DNA of 64,000 nucleotides from Clostridiaceae bacterium (lineage in GTDB: Bacteria > Bacillota > Clostridia > Saccharofermentanales > UBA5734), in NCBI GenBank assembly GCA_012520975.1, contig JAAYNF010000033.1, positions 501 to 64,500 on the forward strand. Direction: 5' to 3'. The position numbers were made by a program, and so were the translations under genes. Below are positions 1 through 64,000 of this stretch, piece after piece. The notes under the pieces are model-generated. The model was given only the letters and a program-made list of their open reading frames with translations, searched no databases and had not been told where the DNA came from. Position 1 is the stretch's first letter. Every line of letters starts with the position of its first letter.

Positions 1-141
1 TTGGACGACCTAGAGGTTCTGGATGTTTTTGAACGCTGTTTGGACAGCCATCAGGTAAGCGAAATAGAGAGAAATGAGCTGCGCCGTCTTTTTCAAGAAA
101 TTGTGCAAAATCATGAGGAAGCCGATCCGCATGCGGGATAA
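1..141 (+). CDS. 3' end of a gene entering from the left edge, probably the SbcD nuclease subunit by position
   Basis: Frame 1 is open from base 1 to TAA at 139-141 (..RNELRRLFQEIVQNHEEADPHAG*), 27 nt before sbcC. The 46 aa seen hold no diagnostic motif, so the call rests on the usual sbcD-sbcC pairing. Confidence 0.45.
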   Translation: MDDLEVLDVFERCLDSHQVSEIERNELRRLFQEIVQNHEEADPHAG

Positions 142-168
142 ATATTTTGAAAAACCGGAGATTTTTGT

Positions 169-3100
169 GTGAAAATACTTGAACTGCGTTTTAAAAATCT
201 AAATTCATTGTACGGCGAGTGGAAAATCGATTTGACCGCTCCCGAATATGAAGCCGATGGCATTTTTGCCATAACCGGCCCGACCGGCTCAGGAAAATCG
301 ACCATTCTTGATGCGATTTGTCTGGCTTTGTACGGTCAGACCCCTCGCTTGAGTCGGATCAATAAAAACAGCAATGAAATTATGTCCCGGCAAACCGGCG
401 AGTGTTATGCGGAAGTGGTTTTCGAATCCAAGTCCGGTTGTTACCGATGCACTTGGCGCCAGCATCGAGCGCACAAAAAACCGGACGGAAACTTGGTGGA
501 TGCGATTCATGAAATTGCCAACGGGAAAACAGGAGAGATCCTTGAAACGAAAAAAACCGCCACCGTGGCTTTGATCGAAGAGAAAACCGGAATGGATATG
601 GCACGCTTCACACGCTCGATTTTATTGGCCCAAGGGGAATTTACCGCTTTCCTTCAAGCTTCCGCCGATGACAAATCACCGATTCTTGAACAAATAACCG
701 GCACCGAGATTTACAGCCAATTGTCAAGAGACGTTTTTGAAAGACAAAAGGAAATTCGCAATGAACTCAATCTTTTGACAGCTGAATTGAGTGGTGTAAT
801 TCTACTTGACCAAAACGAAATTCAGGAAATCAAGACCGAGCAAAACCGGCTGCAGCAAAGTCAGCAGGAAACAGAACGGCATCTTGCTGATCTGCGTGCC
901 AAGATCAATTGGCTGTCCAATATTATCCTGCTGGAGCAGCAGGTTCAAACCGTTCAAAAGGAGAAAGATCTTTTGGACCAAGAACAGAAGGATTTTCTGC
1001 CTCAGCGAGCGGCTTTGGTCCGGGCGGAAAAGGCGGCTGTTTTGGAGGGTGACTATGTTGTCTTAACCCGTTTGCGCGGTCGGCAATTGCGGGATGAGGC
1101 CGCTTTGGTTGAAATCCGTCGGCAAATGCAGGAACATACTGAAAAGCTTGCGGAGCATACATCCCGGCTGAACTTGGCGATCAAAGAGGTCGCCGCGGCC
1201 AAGGCCGAAACAGATCGGCAAACTCCGGCCATCAGGCAAGCCAGAGTTTTGGAGGGTCAGATCGAAACGCAAAAAAATGTCATCGATGACCTGGTTGGTG
1301 AAATCAGCCGCATGGAGCGGCAATTGGAAAAAAACAGAAATGACCGTCAACAGATTCGTGAGAAGAATCAGCAGCATACCGATCAATTGACCAAAGTGAC
1401 AGAGGAAATGACACGTCGTTTGCCGGATGCTGCGCTGGTAACCGCGATGACCGGTATCACGGAAAAGTTGACCGTCCTGCTTGGCCGGGTGAATGAACAA
1501 AAAAAATACACCGGATTATCGGAGCGGACCGAACAGGATCTGAACCGGGTTGAGGCAGAGCACCGGAAAGCGGTTCGCGAACTGAACACAAGTAAAAAAG
1601 ACCATCAGGAAAAAGAAGCAGCCGCGATTGAGGCCGGAAGAAAACTTGAAAATCATCTTGACGGACGCCCGCTGCGTGAGTACCGTCAGGATCAGGAAAA
1701 TTTACTTCGCGAGCTGGGATTGCGGAAAAAAATCGCCGATCTGGAAACCGAACGCCGGGCGCTTATAGCCGGCCGACCATGTCCGTTGTGCGGTTCGACC
1801 ACTCATCCTTATTCTTCAGGCCAAAAACCGGAACCGGATGAAACCGAGCGACGCCTTTCGGCATTGCGTGTTTACATCGATCAAGCCGAGCAGTTGGAAG
1901 AGGCCGTGAGAGAAGCGGACCGGCGATTATTGACCGCCGAAAAGCGTGTCGACGCGGCCAATCAGGCCCTGGCGTTGATTATGGCTGACCGGAAGCGGAT
2001 CAACGGCGATCTGACTCGTTTGCAAAATGAACGGCAAAGCTGTCGAGAACGCGTGGATATCCTGACTGCGGACCTGCAGAAAATGTTAAGACCACTGGGC
2101 ATTACTGAAATTGATCCGGAAAAAATCCAAGAAATCAACACAACCTTGCAGGCCCGCCTGCAAAACTGGCAAGAGCTGCAGGCCGAGAAAACCAGCTTGG
2201 AGTCGGGAATGCAGCGGTTTGCCGCAGAGGCCACCGGACTTGACGCACTCATTGCCTCCGCACAACAAGCATATCTCGAAAAAACAGCGTTACTGGCCAA
2301 GCAGCAAGATGTCCTTAGCCAACTGAAGAGCAGGCAGGTCAAAATATTATCGGGTCTTTCCGCCGATCAAATGGAAACCAAGCTCAAGCGGGCACTTGCC
2401 CGAGCCGAACAGGATCGGGATCAGGCCAAGGCTACCTGTGATCTGTCCAAGGAAGAACGAGATGCCGCCCGTATCCGAAGCGAACAATTGCAGACGGAAT
2501 TAAACCTTCTTGCGCCGGATTTGGCCCTGCAAGAAAAAAACTTTCACGACGCGCTGGGAAAAGGCGGTTTTACTTCTGAGGAGGATTTTAAAGAGCAACG
2601 TCTTGATGCTGACCAACGCAAGGCCTTGGCCGAACTGGCCAAAACACTCGACACCCGTCTGACCGAGACGCAAACACGGCTGAAGGATAAAAAAGCTGCT
2701 TTGGAAGAGACCCAAAAGCTGGCTTTGACGATCAGGTCTCCGGAGGAGCTTAAGGAGGAGTTGACGGTACAGGTCGAGAAAAATCAGCAGATCAGCCGCG
2801 CCATCGGGGCGTTTGAACAGAGGCTTGCCGCCGATGACCAAGCCAGAGCCGCCAGTGCCGATAAAACAAGAAAAATTGCTGATTTGAAAAAGGATTGGTT
2901 GCAATGGAATCGTTTAAATGAGCTGATCGGATCGGCGGATGGTAAAAAATTTCGTAATTTTGCGCAGGGTATAACCTTTGAAGTTTTGATTTCACATGCC
3001 AACCGCCAACTGACACGGATGACCGATCGTTACCTGCTGATCAAAGACACAGATGCGCCCCTTGAATTGAATGTCGTGGACAACTATCAGGCCGGCGAAA

Positions 3101-3420
3101 TACGCACGACCAAAAATCTGTCCGGAGGCGAAAGCTTTCTGGTCAGCCTCGCGCTGGCGCTGGGTCTGTCCAGAATGTCCAGCCGAAAAGTGCCTGTTGA
3201 CTCACTTTTTTTGGATGAAGGGTTTGGCACGTTGGATGAAGACACTCTGGAAACGGCATTGGAAACGCTGGCCGGCCTGCCCCAAGACGGCAAGCTGATC
3301 GGTGTTATTTCGCATATACCGGCCTTGAAGGAACGTATTGCCGCCCACATCAGCATCGAACCAATTGCCGGAGGCCGCAGTATAATCACAGGACCCGGGG
3401 TGACGTACTGCTCTTCCTGA
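169..3420 (+). CDS. sbcC: SbcC/Rad50-family exonuclease ATPase subunit
   Basis: GTG start. N-terminal Walker A GPTGSGKST, a long E/Q/L/K/R-rich coiled coil with a central CPLCGS zinc-hook-like motif, and C-terminal LSGGESF signature plus LFLDEGFGTLD Walker B. Confidence 0.93.
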   Translation: MKILELRFKNLNSLYGEWKIDLTAPEYEADGIFAITGPTGSGKSTILDAICLALYGQTPRLSRINKNSNEIMSRQTGECYAEVVFESKSGCYRCTWRQHRAHKKPDGNLVDAIHEIANGKTGEILETKKTATVALIEEKTGMDMARFTRSILLAQGEFTAFLQASADDKSPILEQITGTEIYSQLSRDVFERQKEIRNELNLLTAELSGVILLDQNEIQEIKTEQNRLQQSQQETERHLADLRAKINWLSNIILLEQQVQTVQKEKDLLDQEQKDFLPQRAALVRAEKAAVLEGDYVVLTRLRGRQLRDEAALVEIRRQMQEHTEKLAEHTSRLNLAIKEVAAAKAETDRQTPAIRQARVLEGQIETQKNVIDDLVGEISRMERQLEKNRNDRQQIREKNQQHTDQLTKVTEEMTRRLPDAALVTAMTGITEKLTVLLGRVNEQKKYTGLSERTEQDLNRVEAEHRKAVRELNTSKKDHQEKEAAAIEAGRKLENHLDGRPLREYRQDQENLLRELGLRKKIADLETERRALIAGRPCPLCGSTTHPYSSGQKPEPDETERRLSALRVYIDQAEQLEEAVREADRRLLTAEKRVDAANQALALIMADRKRINGDLTRLQNERQSCRERVDILTADLQKMLRPLGITEIDPEKIQEINTTLQARLQNWQELQAEKTSLESGMQRFAAEATGLDALIASAQQAYLEKTALLAKQQDVLSQLKSRQVKILSGLSADQMETKLKRALARAEQDRDQAKATCDLSKEERDAARIRSEQLQTELNLLAPDLALQEKNFHDALGKGGFTSEEDFKEQRLDADQRKALAELAKTLDTRLTETQTRLKDKKAALEETQKLALTIRSPEELKEELTVQVEKNQQISRAIGAFEQRLAADDQARAASADKTRKIADLKKDWLQWNRLNELIGSADGKKFRNFAQGITFEVLISHANRQLTRMTDRYLLIKDTDAPLELNVVDNYQAGEIRTTKNLSGGESFLVSLALALGLSRMSSRKVPVDSLFLDEGFGTLDEDTLETALETLAGLPQDGKLIGVISHIPALKERIAAHISIEPIAGGRSIITGPGVTYCSS

Positions 3421-3517
3421 GCATATCTTTGAACCAAGACGATATCGTCGATGTTAGCGTCGCCGTTGATTTTGAGTTGGAAATCGAAGCATCATTCACA
3501 TGAAAGGAAATAGCGTC

Positions 3518-4513
3518 ATGAAACCGAAACGAATCGCCATCTTAAACACCAACCGCGTCATTTCCGTTTTGCCCAAGCACATGGATATTCTGTGCCGCAC
3601 CGCGCCCGACTGTGAGTTTCTGTTGGCTGAAAAAGCCGCGGATTTGCCTGCTCTGGCCGCCGGCGCCGACGCCTTGATTCTCTGGCCGTCGGTTGGACCG
3701 GATCTGATAAGCTACATTCGGAACACCCCGAGTCTCCGCTGGTTGCATCTGTTCACTTCGGGGGTGGATCGGTTGATAAACAGCGAGGCCGGAAAGATTC
3801 CGGGTTATCGGATCACCAGTACCAAAGGCATTCACGGCTACCCAATTTCCGATCACGTATTGGCACTGATTTATGCCTTTTTGCGCCAGTTGCATGCCGC
3901 CGCACATTACCAGCAGAAGCGGAGCTGGTCTTCGAATATCTTGTCCGGTAATTGTCGTGAAATTTCCGGCCTGACGGTGGGCATTATCGGAGTTGGTAAC
4001 ATTGGCCTTGAGCTGGCTCGTAAATGTAAATTGTTGGACATGACCGTTCTGGGCGCTAAACGACAGCCGATTACAAACCAATGGCTGGATAAATGCTATC
4101 CGGTCAGCAAATTGTCTGATTTGCTGGCAGTATCTGATTTTGTTGTGCTTTGCCTGCCTCTTACCGAAGAATCCCGGCATCTTATTGGTCGCGAGCAACT
4201 GAGAATCATGAAAAGCAGCGCTATCCTGATTAATATTGCTCGAGGCGGTATTGTGGATCAAGAGGCGCTGATCGAGGCTTTGGAGCACGGAACCATCGCC
4301 GGCGCCGGCCTTGACGTGACCGATCCCGAGCCATTACCGGAAAACAACCCGCTCTGGGGGATGCCCAATGTAATCATCACACCGCACATTTCAGCCCAGT
4401 CGCCCCAGTATATGGATCGTGCTATTCATGTTATCGCTGAAAACTTACGGCGTTTTTTGGCCGATGAGCCTTTGCTGGATGAGGTCCCGCGCCAAGGGCT
4501 GGAAAGCAGGTAA
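3518..4513 (+). CDS. D-isomer-specific 2-hydroxyacid dehydrogenase family, NAD-binding
   Basis: Rossmann motif GIIGVGNIGLELA, ARGGIVDQEAL, and a C-terminal TPHIS region. ATG 3518 follows AGGAA; an in-frame ATG at 3500 is the alternative start. Confidence 0.85.
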   Translation: MKPKRIAILNTNRVISVLPKHMDILCRTAPDCEFLLAEKAADLPALAAGADALILWPSVGPDLISYIRNTPSLRWLHLFTSGVDRLINSEAGKIPGYRITSTKGIHGYPISDHVLALIYAFLRQLHAAAHYQQKRSWSSNILSGNCREISGLTVGIIGVGNIGLELARKCKLLDMTVLGAKRQPITNQWLDKCYPVSKLSDLLAVSDFVVLCLPLTEESRHLIGREQLRIMKSSAILINIARGGIVDQEALIEALEHGTIAGAGLDVTDPEPLPENNPLWGMPNVIITPHISAQSPQYMDRAIHVIAENLRRFLADEPLLDEVPRQGLESR

Positions 4514-4540
4514 ATCCAACGCATGGGCTTCCAATTGCCC

Positions 4541-5167
4541 TCAAGAGCCGGACTTTGATTGCCGGTACTCGGAAGGGCTCATGCCTATGTACCGCTTAAA
4601 GACGGCCAGCAAATGATTGGTATGCCGAAACCCCAGTTGATTGGCTATGTCGCCGATACTTAGCTTGGTCAGAGACAACAATTCGCAAGCACGATCCAAA
4701 CGGTGTTTTTCCAGCTGTTTGGTAACCGAAAGACCGGTCTCTCTTTTGCATAATCGATCCAAATAATCCGGGTGTAGGTAAAAATGATTGGCCACCGACT
4801 CGCGAGTGGAGGCTTCATCGAGATTTTGCTCGATATACTTGATGACCTTTTCAATCAAACCGGCTGTCGATACTTCAGTATGTTGTGTGTCGATCAGACG
4901 TTGGCATAATAAATGTAGCCAGCTTTGCAGATCCGCCAAAGACTTGTTTGGCATCGCGATTGAATCATTGATGGCGTCCTGCCAGTCAGACAGCACTTGA
5001 GAAGCCGGCACGCCGGCCTTTTCCATCGCCGGGTAAAAAAGGTGCAGTAATTCGTAGTATATTTGCTGCAATTCATCGACGCTAATGGTGATCGCGGCCA
5101 ATGGATGGGAGAAATAGTCGTCGGCACTTTGCAAAAACTCCTGATAGCAACCATTGGTAATTAGCAT
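4541..5167 (-). CDS. AraC/XylS-family HTH transcriptional regulator, possibly 5'-truncated
   Basis: C-terminal double HTH (SIGDIANQLGFRHTNHLLAVFKRYIGMSPSEYRQ). Only ~100 aa lie upstream of the HTH, with no cupin or receiver domain. The frame stays open 33 codons upstream of the first Met with no start codon. Confidence 0.7.
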   Translation of the reverse strand: MLITNGCYQEFLQSADDYFSHPLAAITISVDELQQIYYELLHLFYPAMEKAGVPASQVLSDWQDAINDSIAMPNKSLADLQSWLHLLCQRLIDTQHTEVSTAGLIEKVIKYIEQNLDEASTRESVANHFYLHPDYLDRLCKRETGLSVTKQLEKHRLDRACELLSLTKLSIGDIANQLGFRHTNHLLAVFKRYIGMSPSEYRQSKSGS

Positions 5168-5191
5168 TTTCCAGAGTTCGCGATCGGGCTC

Positions 5192-5935
5192 GTGCTTTTC
5201 TTCGGTTACAGGGTGATCAATGAAATGGAATATGCCAAGCAGATGGGTTTTTCGATCGTTCGCTCACAGGATGCTCTGTTGCCGTCGACAATGGAAAAAC
5301 TGCTTCCTTATGCCGAGGAACTGGGCATTCATCTGGCGATTGAATTGCACGGTCCTTGGTCGCCGTCGACACCGGTTTTTCAAGAGTATGCCGAACTTTT
5401 TGCCCGGAAAAACTCCGACTACTTGGGTATTGTTATGGATTTTTCCGCTTTTGCCTCGGGTGCTCCGGCCACGGTGCTCAACAGATTACCCGATGACATT
5501 TGCAACAAGCCGCTCTTGCAGGAAATCAATCGGCTATACGCAACAACGGAAATTCCCGAACCGGAACTTATCGAAATGATCCGAGCCAAAGGTGGCGATG
5601 AGGTTGATGAATATATTACCCGCAAGCTGATTTTCTCCATCGACGCCTCTGCCAAAATGGGGACTCCTTATTATCGAACAAAACCGGATTATGAAGGTTT
5701 CCGCCATCTGCTCAAGTGGTCAAAATATATGCACGGCAAATTTTTCTATGTTGATGAGAATTATAATTGTCCGGGAATTGATTATCCGACCTATGTCCGC
5801 ATTATGAAAGAAGAAGGTTTCGATGGTTTCATTGCCTCGGAGTACGAAGGAGGCCATTTCGACCCGACCGTCAGCGAAGAGGAGCAAATTATCCGCCACA
5901 TTGATATGCTCGAAAAACTATGGAATGAAGTCTGA
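5192..5935 (+). CDS. Xylose-isomerase-like TIM-barrel protein (sugar phosphate isomerase/epimerase family), apparently missing its N-terminal part
   Basis: YAKQMGF..IHLAIELHGPW..GIVMDFSAF resembles the mid-barrel motifs of this family but sits within the first ~85 aa. GTG 5192 and ATG 5225 lack a clear RBS. The gene starts 24 bp from the divergent AraC start. Confidence 0.55.
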   Translation: MLFFGYRVINEMEYAKQMGFSIVRSQDALLPSTMEKLLPYAEELGIHLAIELHGPWSPSTPVFQEYAELFARKNSDYLGIVMDFSAFASGAPATVLNRLPDDICNKPLLQEINRLYATTEIPEPELIEMIRAKGGDEVDEYITRKLIFSIDASAKMGTPYYRTKPDYEGFRHLLKWSKYMHGKFFYVDENYNCPGIDYPTYVRIMKEEGFDGFIASEYEGGHFDPTVSEEEQIIRHIDMLEKLWNEV

Positions 5936-6049
5936 CCATCCACAAAGTCTGACCATTCGTTGATGAGCCGGTCGATTTTTCTTTAAATGCATAGCTGCAA
6001 ATAGTCGGCTTGAACTTAGACCGAGCCTATGAAAATCAGACACGAGAAA

Positions 6050-6086
6050 GCCCCTGTAATCTCAAAGCAACAGGGGCCTTTTCGTT
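6050..6086. terminator. Intrinsic-terminator-like hairpin, usable in both directions
   Basis: GCCCCTGT (6050-6057) pairs with ACAGGGGC (6070-6077) around a 12-nt loop. It is followed by CTTTTCGTTT on the + strand and a T-rich stretch on the - strand, just 3' of tRNA-Arg. Confidence 0.6.
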
Positions 6087-6163
<77 letters not shown>

Positions 6164-6175
6164 ATATGTTAAATC

Positions 6176-6204
6176 ATAATACGGCACCACGGCAGTTTTG
6201 TCAA
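6176..6204 (-). promoter_or_regulatory. Sigma-A-type promoter for tRNA-Arg
   Basis: On the minus strand: TTGACA, a 17-nt spacer, then TATTAT, ending 12 nt before the tRNA 5' end. Confidence 0.6.
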
Positions 6205-6248
6205 CGGCCGAAATCAGACAAAATCACGGACCCTAATCACGGATTATT

Positions 6249-6277
6249 TTGAAAAAGATGCTGTGCTATTGTAGAAT
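6249..6277 (+). promoter_or_regulatory. Sigma-A-type promoter for the response-regulator/kinase operon
   Basis: TTGAAA (6249-6254), a 17-nt spacer, then TAGAAT (6272-6277). The ATG lies at 6287. Confidence 0.5.
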
Positions 6278-6286
6278 GGAAACACT

Positions 6287-6976
6287 ATGAGATTACTGGT
6301 TGTGGAAGACGATAAAAACACCTCGGGTAATATTTGTGAAAGCGTCAAACACCTGTTCACGGTTGATCAGGCTTTTGATGGCGCTGAGGGCCTGCAGTTC
6401 ATCATGAATAACGAATACGATGTCATCGTTTTGGATATCATGATGCCGAAGGTGGACGGGCTTAAACTGCTCAGCGAGATTCGTTGTCGTGGCATCACGA
6501 CTCCGGTCTTGCTTTTGACCGCCTTGGATCAAGTTTCGGATAAAGTGCGTGGTTTGCAGGCCGGAGCCGATGATTATCTTGCCAAGCCTTTCGATATTTT
6601 TGAGCTTCAGGCTCGTTTGGAAGCTTTGGTTCGTCGCACGACCAGCGGGGGCTATGCCGGTGTAAAACTGACATTTCTTGACCTATCCATCAATATCAGC
6701 ACGCGTTCCGCGCGGATCGGCGATAGCAAACTCAATTTGCCCGGCAAGCAATACGACTTGCTGGAGTACCTTGTTCGCAACAAAAACGTTCTTGTCCACA
6801 AGGAGCGAATTTTTCAGCGCATCTGGGGTTTTTATTCATCAACCGATCTGAATGTGATTGATGTTTACATAAGTCAATTGCGTAAGGAATTGAAAAAATA
6901 TGACTACGACCGCTATTTGAAAACGCTTCATGGCTTGGGTTATATATTAACCGACGATGCGGATCTGTATGGATAG
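6287..6976 (+). CDS. OmpR/PhoB-family response regulator
   Basis: Receiver motifs (VVEDD, VIVLDIMMPKVDG, LLLTA, KPF) followed by a winged-helix output domain (..IDVYISQLRKEL..GLGYIL). Confidence 0.92.
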   Translation: MRLLVVEDDKNTSGNICESVKHLFTVDQAFDGAEGLQFIMNNEYDVIVLDIMMPKVDGLKLLSEIRCRGITTPVLLLTALDQVSDKVRGLQAGADDYLAKPFDIFELQARLEALVRRTTSGGYAGVKLTFLDLSINISTRSARIGDSKLNLPGKQYDLLEYLVRNKNVLVHKERIFQRIWGFYSSTDLNVIDVYISQLRKELKKYDYDRYLKTLHGLGYILTDDADLYG

Positions 6977-8273
6977 AAAAAATCTGCTGTTTAAGCGAAA
7001 AATTCGTTATTTCTTCGTTTTGCTGGTGATTTTCATCGCGGCTTTTTCGGTTTTTGGTCTGTTGGTTTTTCGCAATGCCGAAGCCGCCCTGTTTGCCGCC
7101 TTGGACGACCAATACGCTGAGGCCGAAGCGCTGGTTCGGGAAAATCCGGTTTCATCGTTGGCCAATTTCATATCAGGGCGCAACATTGTTTTCACCAGTC
7201 AAGGAACCTATACGATTGGCTCTAGGATTTTTATCCTTGTTCGTGATACGGATGGCCGCCTGTTGAACGCCGAGCCCTTAAAATATTTTGAGTACCTGAA
7301 CGATATTACCTTTTCTCCTTCGGAGCAATTCCGAACACATAATCAGTCGATTTTTCGCCGCGGCAGCACCATTTACTACCGAATCCATACTTTCTCGCTG
7401 ACAACCGGTCAAGAGCCGAAGCGATATGTTCAGATGGCGACCGAGGTCACGGAAACCGTAAATACCCTTGAAACCGTCCGTCGCTCGATGTTGGGGGGCA
7501 TGGTCATTGTGGTTCTGGTGTCCGCGATAGCCAGCTGGATTATTGGTCAGATGCTGGTTCGCTTTGTAGCTGACGCTTGGGAAGAACAAGATCTGTTCAT
7601 CGCTCATGCCTCCCATGAATTGCGTTCACCGCTGACGGTGGTACACAACTCTCTGGAGCTGCTGCTGCAGGAACCGGGCAAGCGTGTTATCGACAACAGC
7701 AAGCTGATTCTCAATGCTCTCAGTGAAACCAACCGGATGCGCAAGGTGACCGCCAATTTGCTTAACATGGCTCGACTCGAATCGGATCAAGGCGATTTGC
7801 CCCGTGAATTGTTTGATCTGAGTCTTTTGATCAAGGAAATAACCACTCCTTTTATCTATCAAGCCGAGGCCGGTGGTAAAACCATAACGGTTCACGCTTC
7901 AGAGGGGCTGATGGCCTATGGCTACCGTCAGGATCTGGGCGAAATGGTTGTTCTTTTGTTGGAAAATGCATTGAAATATACGGAAGCGGGTGATCAGATC
8001 GAAGTTTGGCTGCAAGGCGACAGCGACCGACTGATATTCCGAGTCAAAGATACCGGGGTCGGCATCAGCGATGACAACATGGGTAAAATATTTACCCGCT
8101 TTTACCGGGGGGATCGCGCTCGCGGCATGGCCGAGGGCAGTGGTCTCGGATTGAACATCGTCAGCACAATTGTGTCACGACATCAAGGCTCAATCAAGGC
8201 CTCCCACAACCTTCCGAAAGGTACTGTTTTTACTGTTGTCCTGCCCTCGGCTTCAGTCGCCAGAGAGCGTTGA
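6969..8273 (+). CDS. Sensor histidine kinase (HisKA + HATPase_c), two TM segments
   Basis: H-box HASHELRSPLT, N-box LLENALKYT, G1 VKDTGVGI and G2 GSGLGLNIV. It overlaps the regulator's 3' end. An in-frame ATG at 6957 is the alternative start. Confidence 0.9.
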   Translation: MDRKNLLFKRKIRYFFVLLVIFIAAFSVFGLLVFRNAEAALFAALDDQYAEAEALVRENPVSSLANFISGRNIVFTSQGTYTIGSRIFILVRDTDGRLLNAEPLKYFEYLNDITFSPSEQFRTHNQSIFRRGSTIYYRIHTFSLTTGQEPKRYVQMATEVTETVNTLETVRRSMLGGMVIVVLVSAIASWIIGQMLVRFVADAWEEQDLFIAHASHELRSPLTVVHNSLELLLQEPGKRVIDNSKLILNALSETNRMRKVTANLLNMARLESDQGDLPRELFDLSLLIKEITTPFIYQAEAGGKTITVHASEGLMAYGYRQDLGEMVVLLLENALKYTEAGDQIEVWLQGDSDRLIFRVKDTGVGISDDNMGKIFTRFYRGDRARGMAEGSGLGLNIVSTIVSRHQGSIKASHNLPKGTVFTVVLPSASVARER

Positions 8274-9560
8274 TGCCGAGGGAAAGTGGCGGCGGACGGG
8301 ACCGTTGACCGTCACGTCGGGCTTTTGCGTGTTGGCCACGATCTTAAGTTCGGCTCGACCATCGTCGGTGACAGACCACTGTCCGGTCAGGCAGGGCATA
8401 ATGCAAATATTCTGAGCATCAAACCGAATCAACCCAACCAATGTTTCCAGTTCGGTTTCCCGGATGGCCGCAACCACTTTTTCGGCCTCTACCGAAGCTG
8501 CCCGGGAAAGAATATCATACAACAACTCAATGTTTGCATGTTTGTAACCGATGGTGGCCGGAACATTTTCCAAATTGGTCGCCACCTGATATTTGTCGGC
8601 AAGCTCTTTGCCGTTCCAGCCGGTCAGGGAGGAGATTCCGGGAAAATCCGGAGCCCACCAGACCTCGGTGATCAAGCCATCCCCGAGTCGGCCTAAAGCG
8701 GCAACATCTTCGGCAAAGAGATTGGCTTTGGCTATCGTGCTGATTTTCGGTTGATAATTCAGCTCGGCGCATTGACGCCAAAAAACGGCAAAATCCGGTG
8801 CGTTCATGACGCCGGCGATGATCTGACAGCCGGAACCTTTTAACTGTCGAATCAGCTGACCGTAGTTTTTGGCGCCAACGGCAAACCGACCCGGATCGAC
8901 GACGTTATACCCTCGGCCGATGGCCATTTCGGGCAGCCGCGTGGCTATTTCCAGTCCCTCAAGGTCGTCCGGAGCGACCAAACCGACCTGTTTGTTGCTG
9001 GCAAGCTGATCCCAAGCGTCCATAAAACAATTCAGCTCGTTTTCCGTATTGAAAAAAGCATGAAAGGAATACGTGTAGGGGCCGCCGGCCAGCCAGACAT
9101 CAGCGGGCGCGTCGACCGAAATGCAGGGAATGCCATATCGTTCGCAAACAGTCGATACCGGACAGACGGTATCGGCTGTGTTGGAAACCACCATAATATC
9201 GATGAATTCTTCTTGGATCAATCTGACCGCGGCTTCCGAGGCTTTGGTCAGGCTGCTTTCCGAATCGGCATGCACCAACCGGATCGGCAGCTTACGCCCC
9301 AGGTCTGACATATAAATGCCGCCGAGCACATCATTGATGTAATCAATAGCCTGTTGCTCAACGAAAGGTGTGCCTGATCCGAACGAAGCCAGCGGTCCGG
9401 TAATCGGAACCACGCGCCCCACCAAAATACATTCCTCTTGGTCAACAGCCGCTGAGGACGAAACAGACGGGTCTGTTCCGCCGCTTCCGCAAGCACTGAT
9501 CAGCACCAAGCAGGCCAGGATGGCCAGAACTGCCAAGCGTTGATGTAGCTTTCTTTTCAT
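8253..9560 (-). CDS. ABC transporter substrate-binding lipoprotein (LivJ/type-I periplasmic-binding fold)
   Basis: Signal peptide with lipobox LISAC|G. It is the last gene of the liv-like operon and shows paralogue-level similarity to the protein at 13015-14289 (e.g. ERYGIPCISVDAP versus ERYGVPCVAIEAP). Confidence 0.8.
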   Translation of the reverse strand: MKRKLHQRLAVLAILACLVLISACGSGGTDPSVSSSAAVDQEECILVGRVVPITGPLASFGSGTPFVEQQAIDYINDVLGGIYMSDLGRKLPIRLVHADSESSLTKASEAAVRLIQEEFIDIMVVSNTADTVCPVSTVCERYGIPCISVDAPADVWLAGGPYTYSFHAFFNTENELNCFMDAWDQLASNKQVGLVAPDDLEGLEIATRLPEMAIGRGYNVVDPGRFAVGAKNYGQLIRQLKGSGCQIIAGVMNAPDFAVFWRQCAELNYQPKISTIAKANLFAEDVAALGRLGDGLITEVWWAPDFPGISSLTGWNGKELADKYQVATNLENVPATIGYKHANIELLYDILSRAASVEAEKVVAAIRETELETLVGLIRFDAQNICIMPCLTGQWSVTDDGRAELKIVANTQKPDVTVNGPVRRHFPSASTLSGD

Positions 9561-9574
9561 GCTCTCAGTTTAGG

Positions 9575-10555
9575 TCAACCCTCCAATGTGCGACGCGTGG
9601 AGAAGACCGTCAGGTTCAGCTTACGCTCGATGGTACCGGCAATTCCGTAGGGCAGGGCGACAATCACGACAATGGCGATAAACCCAAGAATGATCATGCT
9701 GTAGCCGGGATATTTGGACAGATATTCCGACAGGGCGACATAAATGATAGCGCCGAGAATCGGTCCCTCAATAGTGCCGATGCCGCCGATGATAACAATG
9801 AAGACAATGGCAACGGTCCATTCGGTTCCGAAGCCGCCGGAAGGGAAAATCGAGCCGCGATTCAAATAGAAGATGGCGCCGGCTATTCCGGTGAAAAACC
9901 CACTGACAACAAAGCAGAGCAATCTGGAGCGAAAAATATTGACGCCCACACTGGACGCCGCATCGGCATCATCGCGCATGGCGTTAAGGCCCAGTCCGGT
10001 TTTGGACTTCAACAGCGAATAGACAACGAGAATGGCAATGATGGACAATGAGAGCGCGATGACATAAATCAGGCTGACGCCCGGATAAGGGCGGGCCTTA
10101 ACCGACATGCCAGCACCCATTTTCACGAATTTCCAGCTGGTGAAAAAAGTCTTAAGGGCTTCGGCGGTTACCCAAGTGGCAATGGCGAAATACATTCCGC
10201 GCATCCGAAACAGAACCATGGACATTAAGAGAGCAAGAATTGCTGAAAACAGGCCGCCAAGCACGATGCCGATCCAGAAAGGCAGGTTATAGGTCGATGT
10301 GATGACACACAGGGTATAACCGGCTATACCGATAAAAGCCTGTTGGCCGAGGGAAGTCATGCCGGTGAAGCCGCTCATCAAATTCCACATGGTGCCCAAG
10401 GTGACATACAAAGCGATATTAAGCAATATCCGCATGGCGTTCGTGGAGAACAAGCCGGCCAGTCCAAGGACATAAAGCAGAACGATCAGTACCACCAAGA
10501 CGCCGAAGCGGAGAATCTTTTTCCCGGTTTTTTTTGTGACTTTGGTTTTGTTCAT
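9575..10555 (-). CDS. livM: Branched-chain amino acid ABC transporter permease
   Basis: Polytopic membrane protein with LivM-like motifs (GQQAFIGIGAY-type). ATG 10555 is preceded by GGAGGAGGA. The longer track ORF start overlaps livH. Confidence 0.85.
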   Translation of the reverse strand: MNKTKVTKKTGKKILRFGVLVVLIVLLYVLGLAGLFSTNAMRILLNIALYVTLGTMWNLMSGFTGMTSLGQQAFIGIAGYTLCVITSTYNLPFWIGIVLGGLFSAILALLMSMVLFRMRGMYFAIATWVTAEALKTFFTSWKFVKMGAGMSVKARPYPGVSLIYVIALSLSIIAILVVYSLLKSKTGLGLNAMRDDADAASSVGVNIFRSRLLCFVVSGFFTGIAGAIFYLNRGSIFPSGGFGTEWTVAIVFIVIIGGIGTIEGPILGAIIYVALSEYLSKYPGYSMIILGFIAIVVIVALPYGIAGTIERKLNLTVFSTRRTLEG

Positions 10556-10574
10556 GTATTGATCCTCCTCCTGC

Positions 10575-11414
10575 TCATTTGGCGAATAGGCCTTGTGGTC
10601 GCACAGCCAGCATGACGATGAGCACAAGATAACCAATCAAGAGCCCGTAATTTGACCCTCCCAAAACCTGGGCCAGTCCGAAGATAAAGCCGGCAACCAG
10701 CGTGCCCGTAATGCTGCCCATGCCACCAATGACCACGACACCGAAGGCAATAATCAGGTAACCGGAACCGGTGCTGGGATAGAAGGGATAAATCATGCCC
10801 ACCATGGTGCCGGCAATGGCAGCCGTGGCCAAGGCAAGTCCCATGGCGATACCATAGGTTTGTTTGACATTGACGCCCATCAGCGCGGCGGCTACCTTAT
10901 CGTCGCTGGTGGCCCGAATGGATCGCCCGATATAGGTTTTTTTCAGGAAAAGATTAAGCACAAAGAGCGTGGCGATGCCGATCAGGCAAACGACCAGATT
11001 GAGGACGGGGATACGCCCCATACCGCCCAAAGGGATGCTCAATGCTTGAAACGAAACAATCAGCCGATTGGCATCAGCGGAAAAAATCAGCAGCAGCGCG
11101 TTTTGAATGATAATCGACAGGCCGAAAGTGACCAGAAGGGCGGGTTCGGAACCGCGCTCCATCAGTTTGTTGATCAGAACGTTCTGTAAAATATAGCCGA
11201 TGACAAACATCAGCGGTACCGTGATGATCAGGGTCAAAAGTGGGCTTAATCCCAAACCGACACTGATTACACTGCTCAAATAAGCCGCTAGGATGATAAA
11301 TTCGCCATGGGCCAAGTTGGTTAGCTGAACGATGCCAAAAATCATGGTCATGCCGACGCCGACCAGCGCATAAACACCGCCCAAGAGAATCCCGTTGATC
11401 AGTTGTTGAGCCAT
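10575..11414 (-). CDS. livH: Branched-chain amino acid ABC transporter permease
   Basis: N-terminus MAQQLINGILLGGVYALVGVGMTMIFG and NLAHGEF are typical of LivH. Confidence 0.88.
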   Translation of the reverse strand: MAQQLINGILLGGVYALVGVGMTMIFGIVQLTNLAHGEFIILAAYLSSVISVGLGLSPLLTLIITVPLMFVIGYILQNVLINKLMERGSEPALLVTFGLSIIIQNALLLIFSADANRLIVSFQALSIPLGGMGRIPVLNLVVCLIGIATLFVLNLFLKKTYIGRSIRATSDDKVAAALMGVNVKQTYGIAMGLALATAAIAGTMVGMIYPFYPSTGSGYLIIAFGVVVIGGMGSITGTLVAGFIFGLAQVLGGSNYGLLIGYLVLIVMLAVRPQGLFAK

Positions 11415-11444
11415 TGAGTCAGCCTCCCTTCCGGATGAAAGCCG

Positions 11445-12158
11445 TTAAATGCCAAAGTACGCATTTTTAATGTCCTCCTCGGTAAGCTCACGTGACGGCC
11501 CGGACAGGACGATCTTGCCCTTGAGCATAACGTGACTGTAATCGCTGGTTTTTACACTGCGCTTGACATCCTGTTCGACCAGAACAATACTGGTTCCTTC
11601 AGCGTTGATCTGACGGATGCGGGAATAAATATCCTTGATGATGGTTGGGGCCAAACCAAGTGAGATCTCATCAAAAAGAATCAAATCGGGTTGCGACATG
11701 AGCGATCTCCCGATGGCCACCATTTGTCGTTGCCCACCGGATAAACTGCCGGACAGATCGTTCCTTTTCTCTTTGAGAACCGGGAACAACTCGTAAACCT
11801 TTTCCAGCATGGATGTCGCTCCTTTGCGGGCACAGCCGGGAAATGAGCCCATGATCAGATTGTCTTCGACGGTCATGCGGACAAAACAACGGCTGCCTTG
11901 CGGAACAAGGCTTAAACCTCGTCTGACGATTTCATAGGCCGGCAGTCCGGTAATATCTTCTCCTTTGAAAAAGATTCGCCCGGAAGACGGTTTGTGCACA
12001 CCGGCCACACAGTCCATCAATGTGGACTTGCCGGCCCCGTTTGAACCGATGATCGAAACGATGCTCTTGTTCGGCACACAAAGGGAAGCGTCCTGAACCG
12101 CCAAAAAGTCGCCATACCGTGCAGCAACATTCTCAATTGCCAGAATATTTTCACTCAT
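11445..12158 (-). CDS. livF: Branched-chain amino acid ABC transporter ATP-binding protein
   Basis: Walker A GSNGAGKST, signature LSGGQRQ, Walker B LILFDE. The ATG overlaps the livG stop by 8 nt. Confidence 0.88.
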   Translation of the reverse strand: MSENILAIENVAARYGDFLAVQDASLCVPNKSIVSIIGSNGAGKSTLMDCVAGVHKPSSGRIFFKGEDITGLPAYEIVRRGLSLVPQGSRCFVRMTVEDNLIMGSFPGCARKGATSMLEKVYELFPVLKEKRNDLSGSLSGGQRQMVAIGRSLMSQPDLILFDEISLGLAPTIIKDIYSRIRQINAEGTSIVLVEQDVKRSVKTSDYSHVMLKGKIVLSGPSRELTEEDIKNAYFGI

Positions 12159-12879
12159 CTTCTTCCACCCCCAGGTAAACCGCTTCCACCTGTTCAGAGG
12201 CCATGACTTCGCGCGGGTCGCCAATCAGGAGATCGGTTCCCTCGGACATGCACATCAGGCGATTGGTCGAATTAACCATGGTCTCGATGACGTGTTCGAT
12301 CCAGATGATCGTAAATCCTTCTGCTTTCAGATTGGCCACCAACGCCATGACATCCTGCACTTCGGCTTCGGTCAGACCGGCCGCCACTTCGTCCAGCAGC
12401 AGCATTTTGGGCGCCGTGCCGAGAGCACGGGCGATTTCCAAGCGCTTGCGATCCAATAAGGTCAGCTCGCCGGAGCGGACGGCGTGCTTGTCATAAAGAC
12501 CGGTTATTTCCAGCGCCCGTTGGCACTCGGGGCGAGCCGCCTGCTCGCTCAGGCCGGCGCCGTGAACCGCAGCCACCAGAACATTTTCAAAAACACTCAT
12601 ATTTTCAAAGGGACGCGGAACCTGATAGGTCCGTCCCAATCCCAAGTTGCAACGAGCATTGGCGCTCATATTGGTAATATTGTGACCATCGAAGTGAATT
12701 TCACCCTTGGTTGGCTGAATCAGGCCGATCAAGGCATTGAACATGGTTGTTTTTCCGCAACCGTTCGGTCCGATGACACCGAAAACTTCACCGCGGTAAA
12801 CCTCAAAATTCAGGTCAGAAAGAACTTTAACCCGGCCATAGCCGGCATCGACATTTTTGAAACTTAATAACGTATCCAT
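12151..12879 (-). CDS. livG: Branched-chain amino acid ABC transporter ATP-binding protein
   Basis: Walker A GPNGCGKTT, Walker B LLLDEVAAGL, H-loop IEHV. Confidence 0.88.
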   Translation of the reverse strand: MDTLLSFKNVDAGYGRVKVLSDLNFEVYRGEVFGVIGPNGCGKTTMFNALIGLIQPTKGEIHFDGHNITNMSANARCNLGLGRTYQVPRPFENMSVFENVLVAAVHGAGLSEQAARPECQRALEITGLYDKHAVRSGELTLLDRKRLEIARALGTAPKMLLLDEVAAGLTEAEVQDVMALVANLKAEGFTIIWIEHVIETMVNSTNRLMCMSEGTDLLIGDPREVMASEQVEAVYLGVEEDE

Positions 12880-12937
12880 GGAATCAGCCTCCGAAATCCA
12901 GCTTGGGTTTACCCGACAGCATGCGAATGATTATGAT

Positions 12938-12971
12938 GGAAGGGCGGAAAAGTCAGACTTTCCGCCCTTCC
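12938..12971 (-). promoter_or_regulatory. Strong intercistronic stem-loop between the first binding-protein gene and livG
   Basis: A 13-bp perfect stem GGAAGGGCGGAAA/TTTCCGCCCTTCC with an 8-nt loop. There is no U-tract on the transcribed (minus) strand, so it is more likely an mRNA-stabilising or processing element than a full terminator. Confidence 0.5.
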
Positions 12972-13014
12972 GTTGCTGGTTGATTTTTAGGAATCTGATG
13001 CCGACTTCATCGCA

Positions 13015-14289
13015 TCAGGGCAGGGGCTTGTATTCACCCGTAACCGGAATTTCAGGATTAACGCTGTTATTGATGATAAACAGTTTCAGTGAGCCATCGG
13101 CCTGACGTTGCCACTGGCCGCCGGCCACCGGGGTGAGGCCCCAATGATCATCATTGTATTTGATGGGACCCACGATGGTTTCGACATCAATGGCCTTGAT
13201 TCCGTCCCGGATGTTCTCCGGTTCCAGATTGGTGGCATTCATAAGCGCTGTAACGGCCAGTTCCAATGAGGCGTACTTGTAGCCCATGGGCTGGGTGATG
13301 TCCTCACCGGTTTCTTCGAGATAGAGTCTGGTTAATTCTGCGGGCGTCATACCGGTCAGCTTAGAGCTGTACGGGTGATGCGGGCTCCACCACACCTCGG
13401 CAACCATGCCGTCCATCAGGTCGGCACCGATTGCATTGGCATCGGCTTCAAGGAGATAGGCCTTCCCCATGGTTACCATTTTCGGCTTAAATCCAAGCTG
13501 GTTGGACTGCAGCCACAGCCCGGCAAAGTCCGGTGTGATATTGGTGCCGGCGAGGATTTCGACTCCTTCTTCGATAAATTGGCCGATCACATCGGAAAAA
13601 TCCGTTGTGCCCGACGGATACTGGCCGGGATCAACCAAGACAAAGCCGTCTGCGACGATGTTCTCACGGAAAACCTGAGCCCAAGCGGTGCCGTCGGCAT
13701 CGTTGGCAAAAGCAATTCCTATTTTGGTTCCGGGACCGAAACCGGCTTGTTTCCACATATCGGAATACAGTTCATACATAATTTCCAATGTCCAGAACGA
13801 ATGATAGGTCCACTCGTACGGGCCGGCTCCAAGCCAAGCATCGACCGGTGCCTCAATGGCAACGCAGGGCACTCCATAGCGCTCGGCAACCGCACTGACA
13901 GGATTGACGGTTTCCGGAGTGTGGCGGGCAATGATCAGGTCGACCTTGTCTTCTTCAATGAGCTTTTGGGCCATTTCGGCGCATTTGGTTGTGTCACTGG
14001 TTGAGTCATAGACAATGAGTTCAACGGGCAGCTTGGTGTCATAATCTTCAAAATAAATACCACCGAGCTCTTCATTGACATACTTGACAACCAGGTTTTC
14101 GGTCCAAGGACAGCCCTCACCGAATCCGGCCAGCGGACCGGTGGTGGGATTAATAAGACCGATTTTCACAACATTCTTGGGTGCTTTTTTCCCGGGTCCG
14201 CCGGGCTGATTGCCATCACAGGCCACCAGCGCCAGCAGCAAGAAAATAGTACACAAAACTGCGACTAGGCGGATCAGTGTTCTTTTCAT
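13015..14289 (-). CDS. ABC transporter substrate-binding lipoprotein (LivJ-like), first gene of the operon
   Basis: Signal peptide with lipobox ALVAC|D, type-I binding-protein-like sequence, and AGGGAGG-type RBS (GGGAGGTAAATC ATG). Confidence 0.8.
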   Translation of the reverse strand: MKRTLIRLVAVLCTIFLLLALVACDGNQPGGPGKKAPKNVVKIGLINPTTGPLAGFGEGCPWTENLVVKYVNEELGGIYFEDYDTKLPVELIVYDSTSDTTKCAEMAQKLIEEDKVDLIIARHTPETVNPVSAVAERYGVPCVAIEAPVDAWLGAGPYEWTYHSFWTLEIMYELYSDMWKQAGFGPGTKIGIAFANDADGTAWAQVFRENIVADGFVLVDPGQYPSGTTDFSDVIGQFIEEGVEILAGTNITPDFAGLWLQSNQLGFKPKMVTMGKAYLLEADANAIGADLMDGMVAEVWWSPHHPYSSKLTGMTPAELTRLYLEETGEDITQPMGYKYASLELAVTALMNATNLEPENIRDGIKAIDVETIVGPIKYNDDHWGLTPVAGGQWQRQADGSLKLFIINNSVNPEIPVTGEYKPLP

Positions 14290-14437
14290 GATTTACCTCC
14301 CAATGTAAGTGTGCCTTTTGAACATGCACCAGACTGTATACAAATACCATGGTACCGTAGAAAATCTGAAAAACTCCTTAAAAACTTCTAAGTAAAATCT
14401 AAAAATCCGATTTTCGACGGGTATTGCCGACCACGCT

Positions 14438-15004
14438 TTAAGATTCCGGCAGGATTGCCTCGATGCCGACCCGCAATGTTGATTCGCTGATGCCGCCGCG
14501 ATATCCATAGACAATGTAGCCGTCCTTGTCGATAAACAGAGTGGATGGGATGGATGTGATGCCATAAACACGGGCTGCATCGCGATCGGTATCGAAAAAA
14601 ACCGGAAAGATGAAACCTTCGCCATCGATGTATCGCTGCCCGTCGATCTGTTTTTCCTGCCGGCTGTCAACCAGATCAACCATCATAAACATGACGTCAT
14701 CTTTGACTTCTTGATAGACGCGATCGAAGTGGGGCATTTCATTGCGGCAGGGAGGGCACCAAGACGCCCAGAAATTGAGGACAACCGGCCGACCCCGATA
14801 ATCCGACAAACGATGCTCGGTGCCATCGGCTGCGTAAACGACGAAGTCCGGAGCCGAAATCAATTCCTTTTGCGTGACGGCCGGGATCATCGGTTCCGGC
14901 TTATTGGCTTTGGTCAACCCATCATAAGCAAAATAAGCCACCGCAATCAGGGCAATCAATGCAACGATCCAGATCAGGGTTTTGGTTTTTTGGGCCATAA
15001 TCAT
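14438..15004 (-). CDS. TlpA/ResA-like membrane-anchored thiol-disulfide oxidoreductase (thioredoxin fold)
   Basis: N-terminal TM anchor and active site WASWCPPC. Confidence 0.88.
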   Translation of the reverse strand: MIMAQKTKTLIWIVALIALIAVAYFAYDGLTKANKPEPMIPAVTQKELISAPDFVVYAADGTEHRLSDYRGRPVVLNFWASWCPPCRNEMPHFDRVYQEVKDDVMFMMVDLVDSRQEKQIDGQRYIDGEGFIFPVFFDTDRDAARVYGITSIPSTLFIDKDGYIVYGYRGGISESTLRVGIEAILPES

Positions 15005-15013
15005 CCTCCATCA

Positions 15014-15682
15014 TCAGGAAAGCAATGCCAAATAGCGTCCCATCAGGCCGGTTGCCATCAAGATGCCGACAATAATCAGTAAAATGCCGGAAATCAGGTT
15101 GACCGTTCGATAGTGTCGCTTGATCAAGTCAAAGGTACTTTTTAATTGGTTGATCAGCAGGGCGCTGATAATGAACGGAATGCCTAGGCCAAGGGAGTAA
15201 GCCAACAACATCAGGATGCCACGCAGGCTTTGTCCGGCCATAGCCGCCAGCATCAAGGCCGAGCCAAGGAAGGCACCAACGCAAGGTGTCCAGCTGATCG
15301 AAAAGATCATACCAAACAATACGGATGAAAAGAAACCGGTTTTAAAATTGCCAAGCGTCCAAGAATGATTGCCGCTGATCAGCGGCAGCCGGATCACGCC
15401 GATAAAGTTCAGGCCGAACAAAATGACGATGATACCCAAAATCAGGTTGAGCACCGTACCGTAACGGTGCAAAAATCCACCTGCAGCACCGGCAAAAGCT
15501 CCCAGCAAAACAAAAACGATGGTAAAGCCGGTGACAAAGCCAATCGCGTTCAATAGGGTTGTTCTTTTTTTATTGTGCAGATCCTGCCCGGCAAAAAAGG
15601 AAAGATAAACCGGCAAAAGCGGTAGTAGACAGGGTGATATAAAGGTGATGATCCCTTCGATAAAGGCAATTAAGTACTCCAT
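15014..15682 (-). CDS. ccdA: CcdA/DsbD-type transmembrane thiol-disulfide electron transporter
   Basis: Six-TM protein with FISPCLLPLLPVYLSF and a second conserved Cys in SWTPCVG. Confidence 0.88.
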   Translation of the reverse strand: MEYLIAFIEGIITFISPCLLPLLPVYLSFFAGQDLHNKKRTTLLNAIGFVTGFTIVFVLLGAFAGAAGGFLHRYGTVLNLILGIIVILFGLNFIGVIRLPLISGNHSWTLGNFKTGFFSSVLFGMIFSISWTPCVGAFLGSALMLAAMAGQSLRGILMLLAYSLGLGIPFIISALLINQLKSTFDLIKRHYRTVNLISGILLIIVGILMATGLMGRYLALLS

Positions 15683-15799
15683 TGGAACACAAAACCTCCG
15701 TTCATGCCGGATGATTTTTTATTATACTAAAAGCACCCGGGAGATTTCCATGGTAGAATTGTTTTTCAGATCAATCAATAATTATAATGAGGTGGCAAG

Positions 15800-16585
15800 A
15801 TGCTCGCCGATCATTACAATATTGTCTATCGCCATTCTGACCGAACTCCGATCCAGTTGCGGATTTCCGGCAACCGCCTGGTCATTGATTGTTGTTTTTC
15901 CTACAATCGGCGAGCTTTGCGTTTGTTTCGTCCTCTTCCGGAACAGACGGCGGCGGATTTGATCGAAGCCGGCATCCGACAGGCTTGGTCGGGTGTTTAT
16001 CGGCTGAATCTGACCGGTCCGGAAGATGAGTTCCCGGTTTTTGTTCAGGTTGTCATCCATCGCGACCGTCGTCGCCGTCCGGTCCGCATTTGTTTAAAGC
16101 GTCTGCTGATCAGGCCGGCGCATGTAATCAGTCCGGTTTGGCGCCGTATCTGGGGTGTTTTTAAGACCGGACAGCTGGAATCTATGGGCACCAACTGGGC
16201 GCCGACCCATCCCGGGAAAATGATTCTGCCCATCGGACTCTCACCGGTGACTTTGCGCCAAATCGCCGCCCATGAAGCCGGACATTTGTTTGGCCTGGGC
16301 GATGCGTATGGTGCCGTTTACCGTTTCTATCACGGTGTGCAGGGAAAAGAGCGTTACATGATGTACAGCAACCAAGAGGTGCACCCGGAGGAAATCGTCA
16401 TGCTGCTCAATGCCCATCAGACCGGTCGGATGCAGTTTTTCCCCCGCTCTTGGAATACGACACGGTTTGTGCAAGGGCTGCGAACCGATATCGCCAATCG
16501 GATCACGCGACTGGAGCGGCGACTGGCCGCCCGACGGACAAAAAATCGACAAGCGCCACAAAATTCAAATCGATCCTCCGAATAA
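15800..16585 (+). CDS. Hypothetical protein with a metzincin-like zinc-protease motif
   Basis: AAHEAGHLFGLGDAYG gives HExxHxxGxxD, followed 20-25 aa later by RYMMYS, a Met-turn candidate. There is no N-terminal signal peptide or TM segment, and the tail is Arg-rich. Confidence 0.6.
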   Translation: MLADHYNIVYRHSDRTPIQLRISGNRLVIDCCFSYNRRALRLFRPLPEQTAADLIEAGIRQAWSGVYRLNLTGPEDEFPVFVQVVIHRDRRRRPVRICLKRLLIRPAHVISPVWRRIWGVFKTGQLESMGTNWAPTHPGKMILPIGLSPVTLRQIAAHEAGHLFGLGDAYGAVYRFYHGVQGKERYMMYSNQEVHPEEIVMLLNAHQTGRMQFFPRSWNTTRFVQGLRTDIANRITRLERRLAARRTKNRQAPQNSNRSSE

Positions 16586-16597
16586 CCGGTCGGTTAT

Positions 16598-17269
16598 TTA
16601 TAACAACAACCAGAGCAATGAGGCCACCAGCATGATCGGCAGGGAGAGCCTTGACCCAAATCCGGCGACCGGCGAAGAGTCGGCATTTTGGCGCAGCAAT
16701 CCTACCGCTGACAGTGTAAGGACTGCCAGCCCTGCAACCAGATGGGAAAAAAGACGTTCCGGTTGCAGAAGAATCCGCAAGGATGCCGAGATCAGGGAAA
16801 AAATAATGACGCCGGCATTCGCTTTTTTTTGGTCGTAAAGGATCATTGCCCAGACCAGAAACGAGCTGAAGGCCAAGACCGATGTGACCTGTAGGAGCAA
16901 AGCAAAATAAAAATCGGTTGCCGGGTAAAAGGCGGTGTTCATCCAGATCGGCGGTTCAAAAGAACCCGGCCGCGTCAAAGCCGCCGACAGAGCATAGTAT
17001 GAGCCGGTTAACAACTCCACCCACATATACCGGGCGGCGATCGGGGCGGCGCAATATCGGCAGCGCCTGCCCAATAGAAGATAGCTCAAAACCGGAATCA
17101 GATCCGATGCCGCCAGATCGTGCCGGCAATTCGGACAAAAGGAACGTCCCCGCACGATGGTCAGGCCGGCGGGTAGACGATAGATGCAGACATTAAGGAA
17201 GCTGCCGATCAGCAAACCGGACAGCGCAAAAAAGATGATCCAGAGCGCGGATGTCAATTCAGCCGGCAT
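16598..17269 (-). CDS. PilD/ComC-like (A24-family) prepilin peptidase homologue, catalytic motif 2 apparently degenerate
   Basis: GSFLNVCIYRLP and the CPNC..17 aa..CRYC zinc-knuckle N-domain. ATG 17269 is preceded by AAGGAG at 6 nt. GFGSRLS sits where GGGD(I/V)KL is expected. Confidence 0.7.
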   Translation of the reverse strand: MPAELTSALWIIFFALSGLLIGSFLNVCIYRLPAGLTIVRGRSFCPNCRHDLAASDLIPVLSYLLLGRRCRYCAAPIAARYMWVELLTGSYYALSAALTRPGSFEPPIWMNTAFYPATDFYFALLLQVTSVLAFSSFLVWAMILYDQKKANAGVIIFSLISASLRILLQPERLFSHLVAGLAVLTLSAVGLLRQNADSSPVAGFGSRLSLPIMLVASLLWLLL

Positions 17270-17340
17270 TTGCGACTCCTTGTCAGCGGTCAAGACATAC
17301 AGACAGAGCCCAATTAACCCGATTATTTTAACATAAAACA

Positions 17341-17364
17341 TCAAACTACGGGTCAAACTACGGG
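17341..17364. repeat. Perfect tandem 12-mer (TCAAACTACGGG x2)
   Basis: Read directly at 17341-17352 and 17353-17364, in the divergent intergenic region 14 nt upstream of the tig -35 box. Confidence 0.9.
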
Positions 17365-17378
17365 GTTAACTTTTTTTC

Positions 17379-17407
17379 TTTACAAGCGGGATTTCATGTG
17401 CTAGAAT
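17379..17407 (+). promoter_or_regulatory. Sigma-A-type promoter for tig
   Basis: TTTACA, a 17-nt spacer, then TAGAAT with an upstream TG (TGCTAGAAT). Confidence 0.55.
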
Positions 17408-17461
17408 CTTGTAGCGTTTGCATTTCAGGCATTTTCATGCCTTTTGGGGAGGAAATACCAG

Positions 17462-18883
17462 ATGGCTTCGACCGTGGAAAAAAAGGACAATCATGTTGTT
17501 GTCGTGACGATTGATGTGCCGGCGGAAGACTTTGCCGATGCCCTTCAGCGCGCATTTCGCAAAAATGCCAGCCGCTTCAACATACCGGGTTTTCGCAAGG
17601 GTAAAGCGCCAATGAGCATTGTTACCAAATATTACGGGGAAGGCGTTCTCTACGATGATGCCATTGAGTTTGCCGCGACGCCGGCTTATGCGGCCGCGAT
17701 AGACGAACATGGATTGGAGCCGGTGGTTCGCCCGGAAATGGATATCTTGGAAATCAGCCGGGAGACCGGTATGAAGTTCACCGTAACCATCACGGTTAAG
17801 CCGGAGGTCGAACTAGGGCAATATCGCGATGTTGAGGTCATTATGCCGGAATATACCGTTAGCGATGAGGATGTGGAAAAAGAACTGCTGCGCATCCAAG
17901 AGCGCAATTCCCGTCTGATTCCCGTTGAAGATCGCGCCGTGCAGGAGGGGGATACCGCCAATATCGATTACGAAGGATTTCTGAATGAAGTTCCTTTTGA
18001 AGGTGGCAAGGGTGCCTCTTATGATTTAAAAATCGGCTCCAATATTTTCATTCCCGGCTTCGAAGAGCAGCTGATCGGTCATCATGCCGGGGAAAGCTTT
18101 GACATTGACGTCACGTTTCCGGAAGACTATGCCAACGAGGAGCTCAAAGGCCAAGCTGTTGTTTTTAAAGTGACAATCAATGAGATCAAGATCCGTGAGC
18201 TGCCGGTTCTCGATGACGAATTTGCCAAGGACGTCAGTGAATTTGACACCTTGGACGAGTACAGGGAGAGTCTGCGTGCCAAACAGACGGAATCCGCCCA
18301 AAAACGTGCCGAGGGCGAATTTAAGGACAATGTTGTCAAAACCGTTGTAGCCAATGCCACGGTTGACATTCCCAATGTCATGATCGACCAGGAGATCGAC
18401 CGCATGGTGGCCGAGCAGCGCAATCAAATGCGCTATCAAGGCATTGAATTGGAGCAGTATCTCGAATACTTGGGACAAACATTGGATGCCTTTAAAGAAC
18501 AAATGCGAGAGACCGCGGAAAATCGAATACGGACACAACTGGTCATGGAAGCAATCAGCAAAAAAGAAGAAATACAGGCCGACCCAGAAGAGATCGAAGA
18601 GGAAATTGAGCGGATGGCGACAATGTACGGTATGAAGGCCGAAGATCTCCGGGAACGAATTCCCGTCGGCGAAGATGACTTTGTCGAAGAAAGCGTCATT
18701 TCACGCAAGACGGTCGAGCTGTTAACCGCTTCCGCGGTCAAGATTCCTCAGCCTGAGGAGCAACCGAAGGCCAAGAAGCCGGCCAAGGGCAAATCCACGC
18801 GGACGAAAAAAGCCAAGGCCGACAATGCTGCGCCCCCGGCTGACGACCGGCAAACCGCATCCGATGACCAGACTGCGGAATAG
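17462..18883 (+). CDS. tig: Trigger factor (ribosome-associated PPIase chaperone) with an extra charged C-terminal tail
   Basis: N-terminal GFRKGKAP ribosome-binding signature, FKBP-type middle domain (DYEGF..FEGG). RBS GGGGAGG precedes ATG 17462. Confidence 0.93.
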   Translation: MASTVEKKDNHVVVVTIDVPAEDFADALQRAFRKNASRFNIPGFRKGKAPMSIVTKYYGEGVLYDDAIEFAATPAYAAAIDEHGLEPVVRPEMDILEISRETGMKFTVTITVKPEVELGQYRDVEVIMPEYTVSDEDVEKELLRIQERNSRLIPVEDRAVQEGDTANIDYEGFLNEVPFEGGKGASYDLKIGSNIFIPGFEEQLIGHHAGESFDIDVTFPEDYANEELKGQAVVFKVTINEIKIRELPVLDDEFAKDVSEFDTLDEYRESLRAKQTESAQKRAEGEFKDNVVKTVVANATVDIPNVMIDQEIDRMVAEQRNQMRYQGIELEQYLEYLGQTLDAFKEQMRETAENRIRTQLVMEAISKKEEIQADPEEIEEEIERMATMYGMKAEDLRERIPVGEDDFVEESVISRKTVELLTASAVKIPQPEEQPKAKKPAKGKSTRTKKAKADNAAPPADDRQTASDDQTAE

Positions 18884-18930
18884 AAAAGGCCACTGTTTGC
18901 AAATCGTTCACATAATGTTGCCAGGTCCTT

Positions 18931-18960
18931 TTGACCGGTTCGGATTTATACAGATATAAT
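18931..18960 (+). promoter_or_regulatory. Sigma-A-type promoter for clpP-clpX
   Basis: TTGACC (18931-18936), an 18-nt spacer, then TATAAT (18955-18960). Confidence 0.55.
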
Positions 18961-18963
18961 GGA

Positions 18964-18993
18964 CGATAGGGGACTGTAGAAGGTCCCCTATCG
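18964..18993 (+). promoter_or_regulatory. 11-bp perfect inverted repeat at the predicted clpP transcript 5' end
   Basis: CGATAGGGGAC (18964-18974) pairs with GTCCCCTATCG (18983-18993) around an 8-nt loop. No U-tract follows. Confidence 0.5.
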
Positions 18994-19019
18994 ACATCTG
19001 AAAGACAAGGAGTAAAGAT

Positions 19020-19604
19020 ATGAGTTTAGTACCAATTGTTATTGAACAGACCAACCGCGGTGAACGCTCGTACGATATTTATTCTCGTCTCCTTAAAGAG
19101 CGGATTATTATTCTGAGTGATGCAGTCAATTCGGTAACAGCCAGCCTGATCACAGCCCAGCTGCTCTTTCTGGAAGCCGAAGACCCCGATAAGGACATCC
19201 AGTTTTATATCAACAGCCCGGGCGGTGAAGTGACCTCTGGCCTGATGATTTATGACACCATGCAATACATCAAGGCTGATGTCCAGACCATCTGCATGGG
19301 CATGGCTGCCAGCATGGGAGCCGTCCTCTTGGCCGCCGGCACCCGCGGCAAACGTTTTGCCCTGCCCAATGCCGAGATCATGATTCACCAGCCGTCAGGC
19401 GGAGTTCAGGGTCAAGCAACCGATATTCGGATCGCCGCCGATCATATTCAGAAAATGAAAGACCGTCTCAACCGGATTTTGACCGAACGGACCGGACAGC
19501 CTTTTGACCGTGTCGCGCTGGATACCGAGCGAGACAACTGGATGTCGGCTCAGGAGGCCATTGAGTACGGAATTGTTGACCAGATCATGGAGAAAAGGAT
19601 TTAA
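19020..19604 (+). CDS. clpP: ATP-dependent Clp protease proteolytic subunit
   Basis: [25 protein letters not shown]; catalytic Ser context GMAASMG and His context MIHQP. Confidence 0.96.
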
Positions 19605-19606
19605 GT

Positions 19607-20953
19607 ATGTCCGATAACAACGACAAGAATAAGGGCAACGGCAAGAGCGGCGGTCGTAGTAGCGGCAAACGGTCCAAAGGTGATCATGATTTATACGCGC
19701 AGGTCAGTTGCTCGTTCTGCGGCAAATCAGAAAGCCAGGTCGTTCGGCTGATAGCCGGTCCCGGCGTTTTCATCTGCAATGAATGCGTCGCCCTTTGCGA
19801 TGAGATTCTAAACGAAGATTTCCGACCGGTTGCGCTCCGCGAATCAATGCCGGATATGGCCGATCTGATGAATCCGGTGCGCATCAAGGAGTCCCTCGAC
19901 CAGTATGTCATCGGCCAGGAACGCGCCAAAAAAGCGTTAGCCGTTGCGGTTTATAATCACTACAAACGCGTCTATGGCAACGCGAAGGACGACCTGCACT
20001 CCGAAGATTTTGTCGATGATGTCGAATTGACCAAAAGCAACATTTTGCTTGTGGGTCCGACCGGCTGCGGCAAAACCCTGTTGGCTCAGACTCTGGCCCG
20101 GATTCTTGATGTTCCCTTTGCCATTGCCGACGCAACGGCACTGACCGAAGCCGGCTACGTTGGCGAAGATGTGGAAAACATACTGCTCAAGCTGCTTCAA
20201 AATGCCGATTATGACATTGAGCGTGCCCAACGTGGGATCATTTATATTGACGAGATCGACAAAATTACCAGAAAATCCGATAATCCGTCGATAACCAGAG
20301 ATGTCAGCGGCGAAGGGGTTCAACAGGCCCTTTTGAAGATCTTGGAAAGCACCATCGCCAATGTGCCGCCGCAGGGGGGACGGAAACATCCGCATCAGGA
20401 ATTCATCCAGATCGACACAACCAATATCCTGTTTATCTGCGGCGGTGCTTTTGACGGCCTGGAAAAGATCATTCAGAATCGGATCGGCCAGAAATCCATC
20501 GGTTTTGGCGCGCGGATCGAAAGCCGAAAAGAAAAGGATGTCGGCGAATTGCTGGGGCAGATCATGCCGCAGGATTTGCTTAAGTTTGGCCTGATTCCCG
20601 AATTTGTCGGTCGCATCCCCGTCATTGTGACTTTGGAGGCCCTCGATGAAGATGCGTTGATTCGCATCATGCAGGAGCCGCGTAACGCACTTCTTAAGCA
20701 ATACCGAAAATTATTTGATTTGGACGGCGTTGAACTGATCTTTGAACCGGATGCCGTTGCCGAGATCGCCCGGCAAGCCATGGAGCAAAACACCGGCGCC
20801 CGTGGGCTGCGAGCCATCTTGGAAGAGATCATGCTGGATATCATGTACGATATTCCTTCGAGAAACGATGTTGCCCGATGCGTCATTACCCGTGAAAGTG
20901 CGACGGGAAGTCAACCGCCCAAGATTATTCTTAAAGAGGACAAAACAGCCTAA
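19607..20953 (+). CDS. clpX: ATP-dependent Clp protease ATP-binding subunit ClpX
   Basis: Zinc-binding CSFCGK..CNEC, Walker A GPTGCGKT, Walker [10 protein letters not shown], and an IGF-like loop (SIGFGA). Confidence 0.96.
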
Positions 20954-20986
20954 CCACCAAAAATTTTGGCGGATAATGTCGACCGG

Positions 20987-21014
20987 ACGGCACCTTTCGA
21001 GGTGCCGTTTTTTA
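20987..21014 (+). terminator. Rho-independent terminator after clpX
   Basis: ACGGCACC-TTTCGA-GGTGCCGT followed by TTTTTT. Confidence 0.8.
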
Positions 21015-21050
21015 TATGCTTAAATCAATACATCAAGTCGGGAGAAAACA

Positions 21051-22640
21051 ATGTCGGCACAACAACCCAATGGTTCTCGTTATCAATACCTTAATCGGAT
21101 CGGAACAATATGGCTGGCCGTTGATCAACGAACCAAGGCCAAGGCGGTGGTTCGAGCTGCGGACACAGTGGCTGATCCTGCCGCCATCGAAAAGCTGGCC
21201 GAAATCAGACACGCGGGCCTGCCACGCTTGATCGGTCGGACCGTCGACCCGGATGGCAAGACGGCGTACGTTTTTGAATATTTAGAAGGTTGTTCGCTGG
21301 CCCAAATGGCCGATCAAGCGGGTGGCGCTCTGACCCAAGAAATCCTGATGCCGATTATCCTTGCCGTGGCAAAAATTCTCGGTTTTCTCCATCGTCAAGG
21401 CGAATTTCCTCTTGTTCACCTGGACATTAAACCGGATCACATCCTGATCGGCTCCAACGATGCCGTCAGCCTGATTGACTTTGGCGCGTCTCAACTACTT
21501 GACGGCCAATCGAGAATAAGAAAGCAAATCGGCCATGCCTTGACGCCGGCATATGCGGCACCGGAGCAAGCCATCGGCAAACCGTCACCCGCCAGCGATG
21601 TTTTTGCTTTGGGGCTGGTGTTTTTACATTTGATGACCGGCCAAGCATTGTCTTTTTGCCGAACGCAACCCACAGCGTCTTTATTGAGCAATTTTCCGGA
21701 TGCTTTTCAGCGCTTGATTTACCGCTGCCTTCATCGTGAGGTCGAACAACGCTTTGCCCATGGCGATGCGCTGGCTTCTGCCCTTGCTTCACTCCCTTCG
21801 ATCGGTTCGGACGTGGTGGCAAACATTGCAAAAACAACCGGGAACGCCGGAGCGCAAAAAGAAATTGCGCCGCCACAACAGCCTGCAAGTGTCATCTGTG
21901 TTTGGGGCAATGCCGACTTTGGCTGTGAATTGGCCGCTGTATTGGCAGAGCACGAGGATGTTCTGGTGATAGATGCCGATTTGCTGAATCCGAGAGCCGA
22001 TCTGATCCTCGGTTGCGGTCAGCCCAAAACAACCGGTTCGGATCCCTTGGAGGCCGGCGGTCTGGATTTGGCATTGACTTGTGAATCGCGAGGGCATTTG
22101 GACGTCATCAGCCTGAATCAATACATCCGATCCACAAGGGTTAAAGGGGTTTCGGCTCTGACCACCACCAGCGGTCCGACCCAATATGAATCCTTTCAGC
22201 TTAATGCGCTGGCAAAGGTCATTCATCTTGCCCGCCTGATTTGTCGCTTCGTTGTTATCTTGTGCAGCGCATTCATTTTTGACGGATTCACCTGCCTTGG
22301 TTTGCGTATGGCAGATCGGGTTTTGGTTCCGGTTGCTGCTGATATCGGATCTTTTCGGGAAAAAAATCTGGCGATCGACCACCAGATTGCACAGTATAAT
22401 TTTGACATCAACAAATTGTCTTTTGTCGCGTTCCCCTACAGTCCGATTTACGATTTGAGCCGTGGTTGTGTGGATGAGCTAAGCCGCGGACGCTTGATCG
22501 GTACGATCAGCGACGTCGGTTCGCGCCGCAAAATGAAATGTGGAGCCCGACCATATGCGGCGGCGCTGGCTAAGGGCAACCGACACGAATATCGTGACTT
22601 GATTCGCAAGCTCCGAATTCTTCCCGGTCGCTGGAGGTAA
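21051..22640 (+). CDS. Fusion protein: Hanks-type Ser/Thr-kinase-like domain (degenerate) plus a MinD/ParA/CpaE(TadZ)-like domain lacking a P-loop
   Basis: Kinase subdomains: YVFEYLEGCSL, HLDIKPDH, DFGAS, TPAYAAPEQ, DVFALGLVFLHLMTG. There is no GxGxxG loop, AVVR replaces VAIK, and His replaces the HRDxKPxN Asn. The C-terminal half (VICVWGNADFGCELAAVLA..VLVIDADL..) aligns by eye to the CpaE/MinD fold, with GNADFGCE where KGGxGKT is expected. Confidence 0.75.
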   Translation: MSAQQPNGSRYQYLNRIGTIWLAVDQRTKAKAVVRAADTVADPAAIEKLAEIRHAGLPRLIGRTVDPDGKTAYVFEYLEGCSLAQMADQAGGALTQEILMPIILAVAKILGFLHRQGEFPLVHLDIKPDHILIGSNDAVSLIDFGASQLLDGQSRIRKQIGHALTPAYAAPEQAIGKPSPASDVFALGLVFLHLMTGQALSFCRTQPTASLLSNFPDAFQRLIYRCLHREVEQRFAHGDALASALASLPSIGSDVVANIAKTTGNAGAQKEIAPPQQPASVICVWGNADFGCELAAVLAEHEDVLVIDADLLNPRADLILGCGQPKTTGSDPLEAGGLDLALTCESRGHLDVISLNQYIRSTRVKGVSALTTTSGPTQYESFQLNALAKVIHLARLICRFVVILCSAFIFDGFTCLGLRMADRVLVPVAADIGSFREKNLAIDHQIAQYNFDINKLSFVAFPYSPIYDLSRGCVDELSRGRLIGTISDVGSRRKMKCGARPYAAALAKGNRHEYRDLIRKLRILPGRWR

Positions 22641-22644
22641 GTCG

Positions 22645-23931
22645 ATGCCATTAATGACACCATCCTCAATCCTGCCAGACGATACGGCTCTATATCGACA
22701 GGTTGACATCAAGACCGGTGTTTTTGATTATGCTGATTTGGCGGAACTTGTATCGGCCGTGTGCAGCCGGATTTTAGATAGCGATCCGGCGCTTGTTGCT
22801 GATATTGCGGCCGGCCGGGCAAAGCGGCAGGCATTGACGCCCTTGATACAAAAATTTGCTAAGGAGGAAAGCCACCGTGCCGGTGTGTTCATGGTTGATT
22901 TACAGGAACAAATTATGGACTTTCTCTTTGGTTATGGGTTATTGCAACCTTACATCGATGATGAATCGGTCTCCGATATCGACGGAACCGGACCGGACGA
23001 GTTTTCCATCAAGACCGATGGTCAGCGTCGCCCCTTGGCCATTGCCTTCCCGGATGAGAAGAGTTATGACATCTTCTGCCGTTTGGCCATTATCCGGAAC
23101 GGCGGCATTATCAATGAAAATGACAGCCACTGTCGCGTCGCCGATGAACGTTACCGTCTTCGGATCAATGTTACGGTACCGCCCCGAAGCGTCAATCGCA
23201 CATCCATCAGCATTCGAAAACACCGTCTGAAAGCCTATCGGTTTCCTGACTTGGAACGATTAGGAATGTTGGATGGGGAATTGGTGTCTTTGTTGACCTA
23301 TCTGGCCGGTTCCCGTTTCTCCGTTTTGTTTTGCGGGAAAGGTGGTGCCGGCAAAACCACGCTGCTACGGGCTTTCATTCAGGCGATGCCCGAGATGGAG
23401 CGCGTTTTAATTGCCGAAAGTGACACGGAACTGTATCCGGATAAACCCTATTGCCTGGTTCAGCGGATTCACAAGCCCAACGAGGGGGGTCGGCCGGTTC
23501 AGTTGCGAGATCTGATCGCCGATGGTTTGACCATGTCATTGGACAGCTATGTTATCGGCGAAATTGTCGGAAGTGAGGCTCTGGAATTTATGCGAGCAGC
23601 TTTTTCCGGGCATCGCTGCTTGGCCACAACACATGCCGGCAGTGCGATGGATGCGTTGGAGCGACTGGTCACTCTTGGTCGGTCTGCTCCCGGAGGCGAG
23701 AGCGAAGGACTTATGCGCAGGATGCTGGCCCACGGCATACATTATCTGGTTTTTTTGAGTGATTTCCAGGTCAAAGAGGTTGACCGGGTTGTGCCCTGCC
23801 GAAAAGGAGAAAATGAATATGAAATTGTTCCGGTTTGGCGACCTATCCAAAATCCGAAATCAGACCTTACAGATGACCAGCATGATGGCCCGCTGGTGCC
23901 AGGTCCGGGAAGACCTGATGTACATTTTTGA
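22645..23931 (+). CDS. tadA: TadA/CpaF-family pilus-assembly ATPase (T2SSE/VirB11 superfamily)
   Basis: Walker A GKGGAGKTTLL, Asp/Walker B region VLIAESDTEL, VIGEIVGSEALEF, and His box ATTHAGS. RBS GGAGGT lies 5 nt upstream. Confidence 0.88.
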   Translation: MPLMTPSSILPDDTALYRQVDIKTGVFDYADLAELVSAVCSRILDSDPALVADIAAGRAKRQALTPLIQKFAKEESHRAGVFMVDLQEQIMDFLFGYGLLQPYIDDESVSDIDGTGPDEFSIKTDGQRRPLAIAFPDEKSYDIFCRLAIIRNGGIINENDSHCRVADERYRLRINVTVPPRSVNRTSISIRKHRLKAYRFPDLERLGMLDGELVSLLTYLAGSRFSVLFCGKGGAGKTTLLRAFIQAMPEMERVLIAESDTELYPDKPYCLVQRIHKPNEGGRPVQLRDLIADGLTMSLDSYVIGEIVGSEALEFMRAAFSGHRCLATTHAGSAMDALERLVTLGRSAPGGESEGLMRRMLAHGIHYLVFLSDFQVKEVDRVVPCRKGENEYEIVPVWRPIQNPKSDLTDDQHDGPLVPGPGRPDVHF

Positions 23932-24388
23932 CCAAGTTGCCAACAGTGATATCGAAGACCCGATCCGAACTTTGGTTCTTGATTTTCTTTCTCGAGTTCG
24001 CGGAGGCATGGCGCCCGATCGCGCGCTTTTGCTCATGCAGAAAAGTTTGCCCCATGAACATTTTGTCGATTTGATTACGGCTGTCCGGTTTAACTTCAAA
24101 TATCGAGGCAAGCTGGGTCCCTTGTTGGAGCAAATGGAATTGCATTTTCATCGTATTGAGGAAGAATACACCCACCGACGTCTGACCAACCTTCGTGATT
24201 GTAAATTAACTTTCATGATTTTGGCCGTCGTGCCGCCGTTCTTTCTTATTCGCTTGGCAACCAACCCGGAAGCACAACAGGCTTTCGGAGCAATATCCTC
24301 CGGCCCCTTGATTTTTTGTTTGTGTCTGTTGCTTTATTTGGGAGCTGTTGCTGCCTTCCTGTTCATTTGGCGGCATATTAACGGGTGA
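23819..24388 (+). CDS. TadB-like inner-membrane platform protein (T2SS-F domain)
   Basis: A cytoplasmic helical domain (FLSRVRGGMAPDRALLL..LGPLLEQMELHF) followed by TM helices. AAGGAG at 23804-23809 precedes ATGs at 23813 and 23819, so the start is uncertain, and the gene overlaps the tadA 3' end. Confidence 0.65.
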   Translation: MKLFRFGDLSKIRNQTLQMTSMMARWCQVREDLMYIFDQVANSDIEDPIRTLVLDFLSRVRGGMAPDRALLLMQKSLPHEHFVDLITAVRFNFKYRGKLGPLLEQMELHFHRIEEEYTHRRLTNLRDCKLTFMILAVVPPFFLIRLATNPEAQQAFGAISSGPLIFCLCLLLYLGAVAAFLFIWRHING

Positions 24389-24398
24389 GGGGAGCTTC

Positions 24399-25220
24399 AT
24401 GGCAACATTAACAGGATTCTTTTTTTCCGCTGTTCTGATCGGGCTTTTGGTTTACCAACTCCTGCCGACCTTCTCCTCTTGGATTGGTCGGCTCCATGTC
24501 CAAGGTTCGTGGCATCGGCATCAACAAAGACCACCGTTCGGTCGGCGGAACCGGCTGCCGAAAAAATGGAGCGATCACTTTGAGAGGCGCTTGAGGTTGG
24601 CCGGCATCGAAATCGACAGATATCGGGTTCGTGTTTTGTATCTCTCACCGATTCTCATCTTAATTCTGGTTGTTGTCGGTGACTGGCTGCAGCGCCTGAT
24701 GGTTGTGGTTCTTTTTTGCTGCCTTTTCAACTCGTGGATTAACAAAAAAATTCGGACTCGTCGGCAAGCCTACACCAAAGCCTTGTATAAGATCTATCGT
24801 TTCTTGGATTTTCAGTTGACGGCCGGCATAAAAACGGTCGATGCCTTTCGAGGTCTGCCCGATGCTGTTCACGATTCAATTGTGCGGCCGGTCCTCGTTC
24901 GTTTTTCCGCCAGATTTGAACTGACTCTTGATCTGAATCAGGCAATGGAAGAGATTGGTCGCTTCTTCCCCGGTACAGACACAAATCTGTTGGCGACCCA
25001 TTTGCGGCAATGCTTGGATACCGGCCAGGCCGGCCGATCCCTGCTGCGCATGGAGGAGTTGCTTTTTGCCCGGTGCTTTTCAATCATGCAAAACGAAACC
25101 AAGAAAATCCGAACCCAACTCTTGTTTGCCGCATTGCTGGGCATCTGTCCCTTGATCATTCTTTATCTGTATCCGTTGGCGATACAAACCCTGTTTGCGT
25201 TGCAAAGTGTTTTTGGTTGA
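24399..25220 (+). CDS. TadC-like inner-membrane platform protein (T2SS-F domain)
   Basis: N-terminal TM, a central cytoplasmic domain (FQLTAGIKTVDAFRGLPD..LRQCLDTGQAG) and C-terminal TMs. It is the second platform paralogue, as in Tad loci. Confidence 0.65.
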   Translation: MATLTGFFFSAVLIGLLVYQLLPTFSSWIGRLHVQGSWHRHQQRPPFGRRNRLPKKWSDHFERRLRLAGIEIDRYRVRVLYLSPILILILVVVGDWLQRLMVVVLFCCLFNSWINKKIRTRRQAYTKALYKIYRFLDFQLTAGIKTVDAFRGLPDAVHDSIVRPVLVRFSARFELTLDLNQAMEEIGRFFPGTDTNLLATHLRQCLDTGQAGRSLLRMEELLFARCFSIMQNETKKIRTQLLFAALLGICPLIILYLYPLAIQTLFALQSVFG

Positions 25221-25281
25221 TCGTGGCTGCGCCATTGTCAATAAATAATCAATTCTCACAAAGAGACATGGAGGTAAAAGC

Positions 25282-25509
25282 ATGAGAAACTATGAAAAAA
25301 AACATCGTCGGTTCAAAAACCCACAGGCAGGATGGCAGCTGCGTCGAAAGGGCGGATTCGGCCTCAATGAAGTCATCGGAATTGCCGCCGGCATCATTAT
25401 CGCCGCGGTTGTGGTCATTCCCGGCTTACAGCGTTTTGCCGGCAATATCCTGGAAAATCTAACCAGTTGGTGGAACAATATGGCCGCCAGTATCTTTTCC
25501 ACCCGTTAA
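25282..25509 (+). CDS. Flp/type-IV-like prepilin (75 aa)
   Basis: Basic 25-aa leader ending RRKGG, then FGLNEVIGIAAGIIIAAVVVIPG (G at -1, F at +1, E at +5, hydrophobic helix). RBS GGAGGT lies 6 nt upstream. Confidence 0.7.
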   Translation: MRNYEKKHRRFKNPQAGWQLRRKGGFGLNEVIGIAAGIIIAAVVVIPGLQRFAGNILENLTSWWNNMAASIFSTR

Positions 25510-25521
25510 GGCGGACCTGCA

Positions 25522-25950
25522 ATGATTGATAAATTACTGATTTCCGTCATGGCCGGAGCGTTAACGGTTATTCTTTTTATGCAGCTTATGCTGTGCGCGT
25601 TGCCCTTTTTTTGCCGAATGGAGTTTGACGCGATCTGTCACCAGTACGCTTTACGCATGGATCGGGCCGGTGGAATGGACAACAAACTCCGTCTGGCAAT
25701 GATCGAAGAGCTGCAAAGGCAAGGATTTTTGATTGAACGTATCGAGGCGAGCACGTCAGCGCCGTACGGCGGTGATTTGAATCTCATGGTCAAAGCCGAC
25801 TTTCCGTTTTATCGAATCGGGTCGCAACTCACGTTGGAGGAGGTGAGCATATCGGTTACCTACCAAACAAACATGATTTGTCGCCTGCTGAAAGTCGTCG
25901 CCGCGGCTCGGTGGCCGCTCTGGTTGTCATTGTGTTTTGTACGGCTCTGA
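25522..25950 (+). CDS. Small pilus-cluster protein with an N-terminal hydrophobic helix (minor-pilin/TadE-F-like candidate)
   Basis: The N-terminus LLISVMAGALTVILFMQLMLCALPFF, and the gene's position directly after the pilin gene. No diagnostic motif was recognised. Confidence 0.5.
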   Translation: MIDKLLISVMAGALTVILFMQLMLCALPFFCRMEFDAICHQYALRMDRAGGMDNKLRLAMIEELQRQGFLIERIEASTSAPYGGDLNLMVKADFPFYRIGSQLTLEEVSISVTYQTNMICRLLKVVAAARWPLWLSLCFVRL

Positions 25951-26342
25951 TCTTGTTGCCTCTCGGCGTTTCCGGTGTCGGCTTTCTTTCGGATCTGGTT
26001 CTGCTTCAGCGATCCAAACAGCACGTAAAAACCAGCATATACGCTGCGGGCGTGTGCCTGTCCGCTGATCTTCTTTCTGTCGGAAAACTGGAACTGGACA
26101 TCCCGTTGGCAACCAGCAAGATCCGAAAAGAGTTCCTTGACCGACTGCCGGCCATGCTCGCCGGCCGACTGACTTTAATTGCTGTTGAAATCGTTTTTCG
26201 TCCGGTTGTTTACGATCCATCACATTGGCAAGGTGAGAACCAGCCCAAGCGATTGCCGATAATCCGGATCCGAGCCGCCTTTTGGGATCGCTTTGGTCAA
26301 CGAATCTTGCTGGAAGATTCCCTTGAATATCTCATTGATTAG
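25878..26342 (+). CDS. TadE-like pseudopilin candidate
   Basis: RRRGSVAALVVIVFCTALILLPLGV resembles the TadE N-terminal RGSAAVEFALV.. segment. The start is a non-ATG codon (TTG 25878 or GTG ~25908) and the gene overlaps the previous one. Confidence 0.5.
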   Translation: MSPAESRRRGSVAALVVIVFCTALILLPLGVSGVGFLSDLVLLQRSKQHVKTSIYAAGVCLSADLLSVGKLELDIPLATSKIRKEFLDRLPAMLAGRLTLIAVEIVFRPVVYDPSHWQGENQPKRLPIIRIRAAFWDRFGQRILLEDSLEYLID

Positions 26343-26388
26343 TCGTGGGCTTGATTTGAAGAAAAAATACCGCAAAAGAGGTTGAATC

Positions 26389-27033
26389 ATGCGTAGAAAG
26401 AAACAGATATTCTTGTCCTTGGGTATCGCGATTGTTTTGCTTGCCGTGACTTGGTGGGTTGATTTGTGGCGGAATACGGAAGCGACAATTCAGGTCTTGG
26501 CGGCACGATGCGACATCCCGGCGGGTAGTCGCATCGAAGCCGACCACTTGGCCTTGATCAGCATTCCTGCTTCCTTAAACCGAGCCGGTTACCTGGAAAA
26601 CCAAGAACTGGCCATTGGGCGGTGGACAACGGGTTTTCTGGCGGAAGGGGAATTTATTACCACCAATCGCCTGCACGATCGAGCCAGAGGACTGAGCTAT
26701 CCTGATGCCGCCCTTGGACGAAGACTGATTACACTGAAACTGGAGCCGGCCGCAGCCAACGGATTCTGGCTGGCCGCCGGAAATCACATCGACTTGTTTC
26801 TCATTCCTCACAGCCAGGATCGGGAAAGTGAGATGCTGATTTTGGAACAAATCCGGATTATGGCGGTTCTTGATGAAAACACCGGTCATCGCCTGACCGA
26901 CACGCATCTTGCCACGACCACCGGACGTCTGATCTGCTTGGACCTGAACGTTGAACAGGCCGGCTTGATCCTTGGTCGCTTGGGCAGTCATGATATCAGG
27001 ATGGCGGTTGTCAACGAAAATCCGACAGGTTAA
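26389..27033 (+). CDS. CpaB/RcpC-like pilus assembly protein (TM anchor + SAF domain)
   Basis: An N-terminal anchor (IFLSLGIAIVLLAV) followed by IQVLAARCDIPAGSRIEADHL, the SAF-domain signature seen at the start of CpaB proteins. Confidence 0.7.
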   Translation: MRRKKQIFLSLGIAIVLLAVTWWVDLWRNTEATIQVLAARCDIPAGSRIEADHLALISIPASLNRAGYLENQELAIGRWTTGFLAEGEFITTNRLHDRARGLSYPDAALGRRLITLKLEPAAANGFWLAAGNHIDLFLIPHSQDRESEMLILEQIRIMAVLDENTGHRLTDTHLATTTGRLICLDLNVEQAGLILGRLGSHDIRMAVVNENPTG

Positions 27034-27038
27034 GAGCT

Positions 27039-27067
27039 TTTACAAGCACGTGCCAATCTGCTATCAT
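27039..27067 (+). promoter_or_regulatory. Sigma-A-type promoter upstream of the AraC-fol genes
   Basis: TTTACA, a 17-nt spacer, then TATCAT. Confidence 0.45.
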
Positions 27068-27084
27068 GGGTGCAGGTGATGAAT

Positions 27085-28044
27085 ATGTTTGAGGACCTGC
27101 TGCCAGCAGTTGAAAAAGGAATTATTGATGCGACCGGATCCATTCCGGTCGTCTTTAAAGGCATTGAAAGAAACCTGCAAAAAGGACTTGTTTCCGAAGC
27201 TCCCAGTCGGCATGATTACCACGAATTAACTTATATTCGCAGCGGCAAGGCTGAATTTGAAGTGGAAGGCAAGCGAGTTTTGCTGGAAAAAGGAGCCACC
27301 ATTGTCATTCGGCCCAATACATCCCATCTGGTCCGAGTGCCTGAAGGTCAAGCTGACGTAATCGGATTGTATTTCGGTTTTACCCGTCAAATAACAGGAA
27401 GCCAGTCGGGATCCCAGCCTCAGCGAACCACCGATATTGCTCCGCAAACTCTGGAGTATTTTATTAATTTTGCCTATGGCCGGGATCTGCCCGAAGGCGA
27501 AATAGGCAAGGATCCGTTTATTCTGATTCGCGGCAAGAACCGGCAGGATATCGCCACCTTGATTGAGCGTATTATCCGCGAAAGCCGGCAAGATGCCTAC
27601 GGTCGGGAGCTGATGATGCAGCTGATGACCATGGAGATTTTGGTTGCCGTGGCCCGGGGCATCCGGGAGGAATGGGAAGAGAGTCTTCGGGTAAGGACCG
27701 GCAAAGCGCGGGAACTGGTTCGTATAGCCCGGGATTTTATTGTTGAGAACCATGATCGGGATATTACTGTGGCTGATGCCGCGGGTTATGTTTTTCTCAG
27801 TCAGGGTTATTTTACCCGGGCATTCCGCGATGAAACCGGCATGAGCCCGATGAGCTTTTTGATGCAGGTGCGTGTTGCCCATGCCTGCAAACTATTGGAG
27901 CAGCGCGACATTAAAGTCAGTGGCGTGGCCCTTCAGGTTGGTTTTTCCAGTCCACAGCGCTTTAATGCGGCTTTTCGCAAACATATGGGAAAAACACCAA
28001 TGGAGTACCGAAAGCAAATCTTGGAAATGAAAGAAGGGAAGTAA
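27085..28044 (+). CDS. AraC-family transcriptional regulator (cupin + HTH)
   Basis: The N-terminal cupin-like region (HDYHELTYIRSGKAEFEVEG) and the C-terminal HTH pair (SQGYFTRAFRDETGMSPMSF..VGFSSPQRFNAAFRKHMGKTPMEYR). Confidence 0.85.
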   Translation: MFEDLLPAVEKGIIDATGSIPVVFKGIERNLQKGLVSEAPSRHDYHELTYIRSGKAEFEVEGKRVLLEKGATIVIRPNTSHLVRVPEGQADVIGLYFGFTRQITGSQSGSQPQRTTDIAPQTLEYFINFAYGRDLPEGEIGKDPFILIRGKNRQDIATLIERIIRESRQDAYGRELMMQLMTMEILVAVARGIREEWEESLRVRTGKARELVRIARDFIVENHDRDITVADAAGYVFLSQGYFTRAFRDETGMSPMSFLMQVRVAHACKLLEQRDIKVSGVALQVGFSSPQRFNAAFRKHMGKTPMEYRKQILEMKEGK

Positions 28045-28062
28045 GTGGAGGAAAATTCAACC

Positions 28063-28647
28063 ATGAATGATGCAGACCTGTCCGTGTTGATCGACTACCC
28101 GCGCATTGAGCGTGCAATTCGTGAGATTCTTGAGGCCATCGGCGAGGATCCGGATCGAGAAGGATTGGTCGATACGCCTGCTCGTGTGGCGCGGATGTAC
28201 GGAGAGATTTTCGCCGGGCTCCATTTGGATATTCGGAACTCAATTCGCGTATTCCGCGAGTTGGGGAACGATGAAATGATTCTGGTCGGTAACATTCCTC
28301 TTTATTCCATGTGCGAACATCATTTGTTGCCTTTTATCGGCAAAGCCCATGTTGTGTATATCCCACAGGGCGGTCGTATTATCGGCCTGAGTAAAATTGC
28401 TCGTATCGTGGATGTTCTATCCAAAAAGCCGCAATTGCAGGAACGTCTGACATCCCAGATTGCCGATACACTTGTCGATGCCGTCCAGCCTCAGGGTGTG
28501 GCGGTTATTGTTGAGGCCGAGCATTTGTGCATGACCATGCGAGGTGTGCGCAAACCGGGCTCCCTGACGGTTACGTCGGCTTTGCGCGGGATTTGTAAAA
28601 AGGATGCCCGTACCCGGGCCGAAGCCTTGGCCTTGATTAATCGGTGA
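28063..28647 (+). CDS. folE: GTP cyclohydrolase I
   Basis: [35 protein letters not shown] 28063 lies 11 nt after GGAGG. Confidence 0.93.
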
Positions 28648-28666
28648 TGATGCGGTTCGGGACAAT

Positions 28667-29581
28667 ATGATGGAGCAAACGGAAATGGCCGGTCGACCAA
28701 CAACGCCCCGAGGAACTCCCCGTCTTTTTCGAGCCGGCGGTTTTGAATTCCCCTTGGGTCGGCGCACGTATGTCATGGGGATTCTCAATGTAACACCGGA
28801 TTCGTTTTCCGACGGCGGTTGCTATCTTACTCCGGAACAAGCCGTTGATCACGCTCGGCAAATGTTGGCCGATGGTGCCGATATCATTGATGTTGGCGGT
28901 GAATCGACGCGCCCGGGATACGAACCGGTCAGTGCGGAGATCGAGATGAGCCGTGTCCTGCCGGTTATTCGGAAAATTCATCAAGAATTAGGCTGCCCGA
29001 TTTCCATTGACACCTACAAATCCGATGTCGCCGAAGCCGCGGTCTTGGCGGGCGCCTGCATCATCAATGATATCAATGGCCTGCAGGTCGATTCAGCCAT
29101 GGCTGATGTCGCTGCCCGTTATCGGTCCGGAGTTATTCTTATGCACAATGCGCGAATCTATCGAAACTCGGATTCGGCGCCTCCGTCCGACGGCGATATC
29201 ATCGACAACGTCAAAGCTTTTTTGCGGAAAAGCATCCGGCTCGCCGAACGGGCAGGCGTTCAATCGGAAAACATGATGGTGGATCCCGGTGTCGGCTTTG
29301 GCGAGACCGCTGCCGAATCCTTGGTCGTGATTGCCCGCTTGGATGAATTGCAGGAATTAGGATTGCCGGTCCTGCTCGGACCGTCGCGCAAACGCTTTAT
29401 CGGTCATGTCCTTGGACAAACAGCCACAAGCCGACTGATCGGTACCTGCGCCGCAGTTGCGATGGGCGTTTCCCGTGGTGTCGATTTTGTACGCGTTCAT
29501 GATACTATGGAAATTGCCGAAACCATATTGATGGCCGATGCAATCGAAGAAGCAGGCGGAAATGGAAGGTGGCGGACATAG
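28667..29581 (+). CDS. folP: Dihydropteroate synthase
   Basis: GILNVTPDSFSDGG, DVGGESTRPG, and a DPGVGFG-type motif. Confidence 0.93.
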   Translation: MMEQTEMAGRPTTPRGTPRLFRAGGFEFPLGRRTYVMGILNVTPDSFSDGGCYLTPEQAVDHARQMLADGADIIDVGGESTRPGYEPVSAEIEMSRVLPVIRKIHQELGCPISIDTYKSDVAEAAVLAGACIINDINGLQVDSAMADVAARYRSGVILMHNARIYRNSDSAPPSDGDIIDNVKAFLRKSIRLAERAGVQSENMMVDPGVGFGETAAESLVVIARLDELQELGLPVLLGPSRKRFIGHVLGQTATSRLIGTCAAVAMGVSRGVDFVRVHDTMEIAETILMADAIEEAGGNGRWRT

Positions 29582-29958
29582 TGGTCGGACCAAGCCAAGA
29601 CCGGATTTTTCTTGAGGGCATGGAATTTCATGGATATATCGGTGTCCATGCTTTGGAAAAAATGCATGGACAGCCATTTGTTTTGGACGTTGCCCTTTTC
29701 TGCCCTTGTCTTGAGGCTTGTGAAAGCGACCGGCTTGTGGATACAATCGATTATGGCGAGGTTTTTGCTCGAGTTCGTACGCAGGTGGAAACTGCGGAAT
29801 GCGATTTGATCGAAAAACTGGCCGGCCTGATTGCGGCAGATCTGTTGGCAACATATGAACTGGCTTGTGCCGTCGAGGTAACCGTTCGCAAACCGCAAGC
29901 CCCGATAAACGGACAAATTCGGGCGGTTGGCGTGACCATCAGGCGCGAAAGGAGCTGA
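29569..29958 (+). CDS. folB: Dihydroneopterin aldolase
   Basis: DRIFLEGMEFHGYIGV..E...GQ.F..D and DYGEV fit the FolB pattern. The start is GTG 29569 or, with better RBS spacing, GTG 29581. Confidence 0.85.
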   Translation: MADIVVGPSQDRIFLEGMEFHGYIGVHALEKMHGQPFVLDVALFCPCLEACESDRLVDTIDYGEVFARVRTQVETAECDLIEKLAGLIAADLLATYELACAVEVTVRKPQAPINGQIRAVGVTIRRERS

Positions 29959-29962
29959 GGAC

Positions 29963-30442
29963 ATGCAGGAAGCAACAGGCAATGAAAAGATCGTTTTGCT
30001 GTCACTGGGTTCCAATCTGGGAGATCGGCTGCTCTACCTGAAAGGAGCTTTGCAGGAATTGCAGCGACATGAATCCATCCGGCTGCAACTGGTGTCATCG
30101 GTATATGAGACCGACCCGGTAGGGTGGGCGGACCAACCCGTCTTTCTTAATATTGTCGTTCAGATCGCGACATCTTTGAATCCGCTCGATTTACTTGCGG
30201 TTTGCCAAGATGTTGAAAATCGCTTTCAACGCGATCGAACCCAGCATTGGGGGCCGAGAACGTTGGACATTGACCTGATTGAATACGAAGGGGTGGTCAT
30301 GGATACTCCCGAACTGACCCTGCCTCATCCACATATGTCGGAAAGGGAGTTTGTGCAAATTCCGCTGCAGGAGATCAGAGGTGGCGGGGTCGGCTGCAGC
30401 GCCAGCGTTCGCCCATTCATTTCAAACTGGTATCCTTTGTAA
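29963..30442 (+). CDS. folK: 2-amino-4-hydroxy-6-hydroxymethyldihydropteridine diphosphokinase
   Basis: LSLGSNLGDR, RTLDIDL, and LTLPHPHMSEREFV. Confidence 0.9.
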   Translation: MQEATGNEKIVLLSLGSNLGDRLLYLKGALQELQRHESIRLQLVSSVYETDPVGWADQPVFLNIVVQIATSLNPLDLLAVCQDVENRFQRDRTQHWGPRTLDIDLIEYEGVVMDTPELTLPHPHMSEREFVQIPLQEIRGGGVGCSASVRPFISNWYPL

Positions 30443-30445
30443 AGC

Positions 30446-30474
30446 TTGTATTCAAGAGAAAAGCCGGATAGAAT
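30446..30474 (+). promoter_or_regulatory. Possible internal sigma-A-type promoter
   Basis: TTGTAT, a 17-nt spacer, then TAGAAT. Confidence 0.4.
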
Positions 30475-30528
30475 AGATTTGTTCATCCACTTGAGTTCGG
30501 ATGAGTCGTCAAAGATCAGGAGGGAAAA

Positions 30529-31134
30529 ATGAGTAGTAGTGGCAATACCCCCAATACCGGAGGTTCAAAGAGCAATCCAAGCCACCGCCGGCGCAGTACG
30601 AGAAATTTTGGACCGTCCGCAGCGGCCGATGGCAAAGCATCCGCGTCCGGACAGACCAAGAGCGACCGTTCCCAAGCATCCGTGGATAAAGATCGCCGCA
30701 TTGACCAATCGGCCGGATCCGATCAGCGCTCTCGCAAAAGCACCTCCAACCAACGACAGGGGAATTCGCCCGGCGGCAAAAAGAATCCGCAGTCGGTCAC
30801 CGCAAGGTCGGGACAGCAACCCCGCCGACCCAATCAGCCGCAACGGCGTCCGCAGCAAAGCAAGTCCCAGCAGACTCAGGGCGGACGTTCTCCGGCGGAA
30901 CCAAGAGCCAAAACCGCCCCCCACCAGCAAACAGAGGCCGCGGCGCAACGTCCGGCGGCGCAGAAAGTTCAGAATCGTTCGCGGGGACAGGCGCAAAAAC
31001 AACGTGTGAACCGTTGGGAAAAACAAATCAAGGCTGAAGAGACTTTCGAAGACATTAAACGAGAAAATGATCGCATCGAAAAGGAAATCTGGTTGGAGAT
31101 TGCCGGCATCCATACGATCAAACTTGATTTGTAA
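30529..31134 (+). CDS. Highly basic low-complexity (S/R/Q/P/K/G-rich) protein with a short structured C-terminal segment
   Basis: RBS AGGAGGGAAAA ATG. The stop TAA abuts the ATG of the next gene. The C-terminal ~45 aa (NRWEKQIKAEETFEDIKRENDRIEKEIWLEIAGIHTIKLDL) is non-repetitive. The frame was chosen on RBS, coupling and this tail. Confidence 0.6.
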   Translation: MSSSGNTPNTGGSKSNPSHRRRSTRNFGPSAAADGKASASGQTKSDRSQASVDKDRRIDQSAGSDQRSRKSTSNQRQGNSPGGKKNPQSVTARSGQQPRRPNQPQRRPQQSKSQQTQGGRSPAEPRAKTAPHQQTEAAAQRPAAQKVQNRSRGQAQKQRVNRWEKQIKAEETFEDIKRENDRIEKEIWLEIAGIHTIKLDL

Positions 31135-32631
31135 ATGCAACAGCCGGATGATCCGTCAAAGACATTGATCAAAACCATGCCGCTGGTCGGGTCCTTAAAG
31201 CAGATTGTCGGCCAGCAGCGTACATCTTGGCATACGCCCGGGCATACCGGAGGAAAGGACTTTCCGGACTGGCTTCGGAATTTGTTTATTTCGGCAGATT
31301 TAACCGAACTTCCTGTTACCGATGACATCAACCGGCCTGTCGGAGCCGCGCTGGAGGCGATGAAGATGGCCGCCGGCGCGTTCGGTTCGGGTCTGACCCG
31401 ATTTATAACCGGCGGCTCAACAACCGGTCTGCATATTCTTTTGGCGATGGCTGTCGGGTACGGTGGCAGACTTTTATTGCCCCGTTGCGTGCATCAGTCC
31501 GTGGTTCACATAGCCGCTCTGATGGCCATGGATCTGCGATGGATCGAAGCCGATGCATACAGCCGATTCGGTCTGCTACCGCAGGTGACGCCTCAATCTG
31601 TGGCGGCCGCGCTGGAAGCAAATCCCGATGGCCAAGTTGTTCTGGTGACTTCACCGGACTACTACGGAACCTGTGCGGATCTCCCGACCATTGCCGAGGT
31701 TGTTCACCAATACGGCGGGGTGTTGCTTGTTGATGAAGCGCACGGAGCTCATTTTGCCTTTGGTCACGACCTTCCGCCATCTGCCATGTGTGCCGGCGCG
31801 GATGCCTGTGTGCAGAGCGGACACAAAACGCTACCGGTTCTGACCCCGGGAGCCTACCTGCATATTTCGGCATCCGCCCTGACAACCGGCAGGCTTTCCG
31901 CGGATCGTCTGGAACAAATGCTGCCGGTTTTTCAAACCTCCAGCCCCTCATTTCCGGTTGCGGCTTCTCTTGATTATGCCCGGGCCTGGCTGGAGCGCAC
32001 GGGGGAATTTGCGATAGCCCGGCAATTAGATCATTTGATGGATTTTCGATCAAGGCTGTCCGAGAAATTTATCTGCTCACCCCGATCAATGAAACCTGAT
32101 CCGGAGTCCTCCCTGCTCCGGGATCCGCTTCGCGTGGTTATTTGCTTAGATGATAATATTCACCGGCCCACCGCTGCCGATCTGCTGATGGGCTTATCTG
32201 CGAAGGGCGTCGATATTGAGTTTGCCGATCGTCGTCGAATGGTTCTGATTCCGTCATTACTGCAAAAGGCACAGTCTTGGCGGCAACTTGCCGACACCTT
32301 GAATCGGCTGCTTTCTAAAGATGGTGGATTTCGGCCGGCCGGCAACGATCTTATGGACGATATGTGGCGCGCCCTGATAACCGCCGTGCCGGAAGCGGCA
32401 CTGCACCCCGGTAAGGTTCTGTTTGGCGATTGCCAACAGGTCCGGGTAGATCCGTCGGCCGCCGTCGGTCGGATATCCACCCGTCTTATTGCGCCTTATC
32501 CTCCCGGCGTTCCCCTGATCTGGCCGGGAGAGGAATTAGACAAGAGCAGGGTTGATTTTCTGGTTCGTTTAATGGAAAATAATGCCAGTATAAACGGACT
32601 GGATCAACAAGGTTTTTGGGTTCTTGCATGA
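31135..32631 (+). CDS. Orn/Lys/Arg decarboxylase-family PLP enzyme (YaaO-like)
   Basis: WHTPGHTGG, DEAHGAHF, and the PLP-lysine context QSGHKTL. It sits upstream of tmk, as yaaO does in Bacillus. Confidence 0.82.
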   Translation: MQQPDDPSKTLIKTMPLVGSLKQIVGQQRTSWHTPGHTGGKDFPDWLRNLFISADLTELPVTDDINRPVGAALEAMKMAAGAFGSGLTRFITGGSTTGLHILLAMAVGYGGRLLLPRCVHQSVVHIAALMAMDLRWIEADAYSRFGLLPQVTPQSVAAALEANPDGQVVLVTSPDYYGTCADLPTIAEVVHQYGGVLLVDEAHGAHFAFGHDLPPSAMCAGADACVQSGHKTLPVLTPGAYLHISASALTTGRLSADRLEQMLPVFQTSSPSFPVAASLDYARAWLERTGEFAIARQLDHLMDFRSRLSEKFICSPRSMKPDPESSLLRDPLRVVICLDDNIHRPTAADLLMGLSAKGVDIEFADRRRMVLIPSLLQKAQSWRQLADTLNRLLSKDGGFRPAGNDLMDDMWRALITAVPEAALHPGKVLFGDCQQVRVDPSAAVGRISTRLIAPYPPGVPLIWPGEELDKSRVDFLVRLMENNASINGLDQQGFWVLA

Positions 32632-32652
32632 TCGGTTTTATCGGGAGTGGAT

Positions 32653-33333
32653 ATGTTGTATAATAATAATGAAAAATCGATGGGCTTCCGGTCGCAAAAA
32701 CTCGCTGGACCGGGTCGTCTGATCACCTTGGAGGGGATCGACGGAACCGGCAAAACGACGCAGATCAGTAGCTTGGCGTCGGCCATACGGAAACAAGACA
32801 TCAGTGTTCTGGAGCTTCGTGAGCCCGGCGGAACAGCCATCGGCGAAGCCATCCGGCGGATTCTTCTGGACAACCGGAACACAGGTATGTGCAGCGAATC
32901 GGAGATGTTGCTGTTTGCGGCTGCGCGAGCGCAGTTGGTTCGCGAGGTTATCCGCCCGGCTTTGGCCGCGGGTACATGGGTTGTCTGCGATCGGTTTTCG
33001 GACTCGACGCTTGCATACCAAGGGTACGGCCGGGGCGCCGATTTGGAGATCATCGAGAAAATCAACAACCTGGCGGTGGGCAGCTGCCGGCCGGATCGGA
33101 CGGTTTTGTTGGATCTGTCGCCTGATGCGGCTCTTGAGCGGCTGGGCAGGCGGCCGGACAAGGCCGACCGATTGGATATTGAGGGCAGGACGTTTATGAA
33201 ACGGGTTCGAGAGGGCTATCTGGCCATTGCTGCCGGTGAGCCACAACGGTTTATTGTCGTGGATGCCGGACAACCGGCAAGGGCGCTTGCGCAAGAAATT
33301 TTCAGTAAAATTTGGGGGGGCTTAGGCATATGA
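32653..33333 (+). CDS. tmk: Thymidylate kinase
   Basis: P-loop LEGIDGTGKTTQ, the DRF/S motif CDRFSDSTLAYQG. Possible starts are GTG 32647, ATG 32653 and ATG 32680. Confidence 0.9.
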   Translation: MLYNNNEKSMGFRSQKLAGPGRLITLEGIDGTGKTTQISSLASAIRKQDISVLELREPGGTAIGEAIRRILLDNRNTGMCSESEMLLFAAARAQLVREVIRPALAAGTWVVCDRFSDSTLAYQGYGRGADLEIIEKINNLAVGSCRPDRTVLLDLSPDAALERLGRRPDKADRLDIEGRTFMKRVREGYLAIAAGEPQRFIVVDAGQPARALAQEIFSKIWGGLGI

Positions 33334-33659
33334 AACTAATTTTTGCAATTGTACAAGACGAAGACAGCCCGCGACTGATGGCCGAGCTTAACAATTCGGG
33401 ATATCGGGTAACCAAGTTGAACTCGTCCGGCGGGTTTTTGCGTTCGGGTAATACAACGCTGATGATCGTGATTAACGAAGAGCTGATGGAAGAAGTGCTC
33501 GGAATTATCCGCAAATTTTCCAGCAGTCGCCAAGCGGCCATCAATACCAGTCTTGCTCCTGTTTCCATGGGCGGATCCTTCGTTCCGTATCCTGTTGAAA
33601 TCGTGGTTGGCGGAGCCACAATTTTCGTGGTCAACGTCGAGCATTTTGAGAAAATATAG
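33330..33659 (+). CDS. darA: Cyclic-di-AMP receptor DarA (YaaQ, PII-like)
   Basis: MKLIFAIVQDEDS..RVTKLNSSGGFLRSGNTTLMI..VGGATIFV closely parallels B. subtilis YaaQ. The start overlaps the tmk stop as ATGA. Confidence 0.88.
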   Translation: MKLIFAIVQDEDSPRLMAELNNSGYRVTKLNSSGGFLRSGNTTLMIVINEELMEEVLGIIRKFSSSRQAAINTSLAPVSMGGSFVPYPVEIVVGGATIFVVNVEHFEKI

Positions 33660-33660
33660 A

Positions 33661-34677
33661 ATGACTTTTTCTTCAATTATTGGTCAAACCAAAGCCAAAG
33701 CGCGCCTTGTAACCGCCTTGTTGGGCACTCCGGGGCACGCTTATGCTTTTGCGGGACCGGACGGCATCGGTAAAACCTTCCTCGCTCGGAAATTTGCCCA
33801 AGCACTCCTTTGCCGGCAATCGGGTAAAGACGGCGCCTGTGGCCGATGCCCTTCCTGCCGGCATTTTGATCACGGCGTTCATCCCGATTACCGTGAATTG
33901 CAGATTGAGCCGAAAGAAAAAAACATCAAGATTGACCGGGTCCGGCAGACCGTTTGCCGAGACGTTGATTTGCGCCCTCAATTTGGTGACCGCAAGGTCT
34001 ACCTTTTGGCTGCGGACCACCTCAATGAGCAGGGTCAGAACGCATTGCTGAAAACCTTAGAGGAACCGCCGGAATACTGTTTCTTTCTTTTGACGATTGT
34101 TGGTCCCGAGCGCTTGCTGCCGACGATCCTTTCACGTGTAAACCTCGTTGCGCTGCAGCGTTACACACCGGATGAAATATTGGCTATCTTGGACAAAAAC
34201 GGCATTGAAGCAGGCGAGAAAGCGGCCTTTTACAGCCGCTTTTCCGGTGGTTTGGGAGGAGTTGCGCTGGAGCTGGCCAGCACCCAGGCTTTCCATGACC
34301 TTCGTCAGGAAACCTTGGCGTTTTTCAAGCACATCGGCCGCCGAACCCGGGCGGAATTGCTGACACAAGACTATCGGTTTTTTGAAAGCAATCGGGAGGC
34401 GACCCCCATGATTTTTAATATATTGGGAAGCCTGATCCGCGACCAACTTGTTTTTGCGCTCAGCCGGAACCACAGCCTGATTACCAACCAAGACCAAATT
34501 TCGTTGCTGAAAAGTGGATTGGTCGCTAACACAAAGCCGCGGGAAGCCGCTGACCGCCTGACCGCAGCATACGGCGCGCTTCTGGCCGCCCGGCGCGGCC
34601 TGACACTTAATGCCAGTTATGAAGGACTGGTGTGTAATCTTTTGTTGAACTTGCGAAAGGAGCTCCATTATGCCTGA
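33661..34677 (+). CDS. holB: DNA polymerase III delta' subunit
   Basis: GHAYAFAGPDGIGKTFLARKFAQALLC, a zinc module C..CG.C.SC, and NALLKTLEEPP. Confidence 0.88.
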   Translation: MTFSSIIGQTKAKARLVTALLGTPGHAYAFAGPDGIGKTFLARKFAQALLCRQSGKDGACGRCPSCRHFDHGVHPDYRELQIEPKEKNIKIDRVRQTVCRDVDLRPQFGDRKVYLLAADHLNEQGQNALLKTLEEPPEYCFFLLTIVGPERLLPTILSRVNLVALQRYTPDEILAILDKNGIEAGEKAAFYSRFSGGLGGVALELASTQAFHDLRQETLAFFKHIGRRTRAELLTQDYRFFESNREATPMIFNILGSLIRDQLVFALSRNHSLITNQDQISLLKSGLVANTKPREAADRLTAAYGALLAARRGLTLNASYEGLVCNLLLNLRKELHYA

Positions 34678-35569
34678 TGTGATCGGTGTCCGTTTCCGCG
34701 GAGGCGGAAAAGCATATCATTTCAGTCCGGGAGACCATGCGGTCCAACGGGGCGAAGCCGTTATTGTCGAGACGTTCCAAGGTGTTGAGCTTGGCATAGT
34801 TTCCGAGGACATCATTGATCTTTCCGGGGATGAGCTGGTGGCTCCGCTGAAGGAAATTCTGCGCGTGGCGACCCCGGAAGATCTGGCTCAGTATGAAGCC
34901 AATAATCTGAAAGAGATCGAGGCTTTCCAGATTTGCAAAGAAAAAATTGAAAAACGCGGTCTGGAAATGCAACTGGTCAACGTTGAATATACATTCGATG
35001 GCCACAAGATTATCTTTTATTTTACGGCGGACGGTCGCGTGGATTTTAGGGAACTGGTTAAAGATCTGGCTTCACAGTTTCGTACTCGAATTGAACTGCG
35101 GCAAATTGGTGTTCGGGACGAAGCCCGTATGATTGGCGGTCTTGGCATTTGTGGCCGCGAGCTTTGCTGCAGCTCTTTTTTGCAAGATTTTGTTCCGGTT
35201 TCGATCAAAATGGCCAAGGCACAAAATCTTTCCATGAATCCGGCGAAAATTTCCGGCAACTGCGGCCGGCTGATGTGCTGTTTGAAATATGAGCAGGAGG
35301 CCTATGTTGATGCCCAATCGCGTCTTCCTCGTCCCGGTCAAGCGGTGATGACCGCTGAAGGTCAGGGAACCGTCGAGGCGGTCAATTTACTTAAGGAGAC
35401 GCTCACGATCCGGTTGGATCGTGGGGGGGAGTCCGATTTGGTCGTTCTCCCGAGCCAAGATGTGGAAAATATTGATGGTAAACCGGAGAAAAAGCGGCAG
35501 GAGAGCAATTCTGCTACCCACCAGCGGCAGCGCCGTGAAGATCCTGAGCAAACTGACGAACAGGATTGA
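34670..35569 (+). CDS. ricT: PSP1-domain protein RicT/YaaT
   Basis: VIGVRFRGGGKAYHFSPGD, FRELVKDLASQFRTRIELRQIG, GICGRELCC, CGRLMCCL. Confidence 0.88.
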   Translation: MPDVIGVRFRGGGKAYHFSPGDHAVQRGEAVIVETFQGVELGIVSEDIIDLSGDELVAPLKEILRVATPEDLAQYEANNLKEIEAFQICKEKIEKRGLEMQLVNVEYTFDGHKIIFYFTADGRVDFRELVKDLASQFRTRIELRQIGVRDEARMIGGLGICGRELCCSSFLQDFVPVSIKMAKAQNLSMNPAKISGNCGRLMCCLKYEQEAYVDAQSRLPRPGQAVMTAEGQGTVEAVNLLKETLTIRLDRGGESDLVVLPSQDVENIDGKPEKKRQESNSATHQRQRREDPEQTDEQD

Positions 35570-35623
35570 CCCGAGCAAATCGCAGCAAAAAACCGGCTTG
35601 CTCTTAACCCGATGAGGTGATAG

Positions 35624-35821
<198 letters not shown>

Positions 35822-35844
35822 GTCGGTCAATAATCGTACAAGAG

Positions 35845-35876
35845 AGGGAAGGCAGTGGCTTTCCCTTTTTCTTTTT
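35845..35876 (+). terminator. Rho-independent terminator after the ferredoxin gene
   Basis: AGGGAA-10 nt loop-TTCCCT followed by TTTTCTTTTT. Confidence 0.6.
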
Positions 35877-35928
35877 ACAGAAAAGGGCAAGATGTGTATT
35901 TCTGTAAAAACATACGGGGGTTTAGAAT

Positions 35929-36876
35929 ATGAGCCAAAATCAAAACAGCGGCTCTTGGTCACGAAACGGTCAAGCGTTTGAATTTACGGTGCAGCCGGGA
36001 ACGCTTTATCTGGTCGGAACTCCGATCGGCAATCTGGGAGATTTTTCGCCACGGGCGGCGGCGGTATTAGCCAATGTTGACTTGATCGCCGCTGAAGACA
36101 CCCGCCATACGCTGCGTTTGTTGAATCATTTTGGTATCCGTAAGCACATGGAAAGCTACCACGAGCATAATTGGGCGGCAAAGACGCCGGTCCTGATTGA
36201 TTTGCTGCAGAAAGGAAGCAGTCTGGCTTTGGTTTCAGATGCCGGCATGCCCTGCATATCGGATCCCGGATATGAGCTGGTTGGCCGGTGCGTTGAGCTG
36301 CAAATACCGGTCACGGTTGTCCCGGGTCCCAGTGCGGCCTTGACAGGGCTGGCGGCCTCCGGCCTTTCAACGGAGCGCTTTATGTTTGAAGGGTTTATTC
36401 CGGCCACGGGTAGGTTGCGCAAGGAAAGAATTGCTGAGATTGCAGCGCAAAAATACACCAGCGTGATCTATGAAGCGCCTCATAGACTGTTGAGGACGTT
36501 GGAGGACTTCGCCGCCGCCGGTCTTTCCGCGCGTCGGATGACCGTGGCGCGTGAGTTGACCAAGTGGCATGAGGAATTCTTAAGATTGACGGTCGGTGAT
36601 CTCATTCATTGGTACCGTGAGAAGACGCCAAGAGGTGAGTATGTCCTTGTTCTGGAGGGACTGGTCGCATTTCAGCAGCGGTTTGAGGGAGATGGCCCGG
36701 TGGAGTCGACATCCGGCCAAGAACCATCGGCAGAAAATTTGGTCACGGTCCTGCTTGAACTGGCTCGAGCGGCCAACCTGACGATAAAAGATGCGGTTCG
36801 TATTTGTGTCGAGCAAACGGGTATGAGCCGAAATGATGTCTATCAACAGGCCTTGGAACTCTGGCGCGATATGTGA
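35929..36876 (+). CDS. rsmI: 16S rRNA (cytidine1402-2'-O)-methyltransferase
   Basis: GTLYLVGTPIGNLGDFSPRA, IAAEDTRHT, SDAGMPCISDPG. Confidence 0.9.
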   Translation: MSQNQNSGSWSRNGQAFEFTVQPGTLYLVGTPIGNLGDFSPRAAAVLANVDLIAAEDTRHTLRLLNHFGIRKHMESYHEHNWAAKTPVLIDLLQKGSSLALVSDAGMPCISDPGYELVGRCVELQIPVTVVPGPSAALTGLAASGLSTERFMFEGFIPATGRLRKERIAEIAAQKYTSVIYEAPHRLLRTLEDFAAAGLSARRMTVARELTKWHEEFLRLTVGDLIHWYREKTPRGEYVLVLEGLVAFQQRFEGDGPVESTSGQEPSAENLVTVLLELARAANLTIKDAVRICVEQTGMSRNDVYQQALELWRDM

Positions 36877-36945
36877 CAGAAAAAAACTTTCATTGTATAA
36901 TGGTTTGACTCTTTATTCAGTTTTCATCCAGGAGGATGTTCCTTT

Positions 36946-38919
36946 ATGAAGCCAACTTACTACATCACAACTCCGATTTACTATCCCAGCGGCAAGCTGC
37001 ATATCGGTCATTCTTATACCACTGTTGCGGCGGATGTCATGGCTCGCTACAAGCGTCTTGCCGGCTATGACGTTATGTTCCTGACCGGAACGGACGAACA
37101 TGGGCAGAAAATACAACGCGTGGCTGAGTCTTGCGGCGTGACGCCGCAAGTGTATGTAGATGAAATCGTATTCGGAATCAAAGATCTCTGGAAACTGTTG
37201 AATATCTCTTATGACCGTTTTATCCGAACCACGGACGAGGACCATTACCGGGCCATTCAGCATATTTTTCAGACTTTGTACGACCAAGGTGATATCTATA
37301 AGAGCCAATACGAGGGCTGGTACTGTACACCCTGTGAATCGTTCTGGACCGAAACTCAGCTGGACAACGGAAAATGTCCGGACTGTGGACGAGAGGTCGA
37401 GCTGACCTGCGAGGAAAGCTATTTTTTCCGTCTGTCAAAATATACCCAAGCGTTGATCGATCTCTTTGAGAACAATCCTGACTTTGTACAACCGGTCAGC
37501 CGGGCCAACGAAATGCTGCAAAACTTTTTGCGTCCCGGCTTGGAAGATCTTTGCGTCTCGCGCACGACCTTTGACTGGGGAGTCAAGGTTCCATTTGATT
37601 CCGAGCATGTTGTTTACGTCTGGATCGATGCGCTTTCCAACTATATTACGGCCTTGGGATACCCCGACCAAAAGAATGATTTTCATCGTTTTTGGCCGGC
37701 GGACGTCCATCTGGTCGGCAAAGAAATCGTCCGCTTTCATACCATTATCTGGCCGGCCATGTTGATGGCGCTGGGTCTGCCGGTGCCCAAGCAGATCTAT
37801 GGACATGGATGGCTGCTCTTCAAAGACGGTAAAATGTCCAAGTCCAAAGGCAATGTTATTGATCCGGTTTTTCTTTGCCAAAAATACAGTGTGGATGCCA
37901 TTCGCTATTTTTTGCTACGTGAAGTTCCGTTCGGATCTGACGGAATTTTCTCCAACGAAGCGCTGATCAATCGCATTAACGCCGATCTGGCAAACGATCT
38001 GGGCAACTTGGTCAGTCGCACCGTGGCGATGATCGAAAAATATTTTCCCGAGGGGCTGCCGGCGGATTCGACTCCCGCTTTCCCCGATGAAGAATTAATT
38101 GTTGCGTGCAAGGAGTTGCCCGGCCGAGTGGAAGGGTGGCTGGAAAAACTTCAGTTCAGTCAGGCGTTGGCCGAGATCTGGAAAGTTGTCGGTCGTAGCA
38201 ACAAATATATCGACGACACGACGCCTTGGATTTTGGCCCGTTCACCGGAACAAACCTCCCGGCTGGGTACGGTTCTGTTTAATTTGGCTGAATCCATCAG
38301 GATCATCGGGATTCTTCTCGAGCCGTTCATGCCCTCAACGCCGGCCAAAATCCACGCCATGCTCGGTGTGGACGATCCGGCGCTTCGTACTTGGCGGTCG
38401 GCGACGACCTTTGGTCTTTATCGGACCTCCGGCGGTGTGGTCAAGGACGCCCCGCTTTTCCCGCGCATTGATATCGCCAAGGAAATTGCGGAACTGGATG
38501 CCATCTTGGCTGCCCAGCAGCAGGCCGCCGCTACCTCCGCCGCGCCTGTCGAAGCGGATCCGGAGCCCCCGGCGCAAGCCGAAACCGAAGGTGTGGCCTT
38601 GATTGAGTTTGCCGATTTTCTCAAAATAAATCTTCAGGTCGGGACGGTGATCTCTTGCGAAAAAGTAAAGGGATCGGACAAGCTTCTTTGCTCGCAAATC
38701 GACATGGGTGGCGAAATTCGTCAGATTGTGTCCGGCATTGCCCAGTCTTATCAGCCGGAGGAGCTGCCGGGCCGTCAGGTTATTGTCGTCAGCAATCTTC
38801 ATCCCCGTAAAATCCGAGGGGTGGAGTCCAATGGCATGCTTTTGTGCGCTACGACAAAAGAAGGCTATCGGCTGTTGACGGTTGATGACCCGGTGCCGGC
38901 CGGATCCGAGGTGGGCTAA
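36946..38919 (+). CDS. metG: Methionine--tRNA ligase with a C-terminal tRNA-binding domain
   Basis: HIGH-type motif KLHIGHSYT, a zinc knuckle CPDCG, KMSKSKGN, and a C-terminal Trbp111/EMAP-like domain (LKINLQVGTVISCEKV). Confidence 0.95.
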   Translation: MKPTYYITTPIYYPSGKLHIGHSYTTVAADVMARYKRLAGYDVMFLTGTDEHGQKIQRVAESCGVTPQVYVDEIVFGIKDLWKLLNISYDRFIRTTDEDHYRAIQHIFQTLYDQGDIYKSQYEGWYCTPCESFWTETQLDNGKCPDCGREVELTCEESYFFRLSKYTQALIDLFENNPDFVQPVSRANEMLQNFLRPGLEDLCVSRTTFDWGVKVPFDSEHVVYVWIDALSNYITALGYPDQKNDFHRFWPADVHLVGKEIVRFHTIIWPAMLMALGLPVPKQIYGHGWLLFKDGKMSKSKGNVIDPVFLCQKYSVDAIRYFLLREVPFGSDGIFSNEALINRINADLANDLGNLVSRTVAMIEKYFPEGLPADSTPAFPDEELIVACKELPGRVEGWLEKLQFSQALAEIWKVVGRSNKYIDDTTPWILARSPEQTSRLGTVLFNLAESIRIIGILLEPFMPSTPAKIHAMLGVDDPALRTWRSATTFGLYRTSGGVVKDAPLFPRIDIAKEIAELDAILAAQQQAAATSAAPVEADPEPPAQAETEGVALIEFADFLKINLQVGTVISCEKVKGSDKLLCSQIDMGGEIRQIVSGIAQSYQPEELPGRQVIVVSNLHPRKIRGVESNGMLLCATTKEGYRLLTVDDPVPAGSEVG

Positions 38920-38921
38920 AT

Positions 38922-39752
38922 ATGCAATGGTTTGATTCCCATGCCCATCTCCAAGACAGAGCATTTGCTTCGGATCTTGATGCTGTTTTGGCAAGAGCGC
39001 TTGCCGCCGGTGTCACACGAATCATCCTGCCGGCTTCGGATCACATTGATTCGCAAAGGGCTCTGTCTTTGGCCGGGCGGTACAGAGGGCAGGAAAACGG
39101 TTCCGGTGGCGCAATTCGTTTGTGGACATCCATTGGCTGCCATCCTCATGAAGCGTCAAAATACGGCCCGGATGGAACAGAACGCCTGCGCCGGATGATT
39201 ACGCCCGAAAGCCGGCCGTTGATCGTTGCGATCGGCGAAACGGGTTTAGACTATCACTACGATCATTCGCCCCGCCACGTCCAACGAGAGGTTTTTCGCC
39301 AACAACTTGATCTGGCATATGCGTTGGACCTGCCTCTGATTATTCATGAGCGTGAGGCCACAGCCGACTGTCTCAAGATTTTGCGTCAACAGGCCGATGC
39401 CGGCCGCCTTCACGAATCGCCCGGTGTTTTTCATTGCTTTTCCGGCAGTCCGGAGACGGCGGCCGTCGTGCGGAAAATGGGTTTTTTCATCGGTATTGAT
39501 GGGCCGGTCACCTACAAAAATGCCCGAAAAACCTTAGATGTGGTTCGGCAATGCTCGACCGATCGGCTACTTTTGGAAACCGACAGCCCTTATTTGACAC
39601 CGGTGCCCAAGCGTGGTCAGCGGAATGAACCGGCTAATCTACCGCTGATCGGGCAAAAAGTGGCCGAACTTTGGGGCATGACCCAAACTGAGGTTGCCCG
39701 GTTGACCTTTGACAATGCTTGCCGTGCGTTCCGGCTGGCGGATATTGATTAG
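38922..39752 (+). CDS. TatD-family metal-dependent hydrolase
   Basis: FDSHAHLQD, IGETGLDYHY, IHEREA, LLETDSPYL. Confidence 0.9.
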   Translation: MQWFDSHAHLQDRAFASDLDAVLARALAAGVTRIILPASDHIDSQRALSLAGRYRGQENGSGGAIRLWTSIGCHPHEASKYGPDGTERLRRMITPESRPLIVAIGETGLDYHYDHSPRHVQREVFRQQLDLAYALDLPLIIHEREATADCLKILRQQADAGRLHESPGVFHCFSGSPETAAVVRKMGFFIGIDGPVTYKNARKTLDVVRQCSTDRLLLETDSPYLTPVPKRGQRNEPANLPLIGQKVAELWGMTQTEVARLTFDNACRAFRLADID

Positions 39753-39768
39753 CAAAAACAAGGGCGGT

Positions 39769-39839
39769 TTGAGGCGCGGTGGCAACAAAAATTTGAGGCG
39801 CGGTCACATTGAGGCGCGGTTGAGGCGCGTTGAGGCGCG
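39769..39839. repeat. Five direct copies of TTGAGGCGCG
   Basis: Copies at 39769-39778, 39793-39802, 39809-39818, 39820-39829 and 39830-39839, with start-to-start spacings of 24, 16, 11 and 10 nt. They lie between the tatD stop and the tRNA-operon promoter. Confidence 0.9.
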
Positions 39840-39855
39840 GTCGCGACAAAAATTG

Positions 39856-39884
39856 TTGACAAGCTTATTTTGATGGATTATACT
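39856..39884 (+). promoter_or_regulatory. Near-consensus sigma-A promoter of the tRNA operon
   Basis: TTGACA (39856-39861), a 17-nt spacer, then TATACT (39879-39884), 30 nt before tRNA-Val. Confidence 0.7.
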
Positions 39885-39913
39885 TTCATTTGCGCTCGTG
39901 CCATGAGCGACAC

Positions 39914-39989
39914 GGGAGCTTAGCTCAGCTGGGAGAGCATCTGCCTTACAAGCAGGGGGTCACAGGTTCGAGTCCTGTAGCTCCCACCA
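39914..39989 (+). tRNA. tRNA-Val (anticodon UAC)
   Basis: A 76-nt cloverleaf: acceptor GGGAGCT/AGCTCCC, anticodon stem TCTGC/GCAGG with loop CTTACAA, T loop TTCGAGT, and an encoded CCA. Confidence 0.93.
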
Positions 39990-40003
39990 ATATTCAGGTA
40001 TAC

Positions 40004-40080
40004 GGCGCAGTAGTTCAGCCGGTTAGAATGCCAGCCTGTCACGCTGGAGGTCGAGGGTTCGAGTCCCTTCTGCGTCGCCA
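40004..40080 (+). tRNA. tRNA-Asp (anticodon GUC)
   Basis: A 77-nt cloverleaf: acceptor GGCGCAG/CTGCGTC, anticodon stem CCAGC/GCTGG with loop CTGTCAC, and an encoded CCA. Confidence 0.93.
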
Positions 40081-40084
40081 ACAA

Positions 40085-40160
40085 GCCCAGATAGCTCAGT
40101 CGGTAGAGCAGTGGACTGAAAATCCACGTGTCGCTGGTTCGATTCCTGCTCTGGGCACCA
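40085..40160 (+). tRNA. tRNA-Phe (anticodon GAA)
   Basis: A 76-nt cloverleaf: acceptor GCCCAGA/TCTGGGC, anticodon stem GTGGA/TCCAC with loop CTGAAAA, and an encoded CCA. Confidence 0.93.
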
Positions 40161-40166
40161 AATGAA

Positions 40167-40192
40167 GCCTGCATGGCGTGTGGGCTTTTTTT
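40167..40192 (+). terminator. Rho-independent terminator after the tRNA operon
   Basis: GCCTGCA-TGGCG-TGTGGGC (with G-U pairs) followed by TTTTTTT. Confidence 0.65.
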
Positions 40193-40242
40193 GTGCCATT
40201 GGTGTAATTTGTTGTAGATTTCGCAATCAGGGAGGATCTCTT

Positions 40243-42963
40243 ATGCCAAATCAAGCATATATGGAAACTCGCGACCAGATAGCCAAGCGCCTGATGACCG
40301 ATGGGGAAATTGGCTTGACCACCTCTGAAGCGCGAGCCCGTTTGGAACAGTATGGCTTTAATTCCTTACAAGAAAAGAAAAAGCAAACGATCTGGAGCAA
40401 ATTGTTAAATCAGTTTAAAGATGCCATGGTGCTGATTTTGATTGCCGCTGCGCTGATATCCGGTTTTCTGGCCGAATGGATCGATGCGGCTGTTATTCTC
40501 GCCATTGTCGTGATCAATGCTGTCTTGGGACTGATTCAGGAGGGCCGTGCCGAGAAGGCGATAGAAGCGCTGAAAAAAATGACCTCCCCCCAAGCTCGTG
40601 TCATTCGGGACGGTGAGCTGCAGATTATCGAAGCGGCTCAATTGGTTCCGGGGGATCTGATTGTTCTTGAAGCCGGCGATATTGTTCCGGCGGATATTCG
40701 TCTGTTTGAATCATCTGCAATGACCGCGGACGAAGCGTCCCTGACCGGTGAGTCGGTTCCCGTACGAAAAGATGCCGCCGAAACCTATGTCGATACCATG
40801 CAACTCGGTGACCGCCACAACATGGTTTTTATGAGCACGCCGATCACCAGCGGCCGCGGTCGTGGCGTGGTCATTGCGACCGGCAGTCAGACAATCATCG
40901 GTGGCATTGCCGACAGGCTCCAAGAAATCAAGGAAGAAGAAACGCCGCTGCAGCGCAATCTGAACCAGCTTGGCAAATGGCTGGGGATCGTCTGTATTGC
41001 CGTGTGCGCCATCGTTTTTTTGCAAGGCATTTTGATGGGCGGCGAGTTTTTGACCATGTTTATGACCGCTGTCAGCTTGGCTGTAGCGGCCATTCCGGAA
41101 GGTCTGCCGGCTGTGGTGACAATTGTTCTGGCGCTGGGCATGAAGCGAATGGCGGATCGGAACGCCATCGTTAAAAAGCTTTTAGCCGTTGAAACATTGG
41201 GTTCGGTGGATGTGATTTGTTCAGACAAAACCGGAACGCTGACTCAAAACGAAATGATGGTCACTCGTTTGTACGTTCCTGAGCGGTTGATCGAAGTTGA
41301 CGGGCAAGGCTACACGCCGGAAGGCAACCTGATTGACAGCTCCGACGGGCAACCGCTTGAGGCTCCTGATCAGGGCGTGATCGGCTTTTTGCTGAAAATC
41401 GGCGGCCTATGCAATGATGCCCGCTTGGTCGAGCGAGATGGCGTTTACGCCATTATCGGCGATCCGACAGAAGGCGCCTTGGTTGTCGCGGCCGCAAAAG
41501 CCGGTCTCGGGCAAAACGACCTTCAGAAGCAGTATCCTCGTGTAGAGGATCTGCCTTTTGACTCCAAGCGCAAGATGATGTCGACCTGTCACACCAGCTT
41601 TGGTGAGGCACCGGTCGTTTCGTTGACCAAGGGTGCGCCGGACATAATATTGAGTCGTTGCAGCCAATGGATGAGCGATGACGGTCCGCAACCAATGACC
41701 GAAGAGCTTCGCCAAACAATTTTCGATGTCAATCGACAATTGGCGTCCTCCGCGCTTCGGGTTCTCGCTTTCGCCTGCAAATACCACGATGGGGATGTTG
41801 AAAATGCCGAAGAAGATTTGATTTTTGTCGGCCTGATGGGCATGATCGATCCGGCGCGCCCCGAAGCCCGCGATGCGGTTACGCTATGCACTCGGGCCGG
41901 TATCCGTGCCGTCATGATAACCGGAGACTATCTGGATACGGCTGTCGCCATCGCCAATGACCTTGGCATGATAAAATCCGGAGACCGGGTCCTGACAGGC
42001 GCAGAGCTGGATGCCATGTCTGATGAAGATCTGATTCAAGCCGTTGAGACAACGGCTGTTTATGCCAGAGTTTCCCCGGATCATAAGGTCAGAATTGTCA
42101 ACGCGTTGCGCCAAAACGGTCACATTGCATCCATGACCGGAGATGGCGTCAACGATGCGCTGGCCTTGAAAAGTGCTGATATCGGCGTGGCCATGGGGAT
42201 AACCGGCACCGATGTCGCCAAGGGCACCGCCGATATGATCCTGACCGATGATAATTTTGCGACCATTGTTGCGGCTGTCAAAGAAGGACGGATTCTTTAC
42301 AGTAATATCCGTAAATTTGTCGGCTTTTTGCTTTCCTGTAATGTCGGCGAGATCTTGGTTATCTTTTTGGTCAGCCTGCTTATGGGGCCCGCCATGGTTC
42401 CGCTTCTGCCGATCCAGTTGCTCTGGCTGAACCTCGTGACCGACAGCTTTCCGGCGTTGGCCCTTGGTCAGGAAAAAGGGGAACCGGATATCATGGAACA
42501 AAAGCCGCGTCATCAGAAGGAGCCGATTTTGAACCGTCTCATGATCCGGACAATCATCATTCAAGCCGTTGCCATTTTCATTTCAACCTTTTCGGCTTTC
42601 CGGATCGGGCTTGCCATTTACGGTCACGGTGCCGATGGTGGCCCTTCGGACGGGGCACGCACTTTTGCCTTTGTTACATTGATTCTTGCCGAGCTTTTCC
42701 GCTCGTACAGCGCTCGCTCGGAGCGCTTGCCGGTTCTCAAGATCGGTGTATTTACAAACCCGACGCTGAACAAAGCCATTTTGTTGTCTTTGGCCCTGTT
42801 GTTGGTAGTGATCTATGTTCCGATCTTGGATCCGATTTTCCATACGATTTCTTTGGGTCTGTTGGATTGGGTGATTATTATCCCGCTGGCATTCGTACCT
42901 TTTCTGGCTGCCGAGGGGGACAAATTTTTGCGTTTGGTTCGTGAGAAAAGGCAAAACGCTTGA
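40243..42963 (+). CDS. P-type (P2) cation-transporting ATPase, Ca2+-ATPase-like
   Basis: [13 protein letters not shown] phosphorylation site, [21 protein letters not shown], and a PEGLP motif in the TM4 region. RBS GGGAGG precedes ATG 40243. Confidence 0.9.
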
Positions 42964-43036
42964 TAAAGCCGGTTTAATATGCTAGAATTTGCACTGCTGT
43001 GCAACGTTTTGCCAGAACGTGTTGTGGGGGTGCCTT

Positions 43037-43279
43037 ATGGAAGTTGTTGCCATTATTATATCCATTATCGACATTCTGATTTGTCTCGCCTTAATCGGAT
43101 TGGTTATTCTTCAGGAAGGCCATTCAAAAGGACTGGGTATAATTGGTGGCGGTGCGGAAACTTTTTTGGGCAAAAGCAAAGGGCGAACCATCGATGCCAA
43201 GCTGAAGCGTTTTACGACCGTAGCGGCGATCGCCTTTGCTGTTCTGACGATTGTGCTCTATCTGTTGACCGGCCGTTGA
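43037..43279 (+). CDS. secG: Preprotein translocase subunit SecG
   Basis: An 80-aa two-TM protein with LVILQEGHSKGLGIIGGGAETFLG. Confidence 0.85.
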   Translation: MEVVAIIISIIDILICLALIGLVILQEGHSKGLGIIGGGAETFLGKSKGRTIDAKLKRFTTVAAIAFAVLTIVLYLLTGR

Positions 43280-43315
43280 CCCGAATGGAACCAGAGCTGC
43301 TCATTCACATTAATT

Positions 43316-43342
43316 GGGGCATCTGCGCGGTGCCCCTTTTCT
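43316..43342 (+). terminator. Rho-independent terminator after secG
   Basis: GGGGCA-9 nt loop-TGCCCC followed by TTTTCT. Confidence 0.65.
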
Positions 43343-43375
43343 AATTAACCGACACAAAAAACAGCAGGAGACATC

Positions 43376-44998
43376 ATGAGCAATCAGCTTAATAAAAGTC
43401 AGGTAGAATTGGCGTGGCCCTCTGAATTTCCCTATGCGGTGCTTGCCGAAGCAGCGGCTTTGGGTTCGGATCCAACCTCCGATCAGATCGAGGCTGAGAT
43501 CGCTGCCGGCCGACATGATTTTCGAAATCGCCGGACAATAACCATTGATGATGAAGACGCCAAGGATCTGGACGATGCCGTTGACATTCAAGCATTGCCG
43601 GGTGGAGGTTTGCGACTGGGCGTTCATATCGCGGATGTGTCACACTATGTTGGCGACGGCGGCCTCCTGGATCAGGAAGCCCGGCGCAGGGGAACCAGCG
43701 TGTACCCAGTCGGCCGTGTTATTCCGATGCTTCCGCCCGGTTTATCCAACGGCATTTGCAGCCTCAATCCCGGATGTGACCGCCTGACACTAAGTGTCAT
43801 TCTGACCTTTGACGCAAATGGCGTTGTTGAGGACGGCCAGATTGTGGAATCGATCATTCGCAGCAAGGCTCGCACAACCTACACTGTGGTTGAGCAGGTG
43901 CTGTCTCAGGGCGACGAGCAGCCCGCCGGACCTTTTCCTGAGTTTAATTCGGATCTTGGTCTTATGCAGCAACTGGCAATTAAACTGAAAGCCCGGCGCC
44001 GTCAGCGAGGCGCCATCAATTTTGATTTTCCGGAAACTTATATTGAACTATCGGACGATGGCAAACCCATTGACATACGACCTTATCCGGCCGGTCAAGC
44101 CAATGAGTTGATTGAATCTTTTATGATCGCCGCCAATGAATACATTGCCCGCCAATTTTATTTTACCGGTGTTCCTTTTGTTTATCGTGTCCATGAACAA
44201 CCGGACCGGGAAAAGCTGACTCGATTTCTGAAGATGGCGGCGGTCTTTGGAGTGAAAGCTCGTATTCGCGGTACGGCCACTCCGGGTCAATTGGCCGGTG
44301 TTTTGGAACAAGTGCGCCATGAAAACTATGGCCCGGCTTTGGCCGAGTTGTTGCTTCGTTCATTGGCCAAAGCCCGATACGCGCCGAAAAATCTCGGTCA
44401 TTTTGGTTTGGCATCCGAATACTACTGCCATTTTACCGCTCCTATTCGTCGCTATCCGGATCTGTTTATCCATCGCGTAATCAAAGCTCGGCTCAAGACC
44501 GGACACATCAAGAAATCTTGGCGGGAGGCAACGCCTTTGATTGCCGAACAAAGCTCCGAGGCTGAACGGTTGGCCATGCAGATCGAGCGGGATTCCGTTG
44601 CCGAAAAAATGGCCGAGTATATGCTCGACAAGCTGGGTGAAATCTACGATGGCGTTATTTCAGGATTTGGACCCGCCGGGATCTATGTCCGGTTGGCCAG
44701 CACAATCGAGGGGCTGATTCCTTACCGCTCCCTTGATGATTATTACATTTATGACGAGGAGCAGCTCAGAGCCGCGACTCGAAGCGGTGCTCGTTCTTTT
44801 TCCATCGGTGACCAGGTGCGTGTACAAGTCGCTCGAGCCGATGTGGACCAGCGGCAAATTGATTTTGAATTGCTGTCTTCTGTCGACCCGCCCAAAGCAA
44901 AAGTTTCCAAGCAAAAGTCCGTACCCGGCAAAGTCAAAACCGGCCGGGAAAAATCCCGGAAAACCGCCGGACGCGGCCGACGCAAACGGCTTAGATGA
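43376..44998 (+). CDS. rnr: RNase II/R-family 3'-5' exoribonuclease (RNB + S1 + basic tail), without N-terminal cold-shock domains
   Basis: The RNB motifs start ~50 aa from the N-terminus (TIDDEDAKDLDDAV), then HIADVSHYV, RGTSVY, and HFGL..YCHFTAPIRRYPD. The S1 domain is GVISGFGPAGIYVRL and the C-terminus is K/R-rich. Confidence 0.88.
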   Translation: MSNQLNKSQVELAWPSEFPYAVLAEAAALGSDPTSDQIEAEIAAGRHDFRNRRTITIDDEDAKDLDDAVDIQALPGGGLRLGVHIADVSHYVGDGGLLDQEARRRGTSVYPVGRVIPMLPPGLSNGICSLNPGCDRLTLSVILTFDANGVVEDGQIVESIIRSKARTTYTVVEQVLSQGDEQPAGPFPEFNSDLGLMQQLAIKLKARRRQRGAINFDFPETYIELSDDGKPIDIRPYPAGQANELIESFMIAANEYIARQFYFTGVPFVYRVHEQPDREKLTRFLKMAAVFGVKARIRGTATPGQLAGVLEQVRHENYGPALAELLLRSLAKARYAPKNLGHFGLASEYYCHFTAPIRRYPDLFIHRVIKARLKTGHIKKSWREATPLIAEQSSEAERLAMQIERDSVAEKMAEYMLDKLGEIYDGVISGFGPAGIYVRLASTIEGLIPYRSLDDYYIYDEEQLRAATRSGARSFSIGDQVRVQVARADVDQRQIDFELLSSVDPPKAKVSKQKSVPGKVKTGREKSRKTAGRGRRKRLR

Positions 44999-45218
44999 TG
45001 TAATCCTGCAATCTGCGGCGCAGATCCTCATCGTCATCGTGATGAATTGCTACCTCAATGGGTTGCGTCAAATCCAAGCTGAAGATTCCCATGATTGATT
45101 TGGCATCAACAACATAGCGTCCGGAGCCCAGATCGACGTCGTAGGGAAAATCATTGACGATCCTGACGAATTCTTTTACATCGTTGATGGTTTTAAGCTG
45201 GATAGTAAATTTTCTCAT
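44991..45218 (-). CDS. HPr-fold protein lacking the His15 phosphorylation motif (Crh-like)
   Basis: VDAKSIMGIFSL matches the HPr Ser46 region. INDVKEF occupies the position of GLHARPA. Confidence 0.65.
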   Translation of the reverse strand: MRKFTIQLKTINDVKEFVRIVNDFPYDVDLGSGRYVVDAKSIMGIFSLDLTQPIEVAIHHDDDEDLRRRLQDYII

Positions 45219-45330
45219 TACCTTTTCTCCTCATATGACCTTTCTCCGTATATTGAATTGTGCAGGAATTGCCGATAAAATGTCAACAGGTCGGGATATG
45301 AAGTCCGACCGGAAGATTCGAGGTCCAGCC

Positions 45331-46638
45331 ATGTCACGCATTCGCGCGGCCTTCCACACGTTGGGCTGCAAAACCAATCATTATGAAACAGATGCCTTGC
45401 GTCAGCAGTTTGCGTCTGCCGGGTTTACCATCGTTTCCTTTGATGAGCATGCCGAAGTTTATCTGATCAACACCTGTACCGTGACCGGTGAAGCCGGGCG
45501 AAAGTCCCGTCAGATGCTGCGTCGGGCGAGAAGGGTCAACCCCGGCGCCATCTTGGTCGCGCTGGGCTGTCACAGTGAGTTGGAAAAAGACCTTCCCGAT
45601 GTTGATGTGATCATCGGAACAGGAGGGAAGCAGGGCGCTCTGGCGCAGGTGTGCGACCTGCTCCTTGTGCGCGGCTGTTGTTTTCCCGGCCCGCACCCGG
45701 TCGACCGGGTCGCAGATGCCGACGTTGTTTATGAAGAATACGGATCGGTTTTTCAACAATCAGACACCCGAGCCTATGTTAAAGTTGAAGACGGCTGCAA
45801 CAATTTTTGCTCATATTGCGTCATTCCCTTGGCGAGGGGACGTGTGCGCAGCCGCGACGCAAAGGCCGCGCTCAACGAGGTCGAAGCCTTGGCCGCCGCC
45901 GGTTATCGGGAAATTGTCCTGACCGGGATTCACATTTGCTCATACGGCGCCGACCGGGGTGAACCCTGTTGGACGATCATGGAACTGGCCGGGCAGATGG
46001 CGGCTGTGGACGGTATCGAGCGGATCCGCTTGGGCTCGCTGGAGCCTCGGTCGATAACCGATGAATTTGTCGACTTGGCTAGGAAAAATCCTTGTCTTTT
46101 ACCACATTTTCATCTTTCGTTGCAAAGCGGGAGCGATACAATCCTTAAAAGAATGCACCGTCGTTATACGACCGAGGAATATCGCGACGTTGCGGAGAAA
46201 CTTCGCGCGGCTTTTCCCGACCCCGGATTGACAACCGATGTCATCGTTGGCTTTCCGGGTGAGACCGAAAAAGAACATCAGGAAAGTTTAGAGTTCTGCC
46301 GCGAAATCGGTTTTTCACGGTTGCATGTCTTTCGTTATTCCAAGCGTGAGGGCACGTTGGCGGCGACCTTTTCCGGACAGGTGGATAAAAAAACAATGCT
46401 TCTCCGAAGTCAGGAGATGATCGAGTTGTCCGATGCTCTGGCACTGGCATATCATCAGCGCCAAGTCGGCAAACAGCAAAAGGTTTTGCTGGAAAAACCC
46501 GGTCCGGACGGACTGTTTACAGGTTATTCTCCCGAATATGTACCGGTTCGAATGGCCAATAATTCGAATTTGCTTGCCGGGCAAATCGTCTCGGTTACCG
46601 GCGTCCGCGCGACAAACGACTTTTTGTTCTGTCAATGA
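45331..46638 (+). CDS. mtaB: MiaB/MtaB-family radical-SAM tRNA methylthiotransferase (MtaB-like)
   Basis: The UPF0004 N-domain (FHTLGCKTNHYE..INTCTVT), radical-SAM CNNFCSYC, and a C-terminal TRAM-like segment. ATG 45298 is the alternative start. Confidence 0.82.
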   Translation: MSRIRAAFHTLGCKTNHYETDALRQQFASAGFTIVSFDEHAEVYLINTCTVTGEAGRKSRQMLRRARRVNPGAILVALGCHSELEKDLPDVDVIIGTGGKQGALAQVCDLLLVRGCCFPGPHPVDRVADADVVYEEYGSVFQQSDTRAYVKVEDGCNNFCSYCVIPLARGRVRSRDAKAALNEVEALAAAGYREIVLTGIHICSYGADRGEPCWTIMELAGQMAAVDGIERIRLGSLEPRSITDEFVDLARKNPCLLPHFHLSLQSGSDTILKRMHRRYTTEEYRDVAEKLRAAFPDPGLTTDVIVGFPGETEKEHQESLEFCREIGFSRLHVFRYSKREGTLAATFSGQVDKKTMLLRSQEMIELSDALALAYHQRQVGKQQKVLLEKPGPDGLFTGYSPEYVPVRMANNSNLLAGQIVSVTGVRATNDFLFCQ

Positions 46639-46707
46639 TGCATTTGGCAACCATTCGTGATATGATGAAAACAAGTCGCCGGCAAAAAGTGGGAGGTGCT
46701 TGCTAGA

Positions 46708-46959
46708 ATGACAAATAATCACACGGCTCGATTTGAAATGGGGATCGACAATAGTCGCGAGGCCCGCGAAATCATGGACGAGGTGCTGGCGGCGCTGAAG
46801 GAAAAGGGCTATAACCCTGTTAACCAGTTGGTCGGTTATTTTCTGTCAGGTGACCCGACATACATCACCAACCACAAGGGTGCCCGAGCGGTTATTCGCC
46901 GTATGGAACGTGATGAACTGCTCGAAAATATTATTCGTGAATATATCAGCGATATTTGA
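46708..46959 (+). CDS. ireB: IreB-family regulatory phosphoprotein (UPF0297/YrzL)
   Basis: VLAALKEKGYNPVNQLVGYFLSGDPTYITNHKGAR is the family's hallmark core. Confidence 0.85.
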   Translation: MTNNHTARFEMGIDNSREAREIMDEVLAALKEKGYNPVNQLVGYFLSGDPTYITNHKGARAVIRRMERDELLENIIREYISDI

Positions 46960-46973
46960 ATCAGACCGTTGAC

Positions 46974-47978
46974 ATGGAGAAACGCCGATTGGGAGCAACC
47001 GGCCTTGAGGTCTCAAGGCTGTGTTTTGGTACGTTGACATTAAGTCCGGCACAGGCTGCCCTCACCGCCCAAGAGGGCGGTGAACTGCTGGCCTATGCGT
47101 TCGGCAAAGGTGTTAATTTCTGGGATACGGCTGAAATTTACGAAACCTATCCGCACATTCGGGCGGCTTTGCGCCTGTTGGCAAACAAACCTGTCATCAG
47201 CACCAAAACCTATGCCTGGAGCAGTGAATCAGCAAAGTCCAGCTTGGATCAGGCGCGACGTGCGTTGGATCTGGATGTGATCGATATTGTTCTGCTCCAC
47301 GAGCAGGAAAGTCTGCTGACCATGGACGGACACCGGGAGGCTTTTTCCTATTTGTTGGCACAAAAGGAAAAAGGCGTTGTTCGGGCGGTGGGACTGTCTA
47401 CACATGCCATTGAACCGGTGCTGGCGCTGGCGGCGGCGGCGGATCCTTCGGCAGATCCCGAAAGTGTCTGGGGGGATATTGACCCGGGGCCCTATCGGGA
47501 GGCCGACGTTGTCCATCCGTTGATCAATCGGCGAGGGATTGGTTTGCTGGACGGAACCGCGTCTCAGATGGCTTTGGCTTGTGATCGCGCCCATGTTGCC
47601 GGGCTGGGCATTTATGGCATGAAGATGCTGGGCGGGGGGCATCTTCTGTCGGAATTTGATGAAGCGGTTTCCTATGCGCTGGAGCTGCCCTTTGCCGATG
47701 CTTTTGCGGTCGGTATGCAATCTCGGGCGGAAATTGATATGAATGTGGCCTTGTTTAACGGTGGGGCGGTCGATCCGGCATGGCTTCAGGCCACCCGTTC
47801 GCGGCAAAGGAGATTGGTGATCGGCGATTGGTGTACCGGCTGCGGAGCCTGCGTAGAACGTTGCGGCAAGCGAGCCTTGCGGATTGAAGGAGGCAAGGTA
47901 GTGGCGGACAGCAGCCGGTGTATTTTTTGCGGCTACTGTGCAACGGTATGCCGAGATTTTGTTATTAAGGTGATATGA
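46974..47978 (+). CDS. Aldo/keto reductase fused to a C-terminal 2x[4Fe-4S] ferredoxin-like domain
   Basis: AKR N-terminus (RRLGATGLEVSRLCFGT, NFWDTAEIY). The C-terminus has CTGCGACVERC and CIFCGYCATVC. The start is uncertain (TTG 46956 or ATG 46974) and the RBS is weak. Confidence 0.75.
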   Translation: MEKRRLGATGLEVSRLCFGTLTLSPAQAALTAQEGGELLAYAFGKGVNFWDTAEIYETYPHIRAALRLLANKPVISTKTYAWSSESAKSSLDQARRALDLDVIDIVLLHEQESLLTMDGHREAFSYLLAQKEKGVVRAVGLSTHAIEPVLALAAAADPSADPESVWGDIDPGPYREADVVHPLINRRGIGLLDGTASQMALACDRAHVAGLGIYGMKMLGGGHLLSEFDEAVSYALELPFADAFAVGMQSRAEIDMNVALFNGGAVDPAWLQATRSRQRRLVIGDWCTGCGACVERCGKRALRIEGGKVVADSSRCIFCGYCATVCRDFVIKVI

Positions 47979-47981
47979 AAC

Positions 47982-48422
47982 ATGAAGAGTAATTTGTCCG
48001 GTAAGTGGATTGGCATCGATTATGGTGAGGCCCGGATCGGAGTTGCGGCCAGCGATCCGATGGGGATTTTGGCTTGCGGGCTGGAAACCGTTCGCTGGAA
48101 CGGTCGGGACATGGCCCCGGCTTTGACGCGGATTGCCGAGATTGTTCGCGAAAATCATGCGGTGGGAGTTGTCATCGGCCTGCCTAGGCGCACCGATGGC
48201 AAGGAAAGCCAATCCGAGAATGACGCGAGGCACTTTGCCGCCGAGCTGGCTCGAATAACCGGCCTCGAGCCGGTTTTGCTGGATGAACGTTATACCACGT
48301 TGCTGGCCACCCGCATCATGCGTGAAACCGGTGTGCGTCAATCCAAGCGCCGGGCGGTTGTCGATCAAATAGCCGCCGAGATAATCCTTCAAGAGTATCT
48401 AAATAGTCATCGCAAAGGCTGA
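47982..48422 (+). CDS. ruvX: Holliday-junction-resolvase-like nuclease RuvX/YqgF
   Basis: WIGIDYGEARIGVAASD, VIGLP, DERYTT. Confidence 0.9.
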   Translation: MKSNLSGKWIGIDYGEARIGVAASDPMGILACGLETVRWNGRDMAPALTRIAEIVRENHAVGVVIGLPRRTDGKESQSENDARHFAAELARITGLEPVLLDERYTTLLATRIMRETGVRQSKRRAVVDQIAAEIILQEYLNSHRKG

Positions 48423-48503
48423 CATTGATATGGTATAATGGGGAGAAATCCGATTAAGAAGGCGATTGGTTCACCGACCGATTTGTTTCAGGAGGAGCCT
48501 ACA

Positions 48504-48884
48504 ATGTTTGAAGAAGAAAAAAACATCTGTGATTGCGGCCATGAACATGATGGAGAAGAATTTGACAACTACGATTATGATTGCGACTGCGATGATGATT
48601 TCGGCGAATGCGTCATCACGATGACCGACACCGAAACCGGCGAGGACTACTCTTTCATTATCGCCGACGACTTTGCTTTTGGTGGTGAACACTATTGTGT
48701 TTTGGTGACCATCGATGAAGATGCCGAACCAGAAATGATTATCACGAAAGTGGTGACCATGGAGGATGGCAGCGAAGGCCTGATGAGTCTCGACGATTCG
48801 GAATATGACCGGATCTATGCTGAATACGAACGGATCTGCGAGGAAGAAACGGATGAAGACGAGGACAGTCAAGAAGAGATCTGA
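48504..48884 (+). CDS. DUF1292 (YrzB-like) acidic protein
   Basis: ITMTDTETGEDYSFIIADDFAFGGEHYCVL, with very acidic ends. RBS AGGAGGAG precedes ATG 48504. Confidence 0.7.
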   Translation: MFEEEKNICDCGHEHDGEEFDNYDYDCDCDDDFGECVITMTDTETGEDYSFIIADDFAFGGEHYCVLVTIDEDAEPEMIITKVVTMEDGSEGLMSLDDSEYDRIYAEYERICEEETDEDEDSQEEI

Positions 48885-49194
48885 GTCTGACAGTCAAATC
48901 CGTGATGACCGAGTCGAGCAAGAAGATGTCCTGGCTGTTTTGGTGGACATCGATAACGGGCACGAATACTATATGGCAATGATCGATTCCTTTCGGCTGA
49001 AGGGCCGGGAGTATGTTGTTATGTACAACTATGAGCCCGATGACGGCCAGCATGCAGAGCCGGAAATCATTATTCTTCGCTCGGTTCGCCACACCAATGG
49101 CGAGCAATATTTCATGTCGATCAAAGATCGTCGTGAATTGGATTCGGCGTTTGGGATTTTCTTCCGGCGATTTGAAGAGGCAGGCAGATTGTAA
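48853..49194 (+). CDS. Second DUF1292-like protein
   Basis: LAVLVDIDNGHEYYMAMIDSFRLKGREYVVM parallels the preceding gene's core. The ATG follows AGGAAG and overlaps the upstream gene by 32 nt. Confidence 0.6.
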   Translation: MKTRTVKKRSESDSQIRDDRVEQEDVLAVLVDIDNGHEYYMAMIDSFRLKGREYVVMYNYEPDDGQHAEPEIIILRSVRHTNGEQYFMSIKDRRELDSAFGIFFRRFEEAGRL

Positions 49195-49204
49195 GGGGTA
49201 TGCG

Positions 49205-50125
49205 ATGAATTTTGAGGGGTGTACCCTTTTTACGGTCGATGACGGAATCGAATACTCCCGGTTACAGCAGTTCAATAAGTCAGAGATTTCTGACAATTGC
49301 CTCAACAGCCGGGTGGCTTGGAACGCCGGATTTTACTACAAGAAAGTCACGTTGGCGGATTGCATGTGCCTGATCAGCAATGGGGGAATCTTCACAACGC
49401 CTCATGTAACTTGGCCTGTAGGACCGGTCGATCCGGAACGGTTAAAAGTAATCGTTGATGCAATTTGGCCGGTCTTTGCTCAAAGCAAATGGCCGTTTCG
49501 GCTGATGTATATTGACGAGTATTTTTTGCCGATTCTACGGGAGATGCCCGGCTATGAGGCGGTTGTTTCCCACAACCCGGATTATTCCGACTACTTTTAT
49601 GACGCGAAGAGTCTTCGGACGCTTTCCGGCAAGGCGATGCGCAGCAAGCGCAACCATATTAATCATTTTGTCCGTGAGAATCCGGATTATGAATATCGGA
49701 ACATCAGCCGGGATGATCGGAAAGAAGCCATGGAACTGGTCAAAAACTGGTGCATCGAAAAGGGTTTTGACTGCCGCAATCTATTGCAAAGCGACTATCG
49801 CGCCATTCGTGAATTGTTTGATCGGTTTGACCAATTGGACATCCGCGGAGGTTCGATCCGAACAGGAGGACGCCTTGTGGCTTTTTCACTGGGTTCACTG
49901 GTTGATGACGAGATGGCGGTCATCCATTTCGAAAAAGCCGACGCCTCCATCCCGGGCTTATATGCGGCAATCAACAAGATGGTGTTGGAATATGCCTTTC
50001 CTCAGGCTCGTTTCGTTAATCGGGAAGAGGACATGGGCATTCCCGGTCTGCGCAAATCAAAAGTTTCCTACAACCCCCTTCGCATGATTCACAAATACGA
50101 AGCTTTTTTACAAAAATGTGATTAA
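49205..50125 (+). CDS. DUF2156/LPG-synthase-C-like (GNAT-fold) protein
   Basis: About 306 aa with LSGKAMRSKRNHINHF and tandem acyltransferase-like halves. The family assignment is from memory only. Confidence 0.55.
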   Translation: MNFEGCTLFTVDDGIEYSRLQQFNKSEISDNCLNSRVAWNAGFYYKKVTLADCMCLISNGGIFTTPHVTWPVGPVDPERLKVIVDAIWPVFAQSKWPFRLMYIDEYFLPILREMPGYEAVVSHNPDYSDYFYDAKSLRTLSGKAMRSKRNHINHFVRENPDYEYRNISRDDRKEAMELVKNWCIEKGFDCRNLLQSDYRAIRELFDRFDQLDIRGGSIRTGGRLVAFSLGSLVDDEMAVIHFEKADASIPGLYAAINKMVLEYAFPQARFVNREEDMGIPGLRKSKVSYNPLRMIHKYEAFLQKCD

Positions 50126-50174
50126 CCGGAATACGAGGTGACCGATCATAACCAGATATCCATTCCATGATGTG

Positions 50175-51107
50175 ATGAAAATCAATGCCGACACGCACGA
50201 TCTCCAACAACCGCCCAGACGCTTCAGCTGGCGGACGGTTGTGGTGCCCCTTGCTTTCCTTGCCATTCATTTTGTTTTATCCAATATGGTTGCGTTCGCC
50301 TATATGGCGATTTTCGCCGTGATTCAGGCGGTCCGGAACAACATGGATGTGTCGGCTTTTTTTGATGATCCGGCGATGTTGAATCAACTGATGGAATCCC
50401 GTATTCTGGTTATCACAACGATATCCGGTGCCGTCATTATCCCCATCTGTCTGGTTTACTTACATCTGGCCAAGCGTCGTGACCGGAGGGCTTATCTGAC
50501 CGAAAAGATCAAACCGACACAGGTTCTGGCATCCGTGGCCGCCATAATCGGGTCGCTGGGGCTGATTAATCTCTGGATCGGATTGTTGACCGTTCTTCAG
50601 GAGCAAATGCCCCTGATTCGTGATTGGATGGATGAATATCTCGACAGCGTAAACGCGGTCTCGACCGAAGACAATTATTTCTGGCTGATTTTTGGCATTT
50701 GTCTGGTTACGCCGATTGTGGAGGAACTGATTTTCCGCGGCGTGATTCAGGGTGAACTGCGCAAAGCCATGCCGGAATGGGCGGCCATTATTATTCAGGC
50801 CGTTGTTTTTGCTGTTTATCATTTACAACCGATTCAATCCTCATATGTTCTGTTGCCCGGCCTGTTGCTGGGTTTTGCCTATGCTTCGTCACGCTCGATC
50901 TGGGTGCCGATCATCATGCACTGTGCCTTTAATTTTTTGGGCGGTGTGCTGCCCGCCTTGCTGGAAGACAACGAAGCGGCCTTGCATGGTCTGGCCATTG
51001 TCCAATTCGGCTTTATTCTGGTCGGTGCTATGGCCATTGCATATTTATTGATCAATCGCAGGAAGCCGGCAGCATGTCATCAAATCTTTCAAAACGAGGA
51101 GCTTTGA
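50175..51107 (+). CDS. CPBP-family (CAAX/Abi) intramembrane glutamic endopeptidase
   Basis: EELIFRG, FAVYH and HCAFNF motifs in a polytopic membrane protein. Confidence 0.85.
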   Translation: MKINADTHDLQQPPRRFSWRTVVVPLAFLAIHFVLSNMVAFAYMAIFAVIQAVRNNMDVSAFFDDPAMLNQLMESRILVITTISGAVIIPICLVYLHLAKRRDRRAYLTEKIKPTQVLASVAAIIGSLGLINLWIGLLTVLQEQMPLIRDWMDEYLDSVNAVSTEDNYFWLIFGICLVTPIVEELIFRGVIQGELRKAMPEWAAIIIQAVVFAVYHLQPIQSSYVLLPGLLLGFAYASSRSIWVPIIMHCAFNFLGGVLPALLEDNEAALHGLAIVQFGFILVGAMAIAYLLINRRKPAACHQIFQNEEL

Positions 51108-51110
51108 ACC

Positions 51111-52130
51111 ATGAATCCCACTGAGAAACACTTGGTTATACCGGTTGGTTATCAGACCAAAATGAACGTTCGTGAAACCGAAATCGCCATTAAGCTGGTC
51201 AAAGATCAGGTTGAAGCGCAAATTGCCGATACCCTTAATTTGACTCGTGTTTCGGCGCCGCTTTATGTCCGGCCCGAAACCGGACTAAATGACAATTTAA
51301 GCGGAGTCGAACGCCCGGTCAGTTTTGATATCCAATCCATCAACGCTGAGGTTGAGGTCGTGCAATCCTTGGCAAAGTGGAAAAGGATGGCCCTACTGCG
51401 CTACGGATTTCAGTTGGGCGAAGGTATTTATGCCGATATGAACGCCATCCGTCGGGATGAAGAGTTGGACAACATCCACTCGGTTTATGTTGATCAATGG
51501 GACTGGGAGTTAATTATCAGCCGCGAGCAACGGACAACGGAGATGCTGAAACAGACCGTTTTGGAGATTTACCGCTGTCTTTACCGGGTCGAAAATCATG
51601 TGTTGCGTCTATTTAGTTATCTTAGTCGAAAACTGCCGACCTCTTTGTTTTTTATAACCTCACAGGAATTGGAAGATCGGTATCCTCATCTTACGCCCAA
51701 ACAGCGTGAAGATGAGATCTGCAGGCAGGAAAAGGCCGTGTTTATCCTCCAGATCGGCGATCGGCTTAAGAGCGGCGGGGTTCATGATGGTCGGGCGCCT
51801 GATTATGATGACTGGTCGCTCAATGGTGATTTGTTGTTTTGGTATCCCACACTTGACCGGGCTTTGGAAATCTCATCGATGGGCATTCGAGTGGATGAAA
51901 AAAGTATGCGAGAGCAATTGATCAAGGCCGACTGTAGCGACCGTATGGATCTGGAATTCCATCGCATGGTTCTGGACGGATCGTTGCCCTATACAATCGG
52001 TGGCGGTATCGGTCAATCCCGGCTTTGCATGTTTTATCTGGACAAGGCGCATATAGGGGAGGTGCAGGCATCTGTCTGGCCGGACGAGGTGCACGAGATT
52101 TGCCGGCAAAACAACATTGTTCTGCTTTGA
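51111..52130 (+). CDS. asnA: Aspartate--ammonia ligase (asparagine synthetase A)
   Basis: Colinear with E. coli AsnA: LAKWKR, SVYVDQWDWE, RAPDYDDWS, SSMGIRVD, IGGGIGQSRL. Confidence 0.93.
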   Translation: MNPTEKHLVIPVGYQTKMNVRETEIAIKLVKDQVEAQIADTLNLTRVSAPLYVRPETGLNDNLSGVERPVSFDIQSINAEVEVVQSLAKWKRMALLRYGFQLGEGIYADMNAIRRDEELDNIHSVYVDQWDWELIISREQRTTEMLKQTVLEIYRCLYRVENHVLRLFSYLSRKLPTSLFFITSQELEDRYPHLTPKQREDEICRQEKAVFILQIGDRLKSGGVHDGRAPDYDDWSLNGDLLFWYPTLDRALEISSMGIRVDEKSMREQLIKADCSDRMDLEFHRMVLDGSLPYTIGGGIGQSRLCMFYLDKAHIGEVQASVWPDEVHEICRQNNIVLL

Positions 52131-52152
52131 TCTGTAATGGAGTTGAAGGGTG

Positions 52153-55128
52153 ATGGCCAAGACGAGATCCTACAGGCGGATTAGAAAACGAACCCTTGTT
52201 GTTGCCGGATTGACGCTGGCTGCCGCCCTGCTGGTTTCCGGGATCATCGCTGTTCTGGCTGTTTTGCAGGTGGGACCGGAGGAGCTCCTGATATTGAATG
52301 TCAGCGAGGGATCCAGCCGCTCTGCAATTCTGGGCAGCGGGATTTCCTTGGAAAGGGCGGAATCGGCGAACGCTCTTAGGGACTCATCGTTCGAACCCTT
52401 TGTTTTTCGCCAGACCTTGACGGTATATAGCGGTGATTCCACGACCCTGACCGTTTCATCGGAAGACGCAAGCGGCGGCCTGTACGGGGACAGTTTTTTT
52501 AACGGCGCCAAGGCCAGGGTTCTGACCCATGGACCCGATGGCCTTGTGTTAAAAAAAACCGCCAACGTTCTTCGCTACGGCATCAATCGGGTCGGTGTTT
52601 TTCAGCCGGTTAAGTTGCCCGACGACAGCCCCTCTGAAACCGCGGTTTTGGCCTTGACCCGAAAAAACGACATATCGTTGGCTGTCGGGCGACAAGGCCT
52701 GATCGTGTATAACAGCAGCGGACAGACCCCGGAAATCATCGAATCCGGTGTCGAGGTCGACCTGACAGGGGTCTGCGCCAATGATCAAGGATTTTTGACC
52801 TGCAGTGCTGCCGGTGATATCCTTCAATCGAGCAACGGCCGGGACTGGTCCGTGCTCGCAACGTTTCCCGGAATCGTGTTTAACTCAATTGCCTCGGAAC
52901 CGAACGGCCTTTTTGTCGCGGTAGGAGATCAAGGGGCGCTGATCAGCGGGAAGGATACCCGCGTGTCCAGACTTCCGGCGATAACGGATGCCAATTTGTG
53001 CGATGTCGTTTACGGATCGGCCGGCTTTGTTGCGGTGGGTGATTCCGGCGCCATAATCAGTTCACGCCATGGCTTGATCTGGTTGCAGCGTAATTTAGAC
53101 AATGATGCAAACTGGCGGGTTATCGACCACCGGGATGGCCGTTATATTGCCGCGGGTCAACAGGGTAAAGCGGCTTTCAGTGACGATGGCGAAAGGTTTT
53201 TCTGGCTTCGGCCGGATCACGCGCATGACTATCAAGATGTTGTTATGTTGTCCAACAAACAACTGATTTTTCTCAACACCGAGGGGGAGTTTACGGTCTC
53301 CAACGACGGCGGCAAGACCTGGCTTGACTCGGCCATTCAAACCGGTATGCAAAGCCGGGTGATTTCTCTGGCCGGCAAGGATAAAATTCTCAGCGCGGAC
53401 GATCAAGGCCGATTGGGTATTGCTCAGCTGGTTGCCGAAATTACCCTTGACAGCGCTTTGAAGGAAGGTCAGTATCAGGCCGGCGATTTGCTCTTCTTGG
53501 AAAAAACAGCTTTGTCGGTACCGGCCGAATATTTGGGGAAAACGAGCAATCAGACCGGATTCGCGGGGCCGTGGGAACATTTTGGAGCCGGAACCATCAG
53601 CCGGGTTGCCGACACGTCATCTCCGGGTGGCGGCGAGGCATCCTTGCTCATTGCCGCTGATTCCAACCGACCCAATTCAACCGCCATCGCCTCCCAGATC
53701 CTTAAGCTGCCGGATTCGGCTATCGGTCAACGAAACGAAATTTATCGGCTGGAATTGTGGATGAAGCAAAGCGGGATAGCCGACCGTAGTGTTCAGGTCT
53801 GGTTGACGGCGCCTTTTCGCCAGGTCGGGACAACGTTTAACAATGTTGGCACGACTTGGGAAAAATATAGTCACACGCTCATTGTGCCCGCCGACATGGT
53901 GGGTTCAACCGAAACCCAGCTTCGATTCAACATTGCTGCTGTCGGCGGCAACCTCTGGATTGATCAGGTCAGCCTCTGTCCGATTACGGAAACGCCGGAA
54001 ATGCTGGCCGATTCGTTGCGCACAAAGGTTTTGGACATTGCGCCGCAATTTATTCGCTTGGGATTCATGCCGATCGGCTCGCCGATTGGGCGAACCGCAA
54101 GTTGGGCCTATACTTTGGGCAATGAAACGTCGTATTTGACCGAAAAGGGGTGGCAAAGCCACGCTGCCGGATCCCTGTATGCCGCGTTGCAATTGGTTTT
54201 CGACAGCGGCTCTGATCCGTGGTTGGTTGTCGATTCCTATACCAGCCAGACCGAACTGTTAAACCTGATCGAATATCTGGCCGGCCCGATTTCCGAACCT
54301 TTCGGAAAACTGCGCATGGAGCAGGGGTCTGTAATTCCTTGGGTTGATCGATTCGGACGAATTCTGATCGAAATAACCGATCGGTCCGGTGTTCTGACCA
54401 GCGATCAGTTAAGAGTTGATTTTGTCGATTTAATGATTGATACCATAACTCAATCACCTTATTACCGCCAGGTCAAAGGTCAGTTAATTTTTATTGACGG
54501 GATGACGTATCAAGCGGGAATGGTTCTCTCATCGGCGGATTTCCATGCGACAGATCTGGATGGCATGGTCCGAGCCGACCGCGCCATGGGTATTCGAGAG
54601 GTTATGATTAATTATTATGATCGAATTCCAAGAAATCCGGAAAAACAGATTGAAAACTGGCCGGAGCTGATGCGCAGCGCTCAATTACAGCCCAATGGCA
54701 TCTGGCTGCCTGTCCTCGCCGAGCTCAGCACCGTTCTGCTTGCCGATCTTGGAGTGCAAACCACGCTGAGCAATTTGACCTATCCGGCCGCTTCCGGTTT
54801 GGAAAATCGGCAACCTTGGCAGGTGGCTGCGCAGATTTCCGCTGCGGCGGCCCGCGGTGTTCCGCTGGAGATCCGCGGTGGCACAACCGAAGTTTTGGCA
54901 TATGGATTCATGTCCGACCGTCAGCTCAGCCTTGTCCTGATCAACCTCTCCGACAATTCGGCCAATTGCCGCCTGATGACCGACCTGCCCTTTATTGGCG
55001 CAAACTTGAGTCGTTATGACAGCAAAGGCCAGCTGGTCAACATGCAGACGCTAAAATCCCTTGGCAGCAAGCATGTCATTCCCCCGGGCGGCGTAATTTG
55101 CCTTGTCAAAAATCTGTCGGACAACTGA
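52153..55128 (+). CDS. Large membrane-anchored extracytoplasmic protein with BNR/Asp-box beta-propeller repeats and a CBM-like module
   Basis: An N-terminal basic segment plus TM (LVVAGLTLAAALLVSGIIAVLAV). Asp-box SNDGGKTW plus degenerate copies (SSNGRDW, SDDGERFFW). A CBM4/9-like stretch (WEHFGAG..LWIDQVSLCP). The C-terminal ~380 aa are unassigned. Confidence 0.6.
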   Translation: MAKTRSYRRIRKRTLVVAGLTLAAALLVSGIIAVLAVLQVGPEELLILNVSEGSSRSAILGSGISLERAESANALRDSSFEPFVFRQTLTVYSGDSTTLTVSSEDASGGLYGDSFFNGAKARVLTHGPDGLVLKKTANVLRYGINRVGVFQPVKLPDDSPSETAVLALTRKNDISLAVGRQGLIVYNSSGQTPEIIESGVEVDLTGVCANDQGFLTCSAAGDILQSSNGRDWSVLATFPGIVFNSIASEPNGLFVAVGDQGALISGKDTRVSRLPAITDANLCDVVYGSAGFVAVGDSGAIISSRHGLIWLQRNLDNDANWRVIDHRDGRYIAAGQQGKAAFSDDGERFFWLRPDHAHDYQDVVMLSNKQLIFLNTEGEFTVSNDGGKTWLDSAIQTGMQSRVISLAGKDKILSADDQGRLGIAQLVAEITLDSALKEGQYQAGDLLFLEKTALSVPAEYLGKTSNQTGFAGPWEHFGAGTISRVADTSSPGGGEASLLIAADSNRPNSTAIASQILKLPDSAIGQRNEIYRLELWMKQSGIADRSVQVWLTAPFRQVGTTFNNVGTTWEKYSHTLIVPADMVGSTETQLRFNIAAVGGNLWIDQVSLCPITETPEMLADSLRTKVLDIAPQFIRLGFMPIGSPIGRTASWAYTLGNETSYLTEKGWQSHAAGSLYAALQLVFDSGSDPWLVVDSYTSQTELLNLIEYLAGPISEPFGKLRMEQGSVIPWVDRFGRILIEITDRSGVLTSDQLRVDFVDLMIDTITQSPYYRQVKGQLIFIDGMTYQAGMVLSSADFHATDLDGMVRADRAMGIREVMINYYDRIPRNPEKQIENWPELMRSAQLQPNGIWLPVLAELSTVLLADLGVQTTLSNLTYPAASGLENRQPWQVAAQISAAAARGVPLEIRGGTTEVLAYGFMSDRQLSLVLINLSDNSANCRLMTDLPFIGANLSRYDSKGQLVNMQTLKSLGSKHVIPPGGVICLVKNLSDN

Positions 55129-55158
55129 TTTTTCTCCTGCCGATCGTTGCAATTCACA

Positions 55159-55180
55159 GGCCTTTTCGGGGCCTTTTCGG
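55159..55180. repeat. Tandem 11-mer GGCCTTTTCGG x2 that can also form a weak terminator-like hairpin
   Basis: Read directly. AGGCC/GGCCT can pair and is followed by TTTT, 30 nt after the stop of the 992-aa gene. Confidence 0.5.
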
Positions 55181-55194
55181 GTGGGGCATTTGCC

Positions 55195-55223
55195 TTGACA
55201 GGCCCGGATCGATTAGCTATAAT
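55195..55223 (+). promoter_or_regulatory. Consensus sigma-A promoter for tRNA-Val(GAC)
   Basis: TTGACA, a 17-nt spacer, then TATAAT, ending 12 nt before the tRNA. Confidence 0.7.
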
Positions 55224-55235
55224 GATCAGGCATTC

Positions 55236-55312
55236 GGGTGGTTAGCTCAGCTGGTTAGAGTACTTGCTTGACATGCAAGGGGTCGATGGTTCGAGTCCAT
55301 TACTACCCACCA
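55236..55312 (+). tRNA. tRNA-Val (anticodon GAC)
   Basis: A 77-nt cloverleaf: acceptor GGGTGGT/ACTACCC, anticodon stem CTTGC/GCAAG with loop TTGACAT, T loop TTCGAGT, and an encoded CCA. Confidence 0.92.
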
Positions 55313-55416
55313 AACCTAGGACGCAGCCGTCGATACATTTTCTTGTGTTGATAGCTGCTTTTTTTTGTTTAAGGGTCCTATAAGCTGCGAAATTTTATTT
55401 TTTGGAGATGAGGATT

Positions 55417-58400
55417 ATGAAATACAGCTTATTGGTGTCGATTTTGTACTATCTCTGCGGCTTTTTTTATATGGGTTTCGGTACATATGCAATAGATACC
55501 AATGCAAAAAGCCGTATCAACAGGCTGTTTGTACTTGTAACGGGTTCAACGGCGATCTGGGCATTCGCATTTTCTATTTCAATTTCAGCACCTACGGCGG
55601 AAGCAAGCATATTTTGGGGATGTCTCTCCGTTTTCGGTTGGGGAGTTTTTTACAGTATTATGCTCCACTTTGTACTTATTCTCACAAAAACCGAAATTCC
55701 ATTCAATAAGCAAATTATGCTCGCCATAATTTATTTGCCTGCTGCTATCAATATACTTCTATTTGCGCCCTTCGGGTGTCTTGCGGAGAAGCAATACCAA
55801 ATGGTGGAAACCGATTTCGGTTGGGTAAATGTACTTCCCACCAATATGGGTAATATTTGGTTTATCGCATATTACTCTGGCTTTACGCTTGTGATGCTTA
55901 TATTACTTTTTCGCTGGTGGAAAAAAATGGAACCTCAGGACCCTCAGAAGCGGCAAGCAACATATTTCTTAATATCCATACTGCTTCCCCTCATCATGGG
56001 AGTAACAACAGAAACCATACCTGATATCCTTGGCATCGGCTCTTTCCCCGAATTCACCATTATATTCCTGATGGCTCCCGTGACAATGCTCTCCTCAACA
56101 TTGAGAAAATCCGGCCTGCTTCTCGAGAGACCTGCGGAAATATCCGTGCCCTTGAAAAGCGACCAACTTGCAGATGCAGATCGGTCGCGTATGTTTCGAA
56201 CGGTTGCGTCCATATTTACAGCGGGCAGTGTAGTATCATTTTTCATAGGATATTTTGCCATGAAAAGAACGACGAGAGAAGAGATCTTCCTCGCCGCGAC
56301 GTTATTATTACTTGGAATGTTTATAAGATATATACCGTACATGACGAAAAATCATACCCATCAGAATACCCTGTTCCTGGCAGCAGGCGCATTTAGTTTA
56401 TTCTATCTTATGATCAGAAATGCCGAAACGGGTGCGGTGACGATATGGTCGATATATATCTTGTTCTTTATGTTTACCGTCATCCTCGACAGTAGAATCC
56501 ATCTCACGATCTATACCGGTTTGGTGGTGATCATTCAAATTATTTTCTCGATCATTTACCCGGAAGTTGCTGTCACCATCGATATAAATGCATACATGAC
56601 AAGAATTGCTCTTGTTATACTTACATTTTTTGCCGTGCGACGACTGGCGAACGAATACGCTTTAAAGCTGGAGGCACATAAAAGGTTCATAAAAGAACAA
56701 CAAGTGCTTGAAAACATTTCTACCAATTTTATTACGATCAGCAGCGAAAATGCTAAAGAAAAGGTTGATGAGATGTTGAGCATGTCCGCTGAGGTTCTTG
56801 AATTTGATTATTCATATTTAATTGAATTCAGCGAGGATTATGAGGATGCAAATGTTTTCAGCACATATACGAAAAATTTTGAAAATGATTCACTTCCCTA
56901 TCACCCGGGAATGAAAGTTAAAACAGCCGACTTACCCCTAGCCGAAATTCTGATTGCCCGGGGTACACCCATGATATGTGAAGACATCATAAATACCCCC
57001 CTTGATAAATGTGAGGGAGCAAGAAATTTCTTTATCTCAAGAGGCATAAACTCCTTTTTTGCATTTCCGCTACAAATCGAAGGACGACAAATAGAAGGAA
57101 TGCTTGTCTTTGAATACTACGACCGGGGCAATGAAAGCTTCAGCGAAAACAGACTGCACTTTTTAAACATGGTCATGAATATGTTGGGGGATTCAAGAAA
57201 GAAGACCTTGTACGAAGAAATGATATATGATGTTGCTTATTTTGACAGAACCACAAAATTAGCGAATAGGAACATGCTTATAAAGACGCTTGAGCAAAAT
57301 ATAAACGACAGAAAAGAATCAGGGAGAATAGGAATTTTAAATGTTGAACTCACGAACATGAGAATGATTAAGGATACTTTCGGTCCTAATGCAGTCGAGC
57401 AAGTAATGTTGAAATTGGCGACAATGCTCAAAAATCTGTTGGAGGAATTTTCTTATATCTCAAGGACAAATGATGGAGAGTTTGTCGTTGTTTTACCCAA
57501 TGTGGAAAGTACCGAACAGATAGAAGGCTGCGCAAACAGATTGTTTGCGGCTTTTTCCCGTCCCATATCGACCGATATGGGAATAGAAGCATTATTTGTT
57601 GTGCCACGCATAGGCATATCCGTGTATCCGGATAATGGAAGAGACGCGACGACTGTTTTGATGAACGCTGATTTAGCAGGATATGAAGCGATGAACAACA
57701 ACGAAGACATTGTTTTCTATGCGGAACGACTGGGAAGCCATATTGCGGAAAACACCCTCTTCACGAACAGACTTTTCCGATCGTTGCAGAAGGACGAGTT
57801 TTTCTTAGAGTTTCAACCGCAGATCAGCTGTAATACGGGAAAAACTGTCGGGGTTGAAGCTTTGCTCAGATGGACCGTTGACGGCAGCAGAAGGGTGCCT
57901 CCTGATCGATTCATCCCCATCCTTGAGCAGACCGGATTAATTTACGATGTGGGACTCTGGGTTCTGCAGCAAGCGCTTCAGGAACATAACCGGCTCATCG
58001 CAAAGGGGTTTCCGCCTCTCCGTTTTTCTATAAACCTATCGGTTGTGCAATTTGAGGAAGAAGATTTTACTTCTGATTTTGCCAAAATTATAGAAGAAAG
58101 TCAGGTGGATCCGAAATATATTGAACTGGAGATCACAGAGAGTTTGATATCTAAAGACCCTGAGGATGTAATTGAAAAAATATATCAATTGAAAGAGCTG
58201 GGAGTAAATATTGCCATCGATGATTTCGGCAGCGGTTATTCATCATTAAACCGATTGAAACTGGTACCTTTTGACAGATTGAAAATAGATAAAGTAATCA
58301 TAGATTACATCGATTCAGAAGGAAAGGGGACTCCTCTGACGGGAAATATTATTTCATTAGCTCGGATTTTCGGAGCAAGCGTTACGGCCGAAGGTGTGGA

Positions 58401-58515
58401 AACAAAAGGCCAAGCGGATTTGCTGAAGAGCATAGCCTGCGATGAAATACAGGGATACTATTTTTCGAGGCCTCTGTCGCCGGAAGCGCTTGAAGAATTT
58501 CTTAAAAAGGAATGA
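55417..58515 (+). CDS. Polytopic membrane sensor with GAF-like, degenerate GGDEF and intact EAL domains (predicted c-di-GMP phosphodiesterase)
   Basis: About 400 aa of TM helices. The GGDEF-domain core (FDRTTKLANRN..) has NDGEF in place of GGDEF. EAL motifs are present: EFQPQ, VGVEALLRW, ELEITES, DDFGSGYSSL, LKIDK, EGVET, QGYYFSRP. The start is one of TTG 55402, ATG 55408 or ATG 55417. Confidence 0.85.
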   Translation: MKYSLLVSILYYLCGFFYMGFGTYAIDTNAKSRINRLFVLVTGSTAIWAFAFSISISAPTAEASIFWGCLSVFGWGVFYSIMLHFVLILTKTEIPFNKQIMLAIIYLPAAINILLFAPFGCLAEKQYQMVETDFGWVNVLPTNMGNIWFIAYYSGFTLVMLILLFRWWKKMEPQDPQKRQATYFLISILLPLIMGVTTETIPDILGIGSFPEFTIIFLMAPVTMLSSTLRKSGLLLERPAEISVPLKSDQLADADRSRMFRTVASIFTAGSVVSFFIGYFAMKRTTREEIFLAATLLLLGMFIRYIPYMTKNHTHQNTLFLAAGAFSLFYLMIRNAETGAVTIWSIYILFFMFTVILDSRIHLTIYTGLVVIIQIIFSIIYPEVAVTIDINAYMTRIALVILTFFAVRRLANEYALKLEAHKRFIKEQQVLENISTNFITISSENAKEKVDEMLSMSAEVLEFDYSYLIEFSEDYEDANVFSTYTKNFENDSLPYHPGMKVKTADLPLAEILIARGTPMICEDIINTPLDKCEGARNFFISRGINSFFAFPLQIEGRQIEGMLVFEYYDRGNESFSENRLHFLNMVMNMLGDSRKKTLYEEMIYDVAYFDRTTKLANRNMLIKTLEQNINDRKESGRIGILNVELTNMRMIKDTFGPNAVEQVMLKLATMLKNLLEEFSYISRTNDGEFVVVLPNVESTEQIEGCANRLFAAFSRPISTDMGIEALFVVPRIGISVYPDNGRDATTVLMNADLAGYEAMNNNEDIVFYAERLGSHIAENTLFTNRLFRSLQKDEFFLEFQPQISCNTGKTVGVEALLRWTVDGSRRVPPDRFIPILEQTGLIYDVGLWVLQQALQEHNRLIAKGFPPLRFSINLSVVQFEEEDFTSDFAKIIEESQVDPKYIELEITESLISKDPEDVIEKIYQLKELGVNIAIDDFGSGYSSLNRLKLVPFDRLKIDKVIIDYIDSEGKGTPLTGNIISLARIFGASVTAEGVETKGQADLLKSIACDEIQGYYFSRPLSPEALEEFLKKE

Positions 58516-58646
58516 TATAGGCATCTTACAGATGTGGGCGGATTTTTTATTTCATGATGTGGCATATATCCTGATTCGAGATGATAAGAGAGGCAGGAAA
58601 GCTTTCCGGTATCTCAATCTGAAGCAATTGGTTTTTTGACAAGGGG

Positions 58647-59321
58647 TTACGACAACATCTTCTTGTCCTGATCAAGAAAAAGCTTTCTGCTGGATGTGAT
58701 TTCTTTTATCATATCCGAGAAAACACTATTGTAGTCATATACGGAAATGCTTCCGGTGCCTATATCATAGTAGTAAGCCTGCAGGTTTAGTTCCTCCGTT
58801 GCGAACTTTTGGCGCACAAAATCGTAGGTCATAAGATTATCCAGTTGTTGAACGGCATTTAACTTTTCAAGCATGATCATCTTATTGTCCTCGCTCATGT
58901 CCGGATATTTGTAATCGATATAATTCGATATCGAGATGCTTTGAGAAATCCATTCCCCCGTATAGGGAAGGTTTTCCTTGTATTCTTCCAGTTTTCTAAT
59001 CGCGGCGCAGCCACCGCAATTGGAGTGGCCGCAAACAATGATGTTTTTAACTTTAAGGATTTTAACAGCATATTCAATGGCCGAAACAACCGAAGGGTGG
59101 GTACCCGGTTCTTCTTCTCTCGGTACGATATTCGCAATGTTTCTGATTTGAAAAATTTCCCCTGCTGTGGCTTGGAAGATGTTTTCTGCATCTACTCTGG
59201 AATCCGAGCACCCGATAAAGAGCGTATGCGGTTTTTGCTCTTTCTTCAGCTGCATATAAAAATCTTTGTTAAATTCATATTCCAGTTCTTTGAATTTTTC
59301 GATTCTTTTCTTTAGATCCAC
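58647..59321 (-). CDS. Beta-class carbonic anhydrase
   Basis: The zinc ligand motifs GCSDSRV and GHSNCGGC. Confidence 0.85.
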   Translation of the reverse strand: MDLKKRIEKFKELEYEFNKDFYMQLKKEQKPHTLFIGCSDSRVDAENIFQATAGEIFQIRNIANIVPREEEPGTHPSVVSAIEYAVKILKVKNIIVCGHSNCGGCAAIRKLEEYKENLPYTGEWISQSISISNYIDYKYPDMSEDNKMIMLEKLNAVQQLDNLMTYDFVRQKFATEELNLQAYYYDIGTGSISVYDYNSVFSDMIKEITSSRKLFLDQDKKMLS

Positions 59322-59534
59322 ATTGGCCTCCCCGCCGAAAGATTGCCGGCAACACTTTGTTTTATCGGATAAAATATCAACGGCTCTTCTTTGGCTATAC
59401 TACACCAAACCGGAATGCATGAAAAGAGCACGAGTCGGACACATTGACCATCGGTAGGGACAATGATTGTTTATTCTGTTTCCCTTGGTATAATGAAATG
59501 GTCATTGTATCCACGGATAGGGTAGGTGAAATGG

Positions 59535-60170
59535 ATGAATATTGATCCAAATGCAAGGTTTGAACAGGATCGTCAGCTGACGGCCGATCCGACCGTTCCC
59601 GCCGAAGAACGTCGAAAAGCCGAGCTCAGACAGGCGTTCTGGCAGAGCCGTTATCGGCCGGTGCGCCATTCAGAGGTGCCTGCGGATCTGTTTTTGGGCG
59701 TCTGGACCAATCTTCTCTTAAATGTGACCGGCAGCAACTGGCGACTGCCGCTCAAAAAGATCCGGCGCGATCTGGATGTTTTTTTTAACCGCCCCGTATT
59801 GCTTGATGCCATGCGTGACGCCGGCGATCAGGCCGCGGAATATTTACAAGACGAGCTTGACGATTCCGCCAAGCTTTATTTTATGACATGCAAACAAGAC
59901 AATCGTTATTCCGCCTTGCTTTTCGGCCTGATCAAACTTAAGCCGGAACAAATTGCTGCCAAATCCGCTGCCGAGACCATTGAGGGATTTGTTCGACCGC
60001 TGTTGCACCTTACTGATTGTGCCTGGTGTGCGCCGATGATCACGGCTGTTTGTCAAGCTTATCGCACCGTTTTCCCGGAGTACGCAGCATCTTTCAATGA
60101 GCGGATTGGGCAACTTGACTTGGCGTTTGAGGGCCGTTTGCGGGGTCTTGGCAATCAGATTTTGGAGTAA
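59535..60170 (+). CDS. Hypothetical protein
   Basis: An intact ORF with host-like GC, AGGTGA 7 nt before ATG 59535 (GTG 59526 is the alternative), and TGGTATAAT upstream. No motif was recognised. Confidence 0.5.
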   Translation: MNIDPNARFEQDRQLTADPTVPAEERRKAELRQAFWQSRYRPVRHSEVPADLFLGVWTNLLLNVTGSNWRLPLKKIRRDLDVFFNRPVLLDAMRDAGDQAAEYLQDELDDSAKLYFMTCKQDNRYSALLFGLIKLKPEQIAAKSAAETIEGFVRPLLHLTDCAWCAPMITAVCQAYRTVFPEYAASFNERIGQLDLAFEGRLRGLGNQILE

Positions 60171-60796
60171 CCGTAGCTGTTGACCAGCGCGTCAATTTTG
60201 TGTTTGGCTTTGCAACTGGGGCATTCAACCGGCTGATATGTTGAATAGTCCGCAACATAATCCCTAGGGAAAATACTGTTGATCGACATCCCCCGTATCC
60301 TGTCGATGGCACTGAACAAAGCATGGATGCCGATGGTCCGTCCCCTGTAATAGTCGATGCATTCAATGGCCTGTGTGATTGTGATGCCGGTTGTTGCCTG
60401 AGCGACCAGCAGGAGAATGTTTTTGTGATTAATCATTTTCTGGTAATTGTCTCGGAACATCAGCTGGCCGCTTGTGTTGATTTCCGGTGTCAGAACAACG
60501 ATGGCGCCATGACGATTGATTCCACGCAGTTCTTTTGCGCTGATGGTTTCTGCCAGAAAGGCCGCGACAACTTCGGTTCCATCCAAACAAACGATGGTGT
60601 CAACCGGTATAGTTCCGGTTTCGGTTGCCGCCAGTTCTTCCGCCGCCAGTTTGGCCATGACATGATTGCTCTTGATGGATGTCAGATCAACATAATAGTT
60701 GATGTGGGAATTGCGCGTCGCAAAATGGCCGGGTGTAATGGTCATGTTGACCAGCGGTTGCCGTTGGGATTGAATGACTCTCGATCGTGTTTCCAT
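60155..60796 (-). CDS. Phosphoribosyltransferase-fold protein with an atypical PRPP motif and a C-terminal CxxC
   Basis: ILLLVAQATTGITITQAI aligns to the type-I PRT PRPP loop (VLLVDDVxTTGxT), but AQ replaces the acidic pair. CPSCKAKH lies near the C-terminus. RBS AAGGAGGG precedes ATG 60796. Confidence 0.5.
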   Translation of the reverse strand: METRSRVIQSQRQPLVNMTITPGHFATRNSHINYYVDLTSIKSNHVMAKLAAEELAATETGTIPVDTIVCLDGTEVVAAFLAETISAKELRGINRHGAIVVLTPEINTSGQLMFRDNYQKMINHKNILLLVAQATTGITITQAIECIDYYRGRTIGIHALFSAIDRIRGMSINSIFPRDYVADYSTYQPVECPSCKAKHKIDALVNSYGYSKI

Positions 60797-60919
60797 CGTT
60801 GATCCCTCCTTGCTCTCATTATAAGTCGCCTTATTCCGGATTGAAAGAGGCGGGCTGGACAAGGAGCAGCCACTCGAAGTATCATCAATGGGTAAAATTA
60901 TGCTTTATCGGAGGTCACC

Positions 60920-61240
60920 ATGAGTCCATTTGAAATCGGAATGCTGGTCTGTTTCGGCATCTCGTGGCCAATTTCTGTATTTAAATCCTGGAAAACAAAA
61001 AGCACGGCCGGGAAGAGCATTTTGTTTATGACCGCCATCCTCATCGGCTACATTTCAGGTATTCTGCATAAGATTTTTTTCTCGCCTGATTTTGTCATCC
61101 TTATTTATATTTTTAACTTGATTATGGTCAGTTTGGACGTAGCGCTTTATTGGGTTCATTATCGCCGGGAGCGTATGGCTTTCAAGGACGGGATTGCCGA
61201 GCAGACACCGAATGTACCTCAAAAAGAAACCAAATTGTAA
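60920..61240 (+). CDS. Small 3-TM membrane protein, PQ-loop/SemiSWEET-like by motif
   Basis: GISWPISVFKSWKTKSTAGKS resembles the PQ-loop motif (PQ replaced by PI). It has three hydrophobic helices in 106 aa. Confidence 0.4.
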   Translation: MSPFEIGMLVCFGISWPISVFKSWKTKSTAGKSILFMTAILIGYISGILHKIFFSPDFVILIYIFNLIMVSLDVALYWVHYRRERMAFKDGIAEQTPNVPQKETKL

Positions 61241-61252
61241 CATCTTTTCCCA

Positions 61253-61324
61253 TTGACTACACCTTGTCTATTGATTACAATATGTTGTACCCGACCGGAT
61301 CAACAAACACAACATATTGGGTGT
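61253..61324 (+). promoter_or_regulatory. nrdD promoter with two NrdR-box-like palindromes
   Basis: TTGACT (61253-61258), a 17-nt spacer, then TACAAT (61276-61281). Box 1 is TTACAATATGTTGTAC (61275-61290) and overlaps the -10. Box 2 is ACAACATATTGGGTGT (61309-61324). Confidence 0.6.
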
Positions 61325-61369
61325 CAACCATGGTTTTTGGTCGGCGTTTCGGCGATGGGAGGGCGTAAA

Positions 61370-63469
61370 ATGATTAACCGGATTCGCAAACGTGATGGCA
61401 GAATCGTCACTTTCAAGCAGGAAAAAATAACTTGGGCGATTTTCAAAGCAGCCACTGCTGTCGGCGGCGACAATTGGGAGTTGGCGGAGGCTTTGACCGG
61501 CCAGATTATCGAAATGGCGCAGACCCGTTTCCCGGACGGACTGGCCGAGGTCGAGGCCATTCAAGATATCGTCGAAAAAGTCCTGATTGAAAATGGGCAT
61601 GCCAAAACCGCCAAGGCATTTATCCTTTATCGCGAGAAACGTCGTTCCGCCCGTGAGGCCAACGCCTTGATCGGCGCAACCATCAATATGTTCTCCGATT
61701 ATCTCGGAGATAAAGATTGGCAAATCCAAGAGAATGCCAATACACAACGTTCGATCAACGGTATGAATAATTATGTCCGCGAGGCCTTCACCAAACAATA
61801 CTGGTTGCATGAGGTCTATCCGGTTGAGGTCAGGGAAGCCCACCTTAACGGCGATATGCACATTCACGATCTCGGCTTTTTCGGACCTTACTGCGCCGGC
61901 TGGGATCTGCGGCAACTGCTGTCCGACGGGTTCGGCGGAGTGCCCGGCAAGGTTGAGTCCAGCCCTGCCCGCCATCTGAGATCCTTTTTGGGCCAAATTG
62001 TCAATTCAACATTCACCACTCAAGGGGAAACCGCCGGCGCTCAAGCATGGTCTTCCTTTGATACCTATTGCGCGCCGTTCATCCGCTACGACAAGATGTC
62101 TTTTGCCGCCATCAAACAGGCCTTGCAGGAATTCATCTTCAACATCAATGTACCGACGCGCGTAGGCTTTCAATGCCCGTTTTCCAACCTGACCTTTGAC
62201 ATTGTTGTGCCTTCCACCCTGCGCAATGAACCGGTTGTGATCGGCGGCCGGTACACCGGAGACACCTACGGGGATTTCCAAGCCGAAATGGACCTTTTTA
62301 ATCTGGCGTTTTGCGAAGTGATGCTCGAAGGCGATGCCAAGGGGCGTGTGTTCACCTTTCCGATTCCGACCATCAATGTTACTCGGGATTTTGCCTGGGA
62401 TAGTCCGGTTGTGGACAAGTTTATGGAAATCACTTGTAAATATGGCATCCCGTATTTTTCCAACTACATCAACTCGGACTTGTCACCGGAGGATGCGGTT
62501 TCGATGTGTTGCCGGCTGCGTCTGGATACCAGTGAGCTGAGAAAGCGTGGCGGCGGCCTGTTCGGATCCAATCCGATGACCGGATCAATAGGAGTCGTAA
62601 CCGTCAATCTGCCTCGTCTCGGCTATCTGGCCAAAACAGAGTCGGAATTTCAAGCGCGCCTCTGGCGCACCATCCAGCTGGCTAAGGAGAGCTTGGAAAT
62701 CAAGCGCAAAATCATCGAAGAGCAGACCGCCCGGGGGCTTTATCCCTATTCGGCGAATTACCTTCGCAATATCAAAGAACGGACCGGTGAGTATTGGTAT
62801 AACCACTTTAATACGATCGGTCTGGTCGGGATGAATGAAGCTTGTCGGAACTTTCTTGGTCCTGATGTTGACTTGGTCACACCGGCCGGCCAAGATTTTG
62901 CCCGTCGCACACTGATCTACATGCGCGAGCAGCTACAGGAAATACAAGAAGAAACCGGTCACTTTTATAATCTTGAAGCAACACCGGCCGAGGGCACCAG
63001 CTATCGCTTGGCCAGACTGGACCTGGAGCGCTATCCGGATATTTTGACGGCAGGCGAGTATGCTCCGTACTATACCAACTCCAGCCAGTTGCCGGTCGGC
63101 TATACCGAAGATATTTTTGAGACCTTGGATCTGCAAGATGAGCTGCAAAGCCTTTATACCGGTGGTACTGTGCTGCATCTTTATCTTGGCGAACGGATCA
63201 GCGACATCGCGGTCGCCAAAAAATTAATTCAAAAGGTCTTTACCCATTACAAATTGCCGTACATCAGCCTGACACCGACCTTCTCAATCTGTCCGGAACA
63301 CGGCTATATTGGAGGCGAGCATTTTTCCTGTCTTGAATGTGGCGGAGAAACCGAGGTCTGGAGCCGGGTGGTTGGCTACTTGCGGCCTGTCCAGAATTAC
63401 CATAAAGGGAAGCGGGAAGAATATAGACAGCGTGTTAAATACGTGATCAATCAAGCTGCCCTCGTATGA
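61370..63469 (+). CDS. nrdD: Anaerobic ribonucleoside-triphosphate reductase
   Basis: An N-terminal ATP-cone (IRKRDGRIVTFKQEKI), a C-terminal zinc site CPEHG..CLECGG, and a glycyl-radical motif RVVGYLRPV. RBS GGGAGGG precedes ATG 61370. Confidence 0.93.
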   Translation: MINRIRKRDGRIVTFKQEKITWAIFKAATAVGGDNWELAEALTGQIIEMAQTRFPDGLAEVEAIQDIVEKVLIENGHAKTAKAFILYREKRRSAREANALIGATINMFSDYLGDKDWQIQENANTQRSINGMNNYVREAFTKQYWLHEVYPVEVREAHLNGDMHIHDLGFFGPYCAGWDLRQLLSDGFGGVPGKVESSPARHLRSFLGQIVNSTFTTQGETAGAQAWSSFDTYCAPFIRYDKMSFAAIKQALQEFIFNINVPTRVGFQCPFSNLTFDIVVPSTLRNEPVVIGGRYTGDTYGDFQAEMDLFNLAFCEVMLEGDAKGRVFTFPIPTINVTRDFAWDSPVVDKFMEITCKYGIPYFSNYINSDLSPEDAVSMCCRLRLDTSELRKRGGGLFGSNPMTGSIGVVTVNLPRLGYLAKTESEFQARLWRTIQLAKESLEIKRKIIEEQTARGLYPYSANYLRNIKERTGEYWYNHFNTIGLVGMNEACRNFLGPDVDLVTPAGQDFARRTLIYMREQLQEIQEETGHFYNLEATPAEGTSYRLARLDLERYPDILTAGEYAPYYTNSSQLPVGYTEDIFETLDLQDELQSLYTGGTVLHLYLGERISDIAVAKKLIQKVFTHYKLPYISLTPTFSICPEHGYIGGEHFSCLECGGETEVWSRVVGYLRPVQNYHKGKREEYRQRVKYVINQAALV

Positions 63470-64000
63470 TCCTATCCGGACTGGTCAAATCGTCCACTGT
63501 TGATTTTCCCGGTTGTCTGTCCGCTGTGCTTTTTGCGCCCGGCTGTAACTTTGATTGTTTTTACTGCCATAATCGTCAGCTTTTGGGTCAACATCCACCG
63601 CAGATCGAGATTGAGGATGTCTTGGATTTCCTTGATCGCCGCCGCAATCTGCTTGACGGTGTTGTGTTCAGCGGCGGTGAGCCGACATTGCAAGAAGGCT
63701 TGGTGGATTTGATTGTCAAAATCAGGCGCATGGGTTATTCCGTCAAACTGGATACGAACGGCACAAATCCCGGACTTCTGGGTCGGCTGATCCAAAGTAG
63801 TCTGGTGGATTATGTCGCCATTGATCTCAAGGCGCCTTGGGCAAAATACCCATCGATCTGCCGGTGTCGGGCCGCGGATGTGACCTTCGTGCAGCAGTCG
63901 TTCCGTTTGCTGGCCTCCTCCGGCCTCGACTGGGAAGCCAGAACAACCGTCATTCCTCAGCTCAGCTTGGAGGATCTCGAAGCAATGGCATCGGCCATTC
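63466..64000 (+). CDS. nrdG: Anaerobic RNR activating protein (radical SAM), 3'-partial at the window edge
   Basis: My translation is MILSGLVKSSTVDFPGCLSAVLFAPGCNFDCFYCHN..VVFSGGEPTLQ..KLDTNG.. and stays open to base 64000. The ATG overlaps the nrdD TGA. It is absent from the ORF track because no stop lies in the window. Confidence 0.88.
   Translation, partial: MILSGLVKSSTVDFPGCLSAVLFAPGCNFDCFYCHNRQLLGQHPPQIEIEDVLDFLDRRRNLLDGVVFSGGEPTLQEGLVDLIVKIRRMGYSVKLDTNGTNPGLLGRLIQSSLVDYVAIDLKAPWAKYPSICRCRAADVTFVQQSFRLLASSGLDWEARTTVIPQLSLEDLEAMASAI

What the first reader, a model, noticed from the sequence alone, without database searches (positions are those of the whole stretch)
21051..27033. Complete-looking Tad/Flp-like (type IVc) pilus cluster directly after the clpX terminator
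Eight co-directional, tightly packed or overlapping genes follow the clpX terminator (20987-21014). In order they are: a TadZ-position gene, TadA/CpaF ATPase (GKGGAGKTT, ATTHAGS), two T2SS-F-like platform proteins, a 75-aa Flp-like prepilin, two small proteins with N-terminal hydrophobic helices (TadE/F-like), and a CpaB/RcpC-like SAF-domain protein. No secretin gene is present, which fits a monoderm envelope. The order tadZ-tadA-tadB-tadC-flp-tadE-tadF matches the layout described for Gram-positive tad loci such as Bifidobacterium. In Bacillus the tig/clpX neighbourhood continues into lon genes, so this cluster looks like accessory content in a housekeeping block.
Basis: partly seen in the sequence, partly recalled or inferred. 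Interest (0 to 1): 0.6.

Follow-up and report, generated by a model that had tools for sequence, protein, structure and literature searches.

The report
Gram-positive Tad pilus operon, kinase-fused TadZ
This is a real eight-gene operon for a Tad/Flp-type adhesive pilus in an uncultured Clostridia bacterium; it is ordinary in kind, but its usual ATP-binding "TadZ" organiser is replaced by a kinase-like domain fused to an organiser domain that has lost its ATP-binding loop.

Summary
Eight co-directional, tightly packed ORFs (21051-27033) start 40 nt after a strong clpX terminator. The genes encode a CpaF/TadA-type ATPase, two divergent T2SSF platform proteins, a 75-aa prepilin with a G/FGLNE cleavage motif, a DUF4320-like membrane protein, a protein with pilin-like architecture, and a CpaB/RcpC protein. 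No secretin is present, and the organism is a Saccharofermentanales MAG (Clostridia).

Three corrections:
1. The first gene is not a normal TadZ. It is a Hanks-kinase-like domain fused to a MinD/ParA-fold domain whose Walker A loop is replaced by "WGNADFGCE". In this clade the kinase has also lost the Gly-rich loop, the β3 Lys (now Arg) and the αC Glu.
2. The cluster is not recent accessory cargo. It sits between clpX and araC-folE in 21-22 of about 25 related genomes, but next to clpX in none of 50 outgroup loci.
3. It is not complete. No working prepilin peptidase lies in the 64 kb. There is only an A24_N-domain gene without the GxGD aspartate.

The kinase-TadZ-like fusion is widespread (82 clusters at 50% identity), was not recognised in the annotations I checked, and is absent from the literature I could search. 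Verdict: a new variant of a known kind, of moderate interest.

The parts
20985..21018 (+). Intrinsic terminator of clpX, 40 nt upstream of the first cluster gene
   Evidence: Stem of 11 pairs (6 G-C), loop of 4, then a T-run; it is the best terminator-like site in the region. No convincing sigma-70-like promoter fits in the 40 nt before g1, so how the cluster is transcribed is not settled.
21051..21800 (+). g1, N-terminal half: Hanks-type Ser/Thr-kinase-like domain with degenerate ATP-binding elements (predicted pseudokinase or atypical kinase)
   Evidence: Pkinase 76.7 bits against a cut-off of 31.7, aa 46-241. The best solved relatives are PknA and PknB. D125, K127, D143 (DFG) and the APE Glu are kept. 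The Gly-rich loop is deleted, the β3 Lys is Arg35, the αC Glu is absent, and the catalytic-loop Asn is His130. RBS GGGAG lies 6 nt before the ATG.
21879..22640 (+). g1, C-terminal half: TadZ/CpaE-position domain with a MinD/ParA fold that lacks a Walker A loop
   Evidence: The window sequence has no Pfam hit. The family profile hits MinD 6riq (E 1.7e-4), Soj and FleN. The AF2 model has pLDDT 87.8 and pTM 0.89. Foldseek gives MinD, FleN, ParA and FlhG at TM about 0.71, E 2e-10. 'CVWGNADFGCE' sits where KGGxGK[ST] would be. Distant family members reach AAA_31 and CbiA.
22645..23931 (+). g2: TadA/CpaF-type secretion ATPase (motor)
   Evidence: T2SSE E 8.1e-26, 91 bits. The best NCBIfam hit is the TadA family TIGR03819 at 7.5e-36, below its cut-off. 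The best solved relative is Caulobacter CpaF at 3.9e-26, ahead of archaeal GspE, VirB11, FlaI and PilT. Walker A GKGGAGKT is at aa 231 and the His box ATTHAGS at aa 327.
23813..24388 (+). g3: TadB-like half-size platform protein; its start overlaps the tadA 3' end by 119 nt
   Evidence: T2SSF E 3.4e-5, 24.2 bits against a cut-off of 25.2. AAGGAG lies before ATG 23813. Hydrophobic segments are at the C-terminus. Conserved in 33 loci.
24399..25220 (+). g4: TadC-like half-size platform protein
   Evidence: T2SSF E 0.003-0.02 for the window protein, but 9 of 12 family members hit T2SSF, best 2e-5. hhalign of the g3 and g4 families aligns 98 columns at E 7e-4, over the same regions that match T2SSF. 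GGGGAG RBS.
25282..25509 (+). g5: 75-aa Flp-like prepilin; predicted cleavage between Gly25 and Phe26 (nt 25356/25357), giving a mature pilin of 50 aa
   Evidence: It has a basic 25-aa leader followed by G/FGLNEVIGIAAGIIIAAVVVIPGL. The core GFG(L/I)NEVIGIAAG...WW is the best conserved part of the cluster, with median identity 68%. No Pfam or NCBIfam hit. GGAGG RBS.
25522..25950 (+). g6: small membrane-anchored protein, a weak DUF4320 relative (function unknown; not a class III signal peptide)
   Evidence: The window protein has no hit. Three of 5 homologues hit DUF4320 from profile position 1-3, below threshold, at 6e-4, 2e-3 and 0.17. N-terminal hydrophobic segment at aa 1-34. Conserved motif FDAxCHxY..MD..GGL.
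25878..26342 (+). g7: candidate minor pilin or pseudopilin
   Evidence: The conserved N-terminus RRGS-V...LLPLG resembles a TadE-type leader, but there is no Glu5. The AF2 model has pLDDT 85.2: one helix at aa 3-60, then a small head with a 3-stranded sheet, which is the pilin 'lollipop' architecture. No Pfam hit and no significant Foldseek match in PDB. The start codon is uncertain; databases start it at GTG 25911.
26389..27033 (+). g8: CpaB/RcpC-like protein with an N-terminal membrane anchor
   Evidence: SAF 34.1 bits against a cut-off of 21. RcpC 25.4 bits against 28.8. TIGR03177 pilus_cpaB E 1.1e-16, 60.9 bits against a cut-off of 71. Single hydrophobic segment at aa 5-27.
16598..17356 (-). 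Context only; membership uncertain: prepilin-peptidase-like gene with the A24 N-terminal domain but no recognisable peptidase domain
   Evidence: A24_N_bact E 1.6e-30. Peptidase_A24 is not hit even at E 0.1, and there is no NCBIfam hit. In 17 homologues one Asp (WAMIxxD) is invariant but no GxGD motif exists. It lies upstream of tig in most related loci and is absent from the three out-of-order clusters L032, L034 and L035.
27070..28044 (+). Context only: AraC-family regulator immediately downstream, with its own promoter-like site at 27039-27067
   Evidence: HTH_18 2.1e-23 and Cupin_2. Promoter-like TTTACA-17-TATCAT. Present downstream in 21 of 24 loci, but not in L032, L034 or L035. Its target is unknown.

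Best explanation
The region is an operon for a secretin-less Tad/Flp-type (type IVc) pilus of a monoderm Clostridia bacterium (order Saccharofermentanales). It is inherited vertically at a fixed site between clpX and araC-folE.

Proposed mechanism, with each step marked as shown or inferred:
1. The 75-aa prepilin g5 inserts into the membrane. Its 25-aa basic leader is removed after Gly25 by a prepilin peptidase encoded elsewhere. This is inferred; the G/FGLNE motif is shown, the peptidase was not found.
2. The TadA/CpaF hexamer g2 uses ATP to drive the two half-size platform proteins g3 and g4. These lift 50-aa pilins out of the membrane into a thin filament. This is inferred from homology to CpaF and TadB/C.
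3. g7, which has a pilin-like architecture, and perhaps g6 prime or cap the filament. This is a weak inference.
4. Membrane-anchored CpaB/RcpC g8 forms a ring outside the membrane that guides the filament through the wall zone. This is inferred from the RcpC dodecamer of P. aeruginosa (PMC12307814).
5. g1 takes the place of TadZ/CpaE as the cytoplasmic organiser. Its MinD-fold domain can no longer bind ATP in the canonical way, so it acts as a nucleotide-independent docking module for the motor or platform. Its kinase-like domain replaces the receiver-like N-domain of TadZ as the input or interaction module. In this clade I judge the kinase-like domain more likely a pseudokinase scaffold than an active kinase. 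Relatives with intact motifs probably do phosphorylate.

The likely role is adhesion or aggregation on surfaces or plant fibre in anaerobic digesters. This is inferred from Tad pili generally and was not tested here.
For: Component identities:
- ATPase.
- Platform proteins.
- Prepilin.
- g7 model.
- CpaB.
- No secretin among the ORFs scanned against Pfam.

Organism: g1 is 100% identical to a protein of a Saccharofermentanales MAG; the order belongs to class Clostridia, phylum Bacillota.

Selection and ancestry:
- All eight genes are intact and collinear in about 25 genomes down to 21-40% identity.
- clpX lies upstream in 22 of 26 loci and araC downstream in 21 of 24.
- Base composition equals that of the flanks.
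- The cluster is absent next to clpX in 0 of 50 outgroup loci.

g1:
- Kinase domain.
- MinD fold.
- Loss of Walker A across the family.
- Family link to AAA_31 and CbiA.
- Relatives of the C-domain occur alone, with other N-domains, or with a kinase (82 representatives), always in the position before tadA where checked (L032, L034, L035, L037).
- Motif census: Gly-loop present in about 21 and deleted in about 59 of 82; catalytic Asp, Lys and DFG Asp kept in 81 of 82.
Against: - No prepilin peptidase is in the window. The only A24-like gene lacks the GxGD aspartate.
- The pilin, g6 and g7 match no curated pilin family, and g7 has no significant structural match in PDB.
- The two platform proteins and CpaB (TIGR03177, RcpC) score below curated cut-offs in the window sequence.
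- No promoter was identified. A strong terminator sits 40 nt upstream, so expression is unproven.
- The near-invariant catalytic Asp, Lys and DFG Asp of g1 argue that the kinase domain keeps some nucleotide- or metal-dependent activity. This cuts against a pure scaffold role.
- Nothing here shows a filament, adhesion, or any phosphorylation.
Confidence: 0.78

Rival explanations
1. The machine and filament are the same, but the main job is DNA uptake (natural competence) rather than adhesion. This is the case for the Tad-type pili of Micrococcus luteus.
For: Tad-type pili mediate transformation in a monoderm (PMC6916266, PMC8467076). In M. luteus a CpaB/SAF gene and a TadZ/CpaE gene affect competence. 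The cluster is core-like and conserved in the order, as competence genes often are.
Against: No comEA, comEC, dprA or other DNA-processing genes are in the cluster or the window; this rests on ORF inspection and partial Pfam scans. ComGA similarity is much weaker than TadA/CpaF similarity (2.1e-11 against 7.5e-36). Function cannot be read from sequence alone.
Confidence: 0.12
2. g1 is a fully active Ser/Thr kinase that switches the pilus motor on or off. It would do this by phosphorylating TadA, the platform, or its own MinD-like domain. This would be direct phospho-control of a type IV filament.
For: The catalytic Asp, the catalytic-loop Lys, the DFG Asp and the APE Glu are kept in 81-82 of 82 family representatives. 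About a quarter of the family, for example P0036-P0040, has every canonical motif and sits in the same position before tadA. Established knowledge: Hanks kinases regulate the archaellum in Sulfolobus (ArnC/ArnD). Kinases also accompany T6SS and several T7SS variants (PMC11217815).
Against: The window protein lacks the Gly-rich loop, has Arg for the β3 Lys, has no αC Glu, and has His for the metal-binding Asn. No FHA-domain protein or PP2C phosphatase partner is in the cluster.
Confidence: 0.3
3. The cluster is a decaying or silent remnant. It is insulated from transcription by the clpX terminator, lacks its peptidase, and its organiser protein has lost both nucleotide sites.
For: There is a strong terminator 40 nt upstream and no promoter-like site before g1. 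The peptidase-like neighbour has lost GxGD. Both the Walker A and the kinase ATP-site elements are degenerate.
Against: All eight ORFs are intact, with good RBSs for g1-g5. The same eight genes are conserved in order across an entire bacterial order at identities as low as 21-40%, which needs purifying selection. The pilin core is 68% identical at the median. The degenerate features are themselves conserved family traits, not random decay.
Confidence: 0.04
4. It is not a pilus but a Tad-like contact-dependent killing or protein-export apparatus, like the Myxococcus Kil system.
For: Tad-like machines have been re-purposed for prey killing (PMC8460266, listed). Tad clusters sit next to T7SS variants in some Bacillota (PMC11217815).
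Against: No toxin, effector, immunity or T7SS genes are adjacent. The most conserved product is a classical short pilin.
Confidence: 0.04

Closest known systems
Bifidobacterium breve UCC2003 Tad (Tfpc) locus tadZ-tadA-tadB-tadC-flp-tadE-tadF, with tadV elsewhere (PMC6916266)
   Same: It is a monoderm, secretin-less system with the same gene order from the organiser through the ATPase, two platform paralogues, a small pilin and two small N-terminally hydrophobic proteins. The prepilin peptidase is not in the locus.
   Different: Here the organiser is a kinase-like domain fused to a Walker-A-less MinD-fold domain instead of TadZ. A CpaB/RcpC gene ends the operon. The pilin has G/FGLNEV rather than the Flp G/XXXXEY motif and does not hit Flp models. 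The small proteins do not hit TadE.
TadZ/CpaE (A. actinomycetemcomitans TadZ, Eubacterium rectale TadZ structure, Caulobacter CpaE)
   Same: It occupies the same position immediately upstream of tadA. It has the same ParA/MinD/FleN-type fold. It has the same two-domain logic of an N-terminal input or interaction domain plus a C-terminal MinD-like domain.
   Different: TadZ has an atypical but functional Walker A that binds ATP, and an atypical receiver domain (PMC6668835, PMC11217815). g1 has no Walker A at all ('WGNADFGCE') and has a protein-kinase-like N-domain. The E. rectale paper itself could not be read.
Caulobacter crescentus Cpa and P. aeruginosa Rcp/Tad systems (CpaF, CpaB/RcpC)
   Same: The ATPase's best solved relative is CpaF. 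g8 has the TM-anchor, SAF and RcpC layout of RcpC/CpaB, which forms a dodecameric conduit (PMC12307814).
   Different: Those are diderm systems in which RcpC docks on the secretin RcpA. Here there is no secretin, so any g8 ring must work with the wall or on its own.
EssB/YukC of the type VIIb secretion system: a pseudokinase domain used as a structural machine component (PMC9600267, PMC11217815)
   Same: It is a kinase-fold domain with degenerate catalytic or ATP-binding elements, built into a Firmicutes envelope-spanning machine. It is presumably a scaffold.
   Different: The machine is unrelated (T7SS), and the protein is membrane-anchored with no MinD-like domain. There is no homology beyond the kinase fold. 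This is an analogy only.

Membership tests
Tad/Flp (type IVc) pilus system | TadA/CpaF-clade T2SSE ATPase encoded next to the platform genes | tested here: met
   T2SSE 91 bits against a cut-off of 24.9. The best NCBIfam hit is the TadA family. The best PDB relative is CpaF at 3.9e-26, ten orders of magnitude better than archaeal GspE and further still from VirB11, FlaI and PilT.
Tad/Flp (type IVc) pilus system | Two paralogous half-size platform proteins (TadB and TadC), each with one T2SSF domain | tested here: met
   g3 hits T2SSF at 3.4e-5 and g4 at 0.003-0.02; both are just under the gathering score. Nine of 12 g4 homologues hit T2SSF. The g3 and g4 profiles align over the T2SSF regions at E 7e-4. 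The evidence is weak but consistent.
Tad/Flp (type IVc) pilus system | Very small Flp-type prepilin with a class III signal peptide and the Flp motif G/XXXXEY | tested here: inconclusive
   The precursor is 75 aa and the predicted mature pilin 50 aa. G/FGLNEV has Gly-1 and Glu+5 but Val instead of Tyr+6. No Pfam or NCBIfam hit.
Tad/Flp (type IVc) pilus system | TadZ/CpaE: a ParA/MinD-family protein with an atypical but ATP-binding Walker A and an N-terminal atypical receiver domain | tested here: not met
   The fold is MinD/ParA. However, the Walker A is absent in the window protein and in nearly all listed relatives, and the N-domain is a protein-kinase fold. It works in the TadZ position but is not a TadZ by definition.
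Tad/Flp (type IVc) pilus system | Dedicated prepilin peptidase (TadV/CpaA, A24 family, two catalytic Asp) | tested here: not met
   None is in the cluster. No Peptidase_A24 hit appears among the ORFs scanned; the window's remaining ORFs were read by eye only. The A24_N gene at 16598-17356 lacks the peptidase domain hit and the GxGD motif. The rest of the genome could not be searched.
Tad/Flp (type IVc) pilus system | Minor pilins TadE/TadF (TadE-like N-terminal domain, PF07811) | tested here: inconclusive
   No TadE hit for g6, g7 or ten homologues. The g7 AF2 model has the pilin-like long N-terminal helix plus a small sheet, but there is no significant PDB match. g6 is weakly DUF4320-like.
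Tad/Flp (type IVc) pilus system | RcpC/CpaB (TM anchor, SAF and RcpC domains) | tested here: met
   SAF is above its cut-off. RcpC scores 25.4 against 28.8. TIGR03177 gives E 1.1e-16 at 60.9 bits against a cut-off of 71. There is an N-terminal hydrophobic segment.
Tad/Flp (type IVc) pilus system | Passing the TXSScan/TFFscan (MacSyFinder) Tad model | not testable with these tools
   MacSyFinder and its profiles are not available here.
Catalytically active Hanks-type Ser/Thr protein kinase | Gly-rich loop GxGxxG, β3 Lys (VAIK) paired with the αC Glu | tested here: not met
   There is a five-residue deletion at the Gly-rich loop. Arg35 aligns with the PknA β3 Lys. There is no Glu at the αC position.
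Catalytically active Hanks-type Ser/Thr protein kinase | Catalytic loop (H/Y)RDxKxxN, DFG and APE motifs | tested here: inconclusive
   The catalytic loop reads HLDIKPDH: Asp125 and Lys127 are present, and Asn is replaced by His130. DFG (Asp143) and APE are present.
ParA/MinD (deviant Walker A) ATPases | Deviant Walker A KGGxGK[ST] and ATP-dependent dimerisation | tested here: not met
   The fold matches at TM about 0.71. The P-loop position reads WGNADFGCE. Only one of about 190 listed relatives (P0256, GTNGAGKSS) keeps a P-loop. Dimerisation is not testable here.
ComG-type competence pseudopilus (ComM) | ComGA ATPase with a single full-length ComGB platform and ComGC-type pilins | tested here: not met
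   The ComGA model hits only at 2.1e-11, far behind TadA/CpaF. The platform is split into two half-size genes. A CpaB gene is present.

The most novel reading that the evidence does not exclude
In Saccharofermentanales and other Clostridia, the ATP-dependent TadZ/CpaE organiser of the Tad pilus has been replaced by a different kind of control module. This module is a Hanks-kinase or pseudokinase domain fused to a MinD-fold domain that has given up nucleotide binding. Control of pilus-machine assembly or placement would then run through Ser/Thr phospho-signalling in members with intact motifs, or through a pseudokinase scaffold in the window's clade. I found neither logic described for a bacterial type IV filament in the library I could search.
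Probability: 0.35. Interest if true: 0.6.

Novelty: new variant of a known kind. Interest (0 to 1): 0.4.

Why it matters
Tad pili are widespread colonisation devices, and how the minimal monoderm machine is held together and controlled is an open question (PMC6916266).

This cluster offers a natural experiment on that question:
- The organiser has lost the ATP site that TadZ is thought to need.
- It carries a kinase-fold input domain.
- Within one protein family there are versions with an intact kinase and versions with a degenerate one.
- The cluster includes a CpaB/RcpC gene in a secretin-less Gram-positive, which two papers read here describe as missing from Gram-positive tad loci. It therefore bears on what RcpC does without a secretin.

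Practically, public annotation calls g1 only 'serine/threonine protein kinase', so annotation by family models, which do not match its C-terminal domain, is unlikely to recognise the TadZ-position gene. In other respects the finding is an ordinary Tad operon.

Tried and rejected
- Conjugation- or T4SS-related ATPase cluster. The best NCBIfam name is 'TadA family conjugal transfer-associated ATPase' and VirB11 also hits. I rejected this: no relaxase or other T4SS genes are present, the locus is in core chromosomal synteny, and CpaF is the best solved relative.
- Recent horizontal insertion. I rejected this on base composition and order-wide synteny.
- The A24_N gene as the missing TadV. I rejected it as a peptidase because there is no Peptidase_A24 hit and no GxGD in 17 homologues. 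A methyltransferase-only role is conceivable but was not tested.
- Receiver-like N-domains in the L034 and L035 relatives. They look receiver-like by eye, but neither Pfam nor PDB sequence search supports this, so I make no claim.
- Dead ends:
  - The g8 sequence search against PDB gave nothing.
  - The g4 profile against PDB gave nothing.
  - g7 has only 8 database relatives and no Foldseek match.
  - The E. rectale TadZ paper is not held.
  - No paper mentions DUF4320.
- Extra sequence between clpX and g1 in L013. I thought it might be lon; it is a secA-like gene on the opposite strand.

Full report
**Observation.** The window carries tig (17444-18883), clpP (19020-19604) and clpX (19607-20953). 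After clpX comes the best intrinsic-terminator-like site of the region: stem 20985-21010, 11 pairs, then a T-run. Forty nucleotides later, eight co-directional ORFs run from 21051 to 27033 with gaps of 4-61 nt or overlaps. Shine-Dalgarno sequences support ATG 21051, 22645, 23813, 24399 and 25282. With ATG 23813, tadB overlaps the 3' end of tadA by 119 nt.

**What the genes are.**
- g2 is a T2SSE ATPase (E 8e-26). Its best NCBIfam match is the TadA family and its best solved relative is Caulobacter CpaF at 3.9e-26. Archaeal GspE (1e-15), VirB11, FlaI and PilT follow.
- g3 and g4 are polytopic membrane proteins with sub-threshold T2SSF matches (3.4e-5 and 0.003-0.02). Nine of 12 g4 homologues hit T2SSF. 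The two family profiles align with each other over the T2SSF regions at E 7e-4.
- g5 (75 aa) hits no curated pilin model. Its core is the best conserved sequence of the cluster, GFG(L/I)NEVIGIAAGIIIAAVVVIPGL...WW. It follows a basic leader, which gives a class III signal peptide G25/F26-G-L-N-E30 and a 50-aa mature pilin.
- g6 has a plain N-terminal anchor, and its homologues give weak DUF4320 hits.
- g7 has a conserved RRGS-V...LLPLG N-terminus. Its confident AF2 model (pLDDT 85) has one 58-residue helix followed by a small head with a three-stranded sheet, which is the general pilin architecture. It has no family hit and no significant PDB match.
- g8 is a TM-anchored SAF/RcpC protein, with TIGR03177 at 1e-16.
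- No secretin or other pilus gene turned up in the rest of the window; the unassigned ORFs were scanned against Pfam and the rest were read by eye.
- g1 is 100% identical to a protein of a Saccharofermentanales MAG. The order belongs to class Clostridia.

**The first gene.** g1 (529 aa) is not a TadZ in the defined sense.

Residues 46-241 are a protein-kinase domain (76.7 bits), with PknA and PknB as the nearest solved relatives.

Residues 277-529 hit nothing in Pfam. However, a profile of the family finds MinD, Soj and FleN in PDB (best E 1.7e-4). An AF2 model (pLDDT 87.8, pTM 0.89) superposes on MinD, FleN, ParA and FlhG at TM about 0.71, E 2e-10. Where these ATPases carry KGGxGK[ST], g1 and its relatives carry an invariant W-x-x-x-x-x-G-C-E ('CVWGNADFGCE').

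A profile search of 1.84 billion representatives finds 443 relatives of this domain. Among the 150 best plus the first search's hits, only one keeps a P-loop (P0256), and that one passes AAA_31 and CbiA. The domain occurs alone (about 260 aa), behind unassigned N-domains of 60-250 aa, or behind a kinase domain (82 representatives). Wherever I looked it sits just upstream of tadA (L032, L034, L035, L037).

In the kinase domain, the catalytic Asp and Lys, the DFG Asp and the APE Glu are kept in 81-82 of 82 representatives. Only about 21 keep the Gly-rich loop and the αC Glu. The window protein belongs to the most degenerate class: loop deleted, β3 Lys replaced by Arg35, no αC Glu, and catalytic-loop Asn replaced by His130.

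**Genomic setting.** In 36 loci retrieved through TadA, the arrangement [A24_N gene, minus strand] tig-clpP-clpX | g1-g8 | araC-folE-folP-folB-folK recurs. clpX is upstream in 22 of 26 informative loci and araC is downstream in 21 of 24. Cluster proteins are far more diverged (median identity 33-55%, pilin 68%) than the flanking housekeeping genes (clpP 85%, clpX 74%, folE 78%). Base composition does not differ from the flanks.

In an independent sample of 80 metagenome loci with ClpX at 62-70% identity, none of the 50 with enough downstream sequence has the cluster next to clpX. So the cluster is specific to this lineage but fixed and old within the order. It is not recent mobile cargo. Three clusters from other Clostridia (L032, L034, L035) keep the same eight-gene order in other contexts, without the kinase and without a peptidase gene.

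**What is missing.** No prepilin peptidase is in the cluster or the window. The gene at 16598-17356 (minus strand) has a strong A24 N-terminal domain (1.6e-30) but no Peptidase_A24 match. In 17 homologues it keeps one invariant Asp and no GxGD motif. Processing must therefore depend on a gene elsewhere, as in B. breve (PMC6916266). No promoter-like site fits between the terminator and g1, so the mode of transcription is open.

**Mechanism.** I propose the following.
1. Prepilin g5 is cleaved after Gly25 by a peptidase encoded elsewhere.
2. The TadA hexamer drives the TadB/TadC-like platform to polymerise the 50-aa pilin.
3. g7, and perhaps g6, primes or caps the filament.
4. g8 forms an RcpC-like ring outside the membrane (PMC12307814), here without a secretin partner.
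5. g1 replaces TadZ as organiser. Its MinD-fold domain docks without nucleotide, and its kinase-fold domain is the interaction or input module.

The component identities rest on the homology evidence given above. The steps themselves are inferred from characterised Tad systems. For this clade I favour a pseudokinase scaffold (about 0.5) over an active kinase (about 0.3). The conserved catalytic residues keep the second option alive. Relatives with intact motifs probably do phosphorylate.

**Comparison with known systems.** The closest known system is the monoderm Tad locus of B. breve, which has the same order and the peptidase elsewhere. Next come TadZ/CpaE and the Cpa/Rcp systems. The differences here are the organiser's architecture, the in-operon CpaB gene, the pilin motif (Val for Tyr at +6), and small proteins that are not recognisable TadE/TadF. 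On CpaB, Pelicic (PMC6916266) and the M. luteus study (PMC8467076) describe rcpC/cpaB as missing from Gram-positive tad loci.

I found no paper describing a kinase-TadZ fusion, though the library is incomplete. Public annotation names g1 only as a Ser/Thr kinase.

**Verdict.** The finding is real and correctly identified as a Tad-type pilus operon. It is not complete and not recent accessory cargo, and its TadZ-position gene is an undescribed variant. Novelty: a new variant of a known kind. Interest: moderate (0.4).

Noticed in passing
window 16598-17356 (- strand); homologues in L002-L033: A prepilin-peptidase-like gene keeps the Zn-finger A24 N-terminal domain (1.6e-30) but has no Peptidase_A24 match and no GxGD motif in 17 homologues. 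It may be a pseudo-peptidase or a methyltransferase-only derivative. The window copy also ends about 60 aa earlier than its homologues.
   Followed up: partly
window 23813-23931; e.g. L008 11028-11194: The 3' end of tadA and the 5' end of tadB overlap in different frames by about 120-170 nt. The overlap is conserved across related genomes, which is unusually long for a bacterial operon.
   Followed up: partly
window 55236-59321: tRNA-Val(GAC) at 55236-55312 is followed by a low-GC stretch (39-44% against about 52%). The stretch carries a 7TM-GGDEF-EAL protein (55402-58515) and, on the minus strand, a gene that looks like a carbonic anhydrase by eye. It may be an island integrated at the tRNA.
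   Followed up: partly
window 27070-28044: An AraC-family regulator (cupin plus HTH_18) with its own promoter-like site directly follows cpaB. It is better conserved (median 69%) than the pilus genes. Whether it regulates the pilus cluster or the folate genes downstream is unknown.
   Followed up: no
window 30529-31134: A 201-aa, very basic, Ser/Gln/Arg/Pro-rich, probably disordered protein with no Pfam hit. Only its last 40 residues or so are conserved (about 70%) in related loci.
   Followed up: no
window 52150-55128 and 15800-16585: A 992-aa protein with an N-terminal hydrophobic segment has no Pfam hit. A 261-aa protein with an HEAGH (HExxH) metalloprotease-like motif also has no Pfam hit.
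   Followed up: no
window 39914-40160 and 6087-6163: A tRNA cluster Val(TAC)-Asp(GTC)-Phe(GAA) lies on the + strand, and tRNA-Arg(ACG) on the - strand. The ORF called at 39890-40165 is a spurious translation of the tRNA genes.
   Followed up: yes
L013 3891-6221 (- strand); likely also L025: In some related genomes a secA-like gene (776 aa) on the opposite strand lies between clpX and the kinase-TadZ-like gene. The junction after clpX is therefore not invariant.
   Followed up: partly
P0256 (275 aa), found with the g1 C-domain profile: This is the only listed relative of the P-loop-less domain family that keeps a Walker A (GTNGAGKSS). It passes AAA_31 and CbiA, and may be a bridge to canonical TadZ/ParA proteins.
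   Followed up: partly
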